DNA from: a virus
Direction: 5' to 3' (one strand)
DNA length: 64,000 nt
Virus record (IMG/VR): IMGVR_UViG_3300027749_000055
Span: 32,001 to 96,000 of that record
The position numbers were made by a program, and so were the translations under genes. The notes below the pieces were generated by a model. It worked only from the letters and a program-made list of their open reading frames with translations. It was not told the origin of the DNA and did not search any database. Position 1 is the stretch's first letter. Each line of letters begins with the position of its first letter. Below are positions 1 to 64,000 of this stretch, piece after piece.

Positions 1-3000
1 CTTGAACATCACCGCAGAGAGCGAATAGGCGTCCGTGTTGAGAACGTTTACCCATTGGAAGCGAGGACAAGCGTAAGAGGCGGAAACGGTGATATTTCCA
101 ACAGTCGGCGGAACGGTTCCAGTGGTAAAACGAACTGCCATTGTGGTTGCGCCCTGAGCCGTGGTGGTCGTGGTAATAACGTTAAACGTGCCATTAAAGG
201 TCAGCGGGGTTCCGGCTGAGATTGAGTGTGCCAGACCAATTGAGAAGTTGAGTTGTGCCGTTGAAGACGTTACGCCCGAAGTCGTGGCGGCGTAGGCAAG
301 AACGTAATTTTGCGGGGCGGTGGCGACCATAAACGCAGGACACCAACCCTGACCCCACACGTTTTTTGTGTCGGTCAAAACCGTCGCTGCGTCTTGAACA
401 GGGTTCAACTTGGTTCCCGCAGTGAAATTGTTGTGAACGTAAATATTTATGTTTGTCAAAGAAGCGGTGGCATTGGCGGACATAGTGATTGTCGTGCCAG
501 AAATCGAGGAAACCGTTGTGCCAGAGGGAATTCCAATTCCCGAAATCACCTGATTCACGGCGACGTTTGTAATGGGCGACACGTTGCTCAGTTGGTTGCT
601 ACCAGAGGTGATGTTTCCGGTAACAAGGGGCTTTGTCAGGCTTCGAGTGCCATTTGAAGTTGCAATTAAGTTGCCATAGGAGTCATACCAATCCACATAG
701 GGCGTAAACAACGGATAATCCGGCGTGGAAATACCAGCCGTGCTGGGCACACGGGTTCCCTCAATCATCTTCGAGAAGCCACCAAAACCGTAGGTGTTAC
801 CGGCATAAACCGGAACCGAGTTCGTAGCCGTCCAACCGTTCCACGACGCAGGGGCTAATGAAATCTCTGCGGTGAGCGGTGAAGCGTAGGTTCCTGATAG
901 CGAAGGGTCAATCGTGGCGGTGTTCTGTCCAAAAATTGGCGGGTTGGTAATAACAATTGGGCAGTAAGCGTCGTAGTTGAAGTTGGAGTAGAAGGGCGTA
1001 ACGGGAATACTCGTTGAACCGGCAGGAATTTTTTTAGCGGCGGGTGAGTAAAGAATTACATCAACCGTGCCAGAGAGCGTGAACGAGCCGGTAGAACCGT
1101 TGTAGCCCGTAGCGGCTTGCTGGCAAGAGTTACTCAGCGTCACCGTAAACGAGCCACCGCTCGACGCAGTATTAGAAACAACGTATGCGCCCGCAGGCAT
1201 ACCAACGCCTGAAATAATCCAACTTTGATAGGCGTTTGAGGCAACGCTGGTTGTAATCGTCGTCGTCGTTCCGTTGGCGGTTGCCTTGTTCGAAAGCGTG
1301 ATTGAGTTGTTGATGTTGTTGATGTAGGTAATGGTGGTGCTTGACGGAATACCCGTTCCCGAAACGTTCATTCCAATCGTCAAACCACCAAGCAGGCTGG
1401 CGGAAATATTAGAAACAGTGGTCGAACCATTCGTGGTATTTCCGGTGAACGACGAGGTTCCAAGCGGAATCGAGAGTGTCGTGTAGGGGTCGGACGGAAT
1501 TACCGCATTTTTATAGGTGGCGTAATACTGCGTCAGACCAACATAGAACGTCTGATAGGTCTTGTTGGAAACTTGTTTTTGCGGGGTAAACCACTGCCCC
1601 TGAGCCGTTGAACCACCAACAACTTTGTTCGTGGTGAACTGCAACTTGTCGTTCTTTCTAACGGTCTGACCCGCCCACTGACCTTGATTCAGAGACTTAT
1701 CAAAAATGACCTTCTTGCGAGAAGCGTGACGGGGTGCGGGAACGTAGTGAACCATATTGCCGACAGGAATTGCCGACATTTTTGTCCCAGGAATCGTATA
1801 CATTGGGCACGAAGTCGTGGGAACAACGGGAATGTTCCACGTTGAAACACCGCCCGCAAACTGCCCGCCGGAAAAATTTGAAGCAACTGTAAAAATGGCT
1901 GCGACAGTTCGGCTTGTGTCTTGTGTTCCGTCCGCCTTGAAGGGGTGTCCAAAAACTTTGAAAATGTCGCCCTTGCGCCAACCGTCATCGTAGAGACGAG
2001 TGGCATTGGGGGTAGCACTGTTCAAGGGTGATACTGAAATATTTGTGTTTGTAACCGTCACCTTTAGGTGAGTAATAACTTTGACCTTGCCGGTGTGCTG
2101 GTCGGTTCCGCAAGCGTGGTCTTGTGACAAGTATCCAATTCGAACATCGGCTCCACCGGACGTAGTAGCACCCACAACGCTAATGATTTTTGCAGGTTCG
2201 GCTGATTGCGCCGAGGTCGGGGCGGTTTGCGTTGCCTTGGGCTGTATGAAAGTAACCGCTTGGCTGCTTCCGGCAGAGTTGAAGGTGTAATAACTCTTAG
2301 CCGCCGGAACCGTCCACGTCGAGTATTGAATTTGACAGTCGAGGCTTTGACCACTGCCAACGGGCAGGCTGTCGTTTGGGTCGTCAATGAGGACGTAATT
2401 CTTGTGCTGGTCGTTGCCTTCAACAATATTGTAAGAGTTAGTGACTGACTTGGAGTAAGTTCCGCCCGTTGCCGGTTCAACAATTTTCCAAACCGCCGTG
2501 CCGAGAACGGTGGTGTCGTAAGTAAATGACAAAATTCCATTACTGCCGGTGTAAATGGGTTGTTGCAGACCATAAACAATTTGCGACCATTTGGAGTGCG
2601 TCAGACCCGTGCCGCCCGTGCCCGTTGAGTAGTTGTAGTTGCGGAGAATAATTTTGAACGTGTCCGCCTTAGTTTTGGAACCGTCCGAGAGGTTTTTCAC
2701 TAAGATTTGCTCGGCGTTGGTTCCGTCGGCATTTTGGACAGTTACCCAAAATGGCGGGCTGGTCGGGCTGGTTGAGCCAATCGGAAATCCCGTTGCTTTG
2801 ACGGTTGCACCATTGAGGCTCGACACGGAGAACGTGCCGGTTCCGGTGGTGGTAGAAAGCGCACCCACCGTAGAGACGTATCCAGAAGCACCTACGGGAA
2901 TTGAACTAATCAACTGACCTTTGGTGAACGAACTGCTTGAGTTGGTGGCGGTCTTGCCAAAATAAAGCGACGTTCCGGCGGTGTCGTTAGTTCCCTTGTG

Positions 3001-6000
3001 CCAACCACCCACGCTGGAACCAAAGTCGGCGTTGTTGTCGCCCAAAAGGTTGTCCGACACTTGAATCGCCAAGTGATTGACTGCGTTGGTGTTGTCTGTG
3101 AAAGCGGTCACAAGCGGTTGCTGTGGCTGAGTTACGAGCGTGGCAAAATACGCCGAGTTCCAATCACTCCACCACGCCTTCTGGTGGAAATCTTTGGAGA
3201 CACGAACAAAAACCCAATAAAACTCGCCGCTAATGAACCGCTTTGTTCCGGTAAAACCGTCTGAAGTCAAGAAAACCGACGAAGCGTCGTTGTTGGCGGA
3301 CTTTTTCCAAATTGGCGTTGAAGAGTTGGGGTCGAAAGCGGAGTTCTGATAAGTGAAATCGTCAAAGACTCGAACGTCCCAGCCGGTCTGTGGGTCGTTT
3401 TCAACGTCGGAGTAAGTCCACCCAATGTAGGGGTTGGTACTGTCGGATATTTCCAAAATATCCGAAGGCGAGAGGTAAATACCGGCAACTGACGGGCCGC
3501 CTCGGAACGTAATCTGCATTGCGATTGCTCGGAGAGCAACGCTGGTGGACTGAGGAACAACAACCCGTGCGTTGAGCAAAACGTTTTGCAAAGAACTTGC
3601 CGACCATTCGTTACCGTTGGGGTCGGTCGGGCGAACATTACCGACGTTCACCGTGTAACTAGCGGGCGAGTTGTTCGAGAAACTGTCGGCAGTTCCCACC
3701 GCACCCGTCACGGGGTCTACAAGGGTGAAAATTTCTTTGTCTTTGTAGGACGAAGAAACTGCGCCAAGGACTGAGTAGACATTTTGAACGTTGTGGACAC
3801 GGGCATAACTCCACCCGTTGCCGTCAAAGATGTAGAAACTGTCCAAATCGGGGCGGTAGGTAACGTCGCCAATGGCGGGATTTGTGGGGAACTCATACCA
3901 TTCGAGGGTTGCGCCTGCGCTGTGGTTGTAAACCGTCGGGAAGGCAATTGGAAGGGCAAACGGCGGGGTTCCGGCGGTGATGTTCGAGGTGGAATACGGC
4001 AGAGCCGTGGGGTAGACGGTTTCTTGCACTGCGCCAGAATCCAAAACCAAGGGGTAGAGGTATTGAATTTGCGCCGTGTTGTCGTAGGGGTAGTTCGGGT
4101 TGAACGGCTTTACGGAGAATGATGTAGACGTTTCAGGCGTGTAAGCGGTGACGGTCAATGTTTGGGTCGTGGTTCCATCACCGGAAGTAAGCAAAACAAC
4201 GTCATTTTGATTGAGCGGAATGTTCAACCCGACGGTGATAATGGTGTTGTAGTTGGTAATTACACCATTTGAGCCAATTACCGCAGGGAAATTGTGCGGA
4301 GGCTTAAAATATTGAATTGGAATTGTGGTTGAACCAGCGGGGGTGTCCTGCGCCACCGTAACAACTGCCGAGGCGGTTCCGTAAACGAGGTAAAGGTTCA
4401 AGCCATTTGTCAAAGCAATCGGCGTAGGTGTTGTCGTCAATGACGTAATGGGGTTTCCAATAACCACATTGACCGTGGGGTAAAAGTAGGGGACGGATAT
4501 TGAAGTAATGGTGCTGGATACGTCCATAACCGCCGTCGAAACGGGCGACAAATCGGGGTAGGTATTTGTTGTGGGCGAAGTCAGTGTAAAAACGTATGAC
4601 GAAGTATTGTTCAAAATCGAGGAACACGTCAGCGTGTCTCCGTTGATAACGATTTGGAAGTTTGACGTTCCCGACAGGGCGATTGGTTGCTGAAAGCCAG
4701 AGGTGACGTTGATTGAAATTTGCGTTGAGCCGACGGGGGTGTTCCCAACCACCCGACCCAAAGAGCCAATGGATAGTCCGATGGGGGTCTTTGTGGTGTC
4801 GTCATTTTGATTGTAAACCGAGGAATAAGCAGTGGGGAAGTCGTTTGCGTCGTCAATGGTGATAGAGCCGGAGCCAACGGTTGCCGAGTAAGTCAGCGTG
4901 GTGTTGATGTTGGGCTGACCGCTTACGCCAGACTGATACCAAGGCTGAGTGAAATTCATAGACGCATTTGTGGTGAGTGTCGTTTGACCACTTGGGTTTG
5001 AGGCGACAAGTGCGCCAGCGGTTAATACGCCGTTGTTGGCAACGGTTCCATTGTCTGCTCCACTGAGAACGGGGGCATTCTTGCCGTGGTTGTTGGCAAA
5101 ACTGCCAATAACGTTTGGAATGGTAACAGTTTCACCCGCACTGTGATTGTATTGAAACGACTGCCCTTCGGCAAGCGACCAAATTACCGCCCCAGCGTTG
5201 GCTTGTGTAATGTCGCTACCGTCGATTGTTGAATACGAGCCACTAATTACAACGGCTTCTTGCGTTTCGCCGTCGCCAACAATGACGACGTTGTTGGCGT
5301 TGCCGTAGGTCAAGTTTATGAAATTGGTAATGGGTGCAACGGGGCTTCCCGAACGTGCAGGCTTGTAAGAACTGCCCGAAGTCAGTCCGCCGTTTACAAT
5401 TAACGCTTGCGAGGACTGAGAAACAATGTCGGAAAAAAGAGTTCCGCTAACGTATGAGCCGAGGAAGGCGGGGGCGACTGTTTCAATGTCTCCCGTCGTG
5501 CTACTGCCAAAATAACGATTGCCGGAAAGCCAACTGCCGACGGCGGTTCCCGCAACGTGCTTCTTGGCGATGGCGTCCACATACACACAACCAGAACCCG
5601 TATTTTGATATCCGGTGTTCGTAATCATTGAGCCGTCGGAATAACCAGCGGAGTTGTATGCAAAAAACGAATTTTTGGCGTAGTCGCCGTTGGTGTAGGG
5701 GGTGGTAGCCAAGGTGTAAGCGGGGCTTCCCGTGTTAGCGACAAAATACGGTTGAGCAACGTTTACAACGCCGCCACTGACGTAAACGTCCGTCTCCGTG
5801 CTACTGACGGTAAAGGTGTTTGAGGTTGTTCCCGTGATATTTACACCGACCAAGTTCAACGTCGTTGGGATAATGCCGGAAATGGTGACGGTCTGAAGCG
5901 TTGCAAGATTGTGCGTTGCGGAGGTCGTGTAAGTAACGGCAGAACCCGTGGTCGAAACTCCAATAATTGTCCACGACTGCGATTTTGTTGTGACCGTGTA

Positions 6001-9000
6001 TAGAGCGTTGCGGAAGAGGTAGGTAGAGTTAATGTTTATATTTGCGGTGGAATCAACAAAGAACGTTGAGGTTCCGGTCTGTAATGACGTTGATTGAACC
6101 AACGTCGCCGCAGGAGTTTTTGCAAAGTTGGTCAAAGACAACGTGACTTTGCCATAGGGTGCAGTAACAGAACCAACGTCCTGTGCCCGCCACGGGAAGG
6201 TTCGGAACTGACCATAAAAAGATGATTCGCCAATCTGCGAGCCGTCCAGAGTGCAAAAAGGATAAACCAACGAAGGCGTGAAGGTCGAAGACGAAACAAG
6301 CAACCAATTGCCGGAAACCGTGGTGCTTCCGCCGTTGGTGTCTATGGTTGAACTGCCGTCGGCAATATTGACAGCCACATTGGAAGAAAGCGTCCCCGTG
6401 AAGGCGTTGGAGATAGTGAAATAACTTGTGTCCGCCAAATATGCCGATACAGAGCCGCCCGTTGAAAGGTGTGAACTACCGTCGGTGGCGAGGCTCCACG
6501 TTCCCGTCAGCGTTCCACCAGACGGGTTGGTTGCACGGGTAATGGTGAACTGCGTAGAGGTGGCAGAAACAACCTTTTCGCCGGTGGCCACGTTGAAGTT
6601 GGTGGTTCCCGTGACCGTGATGTAGTCGCCCGCTTGCAGGTTGTTGCCTGCGGTATAAGTCCAAGTGTATAGGCCTCCACCAGCCGCCGAAGAAGAAACG
6701 GTAGTGATAGAACCGTAGGCGGTTTTGGAAATGTTGAATGACGTGGACGAGGGAACGCTTGAAATCGTGTAAGTGCCGTTGATGTAATTTCCACCCGACA
6801 ACGTAACTTGTTGCCCAACAACAAAGGGGTGCGCCGACGAGGTGGCAACCAAGCACCACGCTTCGTTGTAAGGGGAAGAATTAGTTACGATTGACGTAAC
6901 TGCATATGAAGGTAAGGAGACACCCGCACTGCCAACGCTGGGGATTCCGGTAACGGTGGTGCTGGTGGGGATTCCACTGCCCGTAATCGTTGTACCAATG
7001 CTCGGTGAGTATGAACCGCTAGTCAAAGACATTGGGTTCTGAGTAGAAACCGTCGAACCCGTAATCAACTTGTTTTGTAACGAAGAAGGGGTGGTAATCG
7101 AAAAGGCTTGGCCAGGGCTGGCGTAGGTATATGAACCTTGTGCGCCCGTGTTGATGTAAATTGCGTTGTTGGCAGCGTCCACGCCTACAACCGTGGACGC
7201 TGCAAGGTATCCGCCAATTACCCCAAACGCCATTCCGACTTGGATACCCACTGTGCTATTTACAATCAAACGGGTAACGGCATTTATCATAATTCCAACC
7301 GCCCCAACGCTGGTGGTGGTGCTAGTGCTGGAAAATGTAAGAGTGGTGGAACTATTGACGGTTACAACGGTGTAAAAACCCGTGTATGCCGAAATGTTCG
7401 CAAACGAAATCAAGTCGCCAACCGAACGTCCGTGGGCGGTTCCCGTTACCAAAACGGCATAATAGTTAGTAGGTGAACCAGCGGCTGTAATCGAGGTTAC
7501 GGTGTGTAAGGTAGAGGCATACGAGGCTGTGATATATCCGGTAATGGTCGGGTTTTGAAATTGCGTTGTAAACGTTGCACCAGAAATGGGTGCGGAAATC
7601 GCTTGACCAATTAAGGTTCCACCAGCGTTGGTGGGGTCGTAGAGATTATCTCCGCTAAGAACCGACGGGCTGGGAATTGGGGTGTTGATGTATCCCGTGT
7701 TGTCGAGGTAGTCAAAGAGGATAAAACTCTTTGGGCTTCCAATGGTTGCACCGGCAATTTCGTGATATTGAGCGGTTGCGCTGATACTTGCACCCGACAT
7801 TGCGCCATAAATGGAAACAATGTAAGCGGTTCCGCCACCGTTGGACGTTCCCGTTGTCGAATTGGTGACGGTGAACTGCGAACTGTCTGCGTATGCGATA
7901 GTCGCATTAGAGAGGTTGAGCGAGGGCGTATCGGTAAGACCAATAATCGTGACCGCCTGACCCGCCACAAAAGAGTTGGGTGCGGTGTAGGTGACTGTCG
8001 TTCCATTACCCACAGCCGACGAAATCAAAGCGGTGGTAGAAACCGACACGCTTACATAGTCGGTTGAAGAAACCGTCGTGGAATAGTTGTAGGAACTAGG
8101 CGTTGCGCCAGAAATCGTAATGGGCGTTCCAACGGGCTTTTGAAGGTAACTGTCGTTCCACCCAATTTGGAAATATCCCAAAGTGGCAACTCCCGTTTGC
8201 CCCGTCAAAGTGCCGGAAGCATTGGAACTAACGGTAAATTGCGTCGAGGTTGCGGTGGCAACCGGAACGTTCGTCAGGTTAAACGCCGAGTTCGTTAGCC
8301 CTAAAACGGTAACTACGTCGCCCACGGAAAAGTTGTTGCTTGCGGTATAGGTGACTGTCGAAATACCATCACCACTTGCGCCCGTGATTTGAGCGGCATT
8401 TTTCACTGTAGAAAAATTACTTGACGTGGTGGCGTTGGTGCTGGTGTTTGACTGAGTGTCCTGCAAGGTTAAATAACCTGCCGACACCGCTGTAATTACA
8501 CCAAGGTAATTCGAGTAAGAGTCTGTAAGCGTTTGCCCAACAACAAAGTTGAGTCCGTCGTTGTTTGGAAGAAAAACAACGTTATTGGGAATTGTTACTG
8601 TTACGGTTCCCGCACCCGTGGTGGGGGCAGAAATGGTAATTTGCTTTGACGAACCAATTGAAACAATGGTTGCACCGGACGGAATGTTTGTTCCTGATAC
8701 CGACATACCTACGGCAAGGTTGGCGGTTGAAGAAACGTTGGTCAAAACTGCAGTCGAACCGTCCGTGGTTGCAGTCAGCGTCCACGGCAAGTTGGTGTAA
8801 TAACCAGATGAGAGCGTGTAGTCGGAGAAAAGGCGACGCATAACGGCTTGCGGAACGTCTGGTGGAGTAGAAAAATTCATTGTGATTGGGGTTCCGCCAC
8901 CAATGGTGTCGGGGTATGGAACCGCAGTCCACGTTGGAACGTTTGTGGTGGGAATCAAACCAACCGATTGAATGTTGGCTTGCTCACTGTAAAAATTGTC

Positions 9001-9351
9001 CGTTGAGGTATTACCACCATAACCTTCGATAACGGCAAGATTTTGACCCTTTTGGAAACCAGCAACCTCATCTATGAAAAGCCACGATTGGTCAGCACCC
9101 TTGGGAAAGTCGTTTGCGTAAATCGCACTGCCGATAAGGGTGCTATTAGTTGTTGTGGAAAAGCCGGTGAAAAAACGAGTAATGTCCTCAACCTGAATAG
9201 AACTGTAAAGCGAAATGCTATCCAAAATGTTGCCAGCGGCAACTTTGGTCAGGGTTGAAAGTGCTGAGGCTGCGTCGGACGTTTGCGGAACAGACCACCC
9301 TTGGTCGGTCTGGGCATTGGCGTAATTGGGGGCTGCAGTCAGAATCCTCAT
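1..9351 (-). CDS. Giant Thr/Ser-rich tail/baseplate-associated structural protein (>=3117 aa, partial, runs off window start)
   Basis: ATG at 9351 (MRILTAAPNYANAQTDQGW...). The same frame still reads as protein at the window edge (...FQWVNVLNTDAYSLSAVMFK). No ORF of the supplied track lies in this frame, consistent with one uninterrupted ORF with no stop inside the window. Directly follows the tape measure gene; contains repeated beta-rich modules (TVTYTA.N.F.(V/A)G..VT(I/V).G; VGMSVSGTNIPSGATIVSI). Confidence 0.85.
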   Translation of the reverse strand, partial: MRILTAAPNYANAQTDQGWSVPQTSDAASALSTLTKVAAGNILDSISLYSSIQVEDITRFFTGFSTTTNSTLIGSAIYANDFPKGADQSWLFIDEVAGFQKGQNLAVIEGYGGNTSTDNFYSEQANIQSVGLIPTTNVPTWTAVPYPDTIGGGTPITMNFSTPPDVPQAVMRRLFSDYTLSSGYYTNLPWTLTATTDGSTAVLTNVSSTANLAVGMSVSGTNIPSGATIVSIGSSKQITISAPTTGAGTVTVTIPNNVVFLPNNDGLNFVVGQTLTDSYSNYLGVITAVSAGYLTLQDTQSNTSTNATTSSNFSTVKNAAQITGASGDGISTVTYTASNNFSVGDVVTVLGLTNSAFNLTNVPVATATSTQFTVSSNASGTLTGQTGVATLGYFQIGWNDSYLQKPVGTPITISGATPSSYNYSTTVSSTDYVSVSVSTTALISSAVGNGTTVTYTAPNSFVAGQAVTIIGLTDTPSLNLSNATIAYADSSQFTVTNSTTGTSNGGGTAYIVSIYGAMSGASISATAQYHEIAGATIGSPKSFILFDYLDNTGYINTPIPSPSVLSGDNLYDPTNAGGTLIGQAISAPISGATFTTQFQNPTITGYITASYASTLHTVTSITAAGSPTNYYAVLVTGTAHGRSVGDLISFANISAYTGFYTVVTVNSSTTLTFSSTSTTTSVGAVGIMINAVTRLIVNSTVGIQVGMAFGVIGGYLAASTVVGVDAANNAIYINTGAQGSYTYASPGQAFSITTPSSLQNKLITGSTVSTQNPMSLTSGSYSPSIGTTITGSGIPTSTTVTGIPSVGSAGVSLPSYAVTSIVTNSSPYNEAWCLVATSSAHPFVVGQQVTLSGGNYINGTYTISSVPSSTSFNISKTAYGSITTVSSSAAGGGLYTWTYTAGNNLQAGDYITVTGTTNFNVATGEKVVSATSTQFTITRATNPSGGTLTGTWSLATDGSSHLSTGGSVSAYLADTSYFTISNAFTGTLSSNVAVNIADGSSTIDTNGGSTTVSGNWLLVSSSTFTPSLVYPFCTLDGSQIGESSFYGQFRTFPWRAQDVGSVTAPYGKVTLSLTNFAKTPAATLVQSTSLQTGTSTFFVDSTANININSTYLFRNALYTVTTKSQSWTIIGVSTTGSAVTYTTSATHNLATLQTVTISGIIPTTLNLVGVNITGTTSNTFTVSSTETDVYVSGGVVNVAQPYFVANTGSPAYTLATTPYTNGDYAKNSFFAYNSAGYSDGSMITNTGYQNTGSGCVYVDAIAKKHVAGTAVGSWLSGNRYFGSSTTGDIETVAPAFLGSYVSGTLFSDIVSQSSQALIVNGGLTSGSSYKPARSGSPVAPITNFINLTYGNANNVVIVGDGETQEAVVISGSYSTIDGSDITQANAGAVIWSLAEGQSFQYNHSAGETVTIPNVIGSFANNHGKNAPVLSGADNGTVANNGVLTAGALVASNPSGQTTLTTNASMNFTQPWYQSGVSGQPNINTTLTYSATVGSGSITIDDANDFPTAYSSVYNQNDDTTKTPIGLSIGSLGRVVGNTPVGSTQISINVTSGFQQPIALSGTSNFQIVINGDTLTCSSILNNTSSYVFTLTSPTTNTYPDLSPVSTAVMDVSSTITSISVPYFYPTVNVVIGNPITSLTTTPTPIALTNGLNLYLVYGTASAVVTVAQDTPAGSTTIPIQYFKPPHNFPAVIGSNGVITNYNTIITVGLNIPLNQNDVVLLTSGDGTTTQTLTVTAYTPETSTSFSVKPFNPNYPYDNTAQIQYLYPLVLDSGAVQETVYPTALPYSTSNITAGTPPFALPIAFPTVYNHSAGATLEWYEFPTNPAIGDVTYRPDLDSFYIFDGNGWSYARVHNVQNVYSVLGAVSSSYKDKEIFTLVDPVTGAVGTADSFSNNSPASYTVNVGNVRPTDPNGNEWSASSLQNVLLNARVVVPQSTSVALRAIAMQITFRGGPSVAGIYLSPSDILEISDSTNPYIGWTYSDVENDPQTGWDVRVFDDFTYQNSAFDPNSSTPIWKKSANNDASSVFLTSDGFTGTKRFISGEFYWVFVRVSKDFHQKAWWSDWNSAYFATLVTQPQQPLVTAFTDNTNAVNHLAIQVSDNLLGDNNADFGSSVGGWHKGTNDTAGTSLYFGKTATNSSSSFTKGQLISSIPVGASGYVSTVGALSTTTGTGTFSVSSLNGATVKATGFPIGSTSPTSPPFWVTVQNADGTNAEQILVKNLSDGSKTKADTFKIILRNYNYSTGTGGTGLTHSKWSQIVYGLQQPIYTGSNGILSFTYDTTVLGTAVWKIVEPATGGTYSKSVTNSYNIVEGNDQHKNYVLIDDPNDSLPVGSGQSLDCQIQYSTWTVPAAKSYYTFNSAGSSQAVTFIQPKATQTAPTSAQSAEPAKIISVVGATTSGGADVRIGYLSQDHACGTDQHTGKVKVITHLKVTVTNTNISVSPLNSATPNATRLYDDGWRKGDIFKVFGHPFKADGTQDTSRTVAAIFTVASNFSGGQFAGGVSTWNIPVVPTTSCPMYTIPGTKMSAIPVGNMVHYVPAPRHASRKKVIFDKSLNQGQWAGQTVRKNDKLQFTTNKVVGGSTAQGQWFTPQKQVSNKTYQTFYVGLTQYYATYKNAVIPSDPYTTLSIPLGTSSFTGNTTNGSTTVSNISASLLGGLTIGMNVSGTGIPSSTTITYINNINNSITLSNKATANGTTTTITTSVASNAYQSWIISGVGMPAGAYVVSNTASSGGSFTVTLSNSCQQAATGYNGSTGSFTLSGTVDVILYSPAAKKIPAGSTSIPVTPFYSNFNYDAYCPIVITNPPIFGQNTATIDPSLSGTYASPLTAEISLAPASWNGWTATNSVPVYAGNTYGFGGFSKMIEGTRVPSTAGISTPDYPLFTPYVDWYDSYGNLIATSNGTRSLTKPLVTGNITSGSNQLSNVSPITNVAVNQVISGIGIPSGTTVSSISGTTITMSANATASLTNINIYVHNNFTAGTKLNPVQDAATVLTDTKNVWGQGWCPAFMVATAPQNYVLAYAATTSGVTSSTAQLNFSIGLAHSISAGTPLTFNGTFNVITTTTTAQGATTMAVRFTTGTVPPTVGNITVSASYACPRFQWVNVLNTDAYSLSAVMFK

Positions 9352-9389
9352 AGTCGGCTCTCTACCACTCTACTCCGCCTTTGGAAAAA

Positions 9390-12089
9390 CTACCGCCCCA
9401 TTGCCCGCAACGTGCGGTGAAATTCTTTGAACTGACCTTCGACGTGGTGCTTGATGAGTTCGACAGTGTGCTGGTCGGCATTGCCATTGACCACAATGTT
9501 CACGTTGGGGGCTTGCTGAGCCTGTCCGTTGCCTCGACTGCCACGACTCAGGGCGTGAACCGCCGAAATGCTCAATACGGCTTCACCCGCCTGAAGAATG
9601 GCGGGAACTTCGGAACCCTTGCGGCCAGGAACCATACCGCCTTGGTGAAACTTGATGACTTTGGCAGTCTTCGTGTCGTGGACGGTTCGGGTCGGCTTGG
9701 GAGGCCCTGAATTTCCAAGACCGAGGAAGTGTCCAATTCCCTTCAGCGCACCGCCAATTTGGTGACGGAACTGATACGCCAAAAGACCGGCAGCAACCAC
9801 CTGCCCAATACCAGGAATCAAGTTTGCCAACGCCTCTGCACCTGCCATTTCAGCACCCGTGGCAACTGCGTCTGCACCGAGGCTTAGACCCAACTTTTTA
9901 GCAAGCGAGGTTCCACCCAACTTTGCCAGACCGCCACCAATTTTGGTTGCGCCGAACTTCTCTGCCATTGCGCCAAGGCGACCTCCACCCGCTCGAAGAA
10001 GACCATTGCGAGCAAATTTGGCAAGACCCTTTTCGCCAAACTTTTTCATTTCGCTTTCAGCCTTGTTTTTGATTTCTTTTTCAATTGGGTTTGAGCCACT
10101 GCCACCCACACCACCGCCACCTTTTTGAATGACTTTGGTGAGGTTGATAATGGCGTTCGTCAGGTTCACGGTGGGGTTTTTGGTGTTGGTGGACAACATT
10201 CCACCAAGGTCGCCAGTCATTCCGCCAGCCTTGCCCAATAACTTGCCAGCCATTCCACTGAATTTTCCAATAATGGGAATTTTGGAGAATAACTTGACCG
10301 CCAAGCCGGAGTGTTTTTCCACTTCCTTAGCGACGATACCCTCAACCTTTGAGGTTGTTCCGCCACCCAAACGCTTTAGCATTGGAATAGACGCAATAGC
10401 ACCTGCTACACCTTCGCCGCCTTCGAGGGCAGTAACGCCCATCTTGGCAACCTTTCCAAGACCAAACAACGATTTGACCTTGCCTCCCACCGAACCCATA
10501 ATTCCGGTAAGACCACCAAGCCCGCCAGCAATTGCCTTGATTCCCGAAAGCATAAAGTCAATCGGGCCTCCAAACATCTTTTTAGCAAACCACACCGTTG
10601 CAAGTATGGCAAAAGCGTCCTTCAAAAGACCCACACCACCGACCAATTTTGCCATTGAAGCAATGACGAGAAGAAATTGGTTTCCCGCTTTGATGAGAAT
10701 GGCTAGAAACTTAACAAAATATTCGACCAAAAGGGCAAGATACGGCAACATCTGAATCAACGTCGGCAAGGCGGCGATAAAAAACTGTGCGAACGTCGTT
10801 GCCAACAACGGGAGAAGGGGCGCAATGGCAACAATGGTTTGTTCGAGGGCGTTCAGGAAGACTTGCATTTGCCCATTGCTGACCATATCGCTGAACGCCT
10901 TAGATACCGCTTCGGCGGCGGGCTGAAGGTTTTTGGCAAACGTGTTTGCCATATCGGTCAAAATGTAAGCCAGACCCTTGAAATCGCCCTTGCCGTTGAT
11001 AATGGTGGTCAAAATACCCACCAAGGGCTTAGCCATTTGTGCAATGACGTTGATGACTGATTCTGCAATGGTCAGAATGGCTGGCAAAATGCCTTGGGCT
11101 AGGGCGTTGAACAAGGGAACTAAAACCGTGAAAATATCACCAAGGCTCTTACCGAGTGCTTCGGTTGTTGCCTGAATCGCAGTCGCCATAGATTCGAACA
11201 CGGGCTGTAGCGCATTGAGAAGCGGGGTCAAAGCCTGTGCGAATGATTCAAGAATTGGAAGAAGACCGACACCAATAGACTGATAAATCAACATCAAGTC
11301 ATTTTTCAATCTGTCCATAGGAGAACGGCTTGCCGACGCAATTCCCTGAACGTGCTTGTTGATATCTTGAAGCAACAAGTCCTGAGCCGCAAGCAGACCA
11401 GAGGTCGCTTCGGTAGCCTTAATTCGCTGTTGCTCAGCCTTCGAGAGCGACACACCCGTTCGCACCATTGCGCTCATACGCTTGGCGGGGTCGGTCAAAA
11501 CACGGCTCAGGAGTCGGGCTGAACCAACTACAGAACCACCGCTACCGCCACCCATAACCTCAGCCATATTTGCAGCGTTCTGCAATGTAAGTTTCATATC
11601 GCTGGCGTGTGCTTGATACAACTTCGCAAGGTCTTGGTTGGGAAGCAGAAGGTTCTGTGCTTGGATATATTGGTTTTTAGCAATACCCGTTTGAACAGAC
11701 AGGCTGTTTGCCTGATTGTCGAGGATTACCGAGTAGGCACGACCCGACTTAGTAACTTGGTCGTTGGTTTTTACTATTTTGCCGGATTGGTCTACGATAT
11801 TGCCCGAAATGTTCTTCAGGCTCACGCCCATTGCGGCTTGGTTGTTGAGAAGGACAGCCTGAATCTTCTGCAACTTGACTTGCTGTGCGCCGAGTTCAAG
11901 ACCCTTATCAACGGCTGTGCCAAGGGCAAGCCAACCAACGGCTTTCTTTAGGATTCCACCAAGTTCGTTGAACTGCTCGCCAACCTTTTTGGAAGTTTCC
12001 GAGGCGGCTTTTTCGGTTTCCTTAAACGACTCCTTTACCCCCGAAGCGTCGCCAAGGATTTTATAAAGGAGTGAGTTTTCGTCTGCCAT
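9390..12089 (-). CDS. Tail tape measure protein
   Basis: 899 aa Ala/Leu/Gly-rich helical protein with hydrophobic stretches and the typical C-terminal KFHQGGMVPG...EVPAILQAGEAVL motif; lies downstream of the tail chaperone. Confidence 0.92.
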   Translation of the reverse strand: MADENSLLYKILGDASGVKESFKETEKAASETSKKVGEQFNELGGILKKAVGWLALGTAVDKGLELGAQQVKLQKIQAVLLNNQAAMGVSLKNISGNIVDQSGKIVKTNDQVTKSGRAYSVILDNQANSLSVQTGIAKNQYIQAQNLLLPNQDLAKLYQAHASDMKLTLQNAANMAEVMGGGSGGSVVGSARLLSRVLTDPAKRMSAMVRTGVSLSKAEQQRIKATEATSGLLAAQDLLLQDINKHVQGIASASRSPMDRLKNDLMLIYQSIGVGLLPILESFAQALTPLLNALQPVFESMATAIQATTEALGKSLGDIFTVLVPLFNALAQGILPAILTIAESVINVIAQMAKPLVGILTTIINGKGDFKGLAYILTDMANTFAKNLQPAAEAVSKAFSDMVSNGQMQVFLNALEQTIVAIAPLLPLLATTFAQFFIAALPTLIQMLPYLALLVEYFVKFLAILIKAGNQFLLVIASMAKLVGGVGLLKDAFAILATVWFAKKMFGGPIDFMLSGIKAIAGGLGGLTGIMGSVGGKVKSLFGLGKVAKMGVTALEGGEGVAGAIASIPMLKRLGGGTTSKVEGIVAKEVEKHSGLAVKLFSKIPIIGKFSGMAGKLLGKAGGMTGDLGGMLSTNTKNPTVNLTNAIINLTKVIQKGGGGVGGSGSNPIEKEIKNKAESEMKKFGEKGLAKFARNGLLRAGGGRLGAMAEKFGATKIGGGLAKLGGTSLAKKLGLSLGADAVATGAEMAGAEALANLIPGIGQVVAAGLLAYQFRHQIGGALKGIGHFLGLGNSGPPKPTRTVHDTKTAKVIKFHQGGMVPGRKGSEVPAILQAGEAVLSISAVHALSRGSRGNGQAQQAPNVNIVVNGNADQHTVELIKHHVEGQFKEFHRTLRAMGR

Positions 12090-12130
12090 AAGGGTTTACC
12101 TAGCCCTTAGTCTGCCACAGGATTTTAGAA

Positions 12131-12331
12131 TTACCCATTGCGGGCGGCACGTTCCGCTTCTTCTTGCTCATAGGCACGAAGATTCCATATAGCCTGCCAT
12201 TCCACTAACTCTTTTGAAGATAGTGGTCTATGCGCTGGGGAACCTTCGAGAAGTTCGCCAACCGTCCGACCCAATTTTTCCGCTAACTCAAAGAGAAAGC
12301 GTCGGTCAGGGTTGGCTAAGAGTCTTTTCCC
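12131..12331 (-). CDS. Tail assembly chaperone -1 frameshift extension (gpGT-like)
   Basis: Slippery G GGA AAA at 12331-12325. The -1 frame reads RLLANPDRRFLFELAEKLGRTVGELLEG...SSKELVEWQAIWNLRAYEQEEAERAARNG* to TAA at 12133-12131. Confidence 0.85.
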   Translation of the reverse strand, partial: GKRLLANPDRRFLFELAEKLGRTVGELLEGSPAHRPLSSKELVEWQAIWNLRAYEQEEAERAARNG

Positions 12332-12669
12332 GCAACATCAGCCGCCCCGTCAGCCAAACCCGAAAGTTCCATTGCGACGGTAGCGATTTGCTCAATGGCA
12401 GCGGCACTCTTAGCAAGAAGAGCGTCACGGTCATTTTCGCTAAACACCCTCTCGCCCGTTTCGGGGTCGTAGGTACAAAGGATAACAATTTCGGGCAGCA
12501 CGTTGCCGAGGTCAATGTTGCCACCATTTTCAGCGGCCGACGCCAACATCTTGCTACGGTCACGGGCGGTCATTGACTTGACGACAACGCTCACATTCCA
12601 CTGCTTGACTTCGACAACCTTCGACTCAATGTCGTCGGAAGCAAAAATCTGTTCTGAAAGGCTAGACAT
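12316..12669 (-). CDS. Tail assembly chaperone (gpG-like)
   Basis: 117 aa acidic protein (VEVKQWNVSVVVKSMTARDR...DPETGERVFSENDRDALL) between tail tube and tape measure genes; ends at slippery GGGAAAA. Confidence 0.88.
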   Translation of the reverse strand: MSSLSEQIFASDDIESKVVEVKQWNVSVVVKSMTARDRSKMLASAAENGGNIDLGNVLPEIVILCTYDPETGERVFSENDRDALLAKSAAAIEQIATVAMELSGLADGAADVAGKDS

Positions 12670-12736
12670 AGCACTCCGTTTCTAGGGGTAAACCCCTAGT
12701 CATAGAGTGTAGTCGCTGTTTTGGAATCGTGCAGGA

Positions 12737-13459
12737 TTACAGAATCGAGCGGGTCACGACACCCGTGACCTGCAATTCGCCGTCAAACGAAATCACAGCG
12801 TTCACGCCCGACTTCAAGTCATACTTGTTCAGGAGAGCCTGACCGTAGAAGACAACCGAAGGGGTCTGACCCGTAAACGCCCCAGGCGTCGAAGGCCCGT
12901 AGATGAACGAGATGAACTTGCCAGCGTCCTGAAAAGAAATCAGCGAGTTCATAATTGCGTCAGTTCCACCCGTGGTGGTCGAAGAACCGGCGGTGGGGTC
13001 ATACATACCGGCAAACGTAATCGTGTAGGCCTTCAGACCCACAATGTAGGTCTTTACACCAGCCTGCGAGAACGTGGTCGTCTCAGGGGTTTCTATTTGC
13101 GTCGGGAACGAAACGTCGTTGATGAAGGGCGAGAGGTTCACCATAGGAAGCACGGGGCTTCCTGCAGCAGCGGAAACCGAAGAGGGTGACACCGAGAGGG
13201 TGTAGGACGTCGTGGCGGTGGCAAACGGGGTTGCCGTGCCAACGGGGATACCGTTCACGAACGCACCGTAGACCGTCGAGGTCGGGGTGGAAATCGCCTT
13301 GTCCGCTAGTGAAATACCGCCAGCGAGCAAAGTTCCCGCCGTGGGGGTCACGGTCAGCGAACCACTCGTAATCGAGCCTGTGTTTATCGTAGCGGCACTT
13401 GTTTCGTAGCCAATTGCCAGAAACCCGTTCTTACCGTGTTGGAAAGCAGGAGTAGCCAT
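12737..13459 (-). CDS. Major tail (tube) protein
   Basis: HGKN N-terminus; NLSPFINDVSFP...ETTTF...KTYIVGLK...G.YD; C-terminal FDGELQVTGVVTR; immediately upstream of the chaperone. Confidence 0.8.
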   Translation of the reverse strand: MATPAFQHGKNGFLAIGYETSAATINTGSITSGSLTVTPTAGTLLAGGISLADKAISTPTSTVYGAFVNGIPVGTATPFATATTSYTLSVSPSSVSAAAGSPVLPMVNLSPFINDVSFPTQIETPETTTFSQAGVKTYIVGLKAYTITFAGMYDPTAGSSTTTGGTDAIMNSLISFQDAGKFISFIYGPSTPGAFTGQTPSVVFYGQALLNKYDLKSGVNAVISFDGELQVTGVVTRSIL

Positions 13460-13472
13460 TATTTATTCCTTC

Positions 13473-14429
13473 CTAGAAACGGGCAAACCCGTAGCAGATA
13501 GTTGCCGACGGGCTTGTTCCCGAAAGCGTCCAAATGAGTTGTGTGTATTGCAACAGCGGATTCGGCAAAAACAAGACCACGTTGCCAACCGTCGAAATGG
13601 TTGAACCAGAAACCGTCTGGTAGGTCGAGTTGTTAGCCGAGTGCTGAAAACTGAGGCTCAAAGTTCCTTGCAGTGCAAGAACGTTGATAATCAGAAGACC
13701 GCCCCTAGTGGTTTGCAGACCATTGTTTTTGGCAGTGGTGCTACTGCTAGAGGTCGTAGTGAAATATTGCCCGAAGCCACGCCACACGCCACCGTCGGAG
13801 ACGATTTCGGTGTCTATAGCCACAACGCCCGAAACGGGAGTCTTCAGGTCATACTTGTTTTCCAATCCACGGGCGAGGTGGCACACAGAATTCTGCGCCG
13901 TTCCGCCGTCGGGGAACACAAGTACCGCCTCGTCTGCGGAGTTTTTTGTGGCGTTTGCCATAATCTCATCTACCGCAGCGTATGAGCCGTCGTAAAAACC
14001 GGCGAGGGTGATTGAGCCCTCCTTCAAGCCTGAGATGTAGGTCTTCACACCGCTGTTTTGGAAGGTCGTTGTCTCAACGGGGTCTAAGGCAGTGGCGACA
14101 CTTACATCATTGAAGAACTGAGAGAGGTCGAATGAAGCACCATTCGAGAGGGCAAAGGAGATAAGGGTCGGCGCAGTCAGGCTTGAAGAAGCCGTGGCAT
14201 TTGCCGAGAGGGTCAAAGTGTATTGAGTAATCGCCGTAACCGTGGTGCTTGACGGGATTCCCGTGCCCGTGACGGTTGCGCCGAGAGGCAGGGTGGCAGG
14301 CAGATTTCCCACAATGGTCACAACGTTGCTACCACTGGCGAGAACGCCTAGGAACGATTGGCTGGTCTGCGAGGGGTTTGAGAACACAACCCGTGAGTTC
14401 TTACCGTGGAGAAATGAAGGGCCAGCCAT
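13473..14429 (-). CDS. Second tail tube-like protein (paralog of 12737-13459)
   Basis: Shares HGKN, DLSQFFNDVS, ETTTF..SGVKTYISGLK, G.YD and NKYDLK motifs with the neighbouring gene; has an extra C-terminal domain. Confidence 0.7.
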   Translation of the reverse strand: MAGPSFLHGKNSRVVFSNPSQTSQSFLGVLASGSNVVTIVGNLPATLPLGATVTGTGIPSSTTVTAITQYTLTLSANATASSSLTAPTLISFALSNGASFDLSQFFNDVSVATALDPVETTTFQNSGVKTYISGLKEGSITLAGFYDGSYAAVDEIMANATKNSADEAVLVFPDGGTAQNSVCHLARGLENKYDLKTPVSGVVAIDTEIVSDGGVWRGFGQYFTTTSSSSTTAKNNGLQTTRGGLLIINVLALQGTLSLSFQHSANNSTYQTVSGSTISTVGNVVLFLPNPLLQYTQLIWTLSGTSPSATICYGFARF

Positions 14430-14689
14430 TATTGAGCCTCTGTAGTGACCTCAGAGCCGTCGGAAGGAACGCTCGAAGGGTTTGGGGTAGGAGATTCATC
14501 AGGTGTTACGGGGGTTTCGGCAGGCACGGGGGCAGCGTCAGAGGGGGCAATCCAGCCCAACGCCAAGTCCGACGTAATGCTGTCGGCTGGGTAGTCGGTC
14601 ACGATATCGCCCGTCTGCACGAATTTCCCGTTGTAGTAAAGCGGCGTAGGGCTGATGACCACATACGCAACTTGCTTAGCCTTTGCCAT
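14429..14689 (-). CDS. Small virion-associated hypothetical protein
   Basis: 86 aa ORF translationally coupled to the tail gene; Pro/Ser/Thr/Glu-rich tail. Confidence 0.6.
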   Translation of the reverse strand: MAKAKQVAYVVISPTPLYYNGKFVQTGDIVTDYPADSITSDLALGWIAPSDAAPVPAETPVTPDESPTPNPSSVPSDGSEVTTEAQ

Positions 14690-14737
14690 ACGACCTTCCG
14701 AGTAGATGACTTCGGGAAAATCGTAGCATTGGAAATA

Positions 14738-14771
14738 GAAAAACCCGTTGGCTCAAAACCAACGGGTCTTT
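14738..14771. terminator. Intrinsic terminator hairpin (possibly bidirectional)
   Basis: aaaaa-acccgttgg-ctcaaaa-ccaacgggt-cttt inverted repeat with A/T tracts. Confidence 0.75.
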
Positions 14772-14787
14772 CATTGTGGAGGTGGGT

Positions 14788-15060
14788 TTAGTCCTCCGAG
14801 GCTGTCCTGCGCTTGCGCTTACGGATTGCCGAGACACGGTGAGGGTAGAAGGCTCGAATGGACTTGTTCCCATTCGTGCCGCCGTGGACGATTACGTCCG
14901 TGACCTCGCCCTGACGAGTGTGAATCTTGATGAACGTGAACTCGCCACGCTCGCCCTGAACCCTCACGGGGTCATTGGGTTGAATTCCGTTCCACTCCAA
15001 CTCGACCTGATAGGTCGGCGTGTAGTGAGGCGCAATCTCCATTGTCTTCCTAGTTGCCAT
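14788..15060 (-). CDS. Hypothetical protein (small beta/SH3-like), stand-alone unit with own promoter and terminator
   Basis: AGGAGG RBS; TTGATG-N17-TAGGAT promoter at ~15119-15091; terminator downstream. Looks like a moron in the tail region. Confidence 0.7.
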   Translation of the reverse strand: MATRKTMEIAPHYTPTYQVELEWNGIQPNDPVRVQGERGEFTFIKIHTRQGEVTDVIVHGGTNGNKSIRAFYPHRVSAIRKRKRRTASED

Positions 15061-15122
15061 ATGTGGTTCCTCCTTTGAAGCAACGAGTGAATCCTAGCAT
15101 ACTTATCAACCCCCATCAAGTA

Positions 15123-15359
15123 TTAGGAAACAATTTTTTCTTGATAACCACATTCACAAACTTGAAACACGCCTGCGCCCGTTGAGATTTTCAATGCGTT
15201 TTCGTGGGTGCAATCCCCTTCGACAACATCTTCTGTCGCCTCTACGGGCTTCTGAGCGGGTGCGATTATCTCCAACACAGCGTCAATCGCCATAATTGAA
15301 GCGAGATTGCTTTCACGGGCTGCTTGTAGCGCAAGCACTACGACGTTGGGAGAACTCAC
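15123..15359 (-). CDS. Hypothetical protein with C-terminal Cys/His motif
   Basis: 78 aa; CxH...CxC; coupled to upstream gene. Confidence 0.6.
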   Translation of the reverse strand: MSSPNVVVLALQAARESNLASIMAIDAVLEIIAPAQKPVEATEDVVEGDCTHENALKISTGAGVFQVCECGYQEKIVS

Positions 15360-15820
15360 GGCATAGGCAGACCGTCACTGCCAACGTTCATAGTGAAGGT
15401 GAAGTTCATTGTGAACTTGGGACGTTGAATCTCGTCATAACCAATTGGGTTAGGAATACCGAGTGATTCAATCCTGAGAACATTTGTGAAGTAAGTCGAG
15501 TTCGGAAGAATCACTCCGGTCAGCGTGTTGCGAATCAAGCGTGACCACGCATACGCCGTTGGGTAGTCCTCTCGAAGACCACGCACCTCAATCTGCACCT
15601 TGGGATACTCGATTGCGGAGTTGCCACCTGCGCCCATAGTGAACGTCGGGGCTTTGCCCTGATATTGCTGAATGACGATTGCAGCGTCGGGGGCTTCGGC
15701 GGGGTATCGAGCCAAGAACATATTGACTCCACTCACCAATCCCTGAGTCCCGTAAGTTGCGGGAACAAGCGTCGCTTGTAGGTATGAGGCAATCTCTTCG
15801 ATTAGTGGCGTGTAGGTCAT
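15356..15820 (-). CDS. Tail terminator / tail completion protein
   Basis: 154 aa; P..PD.AIVI.QY.G, YPKVQIEVRG, GYDE..RPKFTMNF pattern; position after the gp10-like gene. Confidence 0.75.
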   Translation of the reverse strand: MTYTPLIEEIASYLQATLVPATYGTQGLVSGVNMFLARYPAEAPDAAIVIQQYQGKAPTFTMGAGGNSAIEYPKVQIEVRGLREDYPTAYAWSRLIRNTLTGVILPNSTYFTNVLRIESLGIPNPIGYDEIQRPKFTMNFTFTMNVGSDGLPMP

Positions 15821-16218
15821 AGTTGTCCTAGAAATTGGTTAATTGCTTCCGAGAGTTGTGAGGTTATCTCAGGCACTTGTTCCTCGAAGGGGATTTCGAG
15901 GAACTTTGCTTGACCGCCGTGGGGGTGGTGCATTTGCAGGTCTTCGTGAACCTTGACCGCATAGTCCACCAAACCACCGCCATAGGAGATAGACGCATAC
16001 ATTTCTTCGTTACCTTCGGGGTCTTTGGTCAGCACTTCGCCGGAATCCCGCAGCCTACCCGTGAGAACCGGAATAAGGGGCTGGCTGTTCTCGTAAATGA
16101 TTTGAGCGTTGTCCTCGAAGACTTTTTGAACAACCTTGGGAATTCCTCTTTGCGCTTTTTTAAGGTTCTTTTTGAAATTGGAATCCTCGACCTTGATACT
16201 GATTGCCTTGCCCTTCAT
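15817..16218 (-). CDS. HK97 gp10-like tail component
   Basis: PVLTGRLRDSG, DYAVKVHED, GQAKFLE motifs. Confidence 0.85.
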   Translation of the reverse strand: MKGKAISIKVEDSNFKKNLKKAQRGIPKVVQKVFEDNAQIIYENSQPLIPVLTGRLRDSGEVLTKDPEGNEEMYASISYGGGLVDYAVKVHEDLQMHHPHGGQAKFLEIPFEEQVPEITSQLSEAINQFLGQL

Positions 16219-16220
16219 AA

Positions 16221-16655
16221 CTACTCGAAGTGAATTGTCGTGTTGTATCCAACTATGCCGGTTTCGTCATAGTTGTTCTCAATGAACGCAATGACGGGGT
16301 GCTGCAGGGCGGGCTGAACTTGTTGTGGAACCGTGAGGCGGGCTTCTGTCGAGATTTGCGGGAAAAATCCAGCGAGGTAGGCACGACCAGAACTTTTGCG
16401 GTCACGCCCGTCTTTGCTTGGGACGATTTTTACCGAGTATTCCAAACGGCACTGATACGTCACGCCCGCTTGCCACTCGACGTTGCCGGAGACGGAGGGC
16501 GTTCCGGTGCTAGTGGAATCGTGTCGTCCATACAAGTCCAAGACGGGCGTAGGGGTTCCCGAAGCACTGACGGGCGTGTAGGCAGTGACGGGCGTGGGGT
16601 TTTCCACGATAATCGTCTGCGTCATCACCTCTAGAAGTTCGGGGTCAATAGTCAT
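16221..16655 (-). CDS. Head-tail adaptor/stopper protein
   Basis: Likely start MTIDPELL at 16655; DLYGR and Y.CRLEY motifs; position in the head-tail module. Confidence 0.65.
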   Translation of the reverse strand: MTIDPELLEVMTQTIIVENPTPVTAYTPVSASGTPTPVLDLYGRHDSTSTGTPSVSGNVEWQAGVTYQCRLEYSVKIVPSKDGRDRKSSGRAYLAGFFPQISTEARLTVPQQVQPALQHPVIAFIENNYDETGIVGYNTTIHFE

Positions 16656-16666
16656 TACATTGAGTC

Positions 16667-17140
16667 CTATCCGCCACCGTTTTGCGGGTTGTAGCCCGTT
16701 CCGTAGGTGGTGGTAACACCCAGCACGGACTCGGACGGCCAATCGTTGGGAGAGGCGTAATAGGGGTCAAACTTGCCAATAACAAACTCCGCACCAAGGG
16801 CGTTGGAGTCTACGTTCACCATTGGTGGGTTCACACGGCGTGAGCGGGCAAGCAAGTCCTTCGAGAGACGTTGATACTGTTGCGCCTTGTCGCCAAACGA
16901 CTTGCTGAGGCTAAGTCCACCAACTGACTTGCTGGTGCTTTGGGCCCCTCCCGTGTAAAAAGCGGCAATGCTCTGTGCCACCGTCGAGGCGGCTCGGTAG
17001 ATTTCACCACCGAACTCAGCGAGGCAAAAAGCGATTTCCTCGTCCTGAATCAACGGCGAGTCAATATCGGTGTCGCCCACCAACCAGCGAATTGCGTCCT
17101 TCTTCGAGGTTGTGGGGTCTGCGCTATAAGTCCAAGACAT
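16667..17140 (-). CDS. Head-to-tail connector protein
   Basis: MSWTYSADP...DAIRWLVGDTD...LIQDEEI...KSVGGLSLS, a typical adaptor signature. Confidence 0.8.
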   Translation of the reverse strand: MSWTYSADPTTSKKDAIRWLVGDTDIDSPLIQDEEIAFCLAEFGGEIYRAASTVAQSIAAFYTGGAQSTSKSVGGLSLSKSFGDKAQQYQRLSKDLLARSRRVNPPMVNVDSNALGAEFVIGKFDPYYASPNDWPSESVLGVTTTYGTGYNPQNGGG

Positions 17141-17150
17141 TTTTACACTC

Positions 17151-17507
17151 CTACATTGGTTGATAATCAAAGCGCATTGAACCCGTGAGGATTCGCTGTG
17201 CGTTATTCGAAATTTGAGTTGCGGTGATTTGGAAATACCAGCGACCAGCGGTCAAACCGGAGAGTTCGTTGTTTGTCCACGCAACAACGAGATTTGCTGT
17301 TCCGTTTGCGCCATTACTGCTCGTAAAACCGACGGTCTTAGTGATTTTGGCGGTGTTCGGCGGTTGCCCAATCTTCATTGAGAACGTCCAGCCGGTAGTG
17401 AAATCTACGGGGTTGCCACCTGCGTCGAGCCAGCGAAAGTTTGCTGCGGGAAGGCTGGAGGCGGGGGTGGGGTATTCAAGCGTGTCGGGCATTAGGAGTT
17501 GTTCCAC
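17151..17507 (-). CDS. Virion structural protein (BppU N-terminal-like Ig fold)
   Basis: DAGGNPVDFTTGWTFSM...LTAGRWYFQI...RILTG pattern. Confidence 0.6.
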   Translation of the reverse strand: MEQLLMPDTLEYPTPASSLPAANFRWLDAGGNPVDFTTGWTFSMKIGQPPNTAKITKTVGFTSSNGANGTANLVVAWTNNELSGLTAGRWYFQITATQISNNAQRILTGSMRFDYQPM

Positions 17508-18325
17508 TTTCTCTCGGTAAAGAAGGATACCTCGCCCTCTTGGAAAACCTCGGTGGACTGCGGTTCAACAACGGTGGCAAACGTGGCGGTTTCGGCACTT
17601 GTGGCAGTGTTGTGGTCGGTTTGAGAACCCGTGGTCAGGAACTCGGTAAAAAGAATCGGGCTGGTGAGAATGATTTGAGTGACGTAAGCCCACACGCTCG
17701 TCGCTTGGGTGAGCGCAGCCTGCCCGTCCTTGCTAAATACCGCCCGTTTAATTGCGGTGACGGTCTGAGACAACGCCGAGGACACGTTTTGAACCCGTCG
17801 AACAGCCCTGACGGACGATACGGCTTGCGTCTCCGAAGCAGAACCAACCACTTTATGAACAACCGTTTTAGCACCCCTTGTGGCTTGTGATTCGGCATTG
17901 GCGGAACGACGAACCAGCGTTCTAGCCGCCGTGCCGACAGCCGATTCGGTTTGTGTTTCAATGCCAACCTGCGTGTGAATGGTTGCACGATTGGAAACGG
18001 TTGCTTCCGCAAGTATTTCTGAGCCAAGGCGGATTTTGACGGTGTTGGTATTTCCCAACGCCGATTCCAAAAGTGGATTCGCCCCAGAACGACCCAGAGC
18101 GGTGTTTTTACCACCATTGACCGCTTCGGTTCCCGCCACAGAATTCGAGCGAACCAATACAAGTGTGCGTGTTCCAATTGCGCTTTGTAGCAAACTTGCT
18201 ACGCCGACGACGTTGTAAGCGGTTCCCGAAAACGAGATTCCGTAATACAAGCCAGAGAAGGGCGTGTTGCCTCCGCCGTTGTAGAGGGTGCTAAAAACTC
18301 CGTAGGTAGGTTTGGTTATGGGCAT
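17492..18325 (-). CDS. Putative virion structural protein
   Basis: 277 aa Thr/Ala/Ser-rich ORF in the structural operon. Confidence 0.6.
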   Translation of the reverse strand: MPITKPTYGVFSTLYNGGGNTPFSGLYYGISFSGTAYNVVGVASLLQSAIGTRTLVLVRSNSVAGTEAVNGGKNTALGRSGANPLLESALGNTNTVKIRLGSEILAEATVSNRATIHTQVGIETQTESAVGTAARTLVRRSANAESQATRGAKTVVHKVVGSASETQAVSSVRAVRRVQNVSSALSQTVTAIKRAVFSKDGQAALTQATSVWAYVTQIILTSPILFTEFLTTGSQTDHNTATSAETATFATVVEPQSTEVFQEGEVSFFTERKWNNS

Positions 18326-18340
18326 AGCCCGTCACCAGCC

Positions 18341-18997
18341 TTAGTTGCTCATCAACCAAGTAGGCGTGAAGTTCAACGAGTCGTTGGGGGTCAAAACGGG
18401 GCTAGAAGCGTCCGCAAAGTTGGCTGCGTAGAGGGCGGTTCCACCCGACAAAGCCGTGGCAATAAAGAAGCCGTTAGCCGCAGTCCACGTTCCCTGAGCC
18501 GAGAAGACCGAGTTCGAGGCAGGAACGGACTTCATACCCGTCACAGCGTCACCAAACGTCACCGTTGCGCCGTTGGATTGGTTCGAGGCAAGGGGCGACG
18601 AGAGAACGACTTGGTTTCCGACAATGGCGGTCACGACCTTGACGGACTCCGTGCCGACCACAATGCTCATACCGACGGTCAGCGTTTTACTACTTGGGGC
18701 AACGCTGGTAAGGGTCACAACTTGAACGCCAGCGAGGACTGCGCCGTTGAGGGTCGTAGTTCCAAAAGGCGTGGTGTAAGAGGTGGCGACAGCGGGGGTT
18801 CCGTAAGTAACAGTCTGACGAGCGTAGTTCTGACCCGAAACCTCAACAATCGCAGGGGAACCGCCCGCCGCTGGAACTGTCGTGCCAGAAAGACTCGTAA
18901 ACAAACCAACATACAACTGCGAGTAGGTCACAGGGGAAGCCGTGATGACCTGATTGAACAGGACTGTAAGACCGCTATTGAGGAAAACCTGTGCCAC
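18341..18997 (-). CDS. Putative minor tail/fibre-associated protein
   Basis: LYVGLFT...EVSGQNYARQTV...GTWTAANGFFIATALSGGTALY motif common in small phage fibre/baseplate proteins; has an internal beta insertion. Confidence 0.65.
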   Translation of the reverse strand: MAQVFLNSGLTVLFNQVITASPVTYSQLYVGLFTSLSGTTVPAAGGSPAIVEVSGQNYARQTVTYGTPAVATSYTTPFGTTTLNGAVLAGVQVVTLTSVAPSSKTLTVGMSIVVGTESVKVVTAIVGNQVVLSSPLASNQSNGATVTFGDAVTGMKSVPASNSVFSAQGTWTAANGFFIATALSGGTALYAANFADASSPVLTPNDSLNFTPTWLMSN

Positions 18998-19053
18998 GCA
19001 TACTCCTAGGGGACGTTATTCTCCCCCTAGTCTGCCACAAAGTTTGGAAAAAC

Positions 19054-19305
19054 CTACTGTGCGGGCGGGGTGGCTGGCTCAGGCAAAGCGGCAAGTTCTT
19101 CGATGTGAACCTGCAGGGCCTGGTCGAGGTTGGCAATCGAAGCCGTGGCATAATCAACGGCATTGGTATCGCCCGTGAGTTCGGCAACCTTCAGGTTCAG
19201 GCTGTGCTGGTAAGCCTCAGCCGCAAATTGCTGAATTCGCTGGGTCAGAAGTTCACGCTTCTGGTCGTCGGTAAGAAGTGCTGAGTAATCCATAGATTTC
19301 ATCAT
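19054..19305 (-). CDS. Hypothetical helical protein
   Basis: 83 aa ORF downstream of the tail fibre. Confidence 0.6.
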   Translation of the reverse strand: MMKSMDYSALLTDDQKRELLTQRIQQFAAEAYQHSLNLKVAELTGDTNAVDYATASIANLDQALQVHIEELAALPEPATPPAQ

Positions 19306-19403
19306 AGCGCACTATTCGCTTGGATAAGGGAACTTTTGCCAAGCCATAAAGCGTTGTGAGTGGGGGTAAATACGCTAATCATTTGATTAGCCTAAATTAT
19401 CCT

Positions 19404-22400
19404 TTATTGAAGGCCCAGAACGGTGAACGTAAAATAGTTGTAGGTGGGGGCGGTTGTTGGTGAACCGCTGTATTCCGTTTGAAAACTTAACGTAGTTGAA
19501 CCGCTGGTGCTAATGGTAATAGGCCAAGTAACGGAGTGAGAATTAAGCGAAGTAGATGTTGATGATGCTTGCCCAAGCGTATAAAAAGTAGTTGCTCCGG
19601 CGGTTATGGTTCCGGTGCTTAATGCAACTTGTCCCAACATACGAACCGAAGTGTTGGCGGCAACGGTTTGAGTCATACTGAATGAAACCAAATACTGGGT
19701 AAAACCCGACACAGTTACACTGTTTTGCGTTACAAATGATGAGGTTTGTTGAACAGCAATGTTGTTGTAACTAAACCAATAGTTGTTAGGAATACCAGCA
19801 CCAAGGTTGGTCAAAGCACCTGTTGCGGTTGTTGCGCCAGTACCACCGTTGGCAACGGGTACGGCACTTCCGTTCCAAGTTCCTGAAGTAATAGTTCCAA
19901 CGGTGGTGATTGAAGATGAACCGGCGAGGGGCGACAATGTTGCTTCAGCGGCTAACGCCCGTGTTTTTTCTACACCAACGGCAGAATCGGCGTAAGCGGT
20001 AGTTGCAAGTTGGGTCGAGTTGGTAAGCGCAGTAGCGGTGGGAGCGGTAGGGGTTCCCGTTAAAACAGGAGAAGCAAGTGGGGCTTTAAACGTTAAATCA
20101 GTTGATGTAGCAAGCGTTGCCGACGAAGGGATTGTCGTGCCGTTTACCGAAGTTACATTTGGAAGCGACACGGTTGCGCTGGTAATAAGCGTTGCCGAGG
20201 CGGGAATAGACGTTCCGTTTACCGTCGTCAGGCTGGGCAACGAGGTGGTGGCGGTTGTTACCAAGGTAGATGAAGCGGGAATCGTGGTTCCATTGACGCT
20301 GGTAACGCTCGGTAATGAAGTTACATTGGAAGCCATTGCGCCGAGGTTGGTGAGCGCACCAGAAGCGGTGGTTGAGCCGGTTCCACCCGCTAAAACAGGG
20401 AGGGTTCCAGCCGTAAGTGCTGATGAGGAAGTTGAATAAATAGCGTTATTTGCTGCCGTAAAATTAGTTAAGTTTGTTCCGCCATTAGCGGTGGGTAAAA
20501 CACCCGTTACGCCAGAAGTAAGGGGCAAATCCGTTGCGTTTGTCAGGGTTCCCGATAAGGGTGTTCCTAGCGCACCACCCGAAACCACAAGGGTTGCTGA
20601 CAACGGAATCGTCGTTCCATTCACCGAGGTAACGCTCGGCAAGGAAGTTGTCGCAGAGGTAATCAGCGTGGCACTAGCAGGGATACTGGTTCCATTAACC
20701 GTCGTGAGGCTAGGTAGCGAGGTTGTTGCCGTCGTTACCAAAGTTGCTGATGAGGGAATGGTAGTTCCGTTGATAGACGTGGCAGTAGCGACACCCAATG
20801 ACGGCGTAGTGAAAGACGGACTTACTAGCGGGGCTTTGGCAGCAAGGTCGGTGGTGAGGTTAGTTACTTGTGATTCCGTAACAACAAGGCTGGGAAGGCT
20901 TGTAGTTGCTGAAGTGGCAAGCGTCGCTGACGAGGGAATGGTCGTGCCGTTGATGGTAGTGGCGGTGGCAACTCCAAGCGAAGGGGTGGTAAAACTTGGA
21001 CTGACCAACGGGGCGTATGAAGCCAATTGACCGTAAGCAACTGCGTCGCTAGAGGCAGTGCCGTTAGCCAGACCCGTAATCTTGTTGCTGTAGGCGTTGA
21101 TTACCCAAGTAGGCGCACCAGCCGAGCCTGTGTTGGAAACACCGAACAAAGCCGTTCCTGCGGTATCCTGAACTTGTAAAACATCGGCGGTTTGACCCGT
21201 CGTTGTGGCGGTTCCCGTCGAAGTCGCACCCGTGGTTGCGCTGGTAATCGTGAACAAAATACCTGTAGCCGTGGCGATTGTGTAGGTTCCGTTGTAATTG
21301 GTTGTTCCCGTGATTACAACGGTCTGACCAACCGAGAAGTAGTGGTTGGCGGTGACGGTAATGGTCGTTCCGTTTCCAACAATCGCCGTAATTGAGGCGG
21401 TGTTTTGAACCGCTCGAACCACAAATGAAGTTGAACCACCACCCATAATCCAGCGTCCTGATGTATCGGCTCGCAGTAGGGTGTTGGTTGGGGCGGAGCG
21501 CAGTGAAATCAAGTCACCCGTGTTTACACCGTTTTGATAAATAGCAAGTCCGGGCAAGTTTGAGCCTGCATAGTTTGGGAGAGTAAGTACCCCCAACTGG
21601 TTCGCACCTGCAACTCGTATGTAAGGGCCTGTGTGATATAAGGCTTCGCTGAGGGTGGTTGTGCCATTATACTTAGTACCAGTTTGTAAAACTGTTGTTC
21701 CAATTGCGTCTTTCACCACCAACCCATAGGTGGTATTTGTGTATGCGGTTGCGGTTCCGCCCGATGTGTAAGTTCCAGTTGCGGTTGAGGCGATGGTGAA
21801 ACTCGTTGAGGAAACTGCCGTAATAGCCGCACCTGAACCCCCAACGTTAAACGCACCCGTTGGTACTGAAACCACACCCGTAACAGTGACATACTGACCA
21901 ACGCTAAATGAGTTGTTTGCGGTAAACGTCACCGAACCGGCAGAGGGCGAACCTGCTGCCACACCTGTAATGGTTGCGGTAGCACCTTGTTGTTGAATCG
22001 TCATTGTTGAGTTGGCGGTTGTAGTTCCCGAAGCGGTAGTGATACCGCCTAGCGTGACGGTGTTGTTGAAGGTATTAGCACCTGAAAAGGAATTTGTGCG
22101 AGACAAATATGGTTTATTGGCGTCGGCTACTACTGGCTCCCACGATGTAGACGCCGAATTGTAAACCACCACAAGCGTTTGATACTGCGTTGAGGAAGCG
22201 GCGGCGGCAGAGGTGGTGGAACCACGAATCGTGTCCGAGCCACTAGGCGCAAGAGTGGTTGTTCCTGTTCCTATATTGACAACGCCTACCTGAGTACCGT
22301 TAGCAGGGGCGGCAGGCAGTGTGACCGTTGTGTTTCCACTACCGTTCATCACGACAAAATCGCCAGCAACGGCGTTGGCGGAGGCGGTCTGAACGGTTGG

Positions 22401-23069
22401 TGTTAGGGAGCGACCAATCCATTGTCCGTAAGCCACAGCGTCCGAAGCCGACGTGCCGTTAGCCAGGCCCGTAATCTTCTGCGAGTTGAGGGTGATAAGT
22501 CCAGCCGAGGAAATCGCAACGAGGTTTGTTCCCGCCGAGTTTTGGATATCTACCAAGTCGCCCGTTTGTGAAGCAAGACCCTTGACGATTAGACCTACTG
22601 CAGAAGTCGAGGACGGGTTCAGGGTTGGCGAGAGAAGCGGGGCATACGTCGTTGGAATTGTGGAAATTACACTCCACAAAGCAGAAAAGTCGGTTCCGCC
22701 GATAAAGGGGAAGCAGTTGAGGTTTGCCGACGAGCCAGCCGAGTGAGCGGATTTTGGCGTTCCGTCCCAACCTCGCCCGTTATTGGTTCCGTCTGTCCAA
22801 ATCGTGACTACGCCCGTGGAGACGTTTACCGCTGAACAAAGTATGTGTTCTTCCGCTGCCGTGCCAAAATCCACAACTACGGTGAAAACTCCCGACGTTC
22901 CAAGGGGATTGGAAGTGCGCTGACCGTTGATTCCCGTTTCATACCACGTCGAAGCGTCCGCAATCGTGAAAGTCGTCTCGACATAAGTGCTAGAAAGCGT
23001 TGTGGTCGGGTATGAGGGATTGGCTGAACCTGCGACAGAGCGAAGTGCGGTAGCCAAGGGGTATGCCAT
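19404..23069 (-). CDS. Long tail fibre / adhesin-like protein with internal repeats
   Basis: 1221 aa Thr/Ser/Gly/Ala-rich; two KITGLANGT..SDAVAYGQ stalk-like motifs, seven NGT(T/S)IP repeats, PV.(A/N)GGTG repeats and APLASPVLTGTPTAPT fibre motif. Confidence 0.85.
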   Translation of the reverse strand: MAYPLATALRSVAGSANPSYPTTTLSSTYVETTFTIADASTWYETGINGQRTSNPLGTSGVFTVVVDFGTAAEEHILCSAVNVSTGVVTIWTDGTNNGRGWDGTPKSAHSAGSSANLNCFPFIGGTDFSALWSVISTIPTTYAPLLSPTLNPSSTSAVGLIVKGLASQTGDLVDIQNSAGTNLVAISSAGLITLNSQKITGLANGTSASDAVAYGQWIGRSLTPTVQTASANAVAGDFVVMNGSGNTTVTLPAAPANGTQVGVVNIGTGTTTLAPSGSDTIRGSTTSAAAASSTQYQTLVVVYNSASTSWEPVVADANKPYLSRTNSFSGANTFNNTVTLGGITTASGTTTANSTMTIQQQGATATITGVAAGSPSAGSVTFTANNSFSVGQYVTVTGVVSVPTGAFNVGGSGAAITAVSSTSFTIASTATGTYTSGGTATAYTNTTYGLVVKDAIGTTVLQTGTKYNGTTTLSEALYHTGPYIRVAGANQLGVLTLPNYAGSNLPGLAIYQNGVNTGDLISLRSAPTNTLLRADTSGRWIMGGGSTSFVVRAVQNTASITAIVGNGTTITVTANHYFSVGQTVVITGTTNYNGTYTIATATGILFTITSATTGATSTGTATTTGQTADVLQVQDTAGTALFGVSNTGSAGAPTWVINAYSNKITGLANGTASSDAVAYGQLASYAPLVSPSFTTPSLGVATATTINGTTIPSSATLATSATTSLPSLVVTESQVTNLTTDLAAKAPLVSPSFTTPSLGVATATSINGTTIPSSATLVTTATTSLPSLTTVNGTSIPASATLITSATTSLPSVTSVNGTTIPLSATLVVSGGALGTPLSGTLTNATDLPLTSGVTGVLPTANGGTNLTNFTAANNAIYSTSSSALTAGTLPVLAGGTGSTTASGALTNLGAMASNVTSLPSVTSVNGTTIPASSTLVTTATTSLPSLTTVNGTSIPASATLITSATVSLPNVTSVNGTTIPSSATLATSTDLTFKAPLASPVLTGTPTAPTATALTNSTQLATTAYADSAVGVEKTRALAAEATLSPLAGSSSITTVGTITSGTWNGSAVPVANGGTGATTATGALTNLGAGIPNNYWFSYNNIAVQQTSSFVTQNSVTVSGFTQYLVSFSMTQTVAANTSVRMLGQVALSTGTITAGATTFYTLGQASSTSTSLNSHSVTWPITISTSGSTTLSFQTEYSGSPTTAPTYNYFTFTVLGLQ

Positions 23070-23073
23070 AGCG

Positions 23074-24201
23074 TTATTCTACGCTGACGATTTTTATTTT
23101 ACCCTTGTATTCGTGGGAATAAGAAAGCCGTGGGCTTGGTTGCCAATTGGAAAACTTGGCCACTCGGTTTTCCCTATGCATTGTATCCGTCCGTTTGACG
23201 TGGTTTTTTGACGTAGCCCGCCAGAATGGAGAAGCGTCTCGATATGCACCCATACGGGGGTGAGTTGTTTTGGCAAAGTAGCGGTAGCCGGAGGCAGTGA
23301 AATATTCCCCCAGCCAATCCGAAAGTCGCACCCCCAGCCCTAAACCTTGAAAATCGGGCAGAGTAACAACCCTGTGCCCCCGCCAAGCGTTTTTTAGGGT
23401 TCCGCTGGGAAGAGTGATTGCTGAGGCGAAGGCGGCTGGTCGTCCGTCAATAACGGCGACAAAGCATTTGGAAGCAATTGAAATATCTCCCGTGAGGTAG
23501 TGGTGTTCCAAGAAATGCGACCACAAGCCTCGGCTGACTTCATATACGTCTGCCACCAATTTTGGTTGTTGAAGACACTCCTTAGGACGAATGGCATACA
23601 TACCGGAATCGGTATCCACAACCCAATCGGGCTGTAGCCAAGGTAAAACGTCACGGTGGCAGGTGGCAAAGACCACGCCCGTAATTCTATTTTTCCGAAT
23701 GAACCCGCTAATTGAGCGTGATGTAGCCATAGCCACGGTTCTGTCTACGACGGAGGTGAACTCGTCAATTGCCGCTTCATTTTCCAATTGTCGAGCAAGG
23801 TCGGCTCGGAATTTCTCCCCCACAGACAAAACGTCGTAGGGCTTCAGCCACGTCGGAACGGAAGACAAGCCCACGGCGTAGAACTTCTCGGCGGCTTCGT
23901 CCGCAGTGGAAAAATGGTCGGCAATCGTCTTGTCGGACGACCACTCGACGAGCGTGGAAGAAAAGTTTTCTTTCAGAAGAGTGGATTTGCCCGTTCCTGA
24001 GCCACCGACGATTACGCCGACGTTCCACCCCTCAGGTAGTTCTGGGAGTATCCACGGGTCGAAATTAGCCCTTTTGTCGGGGTCGTAGTCAAATCGGCTG
24101 ACCAACTCCCTAGCGACGCCCTGAGGGGCTACAGGGGTCGTCAGAGGGGTTCCTAGACGCTCTAGTGGTGTCCAAGCGTCTTCGAAGGCGAGAGAACTCA
24201 T
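23074..24201 (-). CDS. ABC-type ATPase fused to GNAT acetyltransferase
   Basis: Walker A GGSGTGKST, signature LSVGEKFRA, Walker B IDEFTS; C-terminal HRVVTLPDFQGLGLG acetyl-CoA motif. Confidence 0.85.
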   Translation of the reverse strand: MSSLAFEDAWTPLERLGTPLTTPVAPQGVARELVSRFDYDPDKRANFDPWILPELPEGWNVGVIVGGSGTGKSTLLKENFSSTLVEWSSDKTIADHFSTADEAAEKFYAVGLSSVPTWLKPYDVLSVGEKFRADLARQLENEAAIDEFTSVVDRTVAMATSRSISGFIRKNRITGVVFATCHRDVLPWLQPDWVVDTDSGMYAIRPKECLQQPKLVADVYEVSRGLWSHFLEHHYLTGDISIASKCFVAVIDGRPAAFASAITLPSGTLKNAWRGHRVVTLPDFQGLGLGVRLSDWLGEYFTASGYRYFAKTTHPRMGAYRDASPFWRATSKNHVKRTDTMHRENRVAKFSNWQPSPRLSYSHEYKGKIKIVSVE

Positions 24202-24782
24202 TTGCAGGCGCAGTTGTCACTGCAACAAGCGGTTTTTGCTTGCTCGGAATCCCACAGAACCTTGGTGATGACAATTTGGTTCGCCAAGTCAAGGAGGCTG
24301 TCCGTGACGTTTTCGTGGTTCATTTTTTTTCCACCAAAGAAGTTGGTCAAGCGTTGCACTTTCTCCAAAGCACGAACAAAGCACGACTTCCAAGCCGGAA
24401 CACCAATGGCTTCGGCAGCGACGTAGTTGGCATACGGGTCTGCGCCCGTGCCGTAGTCGTTGGACTTGGAAATATGAATAGTTAGCATTTCTGCTAACAC
24501 CGCACGGAATCGAGGGTCGCCACCTTCGGGGAACTCTGGCTTGGTGTAGGGCGTTCCGTCGGGGTTCACACGACGACGACCCGAACCGGCTCGCACGACC
24601 TTGGGCGGAAGGCTAGTGAAATAGAACGTTCCGTTGCTGGTTTCGCTGGTATTGCCACCCGCAACGGTAACTTTGGCGAAGGGGGTGTGCAACTGCTTTT
24701 CCTGAATCTTGCGTTCTTCTTCACGCAAAAACCTGTTTACCCGCTTGGTGTAAGCGGGGCTGGTCAGTGATTCTTCGGTCAT
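24198..24782 (-). CDS. DUF1599-like / all-alpha nucleotide pyrophosphatase-like protein
   Basis: KSNDYG...DPYANY...EKVQRL...ENVTDSLLDLAN motif. Confidence 0.65.
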   Translation of the reverse strand: MTEESLTSPAYTKRVNRFLREEERKIQEKQLHTPFAKVTVAGGNTSETSNGTFYFTSLPPKVVRAGSGRRRVNPDGTPYTKPEFPEGGDPRFRAVLAEMLTIHISKSNDYGTGADPYANYVAAEAIGVPAWKSCFVRALEKVQRLTNFFGGKKMNHENVTDSLLDLANQIVITKVLWDSEQAKTACCSDNCACK

Positions 24783-25258
24783 TCCGACTCCCTTCTTTCC
24801 AATTCAACAAGCGTGTGAATCTCGCTTGTCAATTTTTTGACGGCTCGAACTTCCCTTTGCAGTTCTTTGATTAGTTCACCGCTAGTCTTCGAGATGGTTA
24901 AGTGAGATAAGGCTTGCTCTGCGGCTACAGCGTCCGCTCGCTTCGCAGCGATAAGAAGGATTGCGCCCTGCAGACCCGCCAGCATAGACAAAAAAAGGTT
25001 GAGCAAGATGTATGGGTAAACGTCCCACGCACTGTGGCGCAGGATAAGTGAGTTTGTAGTTGCCCACAAAACCATAAACAGTAAGAATGAAGCAACAAAC
25101 CCCCACGAACCCATACGGTTGCGAACTGCGTCAGCGGCTTTTTCACCACGGGTCAGTTCTGCGCCCGTGCGGACGCCTGGGAGGTGTGTCCAAGGGTTGC
25201 TGGGGTCGAACCACGCCTCGGTTTCTATCCCGTCAGTCCACGCTTGAACTTCTGCCAT
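24779..25258 (-). CDS. DUF1003-family membrane protein
   Basis: GEKAADAVRNRMGSWGF...WDVYPYILLNLFLSMLAGLQGAILL. Confidence 0.85.
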   Translation of the reverse strand: MAEVQAWTDGIETEAWFDPSNPWTHLPGVRTGAELTRGEKAADAVRNRMGSWGFVASFLLFMVLWATTNSLILRHSAWDVYPYILLNLFLSMLAGLQGAILLIAAKRADAVAAEQALSHLTISKTSGELIKELQREVRAVKKLTSEIHTLVELERRESE

Positions 25259-25599
25259 TATGCCAAGACCTCAGCACGGGTCACGATTTTGATGTTGTTG
25301 AGTTGTTCTAACACTTCGGGACGGTATTGGTGGTAGGCATACACGGGCTTGCGGAGAAGTGTGGCGACCAAAATCTCACTTTTGGCAATGTCGTCTCGAC
25401 CCCACGCCGGTAAAACAATTACAGCGTCAGCGTCCAAAAGGGCGTTCATACGTTGAGTGTTGCTCGACAAATACTCCATTGGATTTTGAAGGTTGCAATT
25501 TTTCCGTAAAAGTGTGCCGTAAGCCTCGTCAAATGAAGCAATGTTGTTGTTGGGCAGTCCAGCCGTCGGGCCGGTCAGGTAGTAACGAATGTCGCTCAC
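25258..25599 (-). CDS. DUF4406 / nucleoside 2-deoxyribosyltransferase-like protein
   Basis: YYLTGP..G...N...F...NP...LLDADAVIVLPAW...A..E...A..L.KPV; somewhat degenerate. Confidence 0.7.
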   Translation of the reverse strand: MSDIRYYLTGPTAGLPNNNIASFDEAYGTLLRKNCNLQNPMEYLSSNTQRMNALLDADAVIVLPAWGRDDIAKSEILVATLLRKPVYAYHQYRPEVLEQLNNIKIVTRAEVLA

Positions 25600-26822
25600 A
25601 GAACTTCCAAATCTCCCCAGCCACGAACCCCGTAGTCCAAGCCGATACCAATGGTAATCATTCCCGCAGGGCTAGTTTGCCCCGTGTTCGAGGTAAACCA
25701 ATTCGAGCCACCGTCCATTGCCGGACTTTGAAAAATGGTACGTCCGGTTGCTTCCGAGCAAATGAAATGGTGCAAATGCCCGCTAAAAAGAATGGCGCAC
25801 TGTGATACGGGTGTGCGACCCATAACCTGACCCGTCAGCCAATTTTCCAACTTGGTCTGCGACTTGCCCGACTTGGCGCATTGGTGTCCGTGAATAAACG
25901 ATACGGGAACTCCGGCGATTTCTACCGTGGCAGAAAGGTCGTCGCTATTGAGAATCTCGTCAAAATCAGGGACGTGGACGTTGGCATATCGTTCGGGGTT
26001 GCCAAGGCAGATTTCACCGACTTGCTCGAAGACAGCCAAATCGTCGTTGTCGAGCCACGTTGTAAATGCTCGTCCTGACGCATTGCGGTTCTCTCCGTGA
26101 TTGCCAGGCACAGCCAAAAGCACAATTGGAATGTCAAACTTGTCCACCAGAAGGTCAATCAACTTCAGAATCAAACGGCGAGCAAGGCGCATTTGCGAAC
26201 GCCTATCCAAATCGGTATTGGCGGTCTGCATTGCGTAGTGTCCCGCACATTGTTCGATAAGGTCGCCCAAACCCGCTATATAAATAGCACTAGGGGCTTG
26301 ACCCTTCTTGACAAGTTCGGTAAGGCGGTGGACAATTTTGTCGTAGGCAAGAAGAATTCGCTCGGTTGTGCCTTTCGAACCGCCCCCCTCATTTTTGCCC
26401 AACTGCCAATCGCTCAAAACGTAAAGGAAGGCTCGGTTGCCGGTTCCGGCGGGGAGGGTCTTCTTGGGGGTCTTGTGCTTCGCTACAAGGGCGCAGAGAG
26501 CCTCAATGTCCTCTCGGTCATCTCCCGCCTCCCGACGCTTAATTGACGCTCGGTAGTAGCGCATACGGCGGATTTCACCACCGCCGACGTTGGTATCCCA
26601 GCCCCGAATGTGAACGCTTCCGTCCACGATTTCCGTAAACTTTGGGTCTAATCCCCAATCCTGAATAACGTCAGCCCAAATGCTTTCGTCGGGTTCTTGG
26701 TCGAGAAGGGGGGTGTCTATGTATCCCTCTTTGCCGTTCCACTTGATTGAGGGTTCGGTTCCCTTGTGAATGGTTGGCACACGCTTCTTGGGCAAAGAGG
26801 CTTCTACGTCTCGCAGGCTCAT
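25596..26822 (-). CDS. Calcineurin-like metallophosphoesterase
   Basis: SDWQLGK, GDLIE, PGNHGE, HGH and GHLHH motifs. Confidence 0.88.
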   Translation of the reverse strand: MSLRDVEASLPKKRVPTIHKGTEPSIKWNGKEGYIDTPLLDQEPDESIWADVIQDWGLDPKFTEIVDGSVHIRGWDTNVGGGEIRRMRYYRASIKRREAGDDREDIEALCALVAKHKTPKKTLPAGTGNRAFLYVLSDWQLGKNEGGGSKGTTERILLAYDKIVHRLTELVKKGQAPSAIYIAGLGDLIEQCAGHYAMQTANTDLDRRSQMRLARRLILKLIDLLVDKFDIPIVLLAVPGNHGENRNASGRAFTTWLDNDDLAVFEQVGEICLGNPERYANVHVPDFDEILNSDDLSATVEIAGVPVSFIHGHQCAKSGKSQTKLENWLTGQVMGRTPVSQCAILFSGHLHHFICSEATGRTIFQSPAMDGGSNWFTSNTGQTSPAGMITIGIGLDYGVRGWGDLEVL

Positions 26823-27073
26823 TGGTAAACCCCTCGCTGAACGGTTTTCTCAGGGCAGTGGCATACACCGTCGAGGTGACGCTTTAGCGTCTTTTCGTTG
26901 ATGGAAAGACCACCCGCCTTGACGACACGGGAAATCCAACCTGCGGGCTTTTTTTCACTAACCCACTCGTCAAATACCGACTTATCGTCTTTGTCTAGAC
27001 CTTGGTAAAAAGAGACGAACTTGCAGTGTGCAGAAGCCTGTTCCAAATGCTGTTGCGCTTGCCGTAATGACAT
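26819..27073 (-). CDS. Small hypothetical protein (HTH-like with Cys/His)
   Basis: 84 aa; C...RH..G.C.C; TTGATT-N17-TATTCT promoter upstream. Confidence 0.6.
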   Translation of the reverse strand: MSLRQAQQHLEQASAHCKFVSFYQGLDKDDKSVFDEWVSEKKPAGWISRVVKAGGLSINEKTLKRHLDGVCHCPEKTVQRGVYQ

Positions 27074-27113
27074 ACTGCAAGAATACAGCGTCCTCTGCGG
27101 AAATCAAGTCTTC

Positions 27114-27425
27114 TTACTTGTCCGTGGACGGTGCAGCCTTCTTTGCGGCGGTTGCCTTCTTAGCCGGTGACTTTTTTGCCACGGGCTTCTCGTCTGCTTC
27201 CAAAACAGGCTCGGCAGGAACCTCGACGGCGGGTTTGCTCAACTTGGCAATCTCTTCGGGGGTAAGGCGGACGACAAAGCCCTTTTCTTCGACATACTTT
27301 TTGCCGTAAACAGTCCAAGATTCGTCCGACATAAGAGTTCCTACAGGAACCCACTCGTCGTTCTCCTTGAACGTGTGAACTACTCGGTGGGTGAAATTGG
27401 TCATAGTGAAATAATACACCCCCAT
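27114..27425 (-). CDS. Small virion protein with Lys/Ala-rich tail
   Basis: Follows the major capsid gene; KKSPAKKATAAKKAA tail. Confidence 0.6.
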   Translation of the reverse strand: MGVYYFTMTNFTHRVVHTFKENDEWVPVGTLMSDESWTVYGKKYVEEKGFVVRLTPEEIAKLSKPAVEVPAEPVLEADEKPVAKKSPAKKATAAKKAAPSTDK

Positions 27426-27428
27426 AGC

Positions 27429-27460
27429 AAAACCCCCCCACCCTAAGGTGAGGGGGTTTC
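27429..27460 (-). terminator. Intrinsic terminator after major capsid gene
   Basis: aaaa-ccccccca-ccctaaggtg-agggggttt hairpin followed by a T-tract on the minus strand. Confidence 0.7.
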
Positions 27461-27485
27461 ACTGAGAAACCGAGGGGTTTACTTC

Positions 27486-28505
27486 TTAGATAATCGCTGT
27501 CCAGAAGTAGCCCAAGTCCTTTGCAACGACCTTGTTGTCGAAGGCGATTTCAGCCTCAACACGGTCAGCCTTCAACTCTTCCATACGGAAGCGTGAAACG
27601 CCGACAGTCGTTCCCAGACCGCCCGACACACCCGTCCACATAAACGAGTAGCCAGCCGAGGGGGTCATCAGACCAGGGTTCGGAGCCGTGTAGCAAAGCA
27701 GAGCCGCACCCGCACCACCGTTGGTGGCGACGAAGTTGTAGGTCTGCGAGTTGCTGCCTTCCTTACCCGTGTTCACAACCGACTTGGCGACCAGCACACG
27801 GTCTACTCCGAAGAGTTGAGCGAGCAGGTCTTCCGTGACGATTGCGCCCGCTTGCGTATACTTGTAGCGGTCTACGAGCAGCGGGTGGTTCTTCAGGACT
27901 TGGAACACCTTGTAGCCAAGGACGAGCGTGTTCGGCTCGTAGCCGGTGTTCTGCAGGACGATTGCCTTGGCGACTTCCACGTCCACGATAGGGTTCGACT
28001 TGTAAGTCGTCGGGGCAGCCTCGTAGTCAGACCAAGCGTAGGTCTGACTAGCGGTGGGGTTGGTCGAAGCGTCGGCCACTCCCGTAATGTCGGTTGCCCA
28101 GACACCCGTTTGGAAGTAGTCCACTGCCCACTGAACCTCACGACGGAGAAGGAGACGCTGAGTAACAAACTGCGTAGCCTCCATATCGGGGTTCAAGGGG
28201 TTGTCGGCGTTCGCACGGGTCTGGTCGCCAATGTCCTTGTGGAAGGCAAACACGTCAGTCTGATAGGTGTCCGTGGTCAGACCGTAGCCGGAACCAGCCG
28301 AAGCAGTGCCGTCAGCACGACGCTGAGCCTCGTCACGGAACCAATCGTCCTTCGTGTATTTGAAGTAGAGGTTCGACTTCTTGTCCACAGGGATAGTCGG
28401 GAAGACCTTATCCGCAATGAAGTTGTTGGTGTTCTGCAAATAAGCAACCGAGATGTTGGTCAGGATTGCGTCAATGTGAACGTTGTTTACGTTGGGTTGT
28501 GGCAT
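27486..28505 (-). CDS. Major capsid protein (HK97 fold)
   Basis: HIDAILTNISVAY.....FIADKVFP.IPV.K, PNTLVLG..V...LKNHP, C-terminal DLGYF; highly expressed-type codon usage. Confidence 0.92.
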   Translation of the reverse strand: MPQPNVNNVHIDAILTNISVAYLQNTNNFIADKVFPTIPVDKKSNLYFKYTKDDWFRDEAQRRADGTASAGSGYGLTTDTYQTDVFAFHKDIGDQTRANADNPLNPDMEATQFVTQRLLLRREVQWAVDYFQTGVWATDITGVADASTNPTASQTYAWSDYEAAPTTYKSNPIVDVEVAKAIVLQNTGYEPNTLVLGYKVFQVLKNHPLLVDRYKYTQAGAIVTEDLLAQLFGVDRVLVAKSVVNTGKEGSNSQTYNFVATNGGAGAALLCYTAPNPGLMTPSAGYSFMWTGVSGGLGTTVGVSRFRMEELKADRVEAEIAFDNKVVAKDLGYFWTAII

Positions 28506-28525
28506 TTTAGATTAGTCCTTTCTGA

Positions 28526-29278
28526 CTATGCCGCACGGCCAGCAGCGGCAGCCGCTACAGCCATAGTGATAACGTCGCCCTGAATACCCGAAGCGAGAGC
28601 CGTTCCGAGAATGTATTGGGTCGAAGACGTGGTGGTCTTTACCGAACCGGCAGAGCCGTAAGTAACCGTGCTTGCGACAGGGTTGGTAATGGTGAAGGCG
28701 TAAGAACCCGACGAACCACTGACGGCACTGATAACGCCCTCGTAGTTCAGCGAGCCAGCACCCGTGCCGGTCTGAACAATGCCCGAAACAGCCACGAACT
28801 GACCAACCGTGAAAGCAGTGGTCGAGTTAGTGGTGTAGGCAACGGTAGTGCCGCTAGCGGTTGCACCCGTAATGGTTGCAGTCGTCTGGGCGGCCGCAGA
28901 CACACCAAACTGTGCAGTGACCGCACGACCCGAAGCGTCAATGGTCAATGCGTCACCAACGGTAACGCTGTCGCCAGCGACAATTTTCGAGATACCGGAA
29001 ATGGTCACTTCAGCCTCCGACACACCCTCAATGTTTCCAGCAGCGTCGAACCAAGCCTTAGGCTGGTTCTGCAGGATACCGAGGGGACGGTCAGTAGCGA
29101 CGGTGCAAGCGGTCACGACGTTGCCGGACTCGTTGTAGGACGTAATGCTGGCAGTAGCCAACTTGACGAACGTGAACTGAGTCTGCAGGTAGGTCGAACC
29201 ACCAACGACTACGCTTGCGCCAGTAGCGTCTGCGACAGCCGTAATCTTTACAGCGTAGGGATTTTGCTCGTAAGCCAT
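28526..29278 (-). CDS. Capsid cement/decoration protein (DUF2190-like) with inserted beta module
   Basis: PLGILQNQP...AEVTISGISKIVAG.....GDALTIDASGRA...ILGTAL.....GDVI, interrupted by a ~90 aa Thr-rich module. Confidence 0.8.
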   Translation of the reverse strand: MAYEQNPYAVKITAVADATGASVVVGGSTYLQTQFTFVKLATASITSYNESGNVVTACTVATDRPLGILQNQPKAWFDAAGNIEGVSEAEVTISGISKIVAGDSVTVGDALTIDASGRAVTAQFGVSAAAQTTATITGATASGTTVAYTTNSTTAFTVGQFVAVSGIVQTGTGAGSLNYEGVISAVSGSSGSYAFTITNPVASTVTYGSAGSVKTTTSSTQYILGTALASGIQGDVITMAVAAAAAGRAA

Positions 29279-29280
29279 TG

Positions 29281-30060
29281 TTATCGTGCCTTCTCGTTCA
29301 GGTATTGAACGTAGAGTTTGGGGTTAGCCTGCGAAGCGGCAAGAAGCGCAGCCTCGTAGGAAGCCGACGTGCCAGAAGCGACGGCAGCCTTAGCGATTCC
29401 GTCCAACTTAGCGAAAGCGTCGTCAGCGGCAGGTGCGCTGTCTGAGCCAACTTCAGTGAAAACGGCGTTTGTGACCAGCAACGAGTTAGCCGAGTCAAGA
29501 GCCTTGACGATTTCGTTAGCCAGAACAGCGTCCGACTCCGAAAGACGACGAAGCGCAGGGCCAACAATCGTAGGGTCAATGTTGAGTTGCGACCACTCGG
29601 CAGCCTTGATTACGGCAGCCTCATCAGCACGGGCTTCACGCTCGTTGATGAGGGCTTGCTCGCTCGCAGCAGCCTTGCGGAGAGCCGCCTCAGCAGTTGC
29701 CTTGCTGTCATTCAACATTTTCTTGATGACGCTCGGCATTGCCTTGACGATATCCGCCTCGTTCGCACTCTCAGGAATCACGACCATTGACGGACGTGGA
29801 GAGGTGAAAGACATTTGGAAATCCTCCAAGTTAGTAGGGGTTGGTTGTGCTTTGAAAACTCGCTTCGTCGTCTCGACGGGGGCTTGCTTCTTTAAGCGCA
29901 GTTCGTCAAGAACTGCTTGAATTTCGGAGGACGTGTTAGCAGACGACTTCATTACAACCCAACCTTCGTGGAGGTGTGCGGGGTGGTCTACCCCACTCGT
30001 CTCCTTGATGTTGAGTTTTTGCAACTTACGTCGTGCCACTTGTTCTCCTAGAACTAGCAA
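29281..30060 (-). CDS. Capsid scaffolding protein
   Basis: N-terminal RKLQKLNIKETSGVDHPA...VVMKS, coiled coil, C-terminal NPKLYVQY; upstream of cement and capsid genes. Confidence 0.75.
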   Translation of the reverse strand: MLVLGEQVARRKLQKLNIKETSGVDHPAHLHEGWVVMKSSANTSSEIQAVLDELRLKKQAPVETTKRVFKAQPTPTNLEDFQMSFTSPRPSMVVIPESANEADIVKAMPSVIKKMLNDSKATAEAALRKAAASEQALINEREARADEAAVIKAAEWSQLNIDPTIVGPALRRLSESDAVLANEIVKALDSANSLLVTNAVFTEVGSDSAPAADDAFAKLDGIAKAAVASGTSASYEAALLAASQANPKLYVQYLNEKAR

Positions 30061-30163
30061 CCTTTGAGTTATCTCGAAGGTCTTGACTACTAGAAGCGTA
30101 AGTGACGTTTTGGAAAAGTCAAGGCGTGTGAGTGTGTGCGCCCGAATTCGTTATTTTCTATGA

Positions 30164-31003
30164 CTAAAACGGGTCAGGCTCAGCCTTGGCGGGGCAAATG
30201 TCTTGGTAGGAACACCACCCGCAGAGGACACTCTCTTTCGGCGGGAAGAAGCCGTCCTCGTAGCAAGCCTCAACATTCGCCCACGTCTCCTTGACCCGTT
30301 GCTCAGCCTGAGCGATATCAGAATCAGTGACGGGCAGGGCGAGTGTCGTGCCGGTCTTGACGTAGAGCAACTTCATTTCCTTGGGGCGAATCCCATAGAC
30401 CTTCTCAATGAGATAGGCGTAAGTCTGCACTCCGTGGAAGGCTTTGGCTTCCCACCCTCGACGTGGGGGCTTGCCGGTTTTGTAGTCCACAATGGAATAC
30501 GAGCCGTCGGGCAGAACGTCAAGGCGGTCAATGATTCCTCGAAGACCCCAATCGTCGCCCATAGAGAAATCCAAACGAATCTCGACTTCTTTGGCAACAA
30601 CCGTGGTTGGGTCTTCCATTTGATAGTAGTTGCGAATCAACTTCACAATCTCGGCGGCAAAGTTTTGACGACCCACTGAATCGAGTTCAAGTTCTTCGGC
30701 AACCTCGTCGGTCACAAAGATAGGGAAGACCAGACGGAAGAACTCTAGGCAGTTGTCGAGCGTTCGCTTTTCGGGAGTCTCCATACTTTCTTGAAACATC
30801 ATCTCCATAACGGCGTGAAAGACCGTGCCACGGAAAGCGTCAATTTTCTTGCCCTCGACTCGTTTCTCGACGGAAACGTATTGGTATTGGCGGGGGCAGT
30901 TATTGAACTGCGAGATACGAGAGGGGGATAACCCGTCGGGCTTAGGGTGCAGATGAACGGGGGTTGAATCCATAACGCACACGATAGCAGGACGGTGCGA
31001 CAA
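30164..31003 (-). CDS. RecB/Cas4-like PD-(D/E)XK exonuclease
   Basis: LSPSRI...CPRQY, RGIIDRLD, IVDYKTG, Q..Y and CGWCSYQDIC (Fe-S-type cysteines). Confidence 0.9.
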   Translation of the reverse strand: MSHRPAIVCVMDSTPVHLHPKPDGLSPSRISQFNNCPRQYQYVSVEKRVEGKKIDAFRGTVFHAVMEMMFQESMETPEKRTLDNCLEFFRLVFPIFVTDEVAEELELDSVGRQNFAAEIVKLIRNYYQMEDPTTVVAKEVEIRLDFSMGDDWGLRGIIDRLDVLPDGSYSIVDYKTGKPPRRGWEAKAFHGVQTYAYLIEKVYGIRPKEMKLLYVKTGTTLALPVTDSDIAQAEQRVKETWANVEACYEDGFFPPKESVLCGWCSYQDICPAKAEPDPF

Positions 31004-31053
31004 GGTATTGAAACCCTTACAAATATTGGGCTTTCAAAAGTTAGATAAATAAC

Positions 31054-31082
31054 TTGCGTCTGTTACTCAACTGTGGTAGAGT
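31054..31082 (+). promoter_or_regulatory. Sigma70/SigA-type promoter
   Basis: TTGCGT-N17-TAGAGT with TG extended -10. Confidence 0.7.
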
Positions 31083-31087
31083 ATTAG

Positions 31088-31242
31088 AAGAACTAAAGAA
31101 CCACCCTGCGAAGGCGGGGAGGTGAGCCCGAACACCTTGCAGGGTGGGTCGGGAAGTTGTGAGCGAGACGGTTAGCCCTAGGAAACGGGAACTCCGGTAA
31201 GTAGCACAACGCAGAAGCCTCACCTTCGGGTGGGGCTTTTTT
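31088..31242 (+). ncRNA. Candidate structured small RNA (unassigned family)
   Basis: Non-coding ~150 nt between a promoter and an intrinsic terminator; stems ccaccctgc(g)aagg/ccttgcagggtgg, cggg/cccg and gttgtg/cacaac. Confidence 0.55.
31215..31242 (+). terminator. Intrinsic terminator
   Basis: aagcctcacc-ttcg-ggtggggctt-tttt. Confidence 0.85.
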
Positions 31243-31244
31243 GT

Positions 31245-31514
31245 TTACAGGGTGACTAAGCCGTTGTAGCGACGAGCCTTGCGGAAAATACGGTTGATTT
31301 TCTCCGCCGTCTTCATAGCCATAAGCAGGTCACGGACGGTCAGCGAGAAGTCGTAAAAGGGAACGCCCAGCCCGCCCTCAATGTAGTCGTAGCGAATCAA
31401 CCGCAGTTGTGCGTGGTCTTTGTCCGAGTAAACGACATACTTGTATTGACCGTCACGGGCTTCGAGGACGTTAGGGTCAGTTGTCTTCCATTCCAAAGCA
31501 GGACGGCGCAACAC
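31245..31514 (-). CDS. Hypothetical protein
   Basis: 89 aa ORF coupled to upstream gene. Confidence 0.55.
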   Translation of the reverse strand: MLRRPALEWKTTDPNVLEARDGQYKYVVYSDKDHAQLRLIRYDYIEGGLGVPFYDFSLTVRDLLMAMKTAEKINRIFRKARRYNGLVTL

Positions 31515-31759
31515 TAGATAGAACCCTCGGCATACTGTGCCAAATGCGACAGGTGTTCCATCAGTTCCAACTTGGTAATGTGTTCACCCGCAATGCGGAG
31601 AGCCTCGGTGAGACGCTCGTTATCGGCGGCGAGTTGTTCAAGGCTTGTTCTTTGGTTGAGCGCAATCTGAATAAGACGACCAATATCGGTAGCGTCGTAA
31701 GCGTCTTGCGTCACGGACTTCCAAATTCTGTCGGTCAATTCTTGCAAAGGCTGGCTCAT
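31514..31759 (-). CDS. Hypothetical coiled-coil protein
   Basis: Likely start MSQPLQ at 31759 after GAGGGAG. Confidence 0.6.
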   Translation of the reverse strand: MSQPLQELTDRIWKSVTQDAYDATDIGRLIQIALNQRTSLEQLAADNERLTEALRIAGEHITKLELMEHLSHLAQYAEGSI

Positions 31760-31812
31760 AATGTCTCCCTCACTAGGGTTGCTTACCCACAGGTTAGCAC
31801 ACAACCTGTGGA

Positions 31813-32190
31813 TTACTGCTGTTCCATAAAGCGAAACCACGTTTCGGGCTTGGCGGGGTCGGGTTTGTATTCGACGGCGGTTTCACGCCAACACAAAATG
31901 CAAACAACAAAGATTTCCCCGTTTTCGTTTGCCTCGGTGGTCTTGACCCGCCAATCGTGCTGGCATATTTCGGGATTATGACCGCTAACGACTCGAATCA
32001 TCTTGCGATTGCCGTCACGGGTGATTTTCCCTTGACGTTCAAGGTTCTTGATGACTTCCTGAACGGTAGAGGTGGAGTTGATTCCAAACGCTTTGCCAAT
32101 TGCTCGAAGCGATGGTGGATAGCCAAGTTCTTTGTTATGCCAAGCAACGTATCGGACGATTTCGTCCCCAGAGCGGGCGGTTAGGTTCAC
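31813..32190 (-). CDS. LexA-like winged-HTH DNA-binding protein with Zn-ribbon-like tail
   Basis: LTAR..EIV.YV......GYPPSLRAIG...GINSTSTV...LERQGKITR matches the LexA DBD pattern; no peptidase domain; C.H...C..C. Confidence 0.8.
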   Translation of the reverse strand: MNLTARSGDEIVRYVAWHNKELGYPPSLRAIGKAFGINSTSTVQEVIKNLERQGKITRDGNRKMIRVVSGHNPEICQHDWRVKTTEANENGEIFVVCILCWRETAVEYKPDPAKPETWFRFMEQQ

Positions 32191-32465
32191 GCTTGGAACG
32201 TCTCCTTTTCGTGCGATTCGACCAGCAGGTTCTCAATGTAGGTCGGCAAGTCTTTGTCGGAAATACCAAGGTGAGCCGCCAAGCGTCCAGCCGTGAGGTG
32301 AAAAGCGGTGCGATACAAATCCCGCTGTTCGTGAATTTCCTCGATAATTTCCTTTTGAACCTGTCCAGCCAGCGACACAAGGTGCAGGCTGTTGGTCAGT
32401 TCGGCGTTCGACTTGCTCATTCGCTCGACGGACTCGACCAAAGATTTCACTAAAGACTTCTTCAC
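32187..32465 (-). CDS. Hypothetical protein
   Basis: 92 aa helical ORF with coupled start/stop. Confidence 0.55.
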   Translation of the reverse strand: MKKSLVKSLVESVERMSKSNAELTNSLHLVSLAGQVQKEIIEEIHEQRDLYRTAFHLTAGRLAAHLGISDKDLPTYIENLLVESHEKETFQA

Positions 32466-33694
32466 TTGCCCTCCTTCATTTTTCCCTTGATGTAGCGAAC
32501 CAAATCCTTCAAGTAAGCCTTGATGTGCGGGGGCGCAAGCCGTATTGCCTCTTGAAACATCTCAACCGCCCTCTTGTCGTTTTCCAACCCAAGATAGCAA
32601 AATCCCAAACGCTCATACGGGGCGTAAGAATACAAAACCACATTGGTCGGGAACGAAACGTCAGGCGGACACTTCATTCCTGTAATGGCAGTGTAAAACG
32701 GAATGGCGTTTGTCCAATCCTCTTTGGTGTAATACAAATCGCCCAAGTCCCACCACGGCTCAGCGAGGGTCGGGTGGTCGTGGATTGACCGAAGAAGCGA
32801 CGTAATCCCTTCTTCTATTTTTCCAACTTTGATTTGGCACTTGCCGAGATAGCGATAGATATCGGCAATTGGGTATTCTTCGCCGTAGCCCTTAGCGACA
32901 AACTCTTCCAAAATCGGCAGGGCTTCTTCGTAGCGTTCAAGGACAATGAGTTCCCGTGCGTAAAGGAAAAATAAGCGGGGGTAGTGCCCCATAGCCAGAG
33001 CCTTCTTCATTACTTCAATATTGCGAAGTGCGCCGTTTTCCGAACCGCCGTCGTGGTCTACGACAATTAGCCCCTCTGCCTTTACGGAAACGCCTTTGTC
33101 GGTCACAAGAAATTCGTGGATTGGCTCAATCCATCGCAAAGACGGAATTCGTCGTGCTACTCGGCTTCCCCAAATCTGCTTGGTGACGTTGCCGTGCTGG
33201 TCGTGCGTTCGATTCAAAATACCCCAAATCAACTCCACGTCGGAATTGGAAATATCGGACTCTTTAAACTTTTTGAACCATTGAATAGTGAAATCTGGCA
33301 GGGTATCCCCTGTGTCGAGCCAGAATGTCCAATCCCCCGTGCATTTTGACAAGGCAAAGTTTCGGGCGGCGGAGAAATCGTCCACCCACTCAAAATCAAA
33401 GACTTGCGCCCCGTAGGATTCGGCAATTGCCTTTGTATCGTCCGTCGAGCCGGTGTCCACCACGATTATCTCGTCCGTGAACGAGGTTACGCAGGCAAGC
33501 GTCTGCCCAATTACGTCCGCATTATTGCGGGCAATCATATGAAGGGAGAGTTTCATTGTTTTTTCGATAAGTATTTTTCCGGCACTAACCCCGTGTAGCG
33601 GTGTCCGTTCGCTTGGTGCGGGAAGGGGAACTTGGTTCCGCACATCTGGCAAATGACGTAAACGGTATTTCCGTTCGCCGTCATCAAAATCCAA
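32462..33694 (-). CDS. Family 2 glycosyltransferase with TPR repeats
   Basis: EIIVVDTGSTD.T..IA...GA.V..F.WVDDFSAARNFAL...TGDW.FWLD, IHE, followed by TPRs; true start possibly 33556 (MKLSLH). Confidence 0.9.
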   Translation of the reverse strand: MDFDDGERKYRLRHLPDVRNQVPLPAPSERTPLHGVSAGKILIEKTMKLSLHMIARNNADVIGQTLACVTSFTDEIIVVDTGSTDDTKAIAESYGAQVFDFEWVDDFSAARNFALSKCTGDWTFWLDTGDTLPDFTIQWFKKFKESDISNSDVELIWGILNRTHDQHGNVTKQIWGSRVARRIPSLRWIEPIHEFLVTDKGVSVKAEGLIVVDHDGGSENGALRNIEVMKKALAMGHYPRLFFLYARELIVLERYEEALPILEEFVAKGYGEEYPIADIYRYLGKCQIKVGKIEEGITSLLRSIHDHPTLAEPWWDLGDLYYTKEDWTNAIPFYTAITGMKCPPDVSFPTNVVLYSYAPYERLGFCYLGLENDKRAVEMFQEAIRLAPPHIKAYLKDLVRYIKGKMKEGK

Positions 33695-33700
33695 TTGTGA

Positions 33701-33880
33701 TTACAGTTCCGGCTCACGCATTACTCCCTGAATAAATGTCTCGACGTAGTGCATTGCCCTGTTCTCGGTGTCGAAGTCTGGCGTGTGAATAACAGCGTGG
33801 AATGTCTGGTCGGGGTCTTGGTAGACCTTGACAAAGAATCCCTTGCCCGACCAAATGTGAATGGTCTGCTTATTTTCCAC
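33701..33880 (-). CDS. Small hypothetical protein
   Basis: Own translation: GTG start, ENKQTIHIWSGKGFFVKVY...EPEL* (59 aa, below track cutoff). Confidence 0.45.
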   Translation of the reverse strand: MENKQTIHIWSGKGFFVKVYQDPDQTFHAVIHTPDFDTENRAMHYVETFIQGVMREPEL

Positions 33881-33997
33881 GTCGCAGGAACTTTCCGATG
33901 AACCACGGCTTCTTCTGACTGGCGGTGTAATCGCTACGCCACTTCGCCCATTTTTTCTTAGCGTCTTGGGTGCGCTGGTCTTCTCGGAGACTACGGC

Positions 33998-34168
33998 TCA
34001 CTGCGCCCACACTCGAATAACGACTTGGCAGGGGTCGCCCCCGTCTTCCCATTCTTGCTCTTCTTCGGTGGTGCTAGGGATACCTTCGTGCGTTCCGCAT
34101 TGCTGGTCGGAAACCCAACCCTTGCCTACGCCCAAAGCCAGCCATTCGTAAAAGGTCATTTCGCTCAT
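33998..34168 (-). CDS. Small acidic Cys/His protein
   Basis: Own translation: MSEMTFYEWLALGVGKGWVSDQQCGTHEGIP...EWEDGGDPCQVVIRVWAQ*. Confidence 0.6.
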   Translation of the reverse strand: MSEMTFYEWLALGVGKGWVSDQQCGTHEGIPSTTEEEQEWEDGGDPCQVVIRVWAQ

Positions 34169-34210
34169 ACAGCAAGGATAGCCATTTTTGCTAACCCGTG
34201 GTGGATATAT

Positions 34211-34627
34211 TTACCAACCGTGACCGCAGCCCCATTGGTCAGGAACGTAATCGGGAACGCCACCGTGCGCCTGTATGCGACGAGCCACAACGACTTGCTC
34301 TTCGGGCGTTGCGTCAGCGGCGTTCCAAGCGAACTCACCACCGCCGAAGCGAATCCAATTGTAGTTAGTGATTCCCAAGCCACCGGAATAGAGCGAGCCT
34401 TGGACGTGCCAATTCCCGCCTTCCTCGCATTGGTTCACCCGTTCCCACTTAGCCATAATCTCAGGCGAGACGAGTGGTGGTGGGGTCGGTGGTGCAACCG
34501 TTGTGGTGGTGGCGACGACAGGCACAGTGGTCGTGGCGACGTGAGCCTTACTCGCTAAGTGATTCGCTGGGAAGACCCCAGCGGTGGCGGTGAGGACTAC
34601 ACAGAGTCCTCGAACCAGCACCCTCAC
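34211..34627 (-). CDS. rpf: Resuscitation-promoting-factor (Rpf)-like secreted transglycosylase
   Basis: Signal peptide, Thr/Pro linker, WERVNQCEEGGNW...YSGGLG....W...GG...A..ATPEEQVVVA...W.C Rpf motif. Confidence 0.85.
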   Translation of the reverse strand: MRVLVRGLCVVLTATAGVFPANHLASKAHVATTTVPVVATTTTVAPPTPPPLVSPEIMAKWERVNQCEEGGNWHVQGSLYSGGLGITNYNWIRFGGGEFAWNAADATPEEQVVVARRIQAHGGVPDYVPDQWGCGHGW

Positions 34628-34725
34628 TTGCCACCAATGCTAAAGGGACACGAACTGCTACTTGCGTTAGTGCTGTTCATCACAGACACCTCCTATGGGT
34701 AGTGTTGCCCGTAGGCAACCTGATA

Positions 34726-34754
34726 ACTCTAGCCGAACGAACGTTCGGTAGCAA
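34726..34754 (-). promoter_or_regulatory. Promoter of rpf with SOS-box-like operator in the spacer
   Basis: TTGCTA-N17-TAGAGT on the minus strand; spacer contains CGAAC-N4-GTTCG (34734-34747). Confidence 0.65.
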
Positions 34755-34794
34755 GTCCTTTATGGTTGAGCAAACACCCTTGATTTATAGGGGT

Positions 34795-35025
34795 TTAGTG
34801 GCTCAACAAATAGGTCACTTCTCGCTTTAGGCGGTCAGGGGCGGGAGTATAGGCGGGCGTTTCGGTGAAGTGCTTGACCCCAGCCTTTTGCTTGGCGGGT
34901 GTTTCGTGCGATAGGTCGAGAACGTCTAAGAGTTGCGGGAGGGTTGTGACGACCGAGCCATCGAGGTTGCGGATATCCCAACTGCGAGTCTTCAGCCAAT
35001 CCTCGTTCATCAAGTTGTTGTCCAT
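34795..35025 (-). CDS. Small hypothetical protein directly after the polyvalent protein
   Basis: 76 aa; starts 2 nt after the stop of the 1222-aa gene. Confidence 0.65.
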   Translation of the reverse strand: MDNNLMNEDWLKTRSWDIRNLDGSVVTTLPQLLDVLDLSHETPAKQKAGVKHFTETPAYTPAPDRLKREVTYLLSH

Positions 35026-35027
35026 TT

Positions 35028-38000
35028 TTACTCAGCCACCGTTTCGTAGTTCCATTTGTCCCTACCGCCCAATAAGACTATCTCACGCTCACTATAGCAA
35101 CCCAACCCCGTTTCAGCACAGGAAAAGACTCGGCTAGCGGGCGCAACGCCGGAGAGAACCATACCTTTATAGTCACTCCCTTGGGTCGAGAAAGTGCCGT
35201 CGGCAAACTTTTGGGCAACAATTGAGTCATACGAGAACGAACTCAGGGGACGGGTGGCGATTTCGGGGAATCCGCCAGCACCCGTGATTTCATTGAATTC
35301 GTCTTCGAAAAATTCCATACCTCGATACAGCGGGACTTGGGTAATACCGTTCTTGGCAAGGTAGCCCTGCGTCTCGTCGTATTGAGCACGGAGAAAGGCT
35401 CGGTAGAGGTCGCCATTTTTGCTGTATTCGTCGTCTACTTTGTTGCCGTCTTCACCTTGCCATTCAGCCGTTTCCTTCAGACCAAACTCTTCGGCGGCGG
35501 CTTTTTGAATCGCCAAATTCTTTGTGGTTTCGTTTGAACCAATTGCCCACAAACTTACAAGTGCGCTTGCGCCAAGTTCGGCAAGCCGTTGCTTGATTCG
35601 AGGGTCGTCGCCGTGAACAACCTCAGTGCCATTTTCAACCGCTTGGTCTGCGTCGGATTCTTTCAAAAGATAGGGTGCTTCAAAACCTTCGTCCCCAATG
35701 CTTCTAAAGGTGTAGAGGGAGTCGTGGTCGAAATAAACCTGTGGCACAACATCAAAGTCGCCCGCAATAAAACCCTGTTCCAATAAATAAAACCGAGGGC
35801 AAGCCGTAGCAAGGCGGTCAGCCCATTTGTCCCCCATACGAGCGGCAATATTTTCCGCCACTTTTTGCTTCAGTTCGGGCGCAACTTGTTCTGAATCTTC
35901 AGGTTCCATTGAGTCACGGTCAAAATCTTCGCCCTCGATTGCCACGCCAAGTTTGTCTACGAGTGGAACCATTGCGTCGTAGGAATCAACGTGTGGGTCA
36001 ATTTTCCCAAGGGATTCCCTGTGTCGTCCTGAACCAGGCCCGCCCTTGCGGACAGAAATCAACTTTGTGTAGTCAGGATTACTTGTAGATTTGGTGATAA
36101 ACACTTTGTTAGGCTTTCGCCAGACGGTATCTTCAAAACCCATAACACGGTTGTATTTGGGGTCTAGGCTTTCAGCAAAGTTCTTTCCCGCTTGTGAAGC
36201 AAAGCCACCGTGCAAAATTAAGGGCTTGTCCCCCATCATTTTTATTTGGTTTCGCATAGCGTCCACCATTTTGCGAGCAATACCCTGACCACGCACTTTT
36301 TCATCGGTCTGAATGTGCCAGATTTTCACCACAGGGCCTGCGATGTTTTTGTCACCCCAGTCATAGTGCGCTTTCGCTTGACCGATGATTACACCGTCTT
36401 TGTTGCGAACTTCCATACCAATACGGTCATCATTACCGTATTTTCCGTCACTAAGCAATCCTTCGTCAGCCGTGATTTTGTATTCATTGCCATTCTCGTC
36501 TGTGAAGGTTCGTTCGCCCTCACCCGTCTTAGTCCACTGATTACCCTCAGGCTTACGACCCGAACCAGGCCCGCCCTTACCAATCTCGACGGGGCTATGA
36601 CCCTCTCCTTGGTCGGCGGTGAAGCGAGACTGCTTGGCTTCTTGGCGATTTGATTCCGCCTTGGCTTCTAATTGCGTCTTTTCACTACCCTGCGCTTGCT
36701 TGGCGGCTGTCGAGTAAAGACGAGCGGCTGATTCGTGAGCAAAAGCGGCTGAATCCCACTTCTCCTTACGGCGCAAGTCCCACGCCCGTTGCTCAGCAGT
36801 TTGAGCGGCTTGCAAAGATTTGGAAACGTTTTGGCTGTTTTTTTTGACTTCTTTTGCTTGGTCTTCTTCAAATTGTGCGACAATTGCTAGGTAGTAAAGA
36901 CGAGAGGCTTCGGTTTCGTTGCCATTTTCTTGCTCACGCTTGGCTTCTTCACGCAGTTCCGAGGCGGTCAGGTCGCCGTCTTTTGACCGAGCGGCTATTT
37001 TTGCAACATCAGCGATTTTACTATCGTCAAGAACCGTAATGTAGTTGGCGTTTGGAACTACTGCCGATAGGTCGTAGACAAGGCTGTGGTTCTCATCACT
37101 ATAAGTGCCTTCGCCTTCGTTCACATAGTAATAACCATTTTTGGCGTTGTTTCTGGTAATTTGCCCACGCATACGGCTATTGGCTTGGTCATCACCAACG
37201 GGCGACCACACGCTGTTTTTCATACTTCCCGTAATAATCACGGGGGTAATATCGGGCTTGCTGTCCATAGCGATAGGGGTTCCGTCGGAGTAAACCGCTT
37301 CGCCTTGGTGGTCGGCGGGGTAGTGGGGAATTTGCGCCCAATCGTCCTCAGCACCGTAGCCAGCACCCGTTGAGACGATAAGCGTCTTGCCGTATTCCTC
37401 GGTTCCGTCCCAATCCTTACCGTCAGCCCGTCTGCCAATTCGTGCTTCAAGTGCGTCCTTTGCGGCTTTGTAGCCCCCAACGTGAACGCCGTAAGAGGCT
37501 TGTTTGAGTCCGATTTTGCCATTTGGAGAGCCGTGCCAAAAAACAGCGTGTGATTCTCCGTCGGGGGTGGTAATCATTTCGGGAAGGGCGTAAGTCAATT
37601 CGCCCCAGAGTCCGCCCAAAAATTTTCCGTATCGCTTTGCGCCATTTTCTTTGTGCCTACCGCTGCCCGGCCCACCCTTTTCCACCTTGTCCAACTGAGC
37701 AACAACTTTCTTTGCCCACGAATAACCAGCGTCTCCGCCCCACGCATACCAAGCAACCTTGCCTGGGCTGGGTTCGTTCCAATGCGGGCTGTCCTTGTCG
37801 CCTTGGTGACGGTCAAAATACGCCTTCATACGGCGAATGGTGGTTTCCGATACTGACGTACCACGGGCGAGGTCTGAGGCTCGCTTGCGTCCAACGGGGG
37901 TGAAGCCAGAGCCAGCCTTGCCGTCTTTGAGCCATTCCAACGCTTTTTTTCCAGCGTCTTGAACGCCCTGCGGGGGTGAGAACGTGTCGGATTTTTCCAC

Positions 38001-38696
38001 GACGGCGAGGGCTTGAAACGCCTCAATCAACTTGCACAAGTTTTGGTAGAGGTTGATGAACTTTTCTTCCATTCCCACAGATTCAAAGAAGTGGCTGAGG
38101 GTAATGATTTTGCAAAGGGTGAACTGCAAGGATTCTTCGTCTACGCCTCGGTTCCAAAGTTCCGCTACAAACTCCGGCGAAGGGGTGCGAGGACGGAAAT
38201 TACACAAAGCGTGGTCAATGCCCACAATGCGCCCGTCGGAGGTAAAGATGACGTTCTTGGGTCGGCGGTCAGAGTTGGCGGTCAGGTAGTCAAAAAGACG
38301 CAGAGCGGTTCCCTGAGCGTTGTCGGGAATCTCCTTGTCTGCGTTTTTACCAGACTCGCCTTCAATGTAAGGCATAATCACCGTTGTAGCGTCCATAGAG
38401 GTAAAGAAGCAGTCTCGGACAGGTGCGTTCATTGCTTCGCCTACACGGGCAGCCAACCACTCCTGCGTGGCAAGGAGTGGTGCGGGGTAGAAGCGACCCG
38501 TCTTATTACCAACCCAATCCTTCAGGACTTTCTCCACGCCGCCAGAGCCGTCGGCAAAAATGACGAATTGGAAACCGTTATTTTGCTTACCCCCGAAGGT
38601 TCCCTCTAGGGGGTTGCGTCGAACTATGTTTGTATTGGTAAATGTAACAAAATTAGGCTGGAAAGTGCCGTCCACGGCTAACCCCGATTCAGCCAC
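35028..38696 (-). CDS. Polyvalent multi-enzyme protein: PI3/4-kinase(HipA)-like + ADP-ribosyltransferase-like + GNAT + ADP-ribosyltransferase
   Basis: FDYLTANSDRRPKN...GIDH (kinase); FWHGS...GVHVG...YYVNEGEG (H-type ART-like); RGQGIARKM (GNAT); LYRGM...LSSFS...EREIV (R-S-E ART); modules separated by three KGGPGSGR motifs. Confidence 0.75.
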   Translation of the reverse strand: MAESGLAVDGTFQPNFVTFTNTNIVRRNPLEGTFGGKQNNGFQFVIFADGSGGVEKVLKDWVGNKTGRFYPAPLLATQEWLAARVGEAMNAPVRDCFFTSMDATTVIMPYIEGESGKNADKEIPDNAQGTALRLFDYLTANSDRRPKNVIFTSDGRIVGIDHALCNFRPRTPSPEFVAELWNRGVDEESLQFTLCKIITLSHFFESVGMEEKFINLYQNLCKLIEAFQALAVVEKSDTFSPPQGVQDAGKKALEWLKDGKAGSGFTPVGRKRASDLARGTSVSETTIRRMKAYFDRHQGDKDSPHWNEPSPGKVAWYAWGGDAGYSWAKKVVAQLDKVEKGGPGSGRHKENGAKRYGKFLGGLWGELTYALPEMITTPDGESHAVFWHGSPNGKIGLKQASYGVHVGGYKAAKDALEARIGRRADGKDWDGTEEYGKTLIVSTGAGYGAEDDWAQIPHYPADHQGEAVYSDGTPIAMDSKPDITPVIITGSMKNSVWSPVGDDQANSRMRGQITRNNAKNGYYYVNEGEGTYSDENHSLVYDLSAVVPNANYITVLDDSKIADVAKIAARSKDGDLTASELREEAKREQENGNETEASRLYYLAIVAQFEEDQAKEVKKNSQNVSKSLQAAQTAEQRAWDLRRKEKWDSAAFAHESAARLYSTAAKQAQGSEKTQLEAKAESNRQEAKQSRFTADQGEGHSPVEIGKGGPGSGRKPEGNQWTKTGEGERTFTDENGNEYKITADEGLLSDGKYGNDDRIGMEVRNKDGVIIGQAKAHYDWGDKNIAGPVVKIWHIQTDEKVRGQGIARKMVDAMRNQIKMMGDKPLILHGGFASQAGKNFAESLDPKYNRVMGFEDTVWRKPNKVFITKSTSNPDYTKLISVRKGGPGSGRHRESLGKIDPHVDSYDAMVPLVDKLGVAIEGEDFDRDSMEPEDSEQVAPELKQKVAENIAARMGDKWADRLATACPRFYLLEQGFIAGDFDVVPQVYFDHDSLYTFRSIGDEGFEAPYLLKESDADQAVENGTEVVHGDDPRIKQRLAELGASALVSLWAIGSNETTKNLAIQKAAAEEFGLKETAEWQGEDGNKVDDEYSKNGDLYRAFLRAQYDETQGYLAKNGITQVPLYRGMEFFEDEFNEITGAGGFPEIATRPLSSFSYDSIVAQKFADGTFSTQGSDYKGMVLSGVAPASRVFSCAETGLGCYSEREIVLLGGRDKWNYETVAE

Positions 38697-39013
38697 TCGT
38701 CAAATGAGGTCACAGTCGGTTCGGTGGTGGTGGTGGTGGTGCTGGGTTGCCACGGCGAAGTCAGCGGGGCGAGACAGGTTGAGCAGGATTTTGCCACGGC
38801 GTTTGTCGCAAACTTACGCTTGCCGTTGGCGGTCTTCTCAATGTCCGTCGGGGCGACACGGGAGAGATTTTGGTGTCCGTTGGGGCACTTGGTAGTGAAA
38901 AGTAGGGCGTCAGGGGCGGTGTAGTTCAGCCCACGGTATTCACCCTTGTAAAACTCTTGATAAACGCCACCCTTGCCCAGAAGCGACGCACTCGTAAAGT
39001 CGTTTGCTTCCAT
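38678..39013 (-). CDS. Small Zn-ribbon protein
   Basis: Likely start MEANDF at 39013; CPNGH...CSTC. Confidence 0.6.
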   Translation of the reverse strand: MEANDFTSASLLGKGGVYQEFYKGEYRGLNYTAPDALLFTTKCPNGHQNLSRVAPTDIEKTANGKRKFATNAVAKSCSTCLAPLTSPWQPSTTTTTTEPTVTSFDEWLNRG

Positions 39014-39246
39014 TATTGAGCGTCCTCGCTTTGCCAATTTTCTTCGGAACTGTCGTCTAGGTCGGAATTGGAAGTGAAAACCGAGGTTACGGTTCCCTCG
39101 CCCAACCAGCCCCATTCTTGCGAACCGTCGGGAGTATCGTCCCAAGTGGGGCGACCCATAAACGCAGGCATTTTCCCACGCTTGTCCTCTTTGGCAACGT
39201 CAAGTTGGTATGCGGCAAGCACCCACTCGTAAATTTCGTTGCTCAT
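39013..39246 (-). CDS. Small acidic hypothetical protein
   Basis: MSNEIYEW...; coupled to the next gene. Confidence 0.5.
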   Translation of the reverse strand: MSNEIYEWVLAAYQLDVAKEDKRGKMPAFMGRPTWDDTPDGSQEWGWLGEGTVTSVFTSNSDLDDSSEENWQSEDAQ

Positions 39247-39308
39247 CAGAACTCCCACGGACTAGAACTACAGCCCCAATCTACCTTACGGTTGAAGGGA
39301 AACTGTGT

Positions 39309-41024
39309 TTAGCCGTAAACAACGTCGCCGTAGAAGACGAGTTGCCAGAAAGCGTCGTTTCCGATTGCGTCGGTGTCGTCCAGCGCACCAAGTCGTCCGG
39401 CATACTTATCGTTGTATGCAGAGTAGGCACGGGCAATGTCGCTCATATTGGCAGTCTTGACTGCTGAGTGGTCGCCGTCGTCTCCCTTTTCGGGGTCGTC
39501 GCACTTCGCCGTGAACGTAACCTTCGACCAATCATCAGTCGGGCTGGGCTTGCCGTCTTCTCCAAGGACATTTTCTTGGGATTCGTAACCAACGGTTCCG
39601 GTGTCCTTGCCGTTCGAAATCTTGATTTCGCCAAACCAACTGCCCCAATACGACATATTGCTGCACACTCCGTCGAGCAACTCACGGGCGTTCACGGGGG
39701 TTGGAATAGTCATCTTGTCGCCATTGAAGGCGGGGGCGGCTTGACCCATTTGGCTGCTGATACTCGGACTAGCCGTTTCGAGTTCCGCTAGGTCAAGACC
39801 TTCTTCGTCCGCAACAATCTTGATTGCGTCGTTGATTGCGTCCGACAACTTCCCAGACGATTCAAGAAGAGACATACCGTTGTCGTCGCCCAAATATTCG
39901 TGGTCTGAGTCAGTGAGGGCGTAGTAAGGCCAATAATCAGGCATTTGCTCGTCCTGCAAGGCGGACAACTTTTCGTCAGTGTCGAAACCGGCGGCAATCA
40001 GTTCTTCGCCGTCTTGGGCTGCGCTGCCATTGGGAAGGGGTTGATACAGTTCGTGTTCACTGCTAACCAAGTATTTTCTACCTGACGGGGCGGTAATGGT
40101 AGCCATTGTTGCGCCCGCAGGTTGAAACTCTGCCCACTGACGGTCAGGGTTTACGTCTTCGTTTATCTTCAACTTCATTCCCTTGGGGAGAGAAAATGAA
40201 GAAGCGTCTAGCGTTGCGCCCTCAGGCTTACGACCCGAACCAGGCCCGCCCTTGCGAACCTTAGACTTGGCATACTCCGAAGGAACGTTACCTTCCCATT
40301 GTTCCGGCATTTCACTAGGGTCTGCCTTGACGAGTGACGCAATTGCCCTGTCGGTGGTTGCGTTTGCTTCCTCAGCGTTGGAAATAGCGTCGCCGTGGTC
40401 GTTTAGTGCGCCTTCTTCGTCGCCACCCTCGAACTTTTGAACGGCGGAGTTGGCGAGTTGTGAAGCCAGCGAGTGCAACTCGGCAGCCTGACCAAAGAGA
40501 GCCGAGGCACTGTTGAGGTCACGACCTGCCTGACCATTGGTGACGAGCGACCGTTGGAACAGTTCATTCTCATTGCCCTTGCAAATGTCCGCAAGGCGGG
40601 CAGACTCGTCTGCCGCTTCCTTCAGTTCGTCGGTGTCTTGGGCGTATTGAATAGCGGTGGGCTGCATACTTGCCGACATTTGGATATCGCCCGTCGTGTA
40701 TGCGCTAGGACGACGACCCGAACCAGGCCCGCCCTTAGAGACTTCCTCGTCCGGCCAGACACCGTTCACCGGCAGAACGTAGTAGTCGTCGTAGTGGTGT
40801 TCGGAGTATTCGGGGTCGTCCTCGTCCGGCATTGGGTCGTTCTCGTAGATGTGACTCCAACCGTCCTCGAATGAGGGGAAAGTCTTGCCACCGAAAAGGG
40901 TGTTGTTAGCCCAATCCTTGATGTGGAAAAGGGTCTTGGTGCGACCACTGCCCGGCCCGCCCTTGGTGAGCGGGAACTCCGCCTCGTTTATGAGGTTATC
41001 GGTAGTAAAGGGGTTGTAGGTCAT
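39309..41024 (-). CDS. Modular putative internal head protein (3 KGGPGSGR motifs, acidic modules)
   Basis: 571 aa; motifs at 40964, 40736 and 40253. Confidence 0.7.
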   Translation of the reverse strand: MTYNPFTTDNLINEAEFPLTKGGPGSGRTKTLFHIKDWANNTLFGGKTFPSFEDGWSHIYENDPMPDEDDPEYSEHHYDDYYVLPVNGVWPDEEVSKGGPGSGRRPSAYTTGDIQMSASMQPTAIQYAQDTDELKEAADESARLADICKGNENELFQRSLVTNGQAGRDLNSASALFGQAAELHSLASQLANSAVQKFEGGDEEGALNDHGDAISNAEEANATTDRAIASLVKADPSEMPEQWEGNVPSEYAKSKVRKGGPGSGRKPEGATLDASSFSLPKGMKLKINEDVNPDRQWAEFQPAGATMATITAPSGRKYLVSSEHELYQPLPNGSAAQDGEELIAAGFDTDEKLSALQDEQMPDYWPYYALTDSDHEYLGDDNGMSLLESSGKLSDAINDAIKIVADEEGLDLAELETASPSISSQMGQAAPAFNGDKMTIPTPVNARELLDGVCSNMSYWGSWFGEIKISNGKDTGTVGYESQENVLGEDGKPSPTDDWSKVTFTAKCDDPEKGDDGDHSAVKTANMSDIARAYSAYNDKYAGRLGALDDTDAIGNDAFWQLVFYGDVVYG

Positions 41025-41033
41025 AATAAAATC

Positions 41034-41852
41034 CTATCTCACAATCTTCTTTAGTTCAGCCTTGATTTCCTTCGCCTTGTCTCCACGCCACGTCGAAGCG
41101 TTGGCGAGGAAGTAATTGACGATTGACTTTGCGGAGTCAAGTCCATACTTGTCCGTAACGTCGTTTAGGTCGCCCATAGCGTCGAGGTAGGGCTTTGCGC
41201 CAAAGAAAACCTTGGAACCCCAATCACGGCGAATTTCTGAAGCGATTTCACTGAGGGGGCGGTGTCCCGATTGGGTCATATTTCCAGCCTCAGCAGTGCG
41301 TCCCGAACCCGGCCCACCCTTTTTGACGGACATAGCGTCGAGTTGAGCAATGGCGGAGTCAAGAGCCTTACTCATATCCTTGGAAAAATCCACCCAACTT
41401 TGAGGGGTTTCGGGGTTATCAAGACGTTCTTGTGGCGAACCCCAACGCTTGTAGTCCTCGTTTATGTCGTAAAGAAAGCCTGACCATTCTTCGGGAGTCT
41501 CAATCTTGCTCACTCGCTTGTCGTTGAGATACATATCACGGTCAGAAACAATTTCGTCAAGTTCTTCGTGGTTAAAGTTTTCCTTCAGAACGTTAGCGAT
41601 AGCAACGTCCGTGGTTCCAAGGCTCTTTTCCCATTGGTTGCCACGGAACGGGTGTCCGCCCGCTTCGCCCTTTTGGAAACGCTCTGCCTTTTGGAAGAAC
41701 AGTTCAAGTTCGACAGGTGAAAAAAGTTCAGACACAGCAAACGTAGACTTGTGAACCTTCGCACCACGCCGAGGGCGAGGCTTGCGAGTAGTTGAGCGTG
41801 ACGACTTACGAGCCGCCTTTGCCATAAAGTCTTCTAAGCGTTCTTCGGACAC
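41034..41852 (-). CDS. Modular putative internal head protein (KGEAGGHPFRGNQW and KGGPGSGR motifs)
   Basis: 272 aa; two modules, each preceded by a Lys-Gly motif. Confidence 0.7.
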   Translation of the reverse strand: MSEERLEDFMAKAARKSSRSTTRKPRPRRGAKVHKSTFAVSELFSPVELELFFQKAERFQKGEAGGHPFRGNQWEKSLGTTDVAIANVLKENFNHEELDEIVSDRDMYLNDKRVSKIETPEEWSGFLYDINEDYKRWGSPQERLDNPETPQSWVDFSKDMSKALDSAIAQLDAMSVKKGGPGSGRTAEAGNMTQSGHRPLSEIASEIRRDWGSKVFFGAKPYLDAMGDLNDVTDKYGLDSAKSIVNYFLANASTWRGDKAKEIKAELKKIVR

Positions 41853-41884
41853 AGTTTTTGCCTTTCTAGCAGTGAAATACAGGA

Positions 41885-43096
41885 CTAGGCGGACATAAAG
41901 CCGGTGTCGCCCATAACCCGACTCGTTTCACCACGGGTGGGGCTGGTCGCTGCTTCAGCGGAAATTCCAGCCTTCTCACGGCAAACGCCAGCCAAGTGCT
42001 TCGCACCATACGCCATATTACGAGCGTCGGCAGCCTTTTCCTTCCACTGCTCACCAAGTGCAGCGTCAGCGTCCTTGTGACCCTTGGCAGCCCATTCGAG
42101 GTGAGTGCCACCGAAACCGTGGGCGTGACCCTGAGCCAACATAAGCAACTTCGACGCTTCGTCATACTTCTCAGCAGCCTGAGCGTAAGTGTCCTTGCTC
42201 TTGGTCTTGTCGGCTTCGCTACGCAACTTGTCGGCAGAACGGAGAGCCTCACGACCAGCCTTGAAATTAGCCTCGTAGCCAGCCCCGTAGTTCTTGTTAC
42301 GGGTCTTCCAGCCAACACGGACGGTCTTGCCCTCAGGAGTCTTCTCACGGGTGTTTACAAGTTCGCCTGTGTGCTGGTTGGCACGACCACCACCGTCGCC
42401 CTTGTGACGACCTGAGCGACCCTTCACGCCATACTTGGTGACGTTGATGTAGGACTGAAATCCCGCCGACTTTTGGAAGTCACGGGTAAGAAGCGAAGAA
42501 GTGCTGAACGACTTAGAAAAATCTTCGTCCTCGTCGTAGTAGGTGTCCTCAGCCTGTGCAGGGAAACGACCCATTTGGCTTTCGTGAACCAAACCGTCGT
42601 TCAAACCTGAGCAGCACGGGCACGACGAGTCGCCGTCACCGAAGCAAAGGGGGCACATAACCAAAACGGCTTCCTTGGCAAACTTCATTTCAATTCCTTT
42701 CGCTGCGGGCGCAGACTTAGTAATTTGGGGGGTTGATTCGCCCTTGGCAAAGTCACGCAGACCGCCAAGGATTTCCGAAGCCTTGGTGAACATTTCACCA
42801 GCCGCTTCGTGTGCCTTGTCTGCCTCACGGAAGCCAGCAAGTGCGTTGTTGTAAGCCTTCTTCAACTCGGTGGAGTTCCAAGCGTTCTTAGCCACCGCCT
42901 CGAAGTATGCGATTTCGGTAGCCTTCAGGTATTCCGTAGCCTTTTGGAGACGGAATGAGGTGTTTTCCAATTCGCCACGGGCGACCACTTCGTCACGGCT
43001 CGCTTTAGCAATTTGAGTGGCGGCGAGAACGGGGTCTGCTGAACCCTTCTGCACAAACGAGACAGTCTTGGGGGAACTGTTGGGAACCTGAATCAT
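41885..43096 (-). CDS. Modular putative internal head protein (variant KYGVKGRSGRH motif, CxxC/CxxC finger)
   Basis: 403 aa; Ala-rich helices; CPLCFGDGDSSCPCCSG; preceded by the TTCCAA-N9-TAGCAT promoter motif. Confidence 0.7.
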   Translation of the reverse strand: MIQVPNSSPKTVSFVQKGSADPVLAATQIAKASRDEVVARGELENTSFRLQKATEYLKATEIAYFEAVAKNAWNSTELKKAYNNALAGFREADKAHEAAGEMFTKASEILGGLRDFAKGESTPQITKSAPAAKGIEMKFAKEAVLVMCPLCFGDGDSSCPCCSGLNDGLVHESQMGRFPAQAEDTYYDEDEDFSKSFSTSSLLTRDFQKSAGFQSYINVTKYGVKGRSGRHKGDGGGRANQHTGELVNTREKTPEGKTVRVGWKTRNKNYGAGYEANFKAGREALRSADKLRSEADKTKSKDTYAQAAEKYDEASKLLMLAQGHAHGFGGTHLEWAAKGHKDADAALGEQWKEKAADARNMAYGAKHLAGVCREKAGISAEAATSPTRGETSRVMGDTGFMSA

Positions 43097-43155
43097 TGGA
43101 AAAATCCTTTCGGTTGTTCGTGAAAATGCTACACCGCACTTTGGAAAAAGGCGGT

Positions 43156-44316
43156 CTAGTTACCCTCTGCTTCGGAAGCGGCGTGTGAAGAGTCGGCTGC
43201 GCCGAATGAAGCACCGTCAGCGTCGTCGTGCAGGCTGTTCAAATACTCGTCTTCTTCGTCATCTGAGGTCTTCCACGCTCGACGGTGTGCCTCGGCTGCG
43301 TAGTGGTGCTCTTGAGCGGCTTCACGGTGCGCCTTGGCTACTTCCGGCTTGCCAGCAACGTCGGCGGTCTGAGCGAGGATTTCGTGTTCCTTGGCAAGAC
43401 CTTCGTGCTGTCGAGCGGCTTCGGCGGTGTAGGCGACCATTGTGTCGTCTGAGAGTTTGTCGGCTCGGTCAGCAATGTCCTTGGAAGCCTTCTTGGTGTA
43501 ATCAGCGTCCTTGCCGGAGTCCTTTTTACCACCGCTGGTCTTGGACGAATTGCCCTTCGAACCCTTTGGGTAACGACCCGAACCCTCACCGCCCTTGGTG
43601 ACGGAGGCTGAGGCTGACCGCATAGCGGCTGACTGCATAACGGGGGCTAGTGAGCGTGAAGCGATGGTTTGGATATAGTCGGCAACATTTTCGGCTGCGT
43701 ATCGCTTTGCGTTTTCCAAAGTAGGCCCGACGGGAGTGTGTTCGAAAAACTTGCTTGGCTTCCCAGCCTCACTGACGGTGAAATAACCGCTGACGTAACC
43801 ACGGGCGGGACGACCATTATCGCCAAGTGATTGCTGACTACGGTAGGTAATCGTCAAATCGTGACCAGCAACGGCAGCACCTTGGGAGTCGCCATTCTTC
43901 ATTTGGGTCAGTGAGCCAACAAAAAGTCGAATCGGGGTCATTTCGAGGATATTTGCACCCTCGGCGTGACGACCTGAACCCGCACCACCCTTGGCGACCA
44001 TATATTCACCGTTGTAGATAAGGGTGGACTTGTCGTTAGCGTCCATACCAGCACCAAACATTGCGCCAGCGGCTTCGAGCAGTTGGGCACGGTTGGCGGG
44101 GTTCACCTCGACGGCTCGAACAAGGTCATCACGGCAGGAAAAGAACTCCGCAGAAGCGGTCAGCATAAGGTTGCTCGCCTCACGGATTTCACCATTGGCG
44201 TAAGCGGCTTCGGCAAACTTCATCAACGACGCACCGAGTTCAGCCTTCTTCTGAGCGTTAGCAAGCACCGAGTTCAGGCTGGCTGCGCCGTGATTCTTAT
44301 TGACATTCTTCATCAT
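43156..44316 (-). CDS. Modular putative internal head protein (KGGAGSGRH, KGGEGSGRY)
   Basis: 386 aa; C-terminal His/Ala heptad module. Confidence 0.7.
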   Translation of the reverse strand: MMKNVNKNHGAASLNSVLANAQKKAELGASLMKFAEAAYANGEIREASNLMLTASAEFFSCRDDLVRAVEVNPANRAQLLEAAGAMFGAGMDANDKSTLIYNGEYMVAKGGAGSGRHAEGANILEMTPIRLFVGSLTQMKNGDSQGAAVAGHDLTITYRSQQSLGDNGRPARGYVSGYFTVSEAGKPSKFFEHTPVGPTLENAKRYAAENVADYIQTIASRSLAPVMQSAAMRSASASVTKGGEGSGRYPKGSKGNSSKTSGGKKDSGKDADYTKKASKDIADRADKLSDDTMVAYTAEAARQHEGLAKEHEILAQTADVAGKPEVAKAHREAAQEHHYAAEAHRRAWKTSDDEEDEYLNSLHDDADGASFGAADSSHAASEAEGN

Positions 44317-44322
44317 TTTTCC

Positions 44323-45237
44323 TTACGCTTGACCGTCACGACGGACGGCTTCTTCAAAGTCTTTGTCGGCACGGGCGGGAACGCCTCGAAGGTCGGCTGC
44401 CTTGGCACTGCGCTGAACCCACGACGGGTGAAGGGTGGAAACATCACGGAGTGAAGCCGCAAGTCCACCGTGGCGAAGGTTGGCAGAACCGTGTTCCTTG
44501 ATTGCTTTTTCCAAAGAAGGCAGGACTTCGGGCGATACTTTGTCTCGCATAGCCATAAGAGCCTTTTTCACGCCGACGTGTGCGGCGGCTACGTCACGGT
44601 GGTAGGCGTAAACCTCGTCCTCGTCACGCATATTGTGAGGCTTACCCAACTTGCTGTCCAAAAGAGTCTTGGCGTTCTTGTAGTTGTCGTAGCCGTGAGG
44701 GGTGCGACCAGAGCCAGGCCCACCTTTACGGAGAGCCGACTTGTGGGCGTATCCAAAGTAGCCACTCAGGTCAGCGACGGGAGGCTCGACGGTGGCGGGG
44801 GGTGCGGTGGGCATTTCACGCTCAATGAGGTCAATAAGGCTGTTGGTCACATCTGCGCTGTCTCGAAAGAGACGAGCGGTGTCGTAGTTGTCTACCATTG
44901 AGTGAAAGTATGCGTCGTTACGCATTTTGCTCACATCTTCACGCATTTCGGCAATGTGCTGGCTCAAAGGCTTCGAGTATGCCGCCTCAATGCGGTCTGC
45001 CATTGAGGTAGCAGTGCGACCAATTCGTGCATTTTGACGGCGAACCTGACCAATAATCGTGTCGCCGTATTCGGGCTTGTATCGGTTGCCGAGAACGTCG
45101 GTCTTGGGTCGCTTGCCGGTGCGGGGGGAGTCCCAATCGTTTGCCTTGGCTTCGGCGGCGATAGCACGAAGACGGGCAACCGCTTGTGCGTGTCGCCCAG
45201 AGCCAGGCCCGCCCTTAGTGAATTCGAACTTAGACAT
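44323..45237 (-). CDS. Modular putative internal head protein (2 KGGPGSGR motifs)
   Basis: Likely start MSKFEFTKGGPGSGRH at 45237. Confidence 0.7.
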   Translation of the reverse strand: MSKFEFTKGGPGSGRHAQAVARLRAIAAEAKANDWDSPRTGKRPKTDVLGNRYKPEYGDTIIGQVRRQNARIGRTATSMADRIEAAYSKPLSQHIAEMREDVSKMRNDAYFHSMVDNYDTARLFRDSADVTNSLIDLIEREMPTAPPATVEPPVADLSGYFGYAHKSALRKGGPGSGRTPHGYDNYKNAKTLLDSKLGKPHNMRDEDEVYAYHRDVAAAHVGVKKALMAMRDKVSPEVLPSLEKAIKEHGSANLRHGGLAASLRDVSTLHPSWVQRSAKAADLRGVPARADKDFEEAVRRDGQA

Positions 45238-45239
45238 AA

Positions 45240-45698
45240 TTATCCTTCCAAAGAAACAGAGAGTTGCCACGCCCACTTGGAGTGAGCGTCAATTCGGTCT
45301 GCCAAAAAGTTAGCAATGCCTTGCTCGTTGAGCGATGTTGCCATATCAAAAGCGTCCTTCAGGCTTTCCAAAACGCCTTCATTTGTGCGAAGAAGGTCGT
45401 CCACAAGGTTCTGGGCAGTGAAATCGTCTACGGGGCTGTTGTCCACCGAAGAAAAGGCGGTGAGCGCAGAAAACGTAAAGGGTGCAAAAACACCGACCTT
45501 GCGAATGTTCTCCGCTAAGGGGTCAATGCTGTCGTAAACGTCCTCGTAGATTTCCTCAAACTTGCTGTGCCACTGCGGGAAGTCACCACCGACCACGTTC
45601 CAATGGAAGCCGTGGACACGGTGATACATAATCGTCACATTGGCTAAGCAGGTGCTTAGCAAGTCCCCAAGGGGTGCGCTCTCCTTACGAATACGCAT
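45240..45698 (-). CDS. dps: Dps family ferritin-like protein
   Basis: HGFHWNVVGGDF.QWH.KFEEIY......D.LAE.IR...HSKWAWQL Dps signature. Confidence 0.92.
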   Translation of the reverse strand: MRIRKESAPLGDLLSTCLANVTIMYHRVHGFHWNVVGGDFPQWHSKFEEIYEDVYDSIDPLAENIRKVGVFAPFTFSALTAFSSVDNSPVDDFTAQNLVDDLLRTNEGVLESLKDAFDMATSLNEQGIANFLADRIDAHSKWAWQLSVSLEG

Positions 45699-45700
45699 TT

Positions 45701-47632
45701 TTACGCCGAACGAGGGCGACGAATCACTGCGCCTTCACGCAGAGTCCTGTCGTTGATTGCCTGACGGAAAGCGTGTGCTACTTCGCTCGCAGATTCCGCA
45801 GAACGAATGGTTTTTTCAGCGACGTTGGCTGCCTTGTCTGCCTTGTCTGCAAGACGCTGACCATCAACCGAATCGGGGTCGCCACCCTTGCGGAGAAAGC
45901 GAGAGTAGTCATTAGCGGTCTTAGAAGCCTCACGCATTGCACGACGACCCATATGCGTTGCTTCGTAGACCTTGCCAGCGGCTTCACCCAAGTTGGTGTT
46001 CGTCATTGAGTAGAAACGCTTGGGCGACTGCAGAAGGTAGGTAGCCATAGTGCCGTGGAACGAGGCTTCGTGCAGGTGTTCTTCAGCCTTTCCATACTCT
46101 CCACGGTTCACCAATGCACGGGCGGCTGCAATGTGGGCGGCTGCGGCTTCGAGGTGCTGACCGTGGTTGAAGTTTTCAGTGCCAGGCCGAATGTCAAAAG
46201 TTACGCCTTGACCGTGAGCCGAGGTCTTGCGGTTGCCACGGAAGCGCAACTTTTCGTTACTGCCTTCTTCCCTGTGGCGACCTGAGCCCTCACCGCCCTT
46301 ACGCACCTTCGACTTGTTGAAAACAATGGCGGGTTCGCCCATTTCGTTTTCAATGGTGAGGCACTGAACGGCAAGGTCACGGAGACGAGCGGCCTCACGG
46401 GAGGCTGCGCCAATAGCGTCACCGTCACCGAAGGGCTTGAACTCGCTAACCAAAAAGTCGTAGAAGGTGGCGGACTGACGGAAGACCGTAGCGGCGGCTA
46501 CGAACATTCCACGCTCAACCAGAGCGTCAGCCTCGTCTTCCAATGCAACAGCCGTATCAACGAGGTCTTGCACATTTGATTTGTTGATTTTTATTTGTCC
46601 TCCTACGGACTTAGTTATCGAGAATTCGAGGTGAACTGCGTCGTCGTCACCGACAACGGCGGTCACGCCGCCACGGCCAAAATAAGATTGAACTGCGTCG
46701 GAGAGTTCCTGACCATTGGGAATGTCTCTATCCCAGAAGCCAGTACCGTGACCGTTGGCGGTCAAAACAATGTCGTCACCAATGTTTTCGTCGGGCAGAC
46801 CCGATTGTTCAAGGGCGGCAATGTTGTCGCCAACAAAGTCAAAAATTGCGTCGCCCAAAGCGTTAGCGTCTCCACGGTCAAAGTCGTCAATACTGTAAGT
46901 TCCGTCCAAGAACCCACTCCATTCGTCGCCGTCGTCGGGCATAGTCTCAGTGGCAAGAAGCGCACCAAGCGCATTGCGAGTAATAACTTGCAGGTCAAAG
47001 ACACGTCCGTCCAAAGTCTTCAACTTGGGGAGATTGCCGTCCAAAAAGGTCGTGGTTCTTTCGGGGTGTCGTCCTGAGCCAGGCCCGCCTTTGGCAACTA
47101 CTTTGCTGTCGGGGTCGTTGTATCCAAGGAAGAGTGAGCCGCCAATGTAAACCTTGTCGCTTTCATTTTTTTGCGACAACTTTTCTGCGTCGAGAGTGGC
47201 AACGGTGGCTGCTTTGGAAGCCGCTGAAACTTGGCTAGAGGTTGCCTTGGGTTTGTCGAAGCCAGCGAGAGCCTGCGCCTCTGGTGTGGTGGGTTGTGCC
47301 CACTCGCCCATTTTGTTAGCGATAGTAGCCGCCGCCTTGTAGTGAGCGTCAGCGGCGGCGAGGTTTGCCCGAACTGCACGGTCATCACCAGCCGTTGCTT
47401 GTGCAAGTTGCTTGTGCAGGTCAGCCATAATTTCGTGCGCTTCAATAGCGGCGTTCGCTTGGTCGGGAGTAAGGTTCTTGGCATTTTCCAGAACAAGGTT
47501 AGAGAGACGAACTGCCTCGCCGCCCAAGGTTTCCTTGGTGTGAGTTGAACCCTTGGGGTAGCGACCTGAACCTGCACCGCCCTTGGCAACGTTGAGCCAT
47601 TGCTCAACCGTTTTAGTGAAACTGTCCGTCAT
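45701..47632 (-). CDS. Modular putative internal head protein (3 KGG[APE]GSGR motifs)
   Basis: 643 aa; motifs at 47584, 47092 and 46300; includes an LTANGHGTGFWDR module and His/Ala helices. Confidence 0.7.
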   Translation of the reverse strand: MTDSFTKTVEQWLNVAKGGAGSGRYPKGSTHTKETLGGEAVRLSNLVLENAKNLTPDQANAAIEAHEIMADLHKQLAQATAGDDRAVRANLAAADAHYKAAATIANKMGEWAQPTTPEAQALAGFDKPKATSSQVSAASKAATVATLDAEKLSQKNESDKVYIGGSLFLGYNDPDSKVVAKGGPGSGRHPERTTTFLDGNLPKLKTLDGRVFDLQVITRNALGALLATETMPDDGDEWSGFLDGTYSIDDFDRGDANALGDAIFDFVGDNIAALEQSGLPDENIGDDIVLTANGHGTGFWDRDIPNGQELSDAVQSYFGRGGVTAVVGDDDAVHLEFSITKSVGGQIKINKSNVQDLVDTAVALEDEADALVERGMFVAAATVFRQSATFYDFLVSEFKPFGDGDAIGAASREAARLRDLAVQCLTIENEMGEPAIVFNKSKVRKGGEGSGRHREEGSNEKLRFRGNRKTSAHGQGVTFDIRPGTENFNHGQHLEAAAAHIAAARALVNRGEYGKAEEHLHEASFHGTMATYLLQSPKRFYSMTNTNLGEAAGKVYEATHMGRRAMREASKTANDYSRFLRKGGDPDSVDGQRLADKADKAANVAEKTIRSAESASEVAHAFRQAINDRTLREGAVIRRPRSA

Positions 47633-47695
47633 AAACCCTCCACAAGAGTTGTCGTATCGGGCAAATACTAGCCCTTGATTTGGAAAAACCGGATT

Positions 47696-48004
47696 CTAAA
47701 ACTCTGCGTAAGCGAGCGAACTACCCGACGCAGTGACGGCGAGTGCGTAGATTGCGCCACCGTAGGGAACATCGAGGGGCATTGACTGATTAGCGGGAAG
47801 GACGATTCCACCACCGCTGATAGCAGCCGTTCCAAGTCCAATGTAAATAGCACTCGAACCCGTGTTTGTCAAAAACAAGTGCTTGCGGTCTGAAGCGTTG
47901 AGAACCAACGCTGACGAGGTGGTCAGCGGGGCAACCTTGCCGGACGCAAGTTGAGCGGCGGCGAGGACGACGGTTCCGTTTCCAGCAAGTGATTTGGTAG
48001 CCAT
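47696..48004 (-). CDS. Small beta-rich virion protein
   Basis: 102 aa; RKHLFLTNTGSSAIYIG...GGIVL pattern. Confidence 0.6.
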   Translation of the reverse strand: MATKSLAGNGTVVLAAAQLASGKVAPLTTSSALVLNASDRKHLFLTNTGSSAIYIGLGTAAISGGGIVLPANQSMPLDVPYGGAIYALAVTASGSSLAYAEF

Positions 48005-49519
48005 TTAGTTGTCTCCTAAGAATGTCTTGTAGGGCGATTCTTCCACGGGAAGGTCGGCTTCGACACCTGAGCCCGTGCCACCGATTGAGTAGCCACGGAG
48101 TTTGCCTTCCTTCACAAGTTCCCAAGCCCACGGTTCCCACTGAACACCGAGGAAAACGGTTCCGGCGGGGAATGAAACCTGCTTGATTTCACCACTGTTT
48201 GCCTGAAGCATTGGAACGGTGACTTCGTGCGGCCAAGTGAGGGCTTCGAGCCATTCTCCCGCCACAATGTCCACGTTGTGCTGAAGGCGAATCTGCCTGT
48301 CTCCGTTGCGGACGTAGCCCCAGAGTGCTTCTTGGAGTTCCTGCGGGTCAGTCCACTCGCCGTGAGCGTCTGAGCGATAAGGCACATACCACGGGCCCAT
48401 TGTGTAGCGTTGCTCGTCCGACTTGCGAATTTGATTGGGAATTAACTCGGATTTTTGCAGAAGGTTTGCGTCCTGCACAACCTCAGGGTTTACTTCTTCA
48501 ATAACAGTCATAGTTTCCGGCACAAACTTGGGCTTGCGACGGAAACTGCCGACAAATGAGCCCACTCCGCCACCGTTGCTCGGTGCGTCAATGTGGACGC
48601 TGGCAACGTCGGGGTTATTTTTGCGGTAGGGACGGCGGGGAGCGTCCTCGGAATCGTCCTCGTCACTTTCCATATCTTCTTCTTCTTGGTCTTCGGGAGA
48701 GCCAAAAATGTCCTCGTCTTCTTCGTCACGGTCACGACCAAAGCCAAAGAACTTGTTGTATTCGACCTCAGAAGTGGCTTCCGCCTCTTCCAAAACTTCA
48801 ACCATATTCAGACGACACCAACCGTCAGCGTCGCACTGAACGGCAACCCATTGGCAACCATTGAGAGTGCCCGCCACGCAGTTTGAGCAAGTCAAACCAC
48901 GGTCACGGAACGGTGAAATCGAGACGTAGGACACGTCAGTTGTGGGGAAACGACCCAGATTTTGAACCGTCTCGTCCAAATCCTCGGCAAGTTCAACCTG
49001 CCACGGGTCAAGACCGTCCTTCCAATTCGAACCCAACATTTCACTATCGTCAGAAGACGAAGAATCGCTGGAATCTGAACTGTCGCTGGACGAAGAAGAA
49101 TCACTGCTGTCCGAGTATTCGCTTGAACTGTCGTCGTATTCGGAAGAATCTTCCATAGAACTGTAGTCATCTGAGTCATCTTCGGTGTCTTCTTGCATAG
49201 CCGAGAGAATGGCTGCGACGGTAGCGGGGTTTAGCGTCACCTGAACGTCCGTGGAAGAATCGTCTTCAACGTCGGCAGGAACGGGGCTGGGCGTGAATGA
49301 AAACGGGAAGCCGACAGCCTTCTTGCTAGGAACCATTTTGAGGGAAACCTCTCCGTTTTTTTCCACGGCGGTCAATGTTGCGGTTTCGTAACCCTCGTTG
49401 AGTAGTCGTGCGGCGTATTCCCGCACCTCCCCGTCAATGGATTTGTTGATAATAACGCTGGCGAGTTCAACTTCTTCTATCACGTCAATAATCTTTGAGT
49501 TGTCCACAACTTCTCCCAC
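48005..49519 (-). CDS. XkdF-like prohead serine protease with long acidic N-terminal region
   Basis: C-terminal RYTMGPWYVP...DAHGE...IRLQH...GTVFLGV....AWELVKEGKLRGYSIGG; directly downstream of the portal. Confidence 0.85.
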   Translation of the reverse strand: MGEVVDNSKIIDVIEEVELASVIINKSIDGEVREYAARLLNEGYETATLTAVEKNGEVSLKMVPSKKAVGFPFSFTPSPVPADVEDDSSTDVQVTLNPATVAAILSAMQEDTEDDSDDYSSMEDSSEYDDSSSEYSDSSDSSSSSDSSDSSDSSSSDDSEMLGSNWKDGLDPWQVELAEDLDETVQNLGRFPTTDVSYVSISPFRDRGLTCSNCVAGTLNGCQWVAVQCDADGWCRLNMVEVLEEAEATSEVEYNKFFGFGRDRDEEDEDIFGSPEDQEEEDMESDEDDSEDAPRRPYRKNNPDVASVHIDAPSNGGGVGSFVGSFRRKPKFVPETMTVIEEVNPEVVQDANLLQKSELIPNQIRKSDEQRYTMGPWYVPYRSDAHGEWTDPQELQEALWGYVRNGDRQIRLQHNVDIVAGEWLEALTWPHEVTVPMLQANSGEIKQVSFPAGTVFLGVQWEPWAWELVKEGKLRGYSIGGTGSGVEADLPVEESPYKTFLGDN

Positions 49520-49668
49520 TATGCGTTTACTAAAATGCTACTGCGTGTTTCCAAAACAAACGGTCTATGCCCGTGGTTGCCGTGCCTTTAGAGCGGTAGC
49601 GGGAGAGACACGGCGAAGGGTTGTGCGATTCTTCTTGGGTTGTGCGCTTACTTTACGAAAACGTAGGG

Positions 49669-51339
49669 TCACGACGTAGTTCCTTGGTTGTTAGTTAGCG
49701 GGCCGTTCGCCCCCGTCTTCGGACGCTTGATTTGCCGTCCTACCTTACCAGCGGTGTTACTACCGCCCGTCTTTCCTTTGCCCTTCTTGGAGCCTGCGCC
49801 GACGGTGGGGGGTGCTTGTCCGGTGTATCCGGCAGAGGTAATATCCTCTTGAAGTCCGCTACCGCCAGACATATCGTTCAGTCCGCCCTGCGGATTTTGA
49901 ACGTCCGAGGCTTCGGTTTTTCCTTCGGGGCTTGCACCGGAAGGCTTCTCTGCCACAAAAGGTTTGTTGTGGTCTTCGGCGGGCGTGTCCGCAACGGTCT
50001 GACCGCCATAACGCTTGTTGTCCGACAAGCCATTTGCCTCCGGCTGAAAACCAGGCAACCCCGCCAACTCTCGGAGGTATTCTTCCAAATTGTTGTCGGG
50101 GGTAAGCAACTTGGCGTTGGTGATGTTTGTGAGGAACGCACCGAGTTCCTGCAAGTCCACGGCGGAAATCTGACCATATGCCAACTGCGGGCAACGTGCC
50201 GTGTCCATACCGTTGAGTTGGAGAAGGCGGGGAATGGCGTGAGAATTGAAGACCTCAGCAATGAGGCGAACCCACGATTCCACTGCGGAGACAAAGAGGT
50301 CTACCTTCGAGGTTCCGAGGGCAAACGAACCCACCGATTCGTGACCGAGCATAATGAAGTCCGCCAGAACCGTCATAGCAATATGTTGGTTATAGCGAGT
50401 GATGATTTGGTCGGTGTTGAACTGACGGTTTCCGCCCGACGTTAGCAACTTAAAGTCCACAAGGGGCTTGCCTGCCTCGTCAAAGATTGCGGGCAAAATA
50501 ATGCCTTCGGTCTGGTTGCGCTTTACACCACGGACAATTGCTTCCATAGCGGCAAGTGCGGATTTTTCCGCAGGAGTAGCCGAAGACGACAACCATTCTG
50601 GCGGAACATACGCCATTGGCAGACCGGCAAGGTCACGCTCAACGCCGACGGCTTCAAATTCCTCAATGCGACGCTTGTAATACCACGACTTGAAGGCGTT
50701 ACGAAGAACTGAACGACCTTCGGGGTTTCCACGGGCGGTTGTAGTGCGGAACAGCAAAGCCTTCTCAATTGGAATAACGTTTAAGCGACCCGTCGTCGGG
50801 TCACGCTGAATCATTGCCTTGATTCCACCACTCTCGTCAAACTGCCACTGCCAGAGCGAGTCTTGGGTTCGCATAGCAATCTTGCGCCAGCCGATTTTGT
50901 TGTCCGAATACTTGGAACGCTTGGCGGGGTCTTTTTGCTTCGGCCCCTTGCGCTGCTTGTAAATCAGTTCAAAGAATGACCAGCCGTAAGGCAAGAACGA
51001 CAGAACTGCAATAATAAGTTCGTGCCAACTGTGCGACATATCGTCCATACACTCGGCAATAAACTGTGCGACGGCACGGTCATTATCCGTGGGGGTTTCA
51101 CCCGTGGTGTCGTCGTAGGGGTCAATGCGCCAATCCACCTGAAGGATTACACGCTCGATAGCAAATAACATTGCGCCGATAATTGGGTCGTTCTCCGACA
51201 TATCTCGATAAGCGGTTTGTGCTTGCTTACCTCGAAGTTGGGGGAGGATATCGTCAATGACGAATCCACCTGTGCGCCAAAGACCCGACGCACCTAGTTC
51301 TGAGAAGTTGTCTAAGGGAATCTTCTCGTTATCGGGCAT
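49669..51339 (-). CDS. Portal protein (DUF935 / Mu gp29-like)
   Basis: YRDMSENDPIIGAML, L.YGWSFFE, GNPEGRSVLR, E..GVERDLAGLP, GSFALG. Confidence 0.9.
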   Translation of the reverse strand: MPDNEKIPLDNFSELGASGLWRTGGFVIDDILPQLRGKQAQTAYRDMSENDPIIGAMLFAIERVILQVDWRIDPYDDTTGETPTDNDRAVAQFIAECMDDMSHSWHELIIAVLSFLPYGWSFFELIYKQRKGPKQKDPAKRSKYSDNKIGWRKIAMRTQDSLWQWQFDESGGIKAMIQRDPTTGRLNVIPIEKALLFRTTTARGNPEGRSVLRNAFKSWYYKRRIEEFEAVGVERDLAGLPMAYVPPEWLSSSATPAEKSALAAMEAIVRGVKRNQTEGIILPAIFDEAGKPLVDFKLLTSGGNRQFNTDQIITRYNQHIAMTVLADFIMLGHESVGSFALGTSKVDLFVSAVESWVRLIAEVFNSHAIPRLLQLNGMDTARCPQLAYGQISAVDLQELGAFLTNITNAKLLTPDNNLEEYLRELAGLPGFQPEANGLSDNKRYGGQTVADTPAEDHNKPFVAEKPSGASPEGKTEASDVQNPQGGLNDMSGGSGLQEDITSAGYTGQAPPTVGAGSKKGKGKTGGSNTAGKVGRQIKRPKTGANGPLTNNQGTTS

Positions 51340-51742
51340 TTCTACTCCGTGCGTCTATTTGCTGGCTTGCTTTCAAAAGGCTACTACCCTTTTTCACTAC
51401 AGAACTAATCCTTTTCCGTTGAGTGATAGAGTGTCCGCCCCAAACCCCAAACGGTTCTTCCAAACCAAATTCGAGACACTCGTAGCGAACGGGGCACTTT
51501 AAGCACAATTTGCGAGCCTGCGCTAAGTGGTTTGCGCCGTGCCCTGTATTGCTTTCGGGAAAAAACGTATCGAGGTATTGGGCTTTTATTTCACTGTTTC
51601 GACAGATTGCCTCGTTAAACCACATTGGCGAACGCATTGCTTCGGCAAGGTCATACTCAACAACGAGAACTTCAATGGGATTTGGGTCAAATGCGTCCAA
51701 AAACTCCCAACCCATTACAAATCGCCTTCGTGTATCGAGCAA
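51329..51742 (-). CDS. whiB: WhiB family transcription factor
   Basis: W...AIC...FFP...ARKLCLKCPVRYECLEFGL....GVWGG. Confidence 0.9.
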   Translation of the reverse strand: MLDTRRRFVMGWEFLDAFDPNPIEVLVVEYDLAEAMRSPMWFNEAICRNSEIKAQYLDTFFPESNTGHGANHLAQARKLCLKCPVRYECLEFGLEEPFGVWGGHSITQRKRISSVVKKGSSLLKASQQIDARSRNAR

Positions 51743-51924
51743 AAGGCTAGAAACCTGAGAGCCTCAGATTCGGTAAAACCGACTTCTCGCATTGCCACAT
51801 ACGATTGGTGTAATTCCGTGAAAGCCAAATGAAGGGCAATGGGGTTTACAAAACCCCCGTCAAAAGGTGTCTCGCCCGCAATGTCCTTATCAAAATCGTC
51901 ATTTCCAATCGGTTTTTCTTCCAC
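51715..51924 (-). CDS. Small hypothetical protein
   Basis: ELHQSYVAMREVGFTESEAL motif. Confidence 0.6.
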   Translation of the reverse strand: MEEKPIGNDDFDKDIAGETPFDGGFVNPIALHLAFTELHQSYVAMREVGFTESEALRFLAFCSIHEGDL

Positions 51925-52132
51925 GGAAGAATAATTTACAACATATTGGAACTAGACGGGTGGATAGCCACAATATGTAGTGGACAAAAAAACAAAACCC
52001 ACCCACGGGAGGCTGGTAGGAAAGGAGGTAACTTTCCAGCCTCACGCCCCGAACAAGAAAAAGGGCTATCCGTGAGTGGGTCTTGCGGACGGTTGCCGAC
52101 CCTAAGGGTAAGGGTTCAGCACCGAGTGTTGC

Positions 52133-52564
52133 CTAGAACGGCTCGTCGCTGTAGTCCATCGTCGCCTGTGAGCGAGTCGGGGTTGATGACGAAGTTCCGC
52201 CGTCCTGACGCTGGGTCTTGGTAGCGACAACGGTTGCCCAGCGGACGCTTGCGCCCACCTCGTCCACGTTCAATTGCAACTTTGAACGCTTCTGTCCGCT
52301 CTCTTTGTCCTCCCAAGAGTTCTGCTTCAAAGAGCCCGTGACCATAAGGCGAGTGCCCTTCGAGAAAGAGTTGGCGAAGTTCTCCGCCATTTCTCCGAAG
52401 ATAGAGCAGTCAATGTAGGAAGGTTCTCCGGCTTCCCATTCGCCCGTCTGGGGGTTCTTCTTGCCGTGGTTCTTGGCAATTGTGAAGTTCACATACGGCT
52501 TACCGCCCTGCGTGAACTTGATTTCGGGGTCGGCAACCAAGTTGCCGATTTCTGTCGTGGACAT
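52133..52564 (-). CDS. ssb: Single-stranded DNA-binding protein
   Basis: GNLVADPEIKFTQGG...AEN.A.S.SKG.R..VTG.L.Q..WEDKE.GQKRS...VDEVGAS; acidic tail ending DEPF. Confidence 0.95.
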   Translation of the reverse strand: MSTTEIGNLVADPEIKFTQGGKPYVNFTIAKNHGKKNPQTGEWEAGEPSYIDCSIFGEMAENFANSFSKGTRLMVTGSLKQNSWEDKESGQKRSKLQLNVDEVGASVRWATVVATKTQRQDGGTSSSTPTRSQATMDYSDEPF

Positions 52565-52594
52565 TTTTGTCCCTGCTTTCTATGTAGGTAATGC

Positions 52595-52849
52595 TTAGTT
52601 GGTCGTCGGTTGCGTGAGCAACTTTTGAGCCGCACTAATAGTAGCAAGGTTGAGTAATACTTGTCTACCCCTACCGGAAGCAATTTCTCGACGCACCTCG
52701 GTCTTGGTAAGTTCGGTTAGTTCGAGAATCCAATCAACGGCTTCGTGAAGCATTTGAAGACGGATTTTGTCTAAGGCGACAGCAGCCTCTAGACCTTCTT
52801 CAAGGGCTATTGTTCGTGCCCGCTCTGCGGTGAGTGCTTCGTTGTCCAT
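52595..52849 (-). CDS. Hypothetical protein
   Basis: 84 aa helical ORF. Confidence 0.55.
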   Translation of the reverse strand: MDNEALTAERARTIALEEGLEAAVALDKIRLQMLHEAVDWILELTELTKTEVRREIASGRGRQVLLNLATISAAQKLLTQPTTN

Positions 52850-52928
52850 AGGTTCAATTGCATTTGTTGAACCGAATCTAACATCGAGTTTTGGAAACTT
52901 TGTGAATACAGCCGTCCAGCGACGGGGG

Positions 52929-53279
52929 TTATGGAACGAAGCGGTTGGACGCAGATAGCGTTCGCAGTGCGTCGAGATTCGCCTTCATAGCGGAGATTGC
53001 TTCTCGTAGGGTTGAGAGGTTGTTCTTCGAGAGAAACGCCTCACGACGTAGTTCAGCCGTCCGCACGGTTGCCTCATCATCTACGAGGTCTACGGTTGCC
53101 TTCTCGCCACGCTCTCTAGCGTCATAGCGGAAGCGCAAACGTTCTTGGGCAAAGGCGATTTCGTAGTCCGTCTCAGCGATAGCCGCTTTGCGACCCGCCT
53201 CACGGATTTCCCCAACCAGCGAGTTGAGAGCGTCCTGATATCGCTCAATCTGTTCCTGAATCTGCTCTTGCGTCAGCAC
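52929..53279 (-). CDS. Coiled-coil hypothetical protein
   Basis: 116 aa; AGGAGG RBS; LDALRTLSAS C-terminus. Confidence 0.6.
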   Translation of the reverse strand: MLTQEQIQEQIERYQDALNSLVGEIREAGRKAAIAETDYEIAFAQERLRFRYDARERGEKATVDLVDDEATVRTAELRREAFLSKNNLSTLREAISAMKANLDALRTLSASNRFVP

Positions 53280-53349
53280 AAATCCTCCTTTGAAGACGAC
53301 GTAGCGAGGCTAAGGATAGCCCCAGCCCCGCTACGTTGCAACTAATTGT

Positions 53350-53970
53350 TTAGAGATACTTCTTGGCGCAGTCCGGGCCGAGTCCACGGTGCAGGCTGGC
53401 GGGGACGGTCAGGGTGCGACCACAAGCGGCGCAGGTTCCTGAAGCGAGGGCGACAGCCTCCGCCACGTTGAGGAACTCCTTGCGGGCTTCGTCAAGGTCG
53501 CCCGTGAAGAGCAACTGCGTCGCAGCAATGACCTTCTCAGACGGGTTGGCGGAACGCCAGACCTTCAAGCCCTGAGCGGTTATGAAGCCGAAGCCTTTGT
53601 AGTTCACGTCGTTGTCCGAGCCGTTGAGGACGCTGACTTGAATCTGCCCCTTAGCAAACGAACACTTGGATACCTTCAGCGTGACCCAGCCGTTCTGACC
53701 GTCAGTGACGGTGTAGATACCGAGGGGAACTTCACGGGTGGGGGCGGTGTTGGCAACCACCTGAGCGTTCTCTGCCCGACCTGAACCGACCTTGCGAGAG
53801 CAAGCGAGCAAAGCGTCAATGACCTGCGAAGCGTCCGCCTTCGAGAGCAACTCCGCCTCCGCCTTCTGACGAAGGGTGAATGGAGCGTTGCGCTGGTCGA
53901 GCAAGTCCTTGATGTAGGACAACTGACGGTCGGTTGCTTGGTCGTAGTTGGTGCTGTATGTGGTGTTCAT
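53350..53970 (-). CDS. DUF6011-like domain protein
   Basis: Start MNTTY at 53970 with AAGGAGG; ATDRQLSYI N-module; CAACGRTLT.P.S..RGLGPDC C-terminus; TTGATT-N17-TATACT promoter. Confidence 0.8.
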   Translation of the reverse strand: MNTTYSTNYDQATDRQLSYIKDLLDQRNAPFTLRQKAEAELLSKADASQVIDALLACSRKVGSGRAENAQVVANTAPTREVPLGIYTVTDGQNGWVTLKVSKCSFAKGQIQVSVLNGSDNDVNYKGFGFITAQGLKVWRSANPSEKVIAATQLLFTGDLDEARKEFLNVAEAVALASGTCAACGRTLTVPASLHRGLGPDCAKKYL

Positions 53971-54152
53971 AGTTTCCTCCTTGTTGAACTTCACAACTTG
54001 AAGTATAGGGGGGTTGTGTGACGTAATCAAATCAAAGCAAGCATTTGAGTCAAGTTTTTTGTGCTTCTCATCAGGGGGTTTACAAATTCTTGAAAGTTTT
54101 TTGGACAATTTGGGTTGAAAGACCCGCTTATATAAGTGAGAAGGAGGTTCGA

Positions 54153-54536
54153 ATGGAAATGCCATTCAATCAAATGCCTAGTGGCTTGGGCATTGCTCAC
54201 TACTTCATTGAAGAGTGTGCGGGTAAGTCACAGGGGTCGGAAGGGTTCGACCTTTATCGTGAGGGCGACGACTACTGCTATGCGTGGAAGCAGTTGGAGT
54301 GCGACTTCGATTATGAGGCTTCGTATCTCTTAGAGGTTCGCACCTCAATCAACGGCAATGAGACACGGGATTTTCTTATGGTTGTGAACAAGGGTGGAAA
54401 GGTCACGGCTCAGTGGCACAACAAGCCCGTCCACGCCTTCTGTTCGAAGAACGAATGGAACGACCATATGACGGAAGGTATCCGTTGGTTCGCTAACAGC
54501 ACTACCTTCAACTTTGCCGACGACTACGAGAACTAA
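54153..54536 (+). CDS. Hypothetical protein (divergent early gene)
   Basis: AAGGAGG RBS before ATG 54153. Confidence 0.65.
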   Translation: MEMPFNQMPSGLGIAHYFIEECAGKSQGSEGFDLYREGDDYCYAWKQLECDFDYEASYLLEVRTSINGNETRDFLMVVNKGGKVTAQWHNKPVHAFCSKNEWNDHMTEGIRWFANSTTFNFADDYEN

Positions 54537-54910
54537 TGAGCGTCCTCGTCGTGTTCGTGGTGCAGAGCGATTTCTTGATTTAGTTCGTGGAGGGTTTGCT
54601 CTGCCATTAGTAGAGCAGCCTCCGCTTCTTCGAGACGGTCATCAACGATTGCGTCTGCCTCGTCGTGAACGAATCGCTCGCCAATCTTCACGCCAAATAC
54701 CGCACCCCAAAAGTTGCCGATAATCAACGCACCAATTTCGAGGGGCGACGTGTTGAGGGCATACTTGGCTGCGTAAATCCAAAACAGGGCATAGATAGAT
54801 TCAAACAGACCGCCGAGATATGGGCGGTTTCGAGCCTCCGACTGAACCATAAGGGTTGAGGCGATATTGGAAACTACAAAACAGACAAGTGTGATGAGGG
54901 CGAGTTTCAT
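54533..54910 (-). CDS. Membrane protein (lysis cassette, holin candidate)
   Basis: Three hydrophobic segments; downstream of the endolysin. Confidence 0.55.
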   Translation of the reverse strand: MKLALITLVCFVVSNIASTLMVQSEARNRPYLGGLFESIYALFWIYAAKYALNTSPLEIGALIIGNFWGAVFGVKIGERFVHDEADAIVDDRLEEAEAALLMAEQTLHELNQEIALHHEHDEDAH

Positions 54911-55350
54911 TCAATCAGCCCCTTGATGTATTTGATTCCCTCGTAGTCGCTGGCAGAGGCAACGTGCGCCCCAGCGTGTCCTCGGTGATGGAATTGGCAC
55001 AGCACAACCAGATTTTCGGCGGACTCGACCCACGCCCCTACTTGGTCAGGATTGGAAACGCCTGGGTAGTCAATTTCGAGCCACTGAAGGTTGATGTTGT
55101 TCTGCAAAGCGAACTCAATATGAGCGTGGTGCAGTTCGAGCGGGTGGTCGAGGTCGCACTCTGAAAAATCGCCACGGTGTTTGCCGACGGCGCACTGCCA
55201 CTTCTCAGGGTCTTTCTTCCACGCCCTGTGAATGTGGTCAAAATCAGCGTAGTGAGGGTCGTCCTCACGGGCGGGGTGTTCGGGGAAGCGCACCGTGTAG
55301 TTGTGCGTCATTTTTTGAATGTGGGCTGGCGTAACTTGCTCGTCAGACAT
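54907..55350 (-). CDS. His/Cys-rich HNH-like protein
   Basis: LELHH.HIE...NLVVLCQFHHRG..G.H. Confidence 0.55.
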   Translation of the reverse strand: MSDEQVTPAHIQKMTHNYTVRFPEHPAREDDPHYADFDHIHRAWKKDPEKWQCAVGKHRGDFSECDLDHPLELHHAHIEFALQNNINLQWLEIDYPGVSNPDQVGAWVESAENLVVLCQFHHRGHAGAHVASASDYEGIKYIKGLIE

Positions 55351-55592
55351 TATTCCCCCCTACGCCGAGAGCGGTCTATGTGAGCCTCTAGGCGTTGTGT
55401 GGTGGACTCCACGTCGTCCTTGACGGTGTTGAGCGTGTTCATCACTTCCTCACGGAAATAAGTCATCTCGTCTTTTGACGGCCCACGCTTCATACGCCAC
55501 AGTGAAATACCCGTGCTAATTATGGTCAGGACGGCAACCACCGTCTGCCACAACATATAGGTTCCCGTCGAAACGGAGATATTTCCAAACAT
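55350..55592 (-). CDS. Single-pass membrane protein (lysis-associated)
   Basis: One TM segment followed by a coiled coil; coupled to the endolysin. Confidence 0.55.
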   Translation of the reverse strand: MFGNISVSTGTYMLWQTVVAVLTIISTGISLWRMKRGPSKDEMTYFREEVMNTLNTVKDDVESTTQRLEAHIDRSRRRGE

Positions 55593-56668
55593 CACGCCAC
55601 CTTCTGTAGTGAAATCGTGTTCATAGCCTGCGCCATTGCCTTGCAATTGTTGGCAAAAACCATTGTGTAGCCGTGGTCAATAAAGTAATCCGAGGCGGTT
55701 TGGGTCGCAGCCGCCCACGCACCGTCGCCCTTAATACCTAGGCGTTGCTGGTATTTTTCCAAAGCAGCCTTGGTCTGAACTCCAAACCAGCCGTCGGCGG
55801 AACCTTTGGGCAGATAGCCATACTTGACCAGAATGGTTTGAATCTGCGTCACTTTTACACCGTGAGAACCCGTGGAATACAGGGGAACGGGGATTTTATT
55901 GGTGTCCGACGGGGGCAAGATACCCGCACCCGTCCATTTTTCAAACCAATCCGGCAAGGCTACTGAAATGTCTGTGTGGTTGTGAGTGCCAGCGGGCAAG
56001 CCGACGGACGTGAACTGCCACGCCTGCCAGCCGATATTGACCCACGGGGCGGGAACCTTCGGCAGCGGGAGGACGCAGACGTTTTTTACCGGCTTGTAGC
56101 CGTTTGGATACGCCGGAAGCCAAAGGTCGTAGGGGGCGAAGAACGAAAACTGCGAAGCGGGGAAGTAGTAGCCGACGTAAATAATCGGCTTGCGACCCGA
56201 CAGTTGTTGAACGGTCTGAAGCCAGAGCAACGCCCACTGAGCCGTCGCTTCGGGGGAGAGTTTGGTCACTTCTAGGTCGAGCGCAGGGGGTAACTGACCC
56301 TTGGTTCCGCCGTTGTCTACAAAGTAGCGAGCGGACGCAACAGCGTCAGTTCTCCCAGGCCGTGCAAAGTAATACCCGCCATAAGGCAGACCATATTTTA
56401 CCGAAGCGGCTACATCGGAGTTCCAAAACCCGTTTACATACGAAGTGCCTTCAGAATTTTTGATGTAAACGCCCGCAACTCCGGCTTTTTCCATTGCCTT
56501 CCAGTCAAAAGGGTGGGCGTTGTTAGAAGAAATGTCCACAAATTGAACCCACGACGCACAGGGCGAGGCTGAGGCGGGTTGCGCTAAAGCAACGCTCAAG
56601 AACCCGCTCACGGCAAGAATCATTGCAATAGAGATACTGCCAAATTTGCGGAAAAGGGGGTTCGCCAT
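55592..56668 (-). CDS. Endolysin: GH25 muramidase + peptidoglycan-binding domain, N-terminal signal peptide
   Basis: VDISSN, YIKNSEG, GGYYFARP, PPALDLE, WQFT; C-terminal GSHG..V..IQ..L...DGWFG..T..AL..YQ...G...DG. Confidence 0.92.
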   Translation of the reverse strand: MANPLFRKFGSISIAMILAVSGFLSVALAQPASASPCASWVQFVDISSNNAHPFDWKAMEKAGVAGVYIKNSEGTSYVNGFWNSDVAASVKYGLPYGGYYFARPGRTDAVASARYFVDNGGTKGQLPPALDLEVTKLSPEATAQWALLWLQTVQQLSGRKPIIYVGYYFPASQFSFFAPYDLWLPAYPNGYKPVKNVCVLPLPKVPAPWVNIGWQAWQFTSVGLPAGTHNHTDISVALPDWFEKWTGAGILPPSDTNKIPVPLYSTGSHGVKVTQIQTILVKYGYLPKGSADGWFGVQTKAALEKYQQRLGIKGDGAWAAATQTASDYFIDHGYTMVFANNCKAMAQAMNTISLQKVA

Positions 56669-56698
56669 AGCACAAGGCTACAACGGGTGTCTCAAATT

Positions 56699-57382
56699 CT
56701 ACTTTTGACTTTGGTTTAGTTCCTTGGCTTTAGCACGTTTCTCACGTTGGCGTTCAGCGTCTCGGTCTTTCTTCGCACGGTATCTTTGCCGAGCAATCTC
56801 CTGCTTACGAAGACGCTTTGCTTCCTGAGCCTCGATAAAGGCTTGCTTTTCTTTTTCGGGGAGGTTATCCCACTTTTTCAATTCCGTTGCCTTGCGCTTG
56901 GCCACGGATTTTACCTTGCGCTCTTTGGTGACTCGACCCCATTCGTCCCAACAGCCACAACCACCTTCAGCGAGCGGTATTGGGAACTGACCAGCCTTCA
57001 GGTGTGCCCTGTAGCCGTTTGCAGACGGGCAAGTTGGCGGGGTGTAGTTGGCGGGCGTTTCATTGTCTATGACATTTCCGAGGCGGAAATTGAGCCGTCC
57101 ACGGAGTCTGTTCCGCTGACGGGCTGACGTGCCACCCCAATATCCCCAGCCCTCGTAATGGACTGCCCATTCGAGGCACTCTTTTACGACGGGGCACGTT
57201 TGGCAGGCGTGGACAACTTCTTGCAAGACGGGTTCCTCAAAGAACAACCTGCTATCCATTGACCGGCAGTTGCCCTTATCCGACCACTCACGAACATCTA
57301 CAGGCTTCTTCACTACATTTCCTTGTCGTAGTTGCGCCCCAAGATGAGGCGGATTTTCTTGGTCTTTCGATTTGTCTTCCAC
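56699..57382 (-). CDS. whiB: WhiB family protein with long basic C-terminal extension
   Basis: W...GNC...LFF...CQTCPVVKECLEWA...GYWGG; real start probably near 57313. Confidence 0.8.
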   Translation of the reverse strand: MEDKSKDQENPPHLGAQLRQGNVVKKPVDVREWSDKGNCRSMDSRLFFEEPVLQEVVHACQTCPVVKECLEWAVHYEGWGYWGGTSARQRNRLRGRLNFRLGNVIDNETPANYTPPTCPSANGYRAHLKAGQFPIPLAEGGCGCWDEWGRVTKERKVKSVAKRKATELKKWDNLPEKEKQAFIEAQEAKRLRKQEIARQRYRAKKDRDAERQREKRAKAKELNQSQK

Positions 57383-57600
57383 TCGCTTGCAGCAGACAGG
57401 TTGTTCTTGATAGCAAACAGATTCAGTTCGTTCTCGGCGGTCGCTTCTTTGACCAAACCGATTGAGGTGATTTTTGCCACCACCTTCTCGCCGTCTAAGT
57501 ATTCGACTAGATACGCACTGACCTTGCCCTTATGCCGTGCGCTGTCTTCTTGACCTACATAAAAGTAGCGAGAGACAACGACGGGTTCGTTGTCAGCCAC
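57313..57600 (-). CDS. Hypothetical protein
   Basis: 95 aa ORF in operon. Confidence 0.55.
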   Translation of the reverse strand: MADNEPVVVSRYFYVGQEDSARHKGKVSAYLVEYLDGEKVVAKITSIGLVKEATAENELNLFAIKNNLSAASEWKTNRKTKKIRLILGRNYDKEM

Positions 57601-57602
57601 GA

Positions 57603-57851
57603 TTACTTAGCAATTTTTGTTAGGCGGGCAACTCGATATTCGATTTCGTCGTTCCACGGCACGACAACGGCGTAACCAAGGTCGGTAAGAAACGTCTCTA
57701 CAAACAAAGCAAACGCTGGCGTGAACCCGCTTTCGGGAAAGCGACCCACCAAGTCCTTTTCGTCAATCGTTTCATCAGTAGTCACATACAAGTTGTATGG
57801 ATTGTGATGAGGCGGAACCGTCAAAATTGCGGTGTGGGTGTGTTCGGTCAT
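57603..57851 (-). CDS. Hypothetical protein
   Basis: AGGAGG RBS; 82 aa. Confidence 0.6.
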   Translation of the reverse strand: MTEHTHTAILTVPPHHNPYNLYVTTDETIDEKDLVGRFPESGFTPAFALFVETFLTDLGYAVVVPWNDEIEYRVARLTKIAK

Positions 57852-57974
57852 TACTTCCTCCTAGTTGCGATGGCACACTTTACTCACACTCGTCAAGGAT
57901 ATGCAAGGCAAACTTTTGACTTGTGGTTGAGTCTCAACCCCGCTATACTTGTTGTAGCCACTAAGGAGGAACCA

Positions 57975-58376
57975 ATGGCTGACGACAAGAAGATTTTGTT
58001 TGCCGCTTACGGCACACTACGCCGTGATGAGCGACTGCACGATTGGTTGAAAGACCACATCATTGAAGACAAGGGCTTGGGCACAATTCAATATGGTCGC
58101 CTACACTACGGCAACAATCACCGTGCCTACCCATACTTTGTATGGACGGGTCTGCCGTCGAACAAGGTTGTCTGCGAGGTCTACGAGTTGCCACTCAATG
58201 AGCAGATTTACTCAATGCTTCAAATGGAAGTGAACGCTGGCTACTCGCTGTCCGAAGCCGAGGTTGAGTTGGCGGACGGAACCGTCGTGGACGCTCTTGT
58301 ATGTTCGTGGAAACACTCCTACGGCGAGCCTGTGCCGGAGAACGATTGGAAGGCTGAGGAACAGGTATGGCTGTGA
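57975..58376 (+). CDS. Gamma-glutamylcyclotransferase (AIG2-like)
   Basis: FAAYGTLR...YP.F...V.CEVYE...E...GY; AAGGAGG RBS; promoter with TATACT upstream. Confidence 0.85.
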   Translation: MADDKKILFAAYGTLRRDERLHDWLKDHIIEDKGLGTIQYGRLHYGNNHRAYPYFVWTGLPSNKVVCEVYELPLNEQIYSMLQMEVNAGYSLSEAEVELADGTVVDALVCSWKHSYGEPVPENDWKAEEQVWL

Positions 58377-58807
58377 ACAAGCGACCCCAAAACTTCTACA
58401 CAAAGTTGTTGGTTGATAGCGACCACATTTACCTGTCGAAAAAGTATGACCTTGACCTTGATTTTGTCCGAAGTATGGGCGACACTGATTGGTGTGACTT
58501 CTTGAACTGCACCGTTCAAGAACTCGCCTTCCACCTTTTCGAAGACGAAAAGTTTGAGGACTTCTTTGACGACGACGAGCGGTTCGAGGGTTCCGTCTTT
58601 GATGACGAGCGATACGAGGACGACAGTATGGACGTGCTATTCGAAGACCCCTACCTGCTTGGCAACGTTGTTGATATTGCGTCACGTCGCAAGCCCGCAC
58701 CCGTGGCTGCCCCCTATGCTGTGACGGGATTCAATCGAACCCCCGCACCGGCTACGAAGCCGAAGAAGAAGGAACCCGTGCCTCACCACTTTGAGGTTGT
58801 CCGTTAA
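58367..58807 (+). CDS. Highly acidic hypothetical protein
   Basis: Repeated F(E/D)DD/ERF/Y acidic units. Confidence 0.6.
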   Translation: MAVNKRPQNFYTKLLVDSDHIYLSKKYDLDLDFVRSMGDTDWCDFLNCTVQELAFHLFEDEKFEDFFDDDERFEGSVFDDERYEDDSMDVLFEDPYLLGNVVDIASRRKPAPVAAPYAVTGFNRTPAPATKPKKKEPVPHHFEVVR

Positions 58808-59217
58808 TGGAAAACGTCGGCGTAGAACTGACGCTCACTGACGAGCAACGTCAGAAGGCGACGATATTCAGCGCAGGTTTGGCTCTGGCTGCCTTCGCTC
58901 ACAACCAGCCCCACCTCCCGTGGGGTGCGGTGGACTATGCGATTCGCTCAGCGATGGTCGAAATGGGTTCAGACCCTAAGTCTGATTCGTGGGCAACCGA
59001 CTATCTCGAATACGTCATTTTCTTGCTCACGTCAGGTGGCGGGGAGAAGCCCGAACCGAACACGACGCTCTTTACGAAGACGCTGAGCGACTTTGTGAGC
59101 CTCGGTGTTGCCTCGACGCTGAATCTTCAGGTAATGCCCGACGTGGCTGTTCTCCCGCCTGAGGACGAAAACTTCGGCGTTCCGCCGGAGTGGACTAAAG
59201 ATTCAACTTCCGATTAG
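58807..59217 (+). CDS. Hypothetical protein
   Basis: 136 aa; coupled. Confidence 0.55.
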   Translation: MENVGVELTLTDEQRQKATIFSAGLALAAFAHNQPHLPWGAVDYAIRSAMVEMGSDPKSDSWATDYLEYVIFLLTSGGGEKPEPNTTLFTKTLSDFVSLGVASTLNLQVMPDVAVLPPEDENFGVPPEWTKDSTSD

Positions 59218-59479
59218 GGATATACAACTTGGCGACATTGGTGGACGCTTCGACAGTCTTCGTCTCCGCCTCGTAAGCCTCGTCTAGTCCCTCGCACAAC
59301 TTGGCAATCGTTTCTTCAGGGGATTTTCCCGTCAGTCGTGTAATTACCAGAACGGCACGGCTCAACATTTCACGCTCGATTGCGTAGACCTTCATCATTG
59401 CGTCTACGCCTACCTCGGTAGCGGTTTCTACCACCTCAGCGTCGGTGAGCGGAGTTTCCATTTCGGGCTGGTCGGTCAT
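59195..59479 (-). CDS. Hypothetical protein
   Basis: 94 aa; coupled. Confidence 0.55.
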   Translation of the reverse strand: MTDQPEMETPLTDAEVVETATEVGVDAMMKVYAIEREMLSRAVLVITRLTGKSPEETIAKLCEGLDEAYEAETKTVEASTNVAKLYIPNRKLNL

Positions 59480-59763
59480 TGGTTCTGGGTTTCCTTTTGT
59501 GTATAGATTTCGTAAGCAACTTTGACGGCGGCTCGCAACTGATTTGCAAGGCGGTTCACTTCTTCGGTGACTTCAGAGTCAAGGTTTACCCCAATGCCCA
59601 AGTCTTCTAATTGCGAAATCAACGCATTCCACATTTTGATTTGAACATTGACGAGTTCAATTGAGGTTCCGAGGGCTTCCTCGTTGATGATTTCCCACTG
59701 TCGGTTAATTGGAAGGTCGTAAAGGTTTACGATGGCGGGCTTGTTACGGCGAAATAATTTCAC
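59476..59763 (-). CDS. Hypothetical protein
   Basis: 95 aa; coupled. Confidence 0.55.
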   Translation of the reverse strand: MKLFRRNKPAIVNLYDLPINRQWEIINEEALGTSIELVNVQIKMWNALISQLEDLGIGVNLDSEVTEEVNRLANQLRAAVKVAYEIYTQKETQNQ

Positions 59764-59775
59764 AACTCAACCTTA

Positions 59776-60780
59776 CTATGCTAAAAACAAGCGCAACTGA
59801 CGTTCTTGCGGTTGTGGGATTTCTTCCACGACCCCTTTGACGGGACGAGTAACGGTAAAGGCTTGCGCCCGTTCTTTTGGATACGGCAGGATTTTGTTAC
59901 GGGATTCGAACTCTCGCCGCAGGATTTTTGTTTCCAATTTGTTCGCCCCCAGAACAAGGGCGTATTTGTGCTTGCTGGGAACGATTATTTTCTCTGCCCC
60001 TGCCTGCACTTCTTTGCTCTTTGCCCGCAATGCTGACTCGATTTCACTAGGAATGTTCTCCCACAACATTCCGGTATCGGAAGTCCAATTTGATTGCCAC
60101 GAATAGCCAAGTTCTTTGGCATATTTTCTGTAGGCACTGCGCTGACGGAAGAATCGGTCAGACACAACCTTGCCGGAGTAGGGGTTGATGTGTCGAGTAG
60201 TGGTTCCCGACCCCTGCCCCAAGTAATAAAAGTTGCAGGCTTGGTAAATTGTTCCAAGTTCCCGTGCCATTGGGTCGGAATAGGCAGTGAAAAGACGAAA
60301 CTGGGTGTTTTTCACTGCCCAGCGGGTCGCCCACATCATAAAAGAACTCGCCAAATTCTTCGGACTCCACGAAATGCAAGCCCCCCGTGAAATAAGACGT
60401 TCGAGTTCCGGCGTTTTTTCACCGAGAAGCGTCGAGAAGGCGTTGGGGAGATTCATCAGGATTACACCAGCCAACACGGTGTCGTGATACGCCCCGAACC
60501 AATGCGTCGTGTATTGCGAGAGGTTGCCGAGCCATTCGTGTCGCTTGATGAACTCCGTGGCTTCAGCCCGCCCCATAGCGTCGTTAATTGTCCTGAACTC
60601 GAAGTCGGCAACGGTCAGATTTTCCACATACTCCCGTGTAAAACCGGACATAACGAGGTCGTCCTCAGCGTTGCGTAAGCGTATGTCGTATTGCCAGCAA
60701 TGGTCTTTTTCGTAGACCCGCAGTTCCGCTTCAGAACTCACAGGTCTTCTACAAATTCGTCGGGCTTGCCCCAACTCCAA
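59776..60780 (-). CDS. Mom-like DNA-modifying GNAT enzyme
   Basis: FIKRHEWLG...ISR...PKNLAS.F......AYSDP...E.GTIYQACNFYYLG...KHKY, the Mom-family pattern. Confidence 0.78.
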   Translation of the reverse strand: MELGQARRICRRPVSSEAELRVYEKDHCWQYDIRLRNAEDDLVMSGFTREYVENLTVADFEFRTINDAMGRAEATEFIKRHEWLGNLSQYTTHWFGAYHDTVLAGVILMNLPNAFSTLLGEKTPELERLISRGACISWSPKNLASSFMMWATRWAVKNTQFRLFTAYSDPMARELGTIYQACNFYYLGQGSGTTTRHINPYSGKVVSDRFFRQRSAYRKYAKELGYSWQSNWTSDTGMLWENIPSEIESALRAKSKEVQAGAEKIIVPSKHKYALVLGANKLETKILRREFESRNKILPYPKERAQAFTVTRPVKGVVEEIPQPQERQLRLFLA

Positions 60781-61124
60781 CCAAACGGTTCTTTGAGCGA
60801 AAATAAAACCAAGATTTGCGCTGTCTCGTCTTGATATTCGCTGCCGATTACTTCGATGGCGGGCACTTTGCCGAAGTGGGCAATTTCCAAAGCGTCCTCA
60901 GGAACCTTGTCACCGGAAAAACTGATACCCAACGGTGCGGGTCGAATGGGTAGGTATTGAAATTCGTCCCAATCGTCCTCGCTCTCCCAGCCAGCCTTAG
61001 CCGCAAGATTTTCTGCCGTCTCGGTGTCGTGCGCTTCGCCTAGCGTCACCTCATAAACAATGAAACCGTCGGCATTTGTTCGCACGACCACGGCGTTTTC
61101 GTTTGAGAGGGTTAGATAGTTCAC
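60738..61124 (-). CDS. Acidic hypothetical protein
   Basis: 128 aa. Confidence 0.55.
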   Translation of the reverse strand: MNYLTLSNENAVVVRTNADGFIVYEVTLGEAHDTETAENLAAKAGWESEDDWDEFQYLPIRPAPLGISFSGDKVPEDALEIAHFGKVPAIEVIGSEYQDETAQILVLFSLKEPFGWSWGKPDEFVEDL

Positions 61125-61141
61125 GGTAGAACAATACCAAA

Positions 61142-61744
61142 CTAGAAGTCTTCAAAAGTTGAGCCCGCAAGCATTTTTTTGAGGTCACGGTGATAGAGGT
61201 TCGCACCCAAGCCCTGCTCGACCTCCCAAATCGGAACCAAGTGTCCGAGCGAGCAATAGAAGCCCACATTCGGAATCTCCGTGTGCGTCCCAAACTCCTT
61301 AAAACGTCGAAACCCGTTGGGGCTAAAGGGTCGCTTGCTCTGTTCCTCGATAAACCAATTCCGAACTTGCTCGGTGTTCATTATGTATAACTGTTGCGTT
61401 TCGTGAAGGTAGTAGAAAAACAGGTCGGATTTTGTTTTCATAAAGCAACCCAAGGTCATATGGAACTCGCTGCTTACTAACTCGAAGGCAAAGTTGTTCG
61501 TCTTGTGACCAATGTAGTCCACCTTGACCTCAATGGTCGTGGACGTAATCTCTCCGTTTTGATTGCGAACCCAGATGAGGTCAATGTCGTCCTCTTTTTG
61601 TTGCTGGACGGTTGCTTCGAGAACGTCCACCGTCGAATCGAAAAAGCGGAGGTATTGGCGTATGGGTTTCATACCCTCGTTTTCCATTTGCTGCGATTTT
61701 TGAAACGTACTCCTACCGTAGTCACGTCCGTCAAGACGAGGCAC
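61142..61744 (-). CDS. PD-(D/E)XK nuclease-like protein
   Basis: DIDLI...TIEVKVD....TNNFAFE...G....TKSD. Confidence 0.7.
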   Translation of the reverse strand: MPRLDGRDYGRSTFQKSQQMENEGMKPIRQYLRFFDSTVDVLEATVQQQKEDDIDLIWVRNQNGEITSTTIEVKVDYIGHKTNNFAFELVSSEFHMTLGCFMKTKSDLFFYYLHETQQLYIMNTEQVRNWFIEEQSKRPFSPNGFRRFKEFGTHTEIPNVGFYCSLGHLVPIWEVEQGLGANLYHRDLKKMLAGSTFEDF

Positions 61745-62039
61745 AGATATCTCCTATTGCTTGGACAACCTCTTTGGGAACCTTCTTGACCGCCGACATA
61801 ATCGTCGTGTGGTTGCGTCCGGCGACAAGCCCAATGGTCGAATACGACATACGGCAATGCTCACGCAGACACGCCCAATAAAGATGACGTGCCTTCATTA
61901 GATATGAGTAGCGACGGTCACTGAGAATTTCCTGCTCACTGATTCCCGTCGAAGCGACTACAACTGAGAGGACTTTCTGTGCAGTAACTTCTCCGCTCTT
62001 CGCCCACTTACGGACAACGGCGTGTGGGTCTGTTTTCAT
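61731..62039 (-). CDS. DnaA C-terminal (domain IV)-like HTH protein
   Basis: ILS.RR....ARH...LRE...SYSTIG...GRNHTTIMSAVKKV. Confidence 0.82.
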   Translation of the reverse strand: MKTDPHAVVRKWAKSGEVTAQKVLSVVVASTGISEQEILSDRRYSYLMKARHLYWACLREHCRMSYSTIGLVAGRNHTTIMSAVKKVPKEVVQAIGDICASS

Positions 62040-62338
62040 TCGCCCGACAATAGCAGTGGTGACAGTGGCGAGTAAAGAGTGTGTTCGAGATGTTCGTGGT
62101 TGATAATCGTCACAATTCCTTCTTGCCAGCACCGCTTCTCAATCGCACCGCAGTTCTTCACCTTCCACGCAATTTCTTCAAGGGCAAACGGAATCGCCGC
62201 TTCGAGGTCGGGTGCTTCAATGTGTAGGTCACGGGTGCGCCCATTCCAACGGGCAGCAACACGCCACATCATTTTTTTGCCTTGCTCTCTCGACACAGTT
62301 CGAGGCTGGAGTAAATGAATGAAAGTCCAATTACCCAA
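62036..62338 (-). CDS. Hypothetical protein
   Basis: ORF in operon; real start probably near 62272. Confidence 0.45.
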   Translation of the reverse strand: MGNWTFIHLLQPRTVSREQGKKMMWRVAARWNGRTRDLHIEAPDLEAAIPFALEEIAWKVKNCGAIEKRCWQEGIVTIINHEHLEHTLYSPLSPLLLSGE

Positions 62339-62517
62339 GCGATATACACGACGGCGAACTCCCAGAAGAAGTTGTAGTTGGGGTGTTCGGGGTGGGTCGG
62401 ATAAACGTTCAACACAATCACAGACAAGAACGTCAGCATTGTCGCTGCAAAAGCGTGACGGTGAGTCATTCGAGCCTTGGCATTAAATCGGTGACGGCGG
62501 TGTTTCGGTTGTTGCAC
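62269..62517 (-). CDS. Two-TM membrane protein
   Basis: AAGGAGG RBS; two hydrophobic segments. Confidence 0.6.
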   Translation of the reverse strand: MQQPKHRRHRFNAKARMTHRHAFAATMLTFLSVIVLNVYPTHPEHPNYNFFWEFAVVYIAWVIGLSFIYSSLELCRESKAKK

Positions 62518-62709
62518 GGTTCCTCCTTATGAACGCTTCGTGTGCGTTCAATAGTTTTCCATATCAACGGGGGTTGCGTCAAGTAGCAGGAGAATCACCA
62601 ATAAACACAAGGGTTTCCAAAGTTTCTCAAATTTCTTAGAAATTGACTTGACTTGTGTAGGGGGGTTGTGTGTAGAATGGAAATCGTTGGAATACAAGGA
62701 GGAAACCAA

Positions 62710-63801
62710 ATGCCAACTAACATCAACCGACCTAGCACTTACGGAACGAGCAACATCTCTCGTAGCCGTCTTGCGACTATCCGCCGTCAGGACGAAGCAC
62801 TGCGTCTCCGTCGTAGCGGTATGACTTATGTGGAGATTGCTCGTCAGTTGGGCTTCACACCCAACGGCGTTGCTCGTCCGCAATCTGCGGCTGAGGCTGT
62901 TCGTGCTGCAGAGCGTCGTCAGCGTATTGCAAACAGCAACACCGCAGTTCAGACCGTTGCTAACGCTACGGCAATCACCACTGACGGACTCTCGACTCGC
63001 ACCTTCGGGTTCGAGGCTGAGTTCTTCAACATCACCCCCAGCGTTGCGCTTCGTGCGCTCGCTGACGTTGGTATCACCGCCTCATTCGAGGGCTACACCC
63101 ACCGTAACGTTCACATTTGGAAGTGTGTGACCGACGCTTCGGTGACTCGCACGGGCACGGGTGAGGGTGCGGGCTTGGAGTTGGTTAGCCCCATTCTCCG
63201 TGGTCGTGACGGCTTGGAGTGGGCTGCGAAGGCTCTCGACGCTCTCCGTGGTGCTGGCGCAAAGATAGACCGCACCTGCGGTATGCACGTTCACGTCGGT
63301 ATGGACGGTCTGACGGGTATGGAGATGATGAAGATTGTGGACACCTACGTCGCCAATCAAACGAACATCAACCGCATTGTCTCCCGTAGTCGTCACAACA
63401 ACGACTACTGCCTGCCCTTCAATGAGGTTCACGCACCCTCGACGCAATACCGTCCGAACAACTACGAAGCACTCCGTGGTGCGAACACGGCAACTGCCAC
63501 GACCCGCCTCAGCGGTGTTCTGTCATCTGCGCCTCGCTACCGTGTCGTGAATCTCACGTCTTACGGCAAGTATGGAACCTTAGAGTTCCGTCAGCACCAA
63601 GGCACGTTGAACGGCAAGAAGGGCACGGCGTGGATTGAGTTTTTGCTCGGTCTTGTCGAGACTTCGGTTGCGTCCAACCCCGTGAACGCCTACGCCTCGG
63701 TCTACGAGATGATAACGGCTTTGGGTGTGAGCAACACCACCGCTCGCTATCTCGTTCGTCGTGAGTCTCAGTTGAATCCCGAACCGATGGTGGTCGCCTA
63801 A
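62710..63801 (+). CDS. Putative amidoligase (COOH-NH2 ligase) with N-terminal HTH
   Basis: RTFGFEAEF, WK.VTDAS, GLELVSP.L, CGMHVHVG, RY..VNL, GTLEFRQHQGTL; N-terminal ALRLRRSGMTYVEIARQLG. Confidence 0.88.
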   Translation: MPTNINRPSTYGTSNISRSRLATIRRQDEALRLRRSGMTYVEIARQLGFTPNGVARPQSAAEAVRAAERRQRIANSNTAVQTVANATAITTDGLSTRTFGFEAEFFNITPSVALRALADVGITASFEGYTHRNVHIWKCVTDASVTRTGTGEGAGLELVSPILRGRDGLEWAAKALDALRGAGAKIDRTCGMHVHVGMDGLTGMEMMKIVDTYVANQTNINRIVSRSRHNNDYCLPFNEVHAPSTQYRPNNYEALRGANTATATTRLSGVLSSAPRYRVVNLTSYGKYGTLEFRQHQGTLNGKKGTAWIEFLLGLVETSVASNPVNAYASVYEMITALGVSNTTARYLVRRESQLNPEPMVVA

Positions 63802-63813
63802 CAGGATTTTCTT

Positions 63814-63847
63814 CCTCACTCGTCAGGCTTAGGTTTGACGAGTGAGG
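63814..63847. other. Intergenic hairpin
   Basis: cctcactcgtca...tgacgagtgagg inverted repeat between the amidoligase and the amidotransferase. Confidence 0.55.
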
Positions 63848-63894
63848 GGTTTATCAAGTATCATTTATTAAGCACAGTTCATAAGGAGGACATT

Positions 63895-64000
63895 ATGTGT
63901 GGTATTGCAGGATTTTGTCTCAGTGCAGACGAACACATCAACGCTCGCAAAGTCAGTATGGCATTGCTAAAGCAAATCAAGAGCCGTGGCACGGACGCTA
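63895..64000 (+). CDS. Class II glutamine amidotransferase (partial)
   Basis: AAGGAGG RBS; MCGIAGF...SRGTDA Ntn-hydrolase N-terminus. Confidence 0.85.
   Translation, partial: MCGIAGFCLSADEHINARKVSMALLKQIKSRGTDA

Follow-up and report, generated by a model that had tools for sequence, protein, structure and literature searches.

A conserved junction peptide in the head-linked polyproteins of an uncultured phage, a candidate signal for capsid-cargo processing and tagging

Why one short peptide should recur in otherwise unrelated genes beside the head genes of a phage is the question raised by this locus. The record is that of an uncultured phage (113,659 bp), and the window, meaning the whole stretch of 64,000 nucleotides analysed, corresponds to its bases 32001-96000. 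The original prediction described 14 in-frame copies of KGG[PAE]GSGR in six genes downstream of a portal and an XkdF-like protease gene; a regular-expression search of the six-frame translation returned exactly 14, all on the minus strand, with the same Lys positions and inside the same six long ORFs (Table 1). Both upstream assignments were borne out by Pfam matches, and the protease was found to consist of a ~350-aa acidic, Cys-rich N-terminal region followed by the S78_2 (XkdF-type) domain at residues 364-484. The hydrophobic residue claimed two positions before the Lys was V, I, L or F in 14/14 window copies, and the two reported variants, KYGVKGRSGRH near 42435 and KGEAGGHPFRGNQW at 41672, are present, with no further regex matches in the window. 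The statement that the motif does not occur outside this block stands for the window but not for the genome, which carries 38 copies, all in frame and on a single strand, 24 of them beyond the window's 14. Confinement to the head block is refuted by a second block of ~18 kb, distant from the head genes and not adjoining them, which holds 23 of the 38. Neither 30 dinucleotide shuffles of the genome nor shuffling the residues of the motif proteins 200 times produced a single copy. Motif polyproteins account for ~31 of the 114 kb (about a quarter of the genome), with 38 junctions and ~55 modules. This phage is the most extreme motif-bearing phage found.

Table 1. Features of the window; the higher coordinate of each motif row is the start of its Lys codon
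Feature	Coordinates	Strand	Support or remark
Portal protein, 556 aa	49669..51339	-	Pfam Portal_Mu 9.2e-33; phrog_113 1.4e-84
Head maturation protease, 504 aa	48005..49519	-	Pfam PF14550 (Peptidase_S78_2) 9.4e-10; phrog_3017 head maturation protease
Motif polyprotein, 643 aa	45701..47632	-	17-aa leader + 3 modules (K17, K181, K445)
Motif VAK-GGAGSGR	47561..47584	-	
Motif VAK-GGPGSGR	47069..47092	-	
Motif VRK-GGEGSGR	46277..46300	-	
Dps/ferritin-like protein, 152 aa	45240..45698	-	Pfam Ferritin 2.1e-15; within block, without motif
Motif protein	44323..45237	-	Leader MSKFEFTK + 2 modules; start probably ATG at 45237 rather than GTG at 45276
Motif FTK-GGPGSGR	45193..45216	-	
Motif LRK-GGPGSGR	44704..44727	-	
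Motif protein, 386 aa	43156..44316	-	3 modules (K109, K241)
Motif VAK-GGAGSGR	43969..43992	-	
Motif VTK-GGEGSGR	43573..43596	-	
403-aa protein	41885..43096	-	Degenerate junction (FSTSSLL...INVTK-YGVKGRSGRH), Cys cluster
Motif protein, 272 aa	41034..41852	-	K178; also variant FQK-GEAGGHPFRGNQW
Motif VKK-GGPGSGR	41298..41321	-	
Motif polyprotein, 571 aa	39309..41024	-	21-aa NPF-type leader + 3 modules (K21, K97, K258)
Motif LTK-GGPGSGR	40941..40964	-	
Motif VSK-GGPGSGR	40713..40736	-	
Motif VRK-GGPGSGR	40230..40253	-	
Small protein	38678..39145	-	Likely start 39013
Motif polyprotein, 1222 aa	35028..38696	-	4 modules (K340, K707, K884), GNAT in module 3
Motif VEK-GGPGSGR	37656..37679	-	
Motif IGK-GGPGSGR	36555..36578	-	
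Motif VRK-GGPGSGR	36024..36047	-	
Helical scaffold-like protein, 259 aa	29281..30060	-	phrog_13547; upstream of 250-aa head protein + capsid gene
Major capsid protein, 339 aa	27486..28505	-	phrog_1005 1.4e-92

The motif logo reads hydrophobic-x-K-GGPGSGR-H-P-E-G, with (H/Y)(P/A/K)(E/A)G following GGPGSGR and with A, E, V, Q or K in place of the Pro of GGPGSGR in 11/38 copies. Position -2 is V, I, L or F in all 38 copies of this genome and in 26/28 foreign copies. All six codons of both Ser and Arg are in use, which indicates selection on the peptide. It was considered whether the repeat serves chiefly as a joint for recombination at the DNA level, by which modules are shuffled, the peptide being tolerated as a flexible linker that takes no part in recognition, as might be suggested by module exchange exactly at the motif and by a second Gly codon that is GGG in 29/38 copies vs 10% of Gly codons genome-wide. 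However, the phage genome has no GGWCC site at all, which accounts for the GGG bias, relatives use every Gly codon, and the identical peptide occurs in phages spanning 36% to 55% GC. A neutral linker, moreover, would not retain eight or more residues and the hydrophobic residue at -2, so that this explanation, already disfavoured, is very improbable. Two known peptides were rejected as well: the Walker A/adenylate-kinase P-loop (GGPGSGKGT; GxxxxGK[ST]), since Arg replaces Lys in 38/38 copies with no Ser/Thr after it and the copies sit in coil between unrelated modules rather than in a P-loop NTPase fold, and the 2A/StopGo peptide, D(V/I)ExNPG↓P, since there is no NPGP and the Pro is so often replaced.

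The position of the motif at module boundaries, as originally claimed, is supported by the end-to-end alignment of homologous modules from motif to motif and by the placement of the motif in predicted coil between folded parts; the AF2 model of the 643-aa polyprotein shows helical bundles separated by coil or low-pLDDT stretches, and each of its three motifs lies in one of these. Motifs were not spanned by any Pfam or PHROG domain, and in the 272-aa protein the phrog_13953 match begins immediately past the motif. The predicted variability of the flanked modules was also seen, modules appearing in new arrangements across polyproteins, across the two blocks and across phages: the 1222-aa polyprotein equals a protein of the relative G001 (3232-5544) with one extra module inserted exactly at a motif. 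The module types recognised are GNAT acetyltransferases, a pentapeptide-repeat module and DUF3626; the majority have no known family, and many are small, acidic or basic. The modules occur singly behind a leader of 12-22 residues or in chains of up to seven, and in many motif proteins a short N-terminal leader runs up to the tag, its last three residues being hydrophobic-x-K. The first motif lies at residues 12-22 in 11 of the 18 motif-bearing proteins of the genome, with a twelfth if an internal Met is the start. The leaders include two conserved classes, of which one recurs in G003, and the sequence MxNPFSTxxLLxxxxxYPVxK is maintained across phages. The small protein, read from its likely start, begins MEANDFTSASLLGK-GGVYQ, which resembles a leader but lacks the complete tag.

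The block in the window follows the portal and protease genes, a layout matched in G001 and G027. The match in G001 is not independent evidence because that phage is a relative, with a portal 63-81% identical, a protease of 56% identity, a Dps/ferritin-like counterpart (60% identical) at the same location and a homologue (41% identity) of the 403-aa protein with the degenerate junction. The major capsid protein shares 50-54% identity with capsid proteins of Arthrobacter and Microbacterium phages. A motif HMM matched 186 protein clusters among 1.84 billion, and the ten matched database proteins that were looked up were all metagenomic; the search for the motif in cultured phages gave none. No paper found mentions the peptide. 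Literature matches to GGPGSG include adenylate kinases and engineered linkers.

The association with head genes extends beyond this phage. The motif lies at residue 7 of the protein after the protease in G014, occurs three times in the corresponding protein of G025 (once 20 residues from the C-terminus), sits inside protease-linker-C-terminal fusions in G018 and G023, and forms a MuF-[motif]-enzyme junction in G020, while G019 has eight small genes, each a leader plus motif, in a layout like that of the T4 internal proteins. In Lys-type phages, the motif is also present within protease, scaffold-like and MuF proteins. A protease of the S78 clan (S78 or S78_2) is encoded in this genome and in 8/9 near-complete genomes in which the Lys-type motif is bona fide. 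The proposed tie to XkdF-type proteases in particular was not upheld, given that classical S78 enzymes also occur and that two near-complete genomes have no recognisable head protease. Ala-type phages, among them G027 (91% complete), gave no S78, S78_2, ClpP, S49 or S77 match, and the Lys-type G004 (80% complete) has no recognisable head protease, so that in these phages the protease either escapes recognition or is not needed for the tag to work.

Assemblin-fold proteases follow a hydrophobic-x-P1 rule, with L/I-x-E cut by T4 gp21 and V/L-x-A↓S in herpesviruses, and HK97 gp5 is cut after Lys103. Mature HK97 gp5 begins at Ser104 (PMC5701804). Which residue precedes GG in the motif depends on the lineage (Lys, Ala/Gly, His or Phe), with GGPGSGR and the hydrophobic residue at -2 kept throughout. 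In G030 and G032, both His-type, cargo leaders terminate in EIQH-GGPGSGR, and the protease-capsid fusion carries an acidic linker with six to seven hydrophobic-x-H-(G/S/N/A) sites; in G030, 9/10 His stand in this context vs 35% elsewhere (p = 6e-4). Hydrophobic-x-K is rarer inside the cargo modules (24% vs 32%, p = 6e-5). The scaffold-like protein of this phage has 12/19 Lys in this context vs a 32% baseline, a bias that is uninformative because the tape measure is biased alike. The cross-phage comparison points, as had been predicted for hydrophobic-x-Lys, to head-protease cleavage just before GG.

The reading favoured here, with about an even chance of being correct, is that hydrophobic-x-K is a head-protease site and that the tag is then retained on each released cargo module. 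The products of the motif genes would be cargo inside the head, of the type of 'polyvalent proteins', and their chains would go into the procapsid and then be cut at every junction by the HK97-type head-maturation protease (S78_2), reading the three residues hydrophobic-x-Lys and cleaving between Lys and the first Gly. Each freed module would keep GGPGSGR with (H/Y)(P/A/K)(E/A)G at its new N-terminus; the predicted yield is ~17 mature pieces for the window block and ~40 for the genome, and these would exit with the DNA. Packaging, ejection, DNA-binding and anti-defence functions are candidate roles of the cargo and its tag, suggested by analogy.

The junctions might instead be cut by another enzyme, in the cytoplasm or after injection, either a zincin-type metallopeptidase module of the polyproteins themselves or a host protease. 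A module with AHELGH is present in the second block (genome 6528-7619), a plausible HExxH module was found in ~9 of 150 motif-bearing database proteins and in the MuF protein of G020, and the phages without a recognisable head protease would fit; metallopeptidase processing of polyvalent proteins is proposed by Iyer et al. (PMC5512222). However, neither Pfam nor PDB sequences support the AHELGH module, no HExxH module was seen in most motif proteins or in several motif-bearing contigs, the His-type covariation links the residues before GG to the protease-capsid linker sites, and the motif is found within protease and scaffold-like proteins themselves, which together make this explanation quite unlikely.

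A different possibility is that the peptide is never cut and serves as a loading or anchoring tag, in the manner of an encapsulin peptide or of a Gly-rich loop that binds phosphate or DNA, tethering the modules to the procapsid interior, the portal or DNA, with hydrophobic-x-K as part of a binding epitope or as a hinge. GGPGSGR(H/Y)P is invariant across phages with differing capsid and protease families, or with none detected, which points to a partner that they all share. In some database proteins the tag comes almost at the very start (MAK-GG, MSA-GG), and a ferritin-like gene lies inside the block. The likeness to encapsulin cargo-loading peptides comprises a short, Gly-rich conserved peptide on unrelated cargo, an HK97-fold shell and this ferritin-like gene. 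Encapsulin cargo-loading peptides have a GSL-type consensus, stand at the cargo terminus and are not cut, whereas the present motif has GSGR, recurs, mostly at internal positions, and follows a protease-like site; it was therefore not assigned to that class. A lineage-variable residue before GG with the hydrophobic -2 residue kept is the behaviour of protease P3-P1 positions, a single binding pocket kept across unrelated capsid families is improbable, and DNA binding by the tag has no direct support. Overall, an uncut tag is considered unlikely. Under the favoured reading of cleavage followed by tag retention, the seven invariant residues far exceed the needs of a protease site, and natural His-type linker sites do without them, suggesting a second function of the tag, which may be its primary one.

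As judged from sequence alone, the system stands closest to T4-type capsid-cargo processing and to polyvalent proteins, of which it would be a form not described before. With T4 IPI-III/Alt and the phiKZ/SPN3US ejection proteins (PMC9026906, PMC5694885, PMC10052503) it shares short N-terminal leaders, a hydrophobic-x-P1 site, genes near the head genes and cargo thought to enter the host with the DNA. In T4, a capsid-targeting sequence is combined with processing by gp21 (S77) with Glu at P1, whereas motif phages have S78 or S78_2 proteases (HK97/XkdF type), with Lys here and His or Ala in other lineages; gp21-type processing at L/I-x-E was rejected for this phage, whose protease is S78_2 and whose site is hydrophobic-x-K. 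The long invariant tag after the predicted cut and the chaining of modules, up to seven here and eight elsewhere, also differ from T4. Polyvalent proteins (Iyer et al. 2017, PMC5512222) are likewise multi-domain effector chains beside virion genes with rampant module shuffling. The domains in common are GNAT in this phage and ParB, Nudix, InPase, MuF and DarB-like domains in other motif-bearing proteins, and two or more unrelated effector-type domains per chain, differing between relatives, were found. Processing by an embedded zincin is proposed for polyvalent proteins, whereas here one conserved peptide stands at every junction and MuF is absent from the genome; a repeated junction peptide is not described in the searched text of that paper. 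HK97 and herpesvirus maturation (delta-domain removal; the assemblin M-site near the scaffold C-terminus) involves the same protease fold family and a hydrophobic P3, and the motif or a matching site occurs in proteins of the processed type: the protease-scaffold linkers, the C-terminal region in G025, and the multiple linker sites of G030 and G032. Those sites serve shell maturation, whereas in the present phage this code seems to have been turned to loading accessory cargo and cutting it into pieces.

A broader proposal, tentative and rather unlikely, is that GGPGSGR(H/Y)P is a portable capsid-cargo tag for many HK97-fold phages whatever their protease, the three preceding residues being an exchangeable, protease-matched 'adapter'; the tag might mediate procapsid loading, or tethering to the packaged DNA for joint exit. 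If so, the injected proteome of uncultured phages would be readable from sequence, and ~12 added residues would load foreign proteins into phage heads, so that the motif could offer a route for heterologous protein loading into capsids. To our knowledge, head-carried, injected phage proteins are known for only a few model phages. A signature present in at least 186 protein clusters would let head cargo be catalogued from metagenomes, its modules being candidates for early host-takeover and counter-defence functions, and the combination of a variable site (Lys, His or Ala at P1) with a constant tag would constitute a natural experiment on prohead-protease specificity.

The 14 in-frame copies of K-GG[P/A/E]GSGR that had been predicted were recovered exactly, all on the minus strand of the window, in six long ORFs and with the Lys codons at the predicted positions; at −2 to the Lys, all 14 have one of the residues V, I, L and F. 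Both variant junctions were also found, INVTK-YGVKGRSGRH in a 403-aa protein and FQK-GEAGGHPFRGNQW in a 272-aa protein, and upstream of the block lie the Mu-type portal and a 504-aa protein with an S78_2 (XkdF-type) protease as its last 140 residues. The codons of the motif vary freely among copies, with all six codons used for both Ser and Arg, which indicates that the constraint acts on the peptide. Shuffling gave zero copies, whether of dinucleotides in the genome (30 shuffles) or of residues in the motif proteins (200 shuffles). P-loop, 2A-skipping, double-glycine leader and ubiquitin-like GG readings of the peptide were discounted on sequence grounds, as was the AT-hook reading of the original prediction. 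An internal element resembling the leaders (FSTSSLL...Y.NVTK) and a CPLCFGDGDSSCPCCSG cluster precede the decayed junction of the 403-aa protein (YGVKGRSGRH), and the homologous stretch of G001, a related viral contig, still has the tag intact. A Dps/ferritin-like gene without the tag lies within the block, and G001 has a 60% identical counterpart in the corresponding position; the product of this gene may be head-internal or DNA-protecting.

The peptide had been reported as absent outside this block, which holds within the window but not for the genome, since the 113,659-bp IMG/VR record, of which the window covers bases 32001-96000, contains 38 copies of KGG.GSGR on a single strand, 24 of them additional (23 in a second block and one in a small gene). 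The second block encodes ten further modular proteins, whose recognisable modules include GNATs, DUF3626, pentapeptide-repeat and one HExxH. About 31 kb of the genome codes for motif proteins, and the modules after a motif have a median length of 175 aa (n = 38). The HExxH module, with AHELGHYAF, is a possible zincin metallopeptidase, for which sequence searches returned nothing in Pfam or PDB. The record ends share a repeat of about 145 bp, with a one-G difference within a G-run, so that the "linear" record is either circular or terminally repeated. GATC and GGWCC (GGACC, GGTCC) have zero occurrences in the 113,659 bp, where hundreds are expected, and this looks like restriction-site avoidance; avoidance of GGWCC also explains the nearly constant use of GGG, followed by CCN, for the tag's second Gly. 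An ORF of 3505 aa, immediately following the tape-measure gene, gave zero PHROG matches, and the large terminase (Terminase_6N, 1.3e-25), in a small cluster opposite in orientation, apparently consists of two neighbouring ORFs (327 and 210 aa). The cargo block is followed by an Rpf-like transglycosylase and a GT2-TPR glycosyltransferase, which together with the capsid relatives suggest that the host is probably actinobacterial.

Coordinates of the features discussed, in the window, in the whole record (genome) or in other viral contigs
Feature	Coordinates	Strand	Remark
Window block	window 35028-47632	minus	14 copies
Second block	genome 10726-1589 and 112636-105722		23 copies; spans record junction
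Small motif gene	genome 20914-21513	same as other copies	single copy
403-aa protein	window 41885-43096		decayed junction
Dps/ferritin-like gene	window 45240-45698		without tag
HExxH module	genome 6528-7619	minus	L035
3505-aa ORF	window 1-9351; genome 30834-41351		
Large terminase	genome 100456-102071	plus	
Rpf-like transglycosylase	window 34211-34627		
GT2-TPR glycosyltransferase	window 32462-33694		
Repeated record ends	genome 1-145 and 113515-113659		
Insertion in portal gene of G001	about 17975-19077		L041
G030 protease-capsid fusion	3741-5639		L162
G032 protease-capsid fusion	2991-4856		L158

When every motif protein was split at the Lys and the pieces were compared by BLASTP, homologous pieces aligned over the entire module, first residue to last, and occurred in different proteins, blocks and phages, bearing out both the placement of the motif at module boundaries and the variability of the flanked modules. 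The last module of a 950-aa second-block protein is 67% identical to module 2 of a post-protease protein in G001, an internal module of a 1005-aa protein shares 61% identity with the module that ends a 275-aa protein in phage G003, and the 1222-aa window protein corresponds to the 770-aa protein of G001 plus one extra module, placed exactly between two motifs. None of the domains matched in Pfam or PHROG spans a motif, and single-sequence AF2 modelling puts all three motifs of the 643-aa protein in coil, between helical bundles reaching pLDDT 75–93; confidence in the model as a whole is low (mean pLDDT 48). Of the 18 proteins in this genome that bear the motif, 11 have their first copy at residues 12–22 (12 if another one starts at its internal Met). 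Two leader classes are conserved, MxNPFSTxxLLxxxxxYPVxK, also present in G003, and MxDRIxKxxExWxxEIxK, and K-S-x-hydrophobic-x-K occurs upstream of many junctions; a word-index search with leader plus motif as query returned the query itself as its sole match.

DNA-pattern scans of IMG/VR revealed the peptide in about 20 other viral contigs, preceded by hydrophobic-x-K and followed by (H/Y/K/R)(P/A)(E/A)G; single matches in G011, G012, G022 and probably G016 were discarded as chance. A motif HMM built from 65 instances and searched against 1.84 billion representative proteins matched 186 proteins at E ≤ 1e-3, of which 43 also passed a cut-off of 1e-10; single proteins contain as many as eight copies, and the source was metagenomic in all ten motif proteins looked up. 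Among 185,579 prokaryote genomes the strict DNA pattern matched only twice, both times apparently by chance, given the missing hydrophobic −2 residue and the Arg-rich frames. The motif was absent from the half-genome examined of each of Arthrobacter Laroyevirus and Microbacterium ValentiniPuff, cultured relatives by capsid and protease. The eight-copy database protein P0002 had zero relatives in IMG/VR, and the motif was absent from the 34 IMG/VR loci related to P0037, a database protein with Ala directly before GG (Ala-type) and an InPase domain, this module being the sole shared part. Literature searches for the peptide returned adenylate kinases and engineered linkers only, and the junction peptide is not described in those parts of the polyvalent-protein paper (Iyer et al. 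2017, PMC5512222) covered by text searches.

The gene order of G001 is the same as here (portal, protease, then motif polyproteins), with identities of 63–81% for the portal and 56% for the protease; as G001 is a relative, the shared layout shows module turnover and not independent recurrence. Its portal gene has an insertion of about 1.1 kb compared with that of this phage (910 vs 556 aa), which may be an intein or mobile element. The placement of the motif in independent lineages says more about a link to head assembly. The motif lies within the protease protein in G018 and G023, between the protease domain and the C-terminal part. The gene that follows the protease carries it at residue 7 in G014 and three times in G025, where one copy is 20 residues short of the C-terminus; the protein atlas gave nothing informative on the G014 product. 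G020 has the motif at the join between a MuF head-morphogenesis domain and a C-terminal enzyme domain, the protease gene of G008 is abutted by a small ORF beginning MKFIK-GGPGSGRHP, and G019 has eight small genes in a row, each with leader and motif.

Any one protein or phage uses a single residue before GG, which differs between lineages (Lys in most, otherwise Ala/Gly, His or Phe); all of the lineages retain GGPGSGR and the hydrophobic residue at −2. In the His-type phages G030 and G032, cargo leaders end in (D/N)EIQH-GGPGSGR or WLSH-GGPGSGR, and an N-terminal S78 protease domain is fused to the major capsid protein (fusions 35% identical) through an acidic linker with six to seven hydrophobic-x-H-(G/S/N/A) sites. 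In G030, nine of ten His are in this context vs 35% in other ORFs (p = 6e-4), and the capsid part has zero His. The linker between protease and capsid domains is where HK97-type proteases are expected to cut. The mature form of HK97 gp5 starts at Ser104 (PMC5701804). The match between His-type leaders and linker sites indicates that the residues at the three positions preceding GG act like a P3–P1 protease site co-varying with the phage, and by analogy hydrophobic-x-K would be the site of this phage's protease. The lower frequency of hydrophobic-x-K within cargo modules (24% of Lys vs 32% elsewhere, p = 6e-5) is consistent with that role. Enrichment of hydrophobic-x-K in the phage's own scaffold-like protein was rejected as a processing signal, being non-specific because the tape measure also has it.

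The predicted co-occurrence with the protease was found for S78 or S78_2 in eight of nine near-complete bona fide Lys-type genomes. Lys-type G004 (80% complete) and the Ala-type phages G026–G029 (one 91% complete) gave zero S78, S78_2, ClpP, S49 or S77 matches. The Ala-type phages carry the motif in classical polyvalent proteins with ParB, Nudix and a DarB-like C-terminal domain, adjoining portal and coiled-coil scaffold. This genome and about 6% of the motif proteins have a zincin-type module, which gives cutting of the junctions by an alternative protease a low but not negligible probability. The motif itself is real, far above chance and larger in extent than the original prediction claimed, and the best-supported reading, to which the comparative evidence lends roughly an even chance, is of cargo made as polyproteins and released by head-protease cuts after hydrophobic-x-Lys. 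The closest known systems are the internal-protein processing of T4 and phiKZ and the polyvalent proteins, from which the present one differs in protease family, P1 residue, constant post-cleavage tag and scale. The seven to eleven invariant residues of the tag appear surplus to cutting, as the His-type linker sites lack it, which points to a function of its own, for which the originally predicted universal packaging or ejection signal is one candidate. This function would be shared among phages whose capsid and protease families differ, and more specific candidates are procapsid loading, DNA tethering or a requirement for a free Gly-Gly N-terminus.

Follow-up and report, generated by a model that had tools for sequence, protein, structure and literature searches.

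A tag-punctuated polyprotein gene in the head module of an IMG/VR phage: a candidate set of capsid-borne, host-modifying enzymes

Why would a phage join several unrelated enzymes in one long polypeptide among its head genes, and how might such enzymes be separated from one another? The question is raised by an open reading frame (ORF) in the head module of a 113.7 kb phage genome; the ORF lies in the 64,000-nucleotide window analysed here (positions 32,001 to 96,000 of IMG/VR record IMGVR_UViG_3300027749_000055; Table 1). The ORF is real, although the GTG codon at V8, which is located 2 nt past the stop codon of the upstream ORF, is probably the true start; homologues of the polyprotein (hereafter P0001) start at the equivalent of residue 11–12. 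The gene is on the same strand as, and contiguous with, the head genes and is flanked by the portal and protease genes and by those for the scaffold and the major head protein. The polyvalent proteins of phages and conjugative elements described by Iyer, Burroughs, Anand, de Souza and Aravind in 2017 offer a frame for such a gene: virions are predicted to carry those that bear ART, kinase and GNAT domains, assemblin-like peptidases have been proposed as their processors, and a MuF or MPTase domain is frequent but not obligatory (PMC5512222). A sequence-only reading of the locus had placed the gene in this head-associated effector class and recognised no MuF domain in it. Both points are borne out, as at least two unrelated effector domains occur together in a late/head gene context and no Phage_Mu_F domain was found across the whole genome; Pfam found no peptidase domain in P0001.

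Table 1. Features of the polyprotein gene and its surroundings; ↓ marks the putative cut.
Feature	Residues	Coordinates	Strand	Remarks
76-aa gene		34795..35025	-	begins 2 nt past polyprotein stop; conserved partner of ART-bearing polyproteins
Polyvalent polyprotein gene (P0001)		35028..38696	-	1222 aa from GTG 38696; likelier GTG 38675
Putative protein-kinase-like domain, PI4K/HipA/CtkA type	19–235	37992..38642	-	DRRPKN 143–148, IDH 160–162
Helical module tied to phage head genes	236–337	37686..37991	-	phrog_2859
Junction tag 1		37653..37685	-	V-E-K340(↓)GGPGSGRH
Divergent ART-fold domain (weak assignment)	381–560	37017..37556	-	conserved H388, H405, E529; outside Pfam
Helical spacer	561–704	36585..37016	-	638–705 seen after kinase in relatives
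Junction tag 2		36552..36584	-	I-G-K707(↓)GGPGSGRK
GNAT acetyltransferase	716–881	36054..36551	-	RGQGIA 802–807
Junction tag 3		36021..36053	-	V-R-K884(↓)GGPGSGRH
N-terminal subdomain, unknown fold	893–1022	35631..36020	-	accompanies ART in some relatives
Predicted R-S-ExE ADP-ribosyltransferase, DRAT-like	1023–1222	35031..35630	-	R1125, SSFS 1152–1155, E1203/E1205
Five more ORFs with 11 junction tags		39309..47632	-	putative cargo
504-aa protein with C-terminal S78_2/XkdF prohead protease domain (48068–48430)		48005..49519	-	candidate processing enzyme
Mu-type portal protein		49669..51339	-	
Major head protein		27486–28505	-	tag-free
Scaffold-like protein		28526–29278	-	tag-free; head and scaffold span 27486..29278

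The domain inventory proposed earlier (a kinase, two ART types and an acetyltransferase) is supported overall, the first ART-like domain being the member for which structural scores are weak. The N-terminal region had been read as PI3/4-kinase/HipA-like, and residues 19–235 carry two of the motifs on which that reading was based (the catalytic loop D143-RRPK-N148, and I160-D161-H162 with the metal-binding Asp, each conserved in all or almost all of 27 sequences) and model as a PI4K/HipA/CtkA-like kinase. The AF2 model (pLDDT 87.5) has a bilobal fold, which VIA aligned with CtkA at Z 13.0 (186 aligned residues, rmsd 3.4), with PI4KIIalpha at 12.6 and with HipA at 11.5, and Foldseek returned 26 kinase matches at E<=1e-3. 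P0001 did not reach the gathering score of Pfam PF00454 (14.7 versus 27.1 bits), the catalytic-loop region alone being aligned; Pfam PI3_PI4_kinase matches five of six members of the kinase family (best E 3.6e-5), and the sole addition from NCBIfam was a weak SCO1664-family match on the kinase loop. The helical module that follows (residues 236–340), also noticed beforehand, matches phrog_2859 with an E of 8e-32, is the sole segment named by PHROGs and is also present in head-assembly proteins of other phages. Its HTH-like look is an impression only (E 1.1).

The region behind the first tag had been called an H-G-S type ART-like domain. The WHGS motif is present (residues 387–390) and the fold matches are nearly all to ARTs, at low scores: with the model of residues 381–560 (pLDDT 81.6), about 40 of 44 VIA rows were ART-fold proteins (MbcT, RES, ParT, PARPs, DT, ExoA, Arr and DarT), with Z reaching 4.4 at most, and Foldseek against the PDB gave no match at E<=1e-3, so that we assign the ART fold only weakly. 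Matches in BFVD were weak, yet enriched in ART-PolyVal-like proteins. The conserved triad is H-H-E, with an invariant His (H405) at the strand-2 position where H-Y-E/D ARTs have Tyr; in the secondary structure of the model, taken without superposition, H388 closes a strand and E529 precedes one. This domain is widespread, with 256 relatives (counted as cluster representatives), none of them covered by Pfam; tblastn found none in GenBank phages, and the protein atlas gave no usable match for segment 341–707. Single-sequence and profile searches of the PDB with all segments returned no significant match.

For the remainder of the protein, the acetyltransferase and the R-S-ExE ART that had been called there both find support. 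Residues 764–819 score 23.6 bits against Acetyltransf_1, which is above the Pfam gathering cut-off of 20.7, and the acetyl-CoA motif R/Q-x-x-G-x-G/A is in place as R802-GQG-I-A807. The sequence of residues 1023–1222 supports a predicted R-S-ExE, DRAT-like ADP-ribosyltransferase: in 14 diverse sequences R1125-G, E1203 and E1205 are invariant and SSFS (1152–1155) is nearly so. P0001 itself has no match to DRAT (Pfam PF07357), whereas three relatives pass the cut-off of 25 bits in the homologous region: P0004 with 28.4 bits, P0010 with 27.6 and L025 with 26.1. A search for related loci with an aligned ART query found three, and one with a single ART sequence found none. Homologues of the 76-aa gene lie directly downstream of other ART-bearing polyproteins (four other polyprotein types, eight further IMG/VR contigs), and this gene is plausibly a partner of the ART-bearing polyprotein. 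Its product has no recognisable family; tblastn found no homologue in GenBank phages, and the protein atlas no usable match. We suggest that it probably restrains the ART, or chaperones it, within the producing cell. The R-S-ExE triad and a small conserved gene directly downstream recall DraT and the toxin-type ARTs with immunity or antitoxin genes, but here the small gene does not encode a DraG-type glycohydrolase.

The Lys motifs that had been pointed out between the segments follow the pattern [VILF]-x-K-GG-x-GSG-R and are placed, in P0001, at K340↓G341, K707↓G708 and K884↓G885. The genome contains 40 copies of this tag, all on the minus strand, distributed over 18 ORFs (about 9400 aa in total, with up to six tags in one ORF) that take up roughly one quarter of the coding capacity and form three clusters, two of them far from the head genes. 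One untagged ORF of 403 aa sits among the five further tagged ORFs of Table 1. A hydrophobic residue at position −2 and a Lys before the Gly run are found in 40 of 40 copies. Ser is encoded by both TCN and AGY and Arg by both CGN and AGR, with synonymous variation being free; because the codon types of both residues are mixed, selection on the tag acts at the peptide level. Tag residues lie in modelled disordered linkers with pLDDT below 50, which indicates that the tag is flexible. Tags are also preceded by N-terminal leaders of 7–20 aa, and each added cassette is headed by a tag. Conservation runs 7–15 residues past the Lys (here GG-x-GSG-R-H-x-E), which exceeds the usual need of a protease site, and the tag may thus have another or an additional role. 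We rejected a P-loop, since no K-S/T stands behind the Gly run and the tags are located at domain borders, and we rejected chance, under which about 2e-4 copies are expected against the 40 observed. A full-text literature search for the tag strings found no phage paper.

Polyproteins of related phages, among which the domain modules are reshuffled, are punctuated by a longer tag, K-GD-xx-GH-x-F-H-GNQ-Y/W, with up to eight per polyprotein, and also show the form ...GH-x-GRPG-xx-GGS. A difference in cassettes is seen in P0003, which is 95% identical to P0001 over residues 1–337 and lacks exactly two tag-headed cassettes, the ART-like domain and the GNAT, with junctions 2 and 3 fused as one hybrid tag; the boundaries of cassette gain or loss coincide exactly with the tag. 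Each of the six records checked, this genome and five relatives, encodes one S78_2 (XkdF-type) prohead protease, and in relative L018 a tag lies inside the polypeptide of the protease itself. Arthrobacter phage Laroye, a cultured kin, has the same protease type without the tag, and the presence of the protease does not, therefore, imply the tag. As the major head protein and the scaffold are tag-free, the specificity of the protease is unreadable from a canonical substrate.

Overall, we lean, with a confidence slightly above even, towards a late, head-loaded effector polyprotein that is cut at its tags by the S78_2 protease and whose enzymes are delivered to the host. A polyvalent effector polyprotein would be produced late, alongside the head proteins, with four catalytic modules: the PI4K/HipA/CtkA-like kinase, the divergent H-H-E ART-fold domain, the GNAT and the R-S-ExE DRAT-like ADP-ribosyltransferase. 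It would enter the procapsid, where the S78_2 (XkdF/HK97-type) prohead protease would cleave each tag behind its Lys, and the freed enzymes would accompany the DNA out and modify host targets, by phosphorylation, ADP-ribosylation and acetylation, as infection starts. We infer cleavage, packaging and injection alike; the freeing of units at the Lys motifs, which had been proposed from the sequence, is strongly but indirectly supported by 40 peptide-selected copies, the disordered linkers, the leaders, the gain and loss of cassettes and the S78_2 protease. A parallel would be found in T4, where Alt and the internal proteins have short capsid-targeting leaders that the gp21 prohead protease removes at L/I-x-E. 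As expected of T4 internal-protein-type cargo, a conserved short motif recurs at leader and module ends, and the head module encodes a prohead protease. Eighteen tagged ORFs that fill such a share of the coding capacity (roughly one quarter) are much for capsid cargo, which counts against reading all of them as such.

Conservation that extends well past the Lys, both here and in relatives, together with a tag at the head of every cassette, would suit a targeting or anchoring peptide (for the scaffold, the portal, the inner capsid wall or the DNA) on a polyprotein that is packaged and ejected whole, in the manner of the N4 vRNAP, which is packaged unprocessed (PMC5512222). We regard this as unlikely, as the hydrophobic residue and the Lys present in every copy form a protease-subsite pattern, the short leaders before the tag look like cleavable targeting leaders, and a single anchor per protein would be enough, yet an ORF can hold six tags. 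That P0003 and P0001 differ in cassettes exactly at tags, that the former has one hybrid tag for junctions 2 and 3 and that modules are shuffled among relatives could, alternatively, mean that the tag serves above all as a flexible linker and as a recombination joint for cassette swapping, without a role in processing. This seems quite improbable: the free variation of the tag codons shows that conservation does not lie in DNA identity, the invariant Lys and the upstream hydrophobic residue would be superfluous in a linker, and a linker would be pointless 7–20 residues from an N-terminus. Finally, P0001 could be a cytoplasmic enzyme of the infected cell (compare T4 ModA/ModB and the T7 kinase) and not virion cargo, its location in the head module being incidental, which would fit the lack of a fused MuF, portal or other known head-anchoring domain and the distance of two of the three tagged-ORF clusters from the head genes. 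We consider this very improbable given that the gene stands in one unbroken, same-strand block with the portal, protease, scaffold and capsid genes, that other phages have module 236–340 in their head-assembly proteins and that a late-made host-reprogramming enzyme is most sensible if carried to the next cell.

The favoured reading, a capsid-borne polyprotein cut at its tags, has partial counterparts in several known systems. T4 Alt is likewise an R-S-E ART that is packaged in the head and injected, and the short N-terminal leaders of T4 end in a conserved protease motif; in contrast to the single-domain T4 proteins, which are cut once, we have here multi-module chains with up to six internal tags of another sequence, an S78_2 protease and a processing that is presumed. 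In the giant phages phiKZ and SPN3US, according to the accounts of ejection and inner-body proteins in PMC10052503 and PMC7411985, a single prohead protease that acts at a short consensus processes numerous proteins inside the head, which are ejected into the host; phage lineage and motif differ from ours, and in our genome the tag stands at the front of shuffled enzyme cassettes within long polyproteins. P0001 shares with the polyvalent proteins (PMC5512222) the presence of several unrelated effector domains per polypeptide (ART, kinase and GNAT being the commonest protein-modifying ones), a GNAT adjoining an ART, a late/head gene location and a predicted delivery with the DNA. It differs from them in having neither MuF nor a zincin-like MPTase, in a kinase that is PI4K/HipA/CtkA-like where theirs is a truncated Ser/Thr/Tyr kinase, in the H-H-E triad of its first ART-like domain where theirs is H-Y-D, and in the conserved junction tag between modules, which is absent from that paper.

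It is possible, though we would place it somewhat short of even, that a phage lineage, apparently one of freshwater or soil actinobacteria, uses a peptide code not described before, [VILF]-x-K↓G-(G/D)...G-H, to label roughly one quarter of its coding capacity as cassettes of capsid cargo, with polyproteins cut by the S78_2 protease and cassettes freely reshuffled between phages; the cargo would include a new, widespread H-H-E ART-fold family absent from Pfam, from the PDB (by sequence) and from GenBank phages, as well as an ART to which the 76-aa partner is dedicated. The gene offers three tractable enzymes with clear catalytic motifs and, further, gives access to this large uncharacterised ART-fold family and to a candidate ART/partner pair, and the tag is a simple sequence handle with which cargo cassettes can be found in metagenomic phages. 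Polyvalent proteins are the presumed first-strike toolkit of the phage, and how the domains of those without MuF or a metallopeptidase separate after delivery is a question to which a conserved tag beside an S78_2 protease brings a concrete, testable processing rule.

The polyprotein gene at 35028-38696 (minus strand; product P0001) is open for 1222 codons. Its listed start, GTG 38696, overlaps the upstream ORF. The true product is probably 7 residues shorter, since this start has no obvious ribosome-binding site, an alternative GTG (38675) lies 2 nt past the stop of the upstream ORF, and homologous proteins start at a point equivalent to residue 11-12. The window belongs to one viral contig of 113,659 bp (91% complete by CheckV), whose closest cultured kin are Arthrobacter and Microbacterium phages (capsid 50-54% identity, protease domain ~58%). 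Because portal and protease precede the gene and scaffold and major head protein follow it in the same order, it lies within the head-morphogenesis block. Two short GC-rich inverted repeats at 34700-34790 (minus strand) resemble terminators and would close the cargo operon; just downstream of the cargo block, in the head module, a family-2 glycosyltransferase is fused to TPR repeats (32462-33694, minus strand). A giant ORF of >3117 aa (1-9351, minus strand), which extends past the low end of the window, has no junction tags.

Gene order around the polyprotein gene (window coordinates)
Feature	Coordinates	Strand	Place
Mu-type portal	49669-51339	-	first in minus-strand gene order
504-aa protein, C-terminus a Peptidase_S78_2/XkdF prohead protease	48005-49519	-	after portal
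Five tag-bearing ORFs of no recognised family and, among them, one untagged 403-aa ORF	39309-47632	-	
Small untagged ORF	38678-39145	-	between tag-bearing ORFs and polyprotein gene
76-aa gene, then terminator-like hairpins	34795-35025 (gene)	-	after polyprotein gene
Scaffold-like protein	28526-29278	-	farther along same order
Major head protein	27486-28505	-	farther along same order

The Pfam PI3_PI4_kinase family and TIGR03843 match P0001 below cut-off and over the catalytic-loop region only; five of six family members match PF00454 (best E 3.6e-5), and D143-RRPK-N148 and I-D161-H are invariant or near-invariant in 27 sequences. Residues 1-340 were modelled with AF2 from a 27-sequence alignment (pLDDT 87.5), and the model was compared with 48,161 chains by VIA-align. 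CtkA was the best match (Z 13.0, 186 residues, rmsd 3.4), with PI4KIIalpha (Z 12.6), Fam20C (Z 12.4), HipA (Z 11.5), MavQ, HipT, Rio kinases and actin-fragmin kinase also found, all spanning residues 19-235, and a Foldseek check returned 26 kinases at E<=1e-3. The sequence-only reading of residues 1-235 as PI3/4-kinase/HipA-like is thus borne out. The adjoining residues 236-340, which it had called a helical module, are predicted as five helices in the same model and match phrog_2859 (E 8e-32). A tblastn search also places this module in proteins whose genes lie between portal and capsid in other phages, among them phages of Vibrio, Roseobacter, Synechococcus and Halorubrum; the S-CBS1 "major head protein" fusion carries it at its N-terminal end, and a lake actinophage has it within a "capsid maturation protease".

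Towards the C-terminus, residues 708-884 exceed the Acetyltransf_1 cut-off, carry the acetyl-CoA motif RGQGIA at 802-807, as expected of the GNAT proposed there, and share 47% identity with the GNAT of the homologue P0007. The core that follows (1023-1216) is also present in 18 long multidomain proteins, and regions homologous to it in P0004, P0010 and locus L025 exceed the Pfam DRAT cut-off. Across 14 sequences of 24-87% identity, R1125-G, S1192, E1203 and E1205 never vary and SSFS (1152-1155) almost never does, a sequence pattern that marks residues 885-1222 as a classical R-S-ExE ADP-ribosyltransferase (ART), in agreement with the earlier assignment.

Residues 381-560 form a strongly conserved domain (256 representatives at E<=1e-3 in a search of 1.84 billion clusters), found alone (about 190-250 aa) or within proteins of up to 4564 aa. 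None of 29 members has a Pfam family over it, and neither a PDB sequence search nor tblastn against 50,697 GenBank phage records gave a match. With its model (pLDDT 81.6), Foldseek found nothing in the PDB at E<=1e-3; in an independent structure search ~40 of 44 rows were ART-fold proteins, all at Z <=4.4 (MbcT, RES toxins, ParT, NatT, tankyrases, PARP1-4, exotoxin A, diphtheria and cholix toxins, RhsP2, Arr, DarT, LT), and the weak BFVD matches were enriched in "ART-PolyVal-like" proteins. H388 (WHGS, strand end), H405 (GxHVG strand), Y524, N526 and E529, just ahead of a strand, are invariant. We read this region, the original H-G-S ART-like call, as a divergent ART-superfamily domain of H-H-E configuration, a fold assignment that is probable rather than secure. 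One non-toxin row, among the best matches, was a domain of the cyanophage A4 pre-ejectosome protein (PDB 9k3a chain B, residues 1418-1600; Z 4.4), not named an ART in the structure paper; this domain, in an ejection protein of solved structure, may have an ART fold that has gone unrecognised. Residues 561-707 are helical, and the stretch 638-705 also follows the kinase in relatives.

The modules of P0001 meet at K340|G341, K707|G708 and K884|G885, each within a junction tag, [VILF]-x-K-GG-[PEAVQK]-GSG-R-[HYT]-x-E, of which the window holds 14 copies and the genome 40 (two ending in V, not R), where ~2e-4 would be expected by chance. All 40 are on the minus strand, in 18 ORFs totalling ~9400 aa and forming three clusters, placed between modules or else behind an N-terminal stretch of 7-20 residues; tag residues are predicted to be disordered (pLDDT <50, residues 1-22 of the 341-575 model). 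Most of the 18 ORFs have no Pfam match whatever. DUF3626 (PF12294) is a further tagged cassette (genome 5085-7877, L122:3586-6378; also P0006), as are pentapeptide-repeat modules, one placed behind the ART in the 2070-aa polyprotein of a relative (L014:9914-16123) and one within one of the genome's own tagged ORFs (genome 7885-9648, L122:6386-8149). The pentapeptide-repeat family includes DNA-mimic proteins such as Qnr/MfpA.

The kinase is common to 34 IMG/VR loci (54-68% identity), and the relatives follow the same tag grammar in longer forms. Their polyproteins (up to 2416 aa) carry [VI]-x-K-GD-xx-GH-x-F-H-GNQ-[YW] every 170-400 residues, other ORFs of these loci h-x-K-GG-x-GSG-xxx-GH-x-F-x-GNQ-[YW], and more distant ART-bearing proteins GG-P-GSG-N-[FW]-GH-x-GRPG-xx-GGS; the L027 contig has 18 copies of the short form seen here. 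Since 80 unrelated viral loci with the ART-like domain lack the tag, it is lineage-specific.

That the prohead protease cleaves at the tags is the best reading, which we hold with slightly better than even confidence; the main rivals are that the tag is a targeting signal, left uncleaved, or a recombination joint. Exactly one S78_2 protease is encoded in the genome, and one was present in all five relatives examined. At L018:25-2103, the protease polypeptide (693 aa) has an extra module with a junction tag (residue 362) at its head, which is compatible with self-processing. Two points argue against a simple pairing of tag and protease: in Arthrobacter phage Laroye the same protease type and a MuF-like gp17 occur and no tag, and the capsid and scaffold proteins of this genome are untagged. 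Cassette behaviour is seen directly in P0003, which is 95% identical to P0001 over residues 1-337, lacks the tag-headed ART-like cassette and the GNAT cassette, and has junctions 2 and 3 merged in one hybrid tag. Because tag codons vary freely (Ser as TCA, TCG, TCT, TCC, AGT and AGC; Arg as CGN and AGR), it is the peptide, not the DNA, that is conserved. Processing of polyvalent proteins has been proposed via metallopeptidase domains or C-terminal assemblin-like peptidases, and no junction motif is described there (PMC5512222); full-text literature searches with these tag strings yielded no paper on phages. In the protease-bearing protein, long Asp/Ser/Glu-rich low-complexity stretches (aa 85-160 and 265-300) precede the S78_2 domain, and the N-terminal part has no Pfam match. 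PHROG matches labelled 'RNA ligase' and 'DNA methyltransferase' sit on aa 339-493, the protease region; these labels seem to stem from partners fused to it in other phages.

The 76-aa gene had been placed immediately downstream, and indeed starts 2 nt past the polyprotein stop. Its product has no family match in Pfam, PHROGs, NCBIfam, tblastn of GenBank phages or a protein atlas. Homologues (38-49% identity; invariant E-D-W, T, W-D, L-P and L-K positions) are encoded 8-240 nt downstream of ART-bearing polyproteins at L025, L027, six loci within L010-L017 and the more distant L002, and span four other polyprotein types on 8 further contigs, as L025 and L038 share one. A 71-aa protein in its 90% cluster is on a 3476-bp contig; the contig of P0003 is also 3476 bp. 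No homologue was found at kinase loci without the ART, nor a detectable one at the distant ART loci L001 and L003. Because homologues follow ART-bearing polyproteins and are absent from ART-less kinase loci, the gene is linked to the R-S-ExE ART or its polyprotein, and its product is a candidate inhibitor or chaperone.

Overall, a single gene carrying a kinase, two ART types and an acetyltransferase is confirmed, though the fold of the first ART is probable rather than secure. P0001 can be placed among the polyvalent proteins, a known class. It differs from them in lacking MuF (none was found in the whole genome, extending the earlier view that none was recognisable) and MPTase, in having a kinase of another type, in adding an uncatalogued ART-fold family, and in its conserved, portable junction tag.
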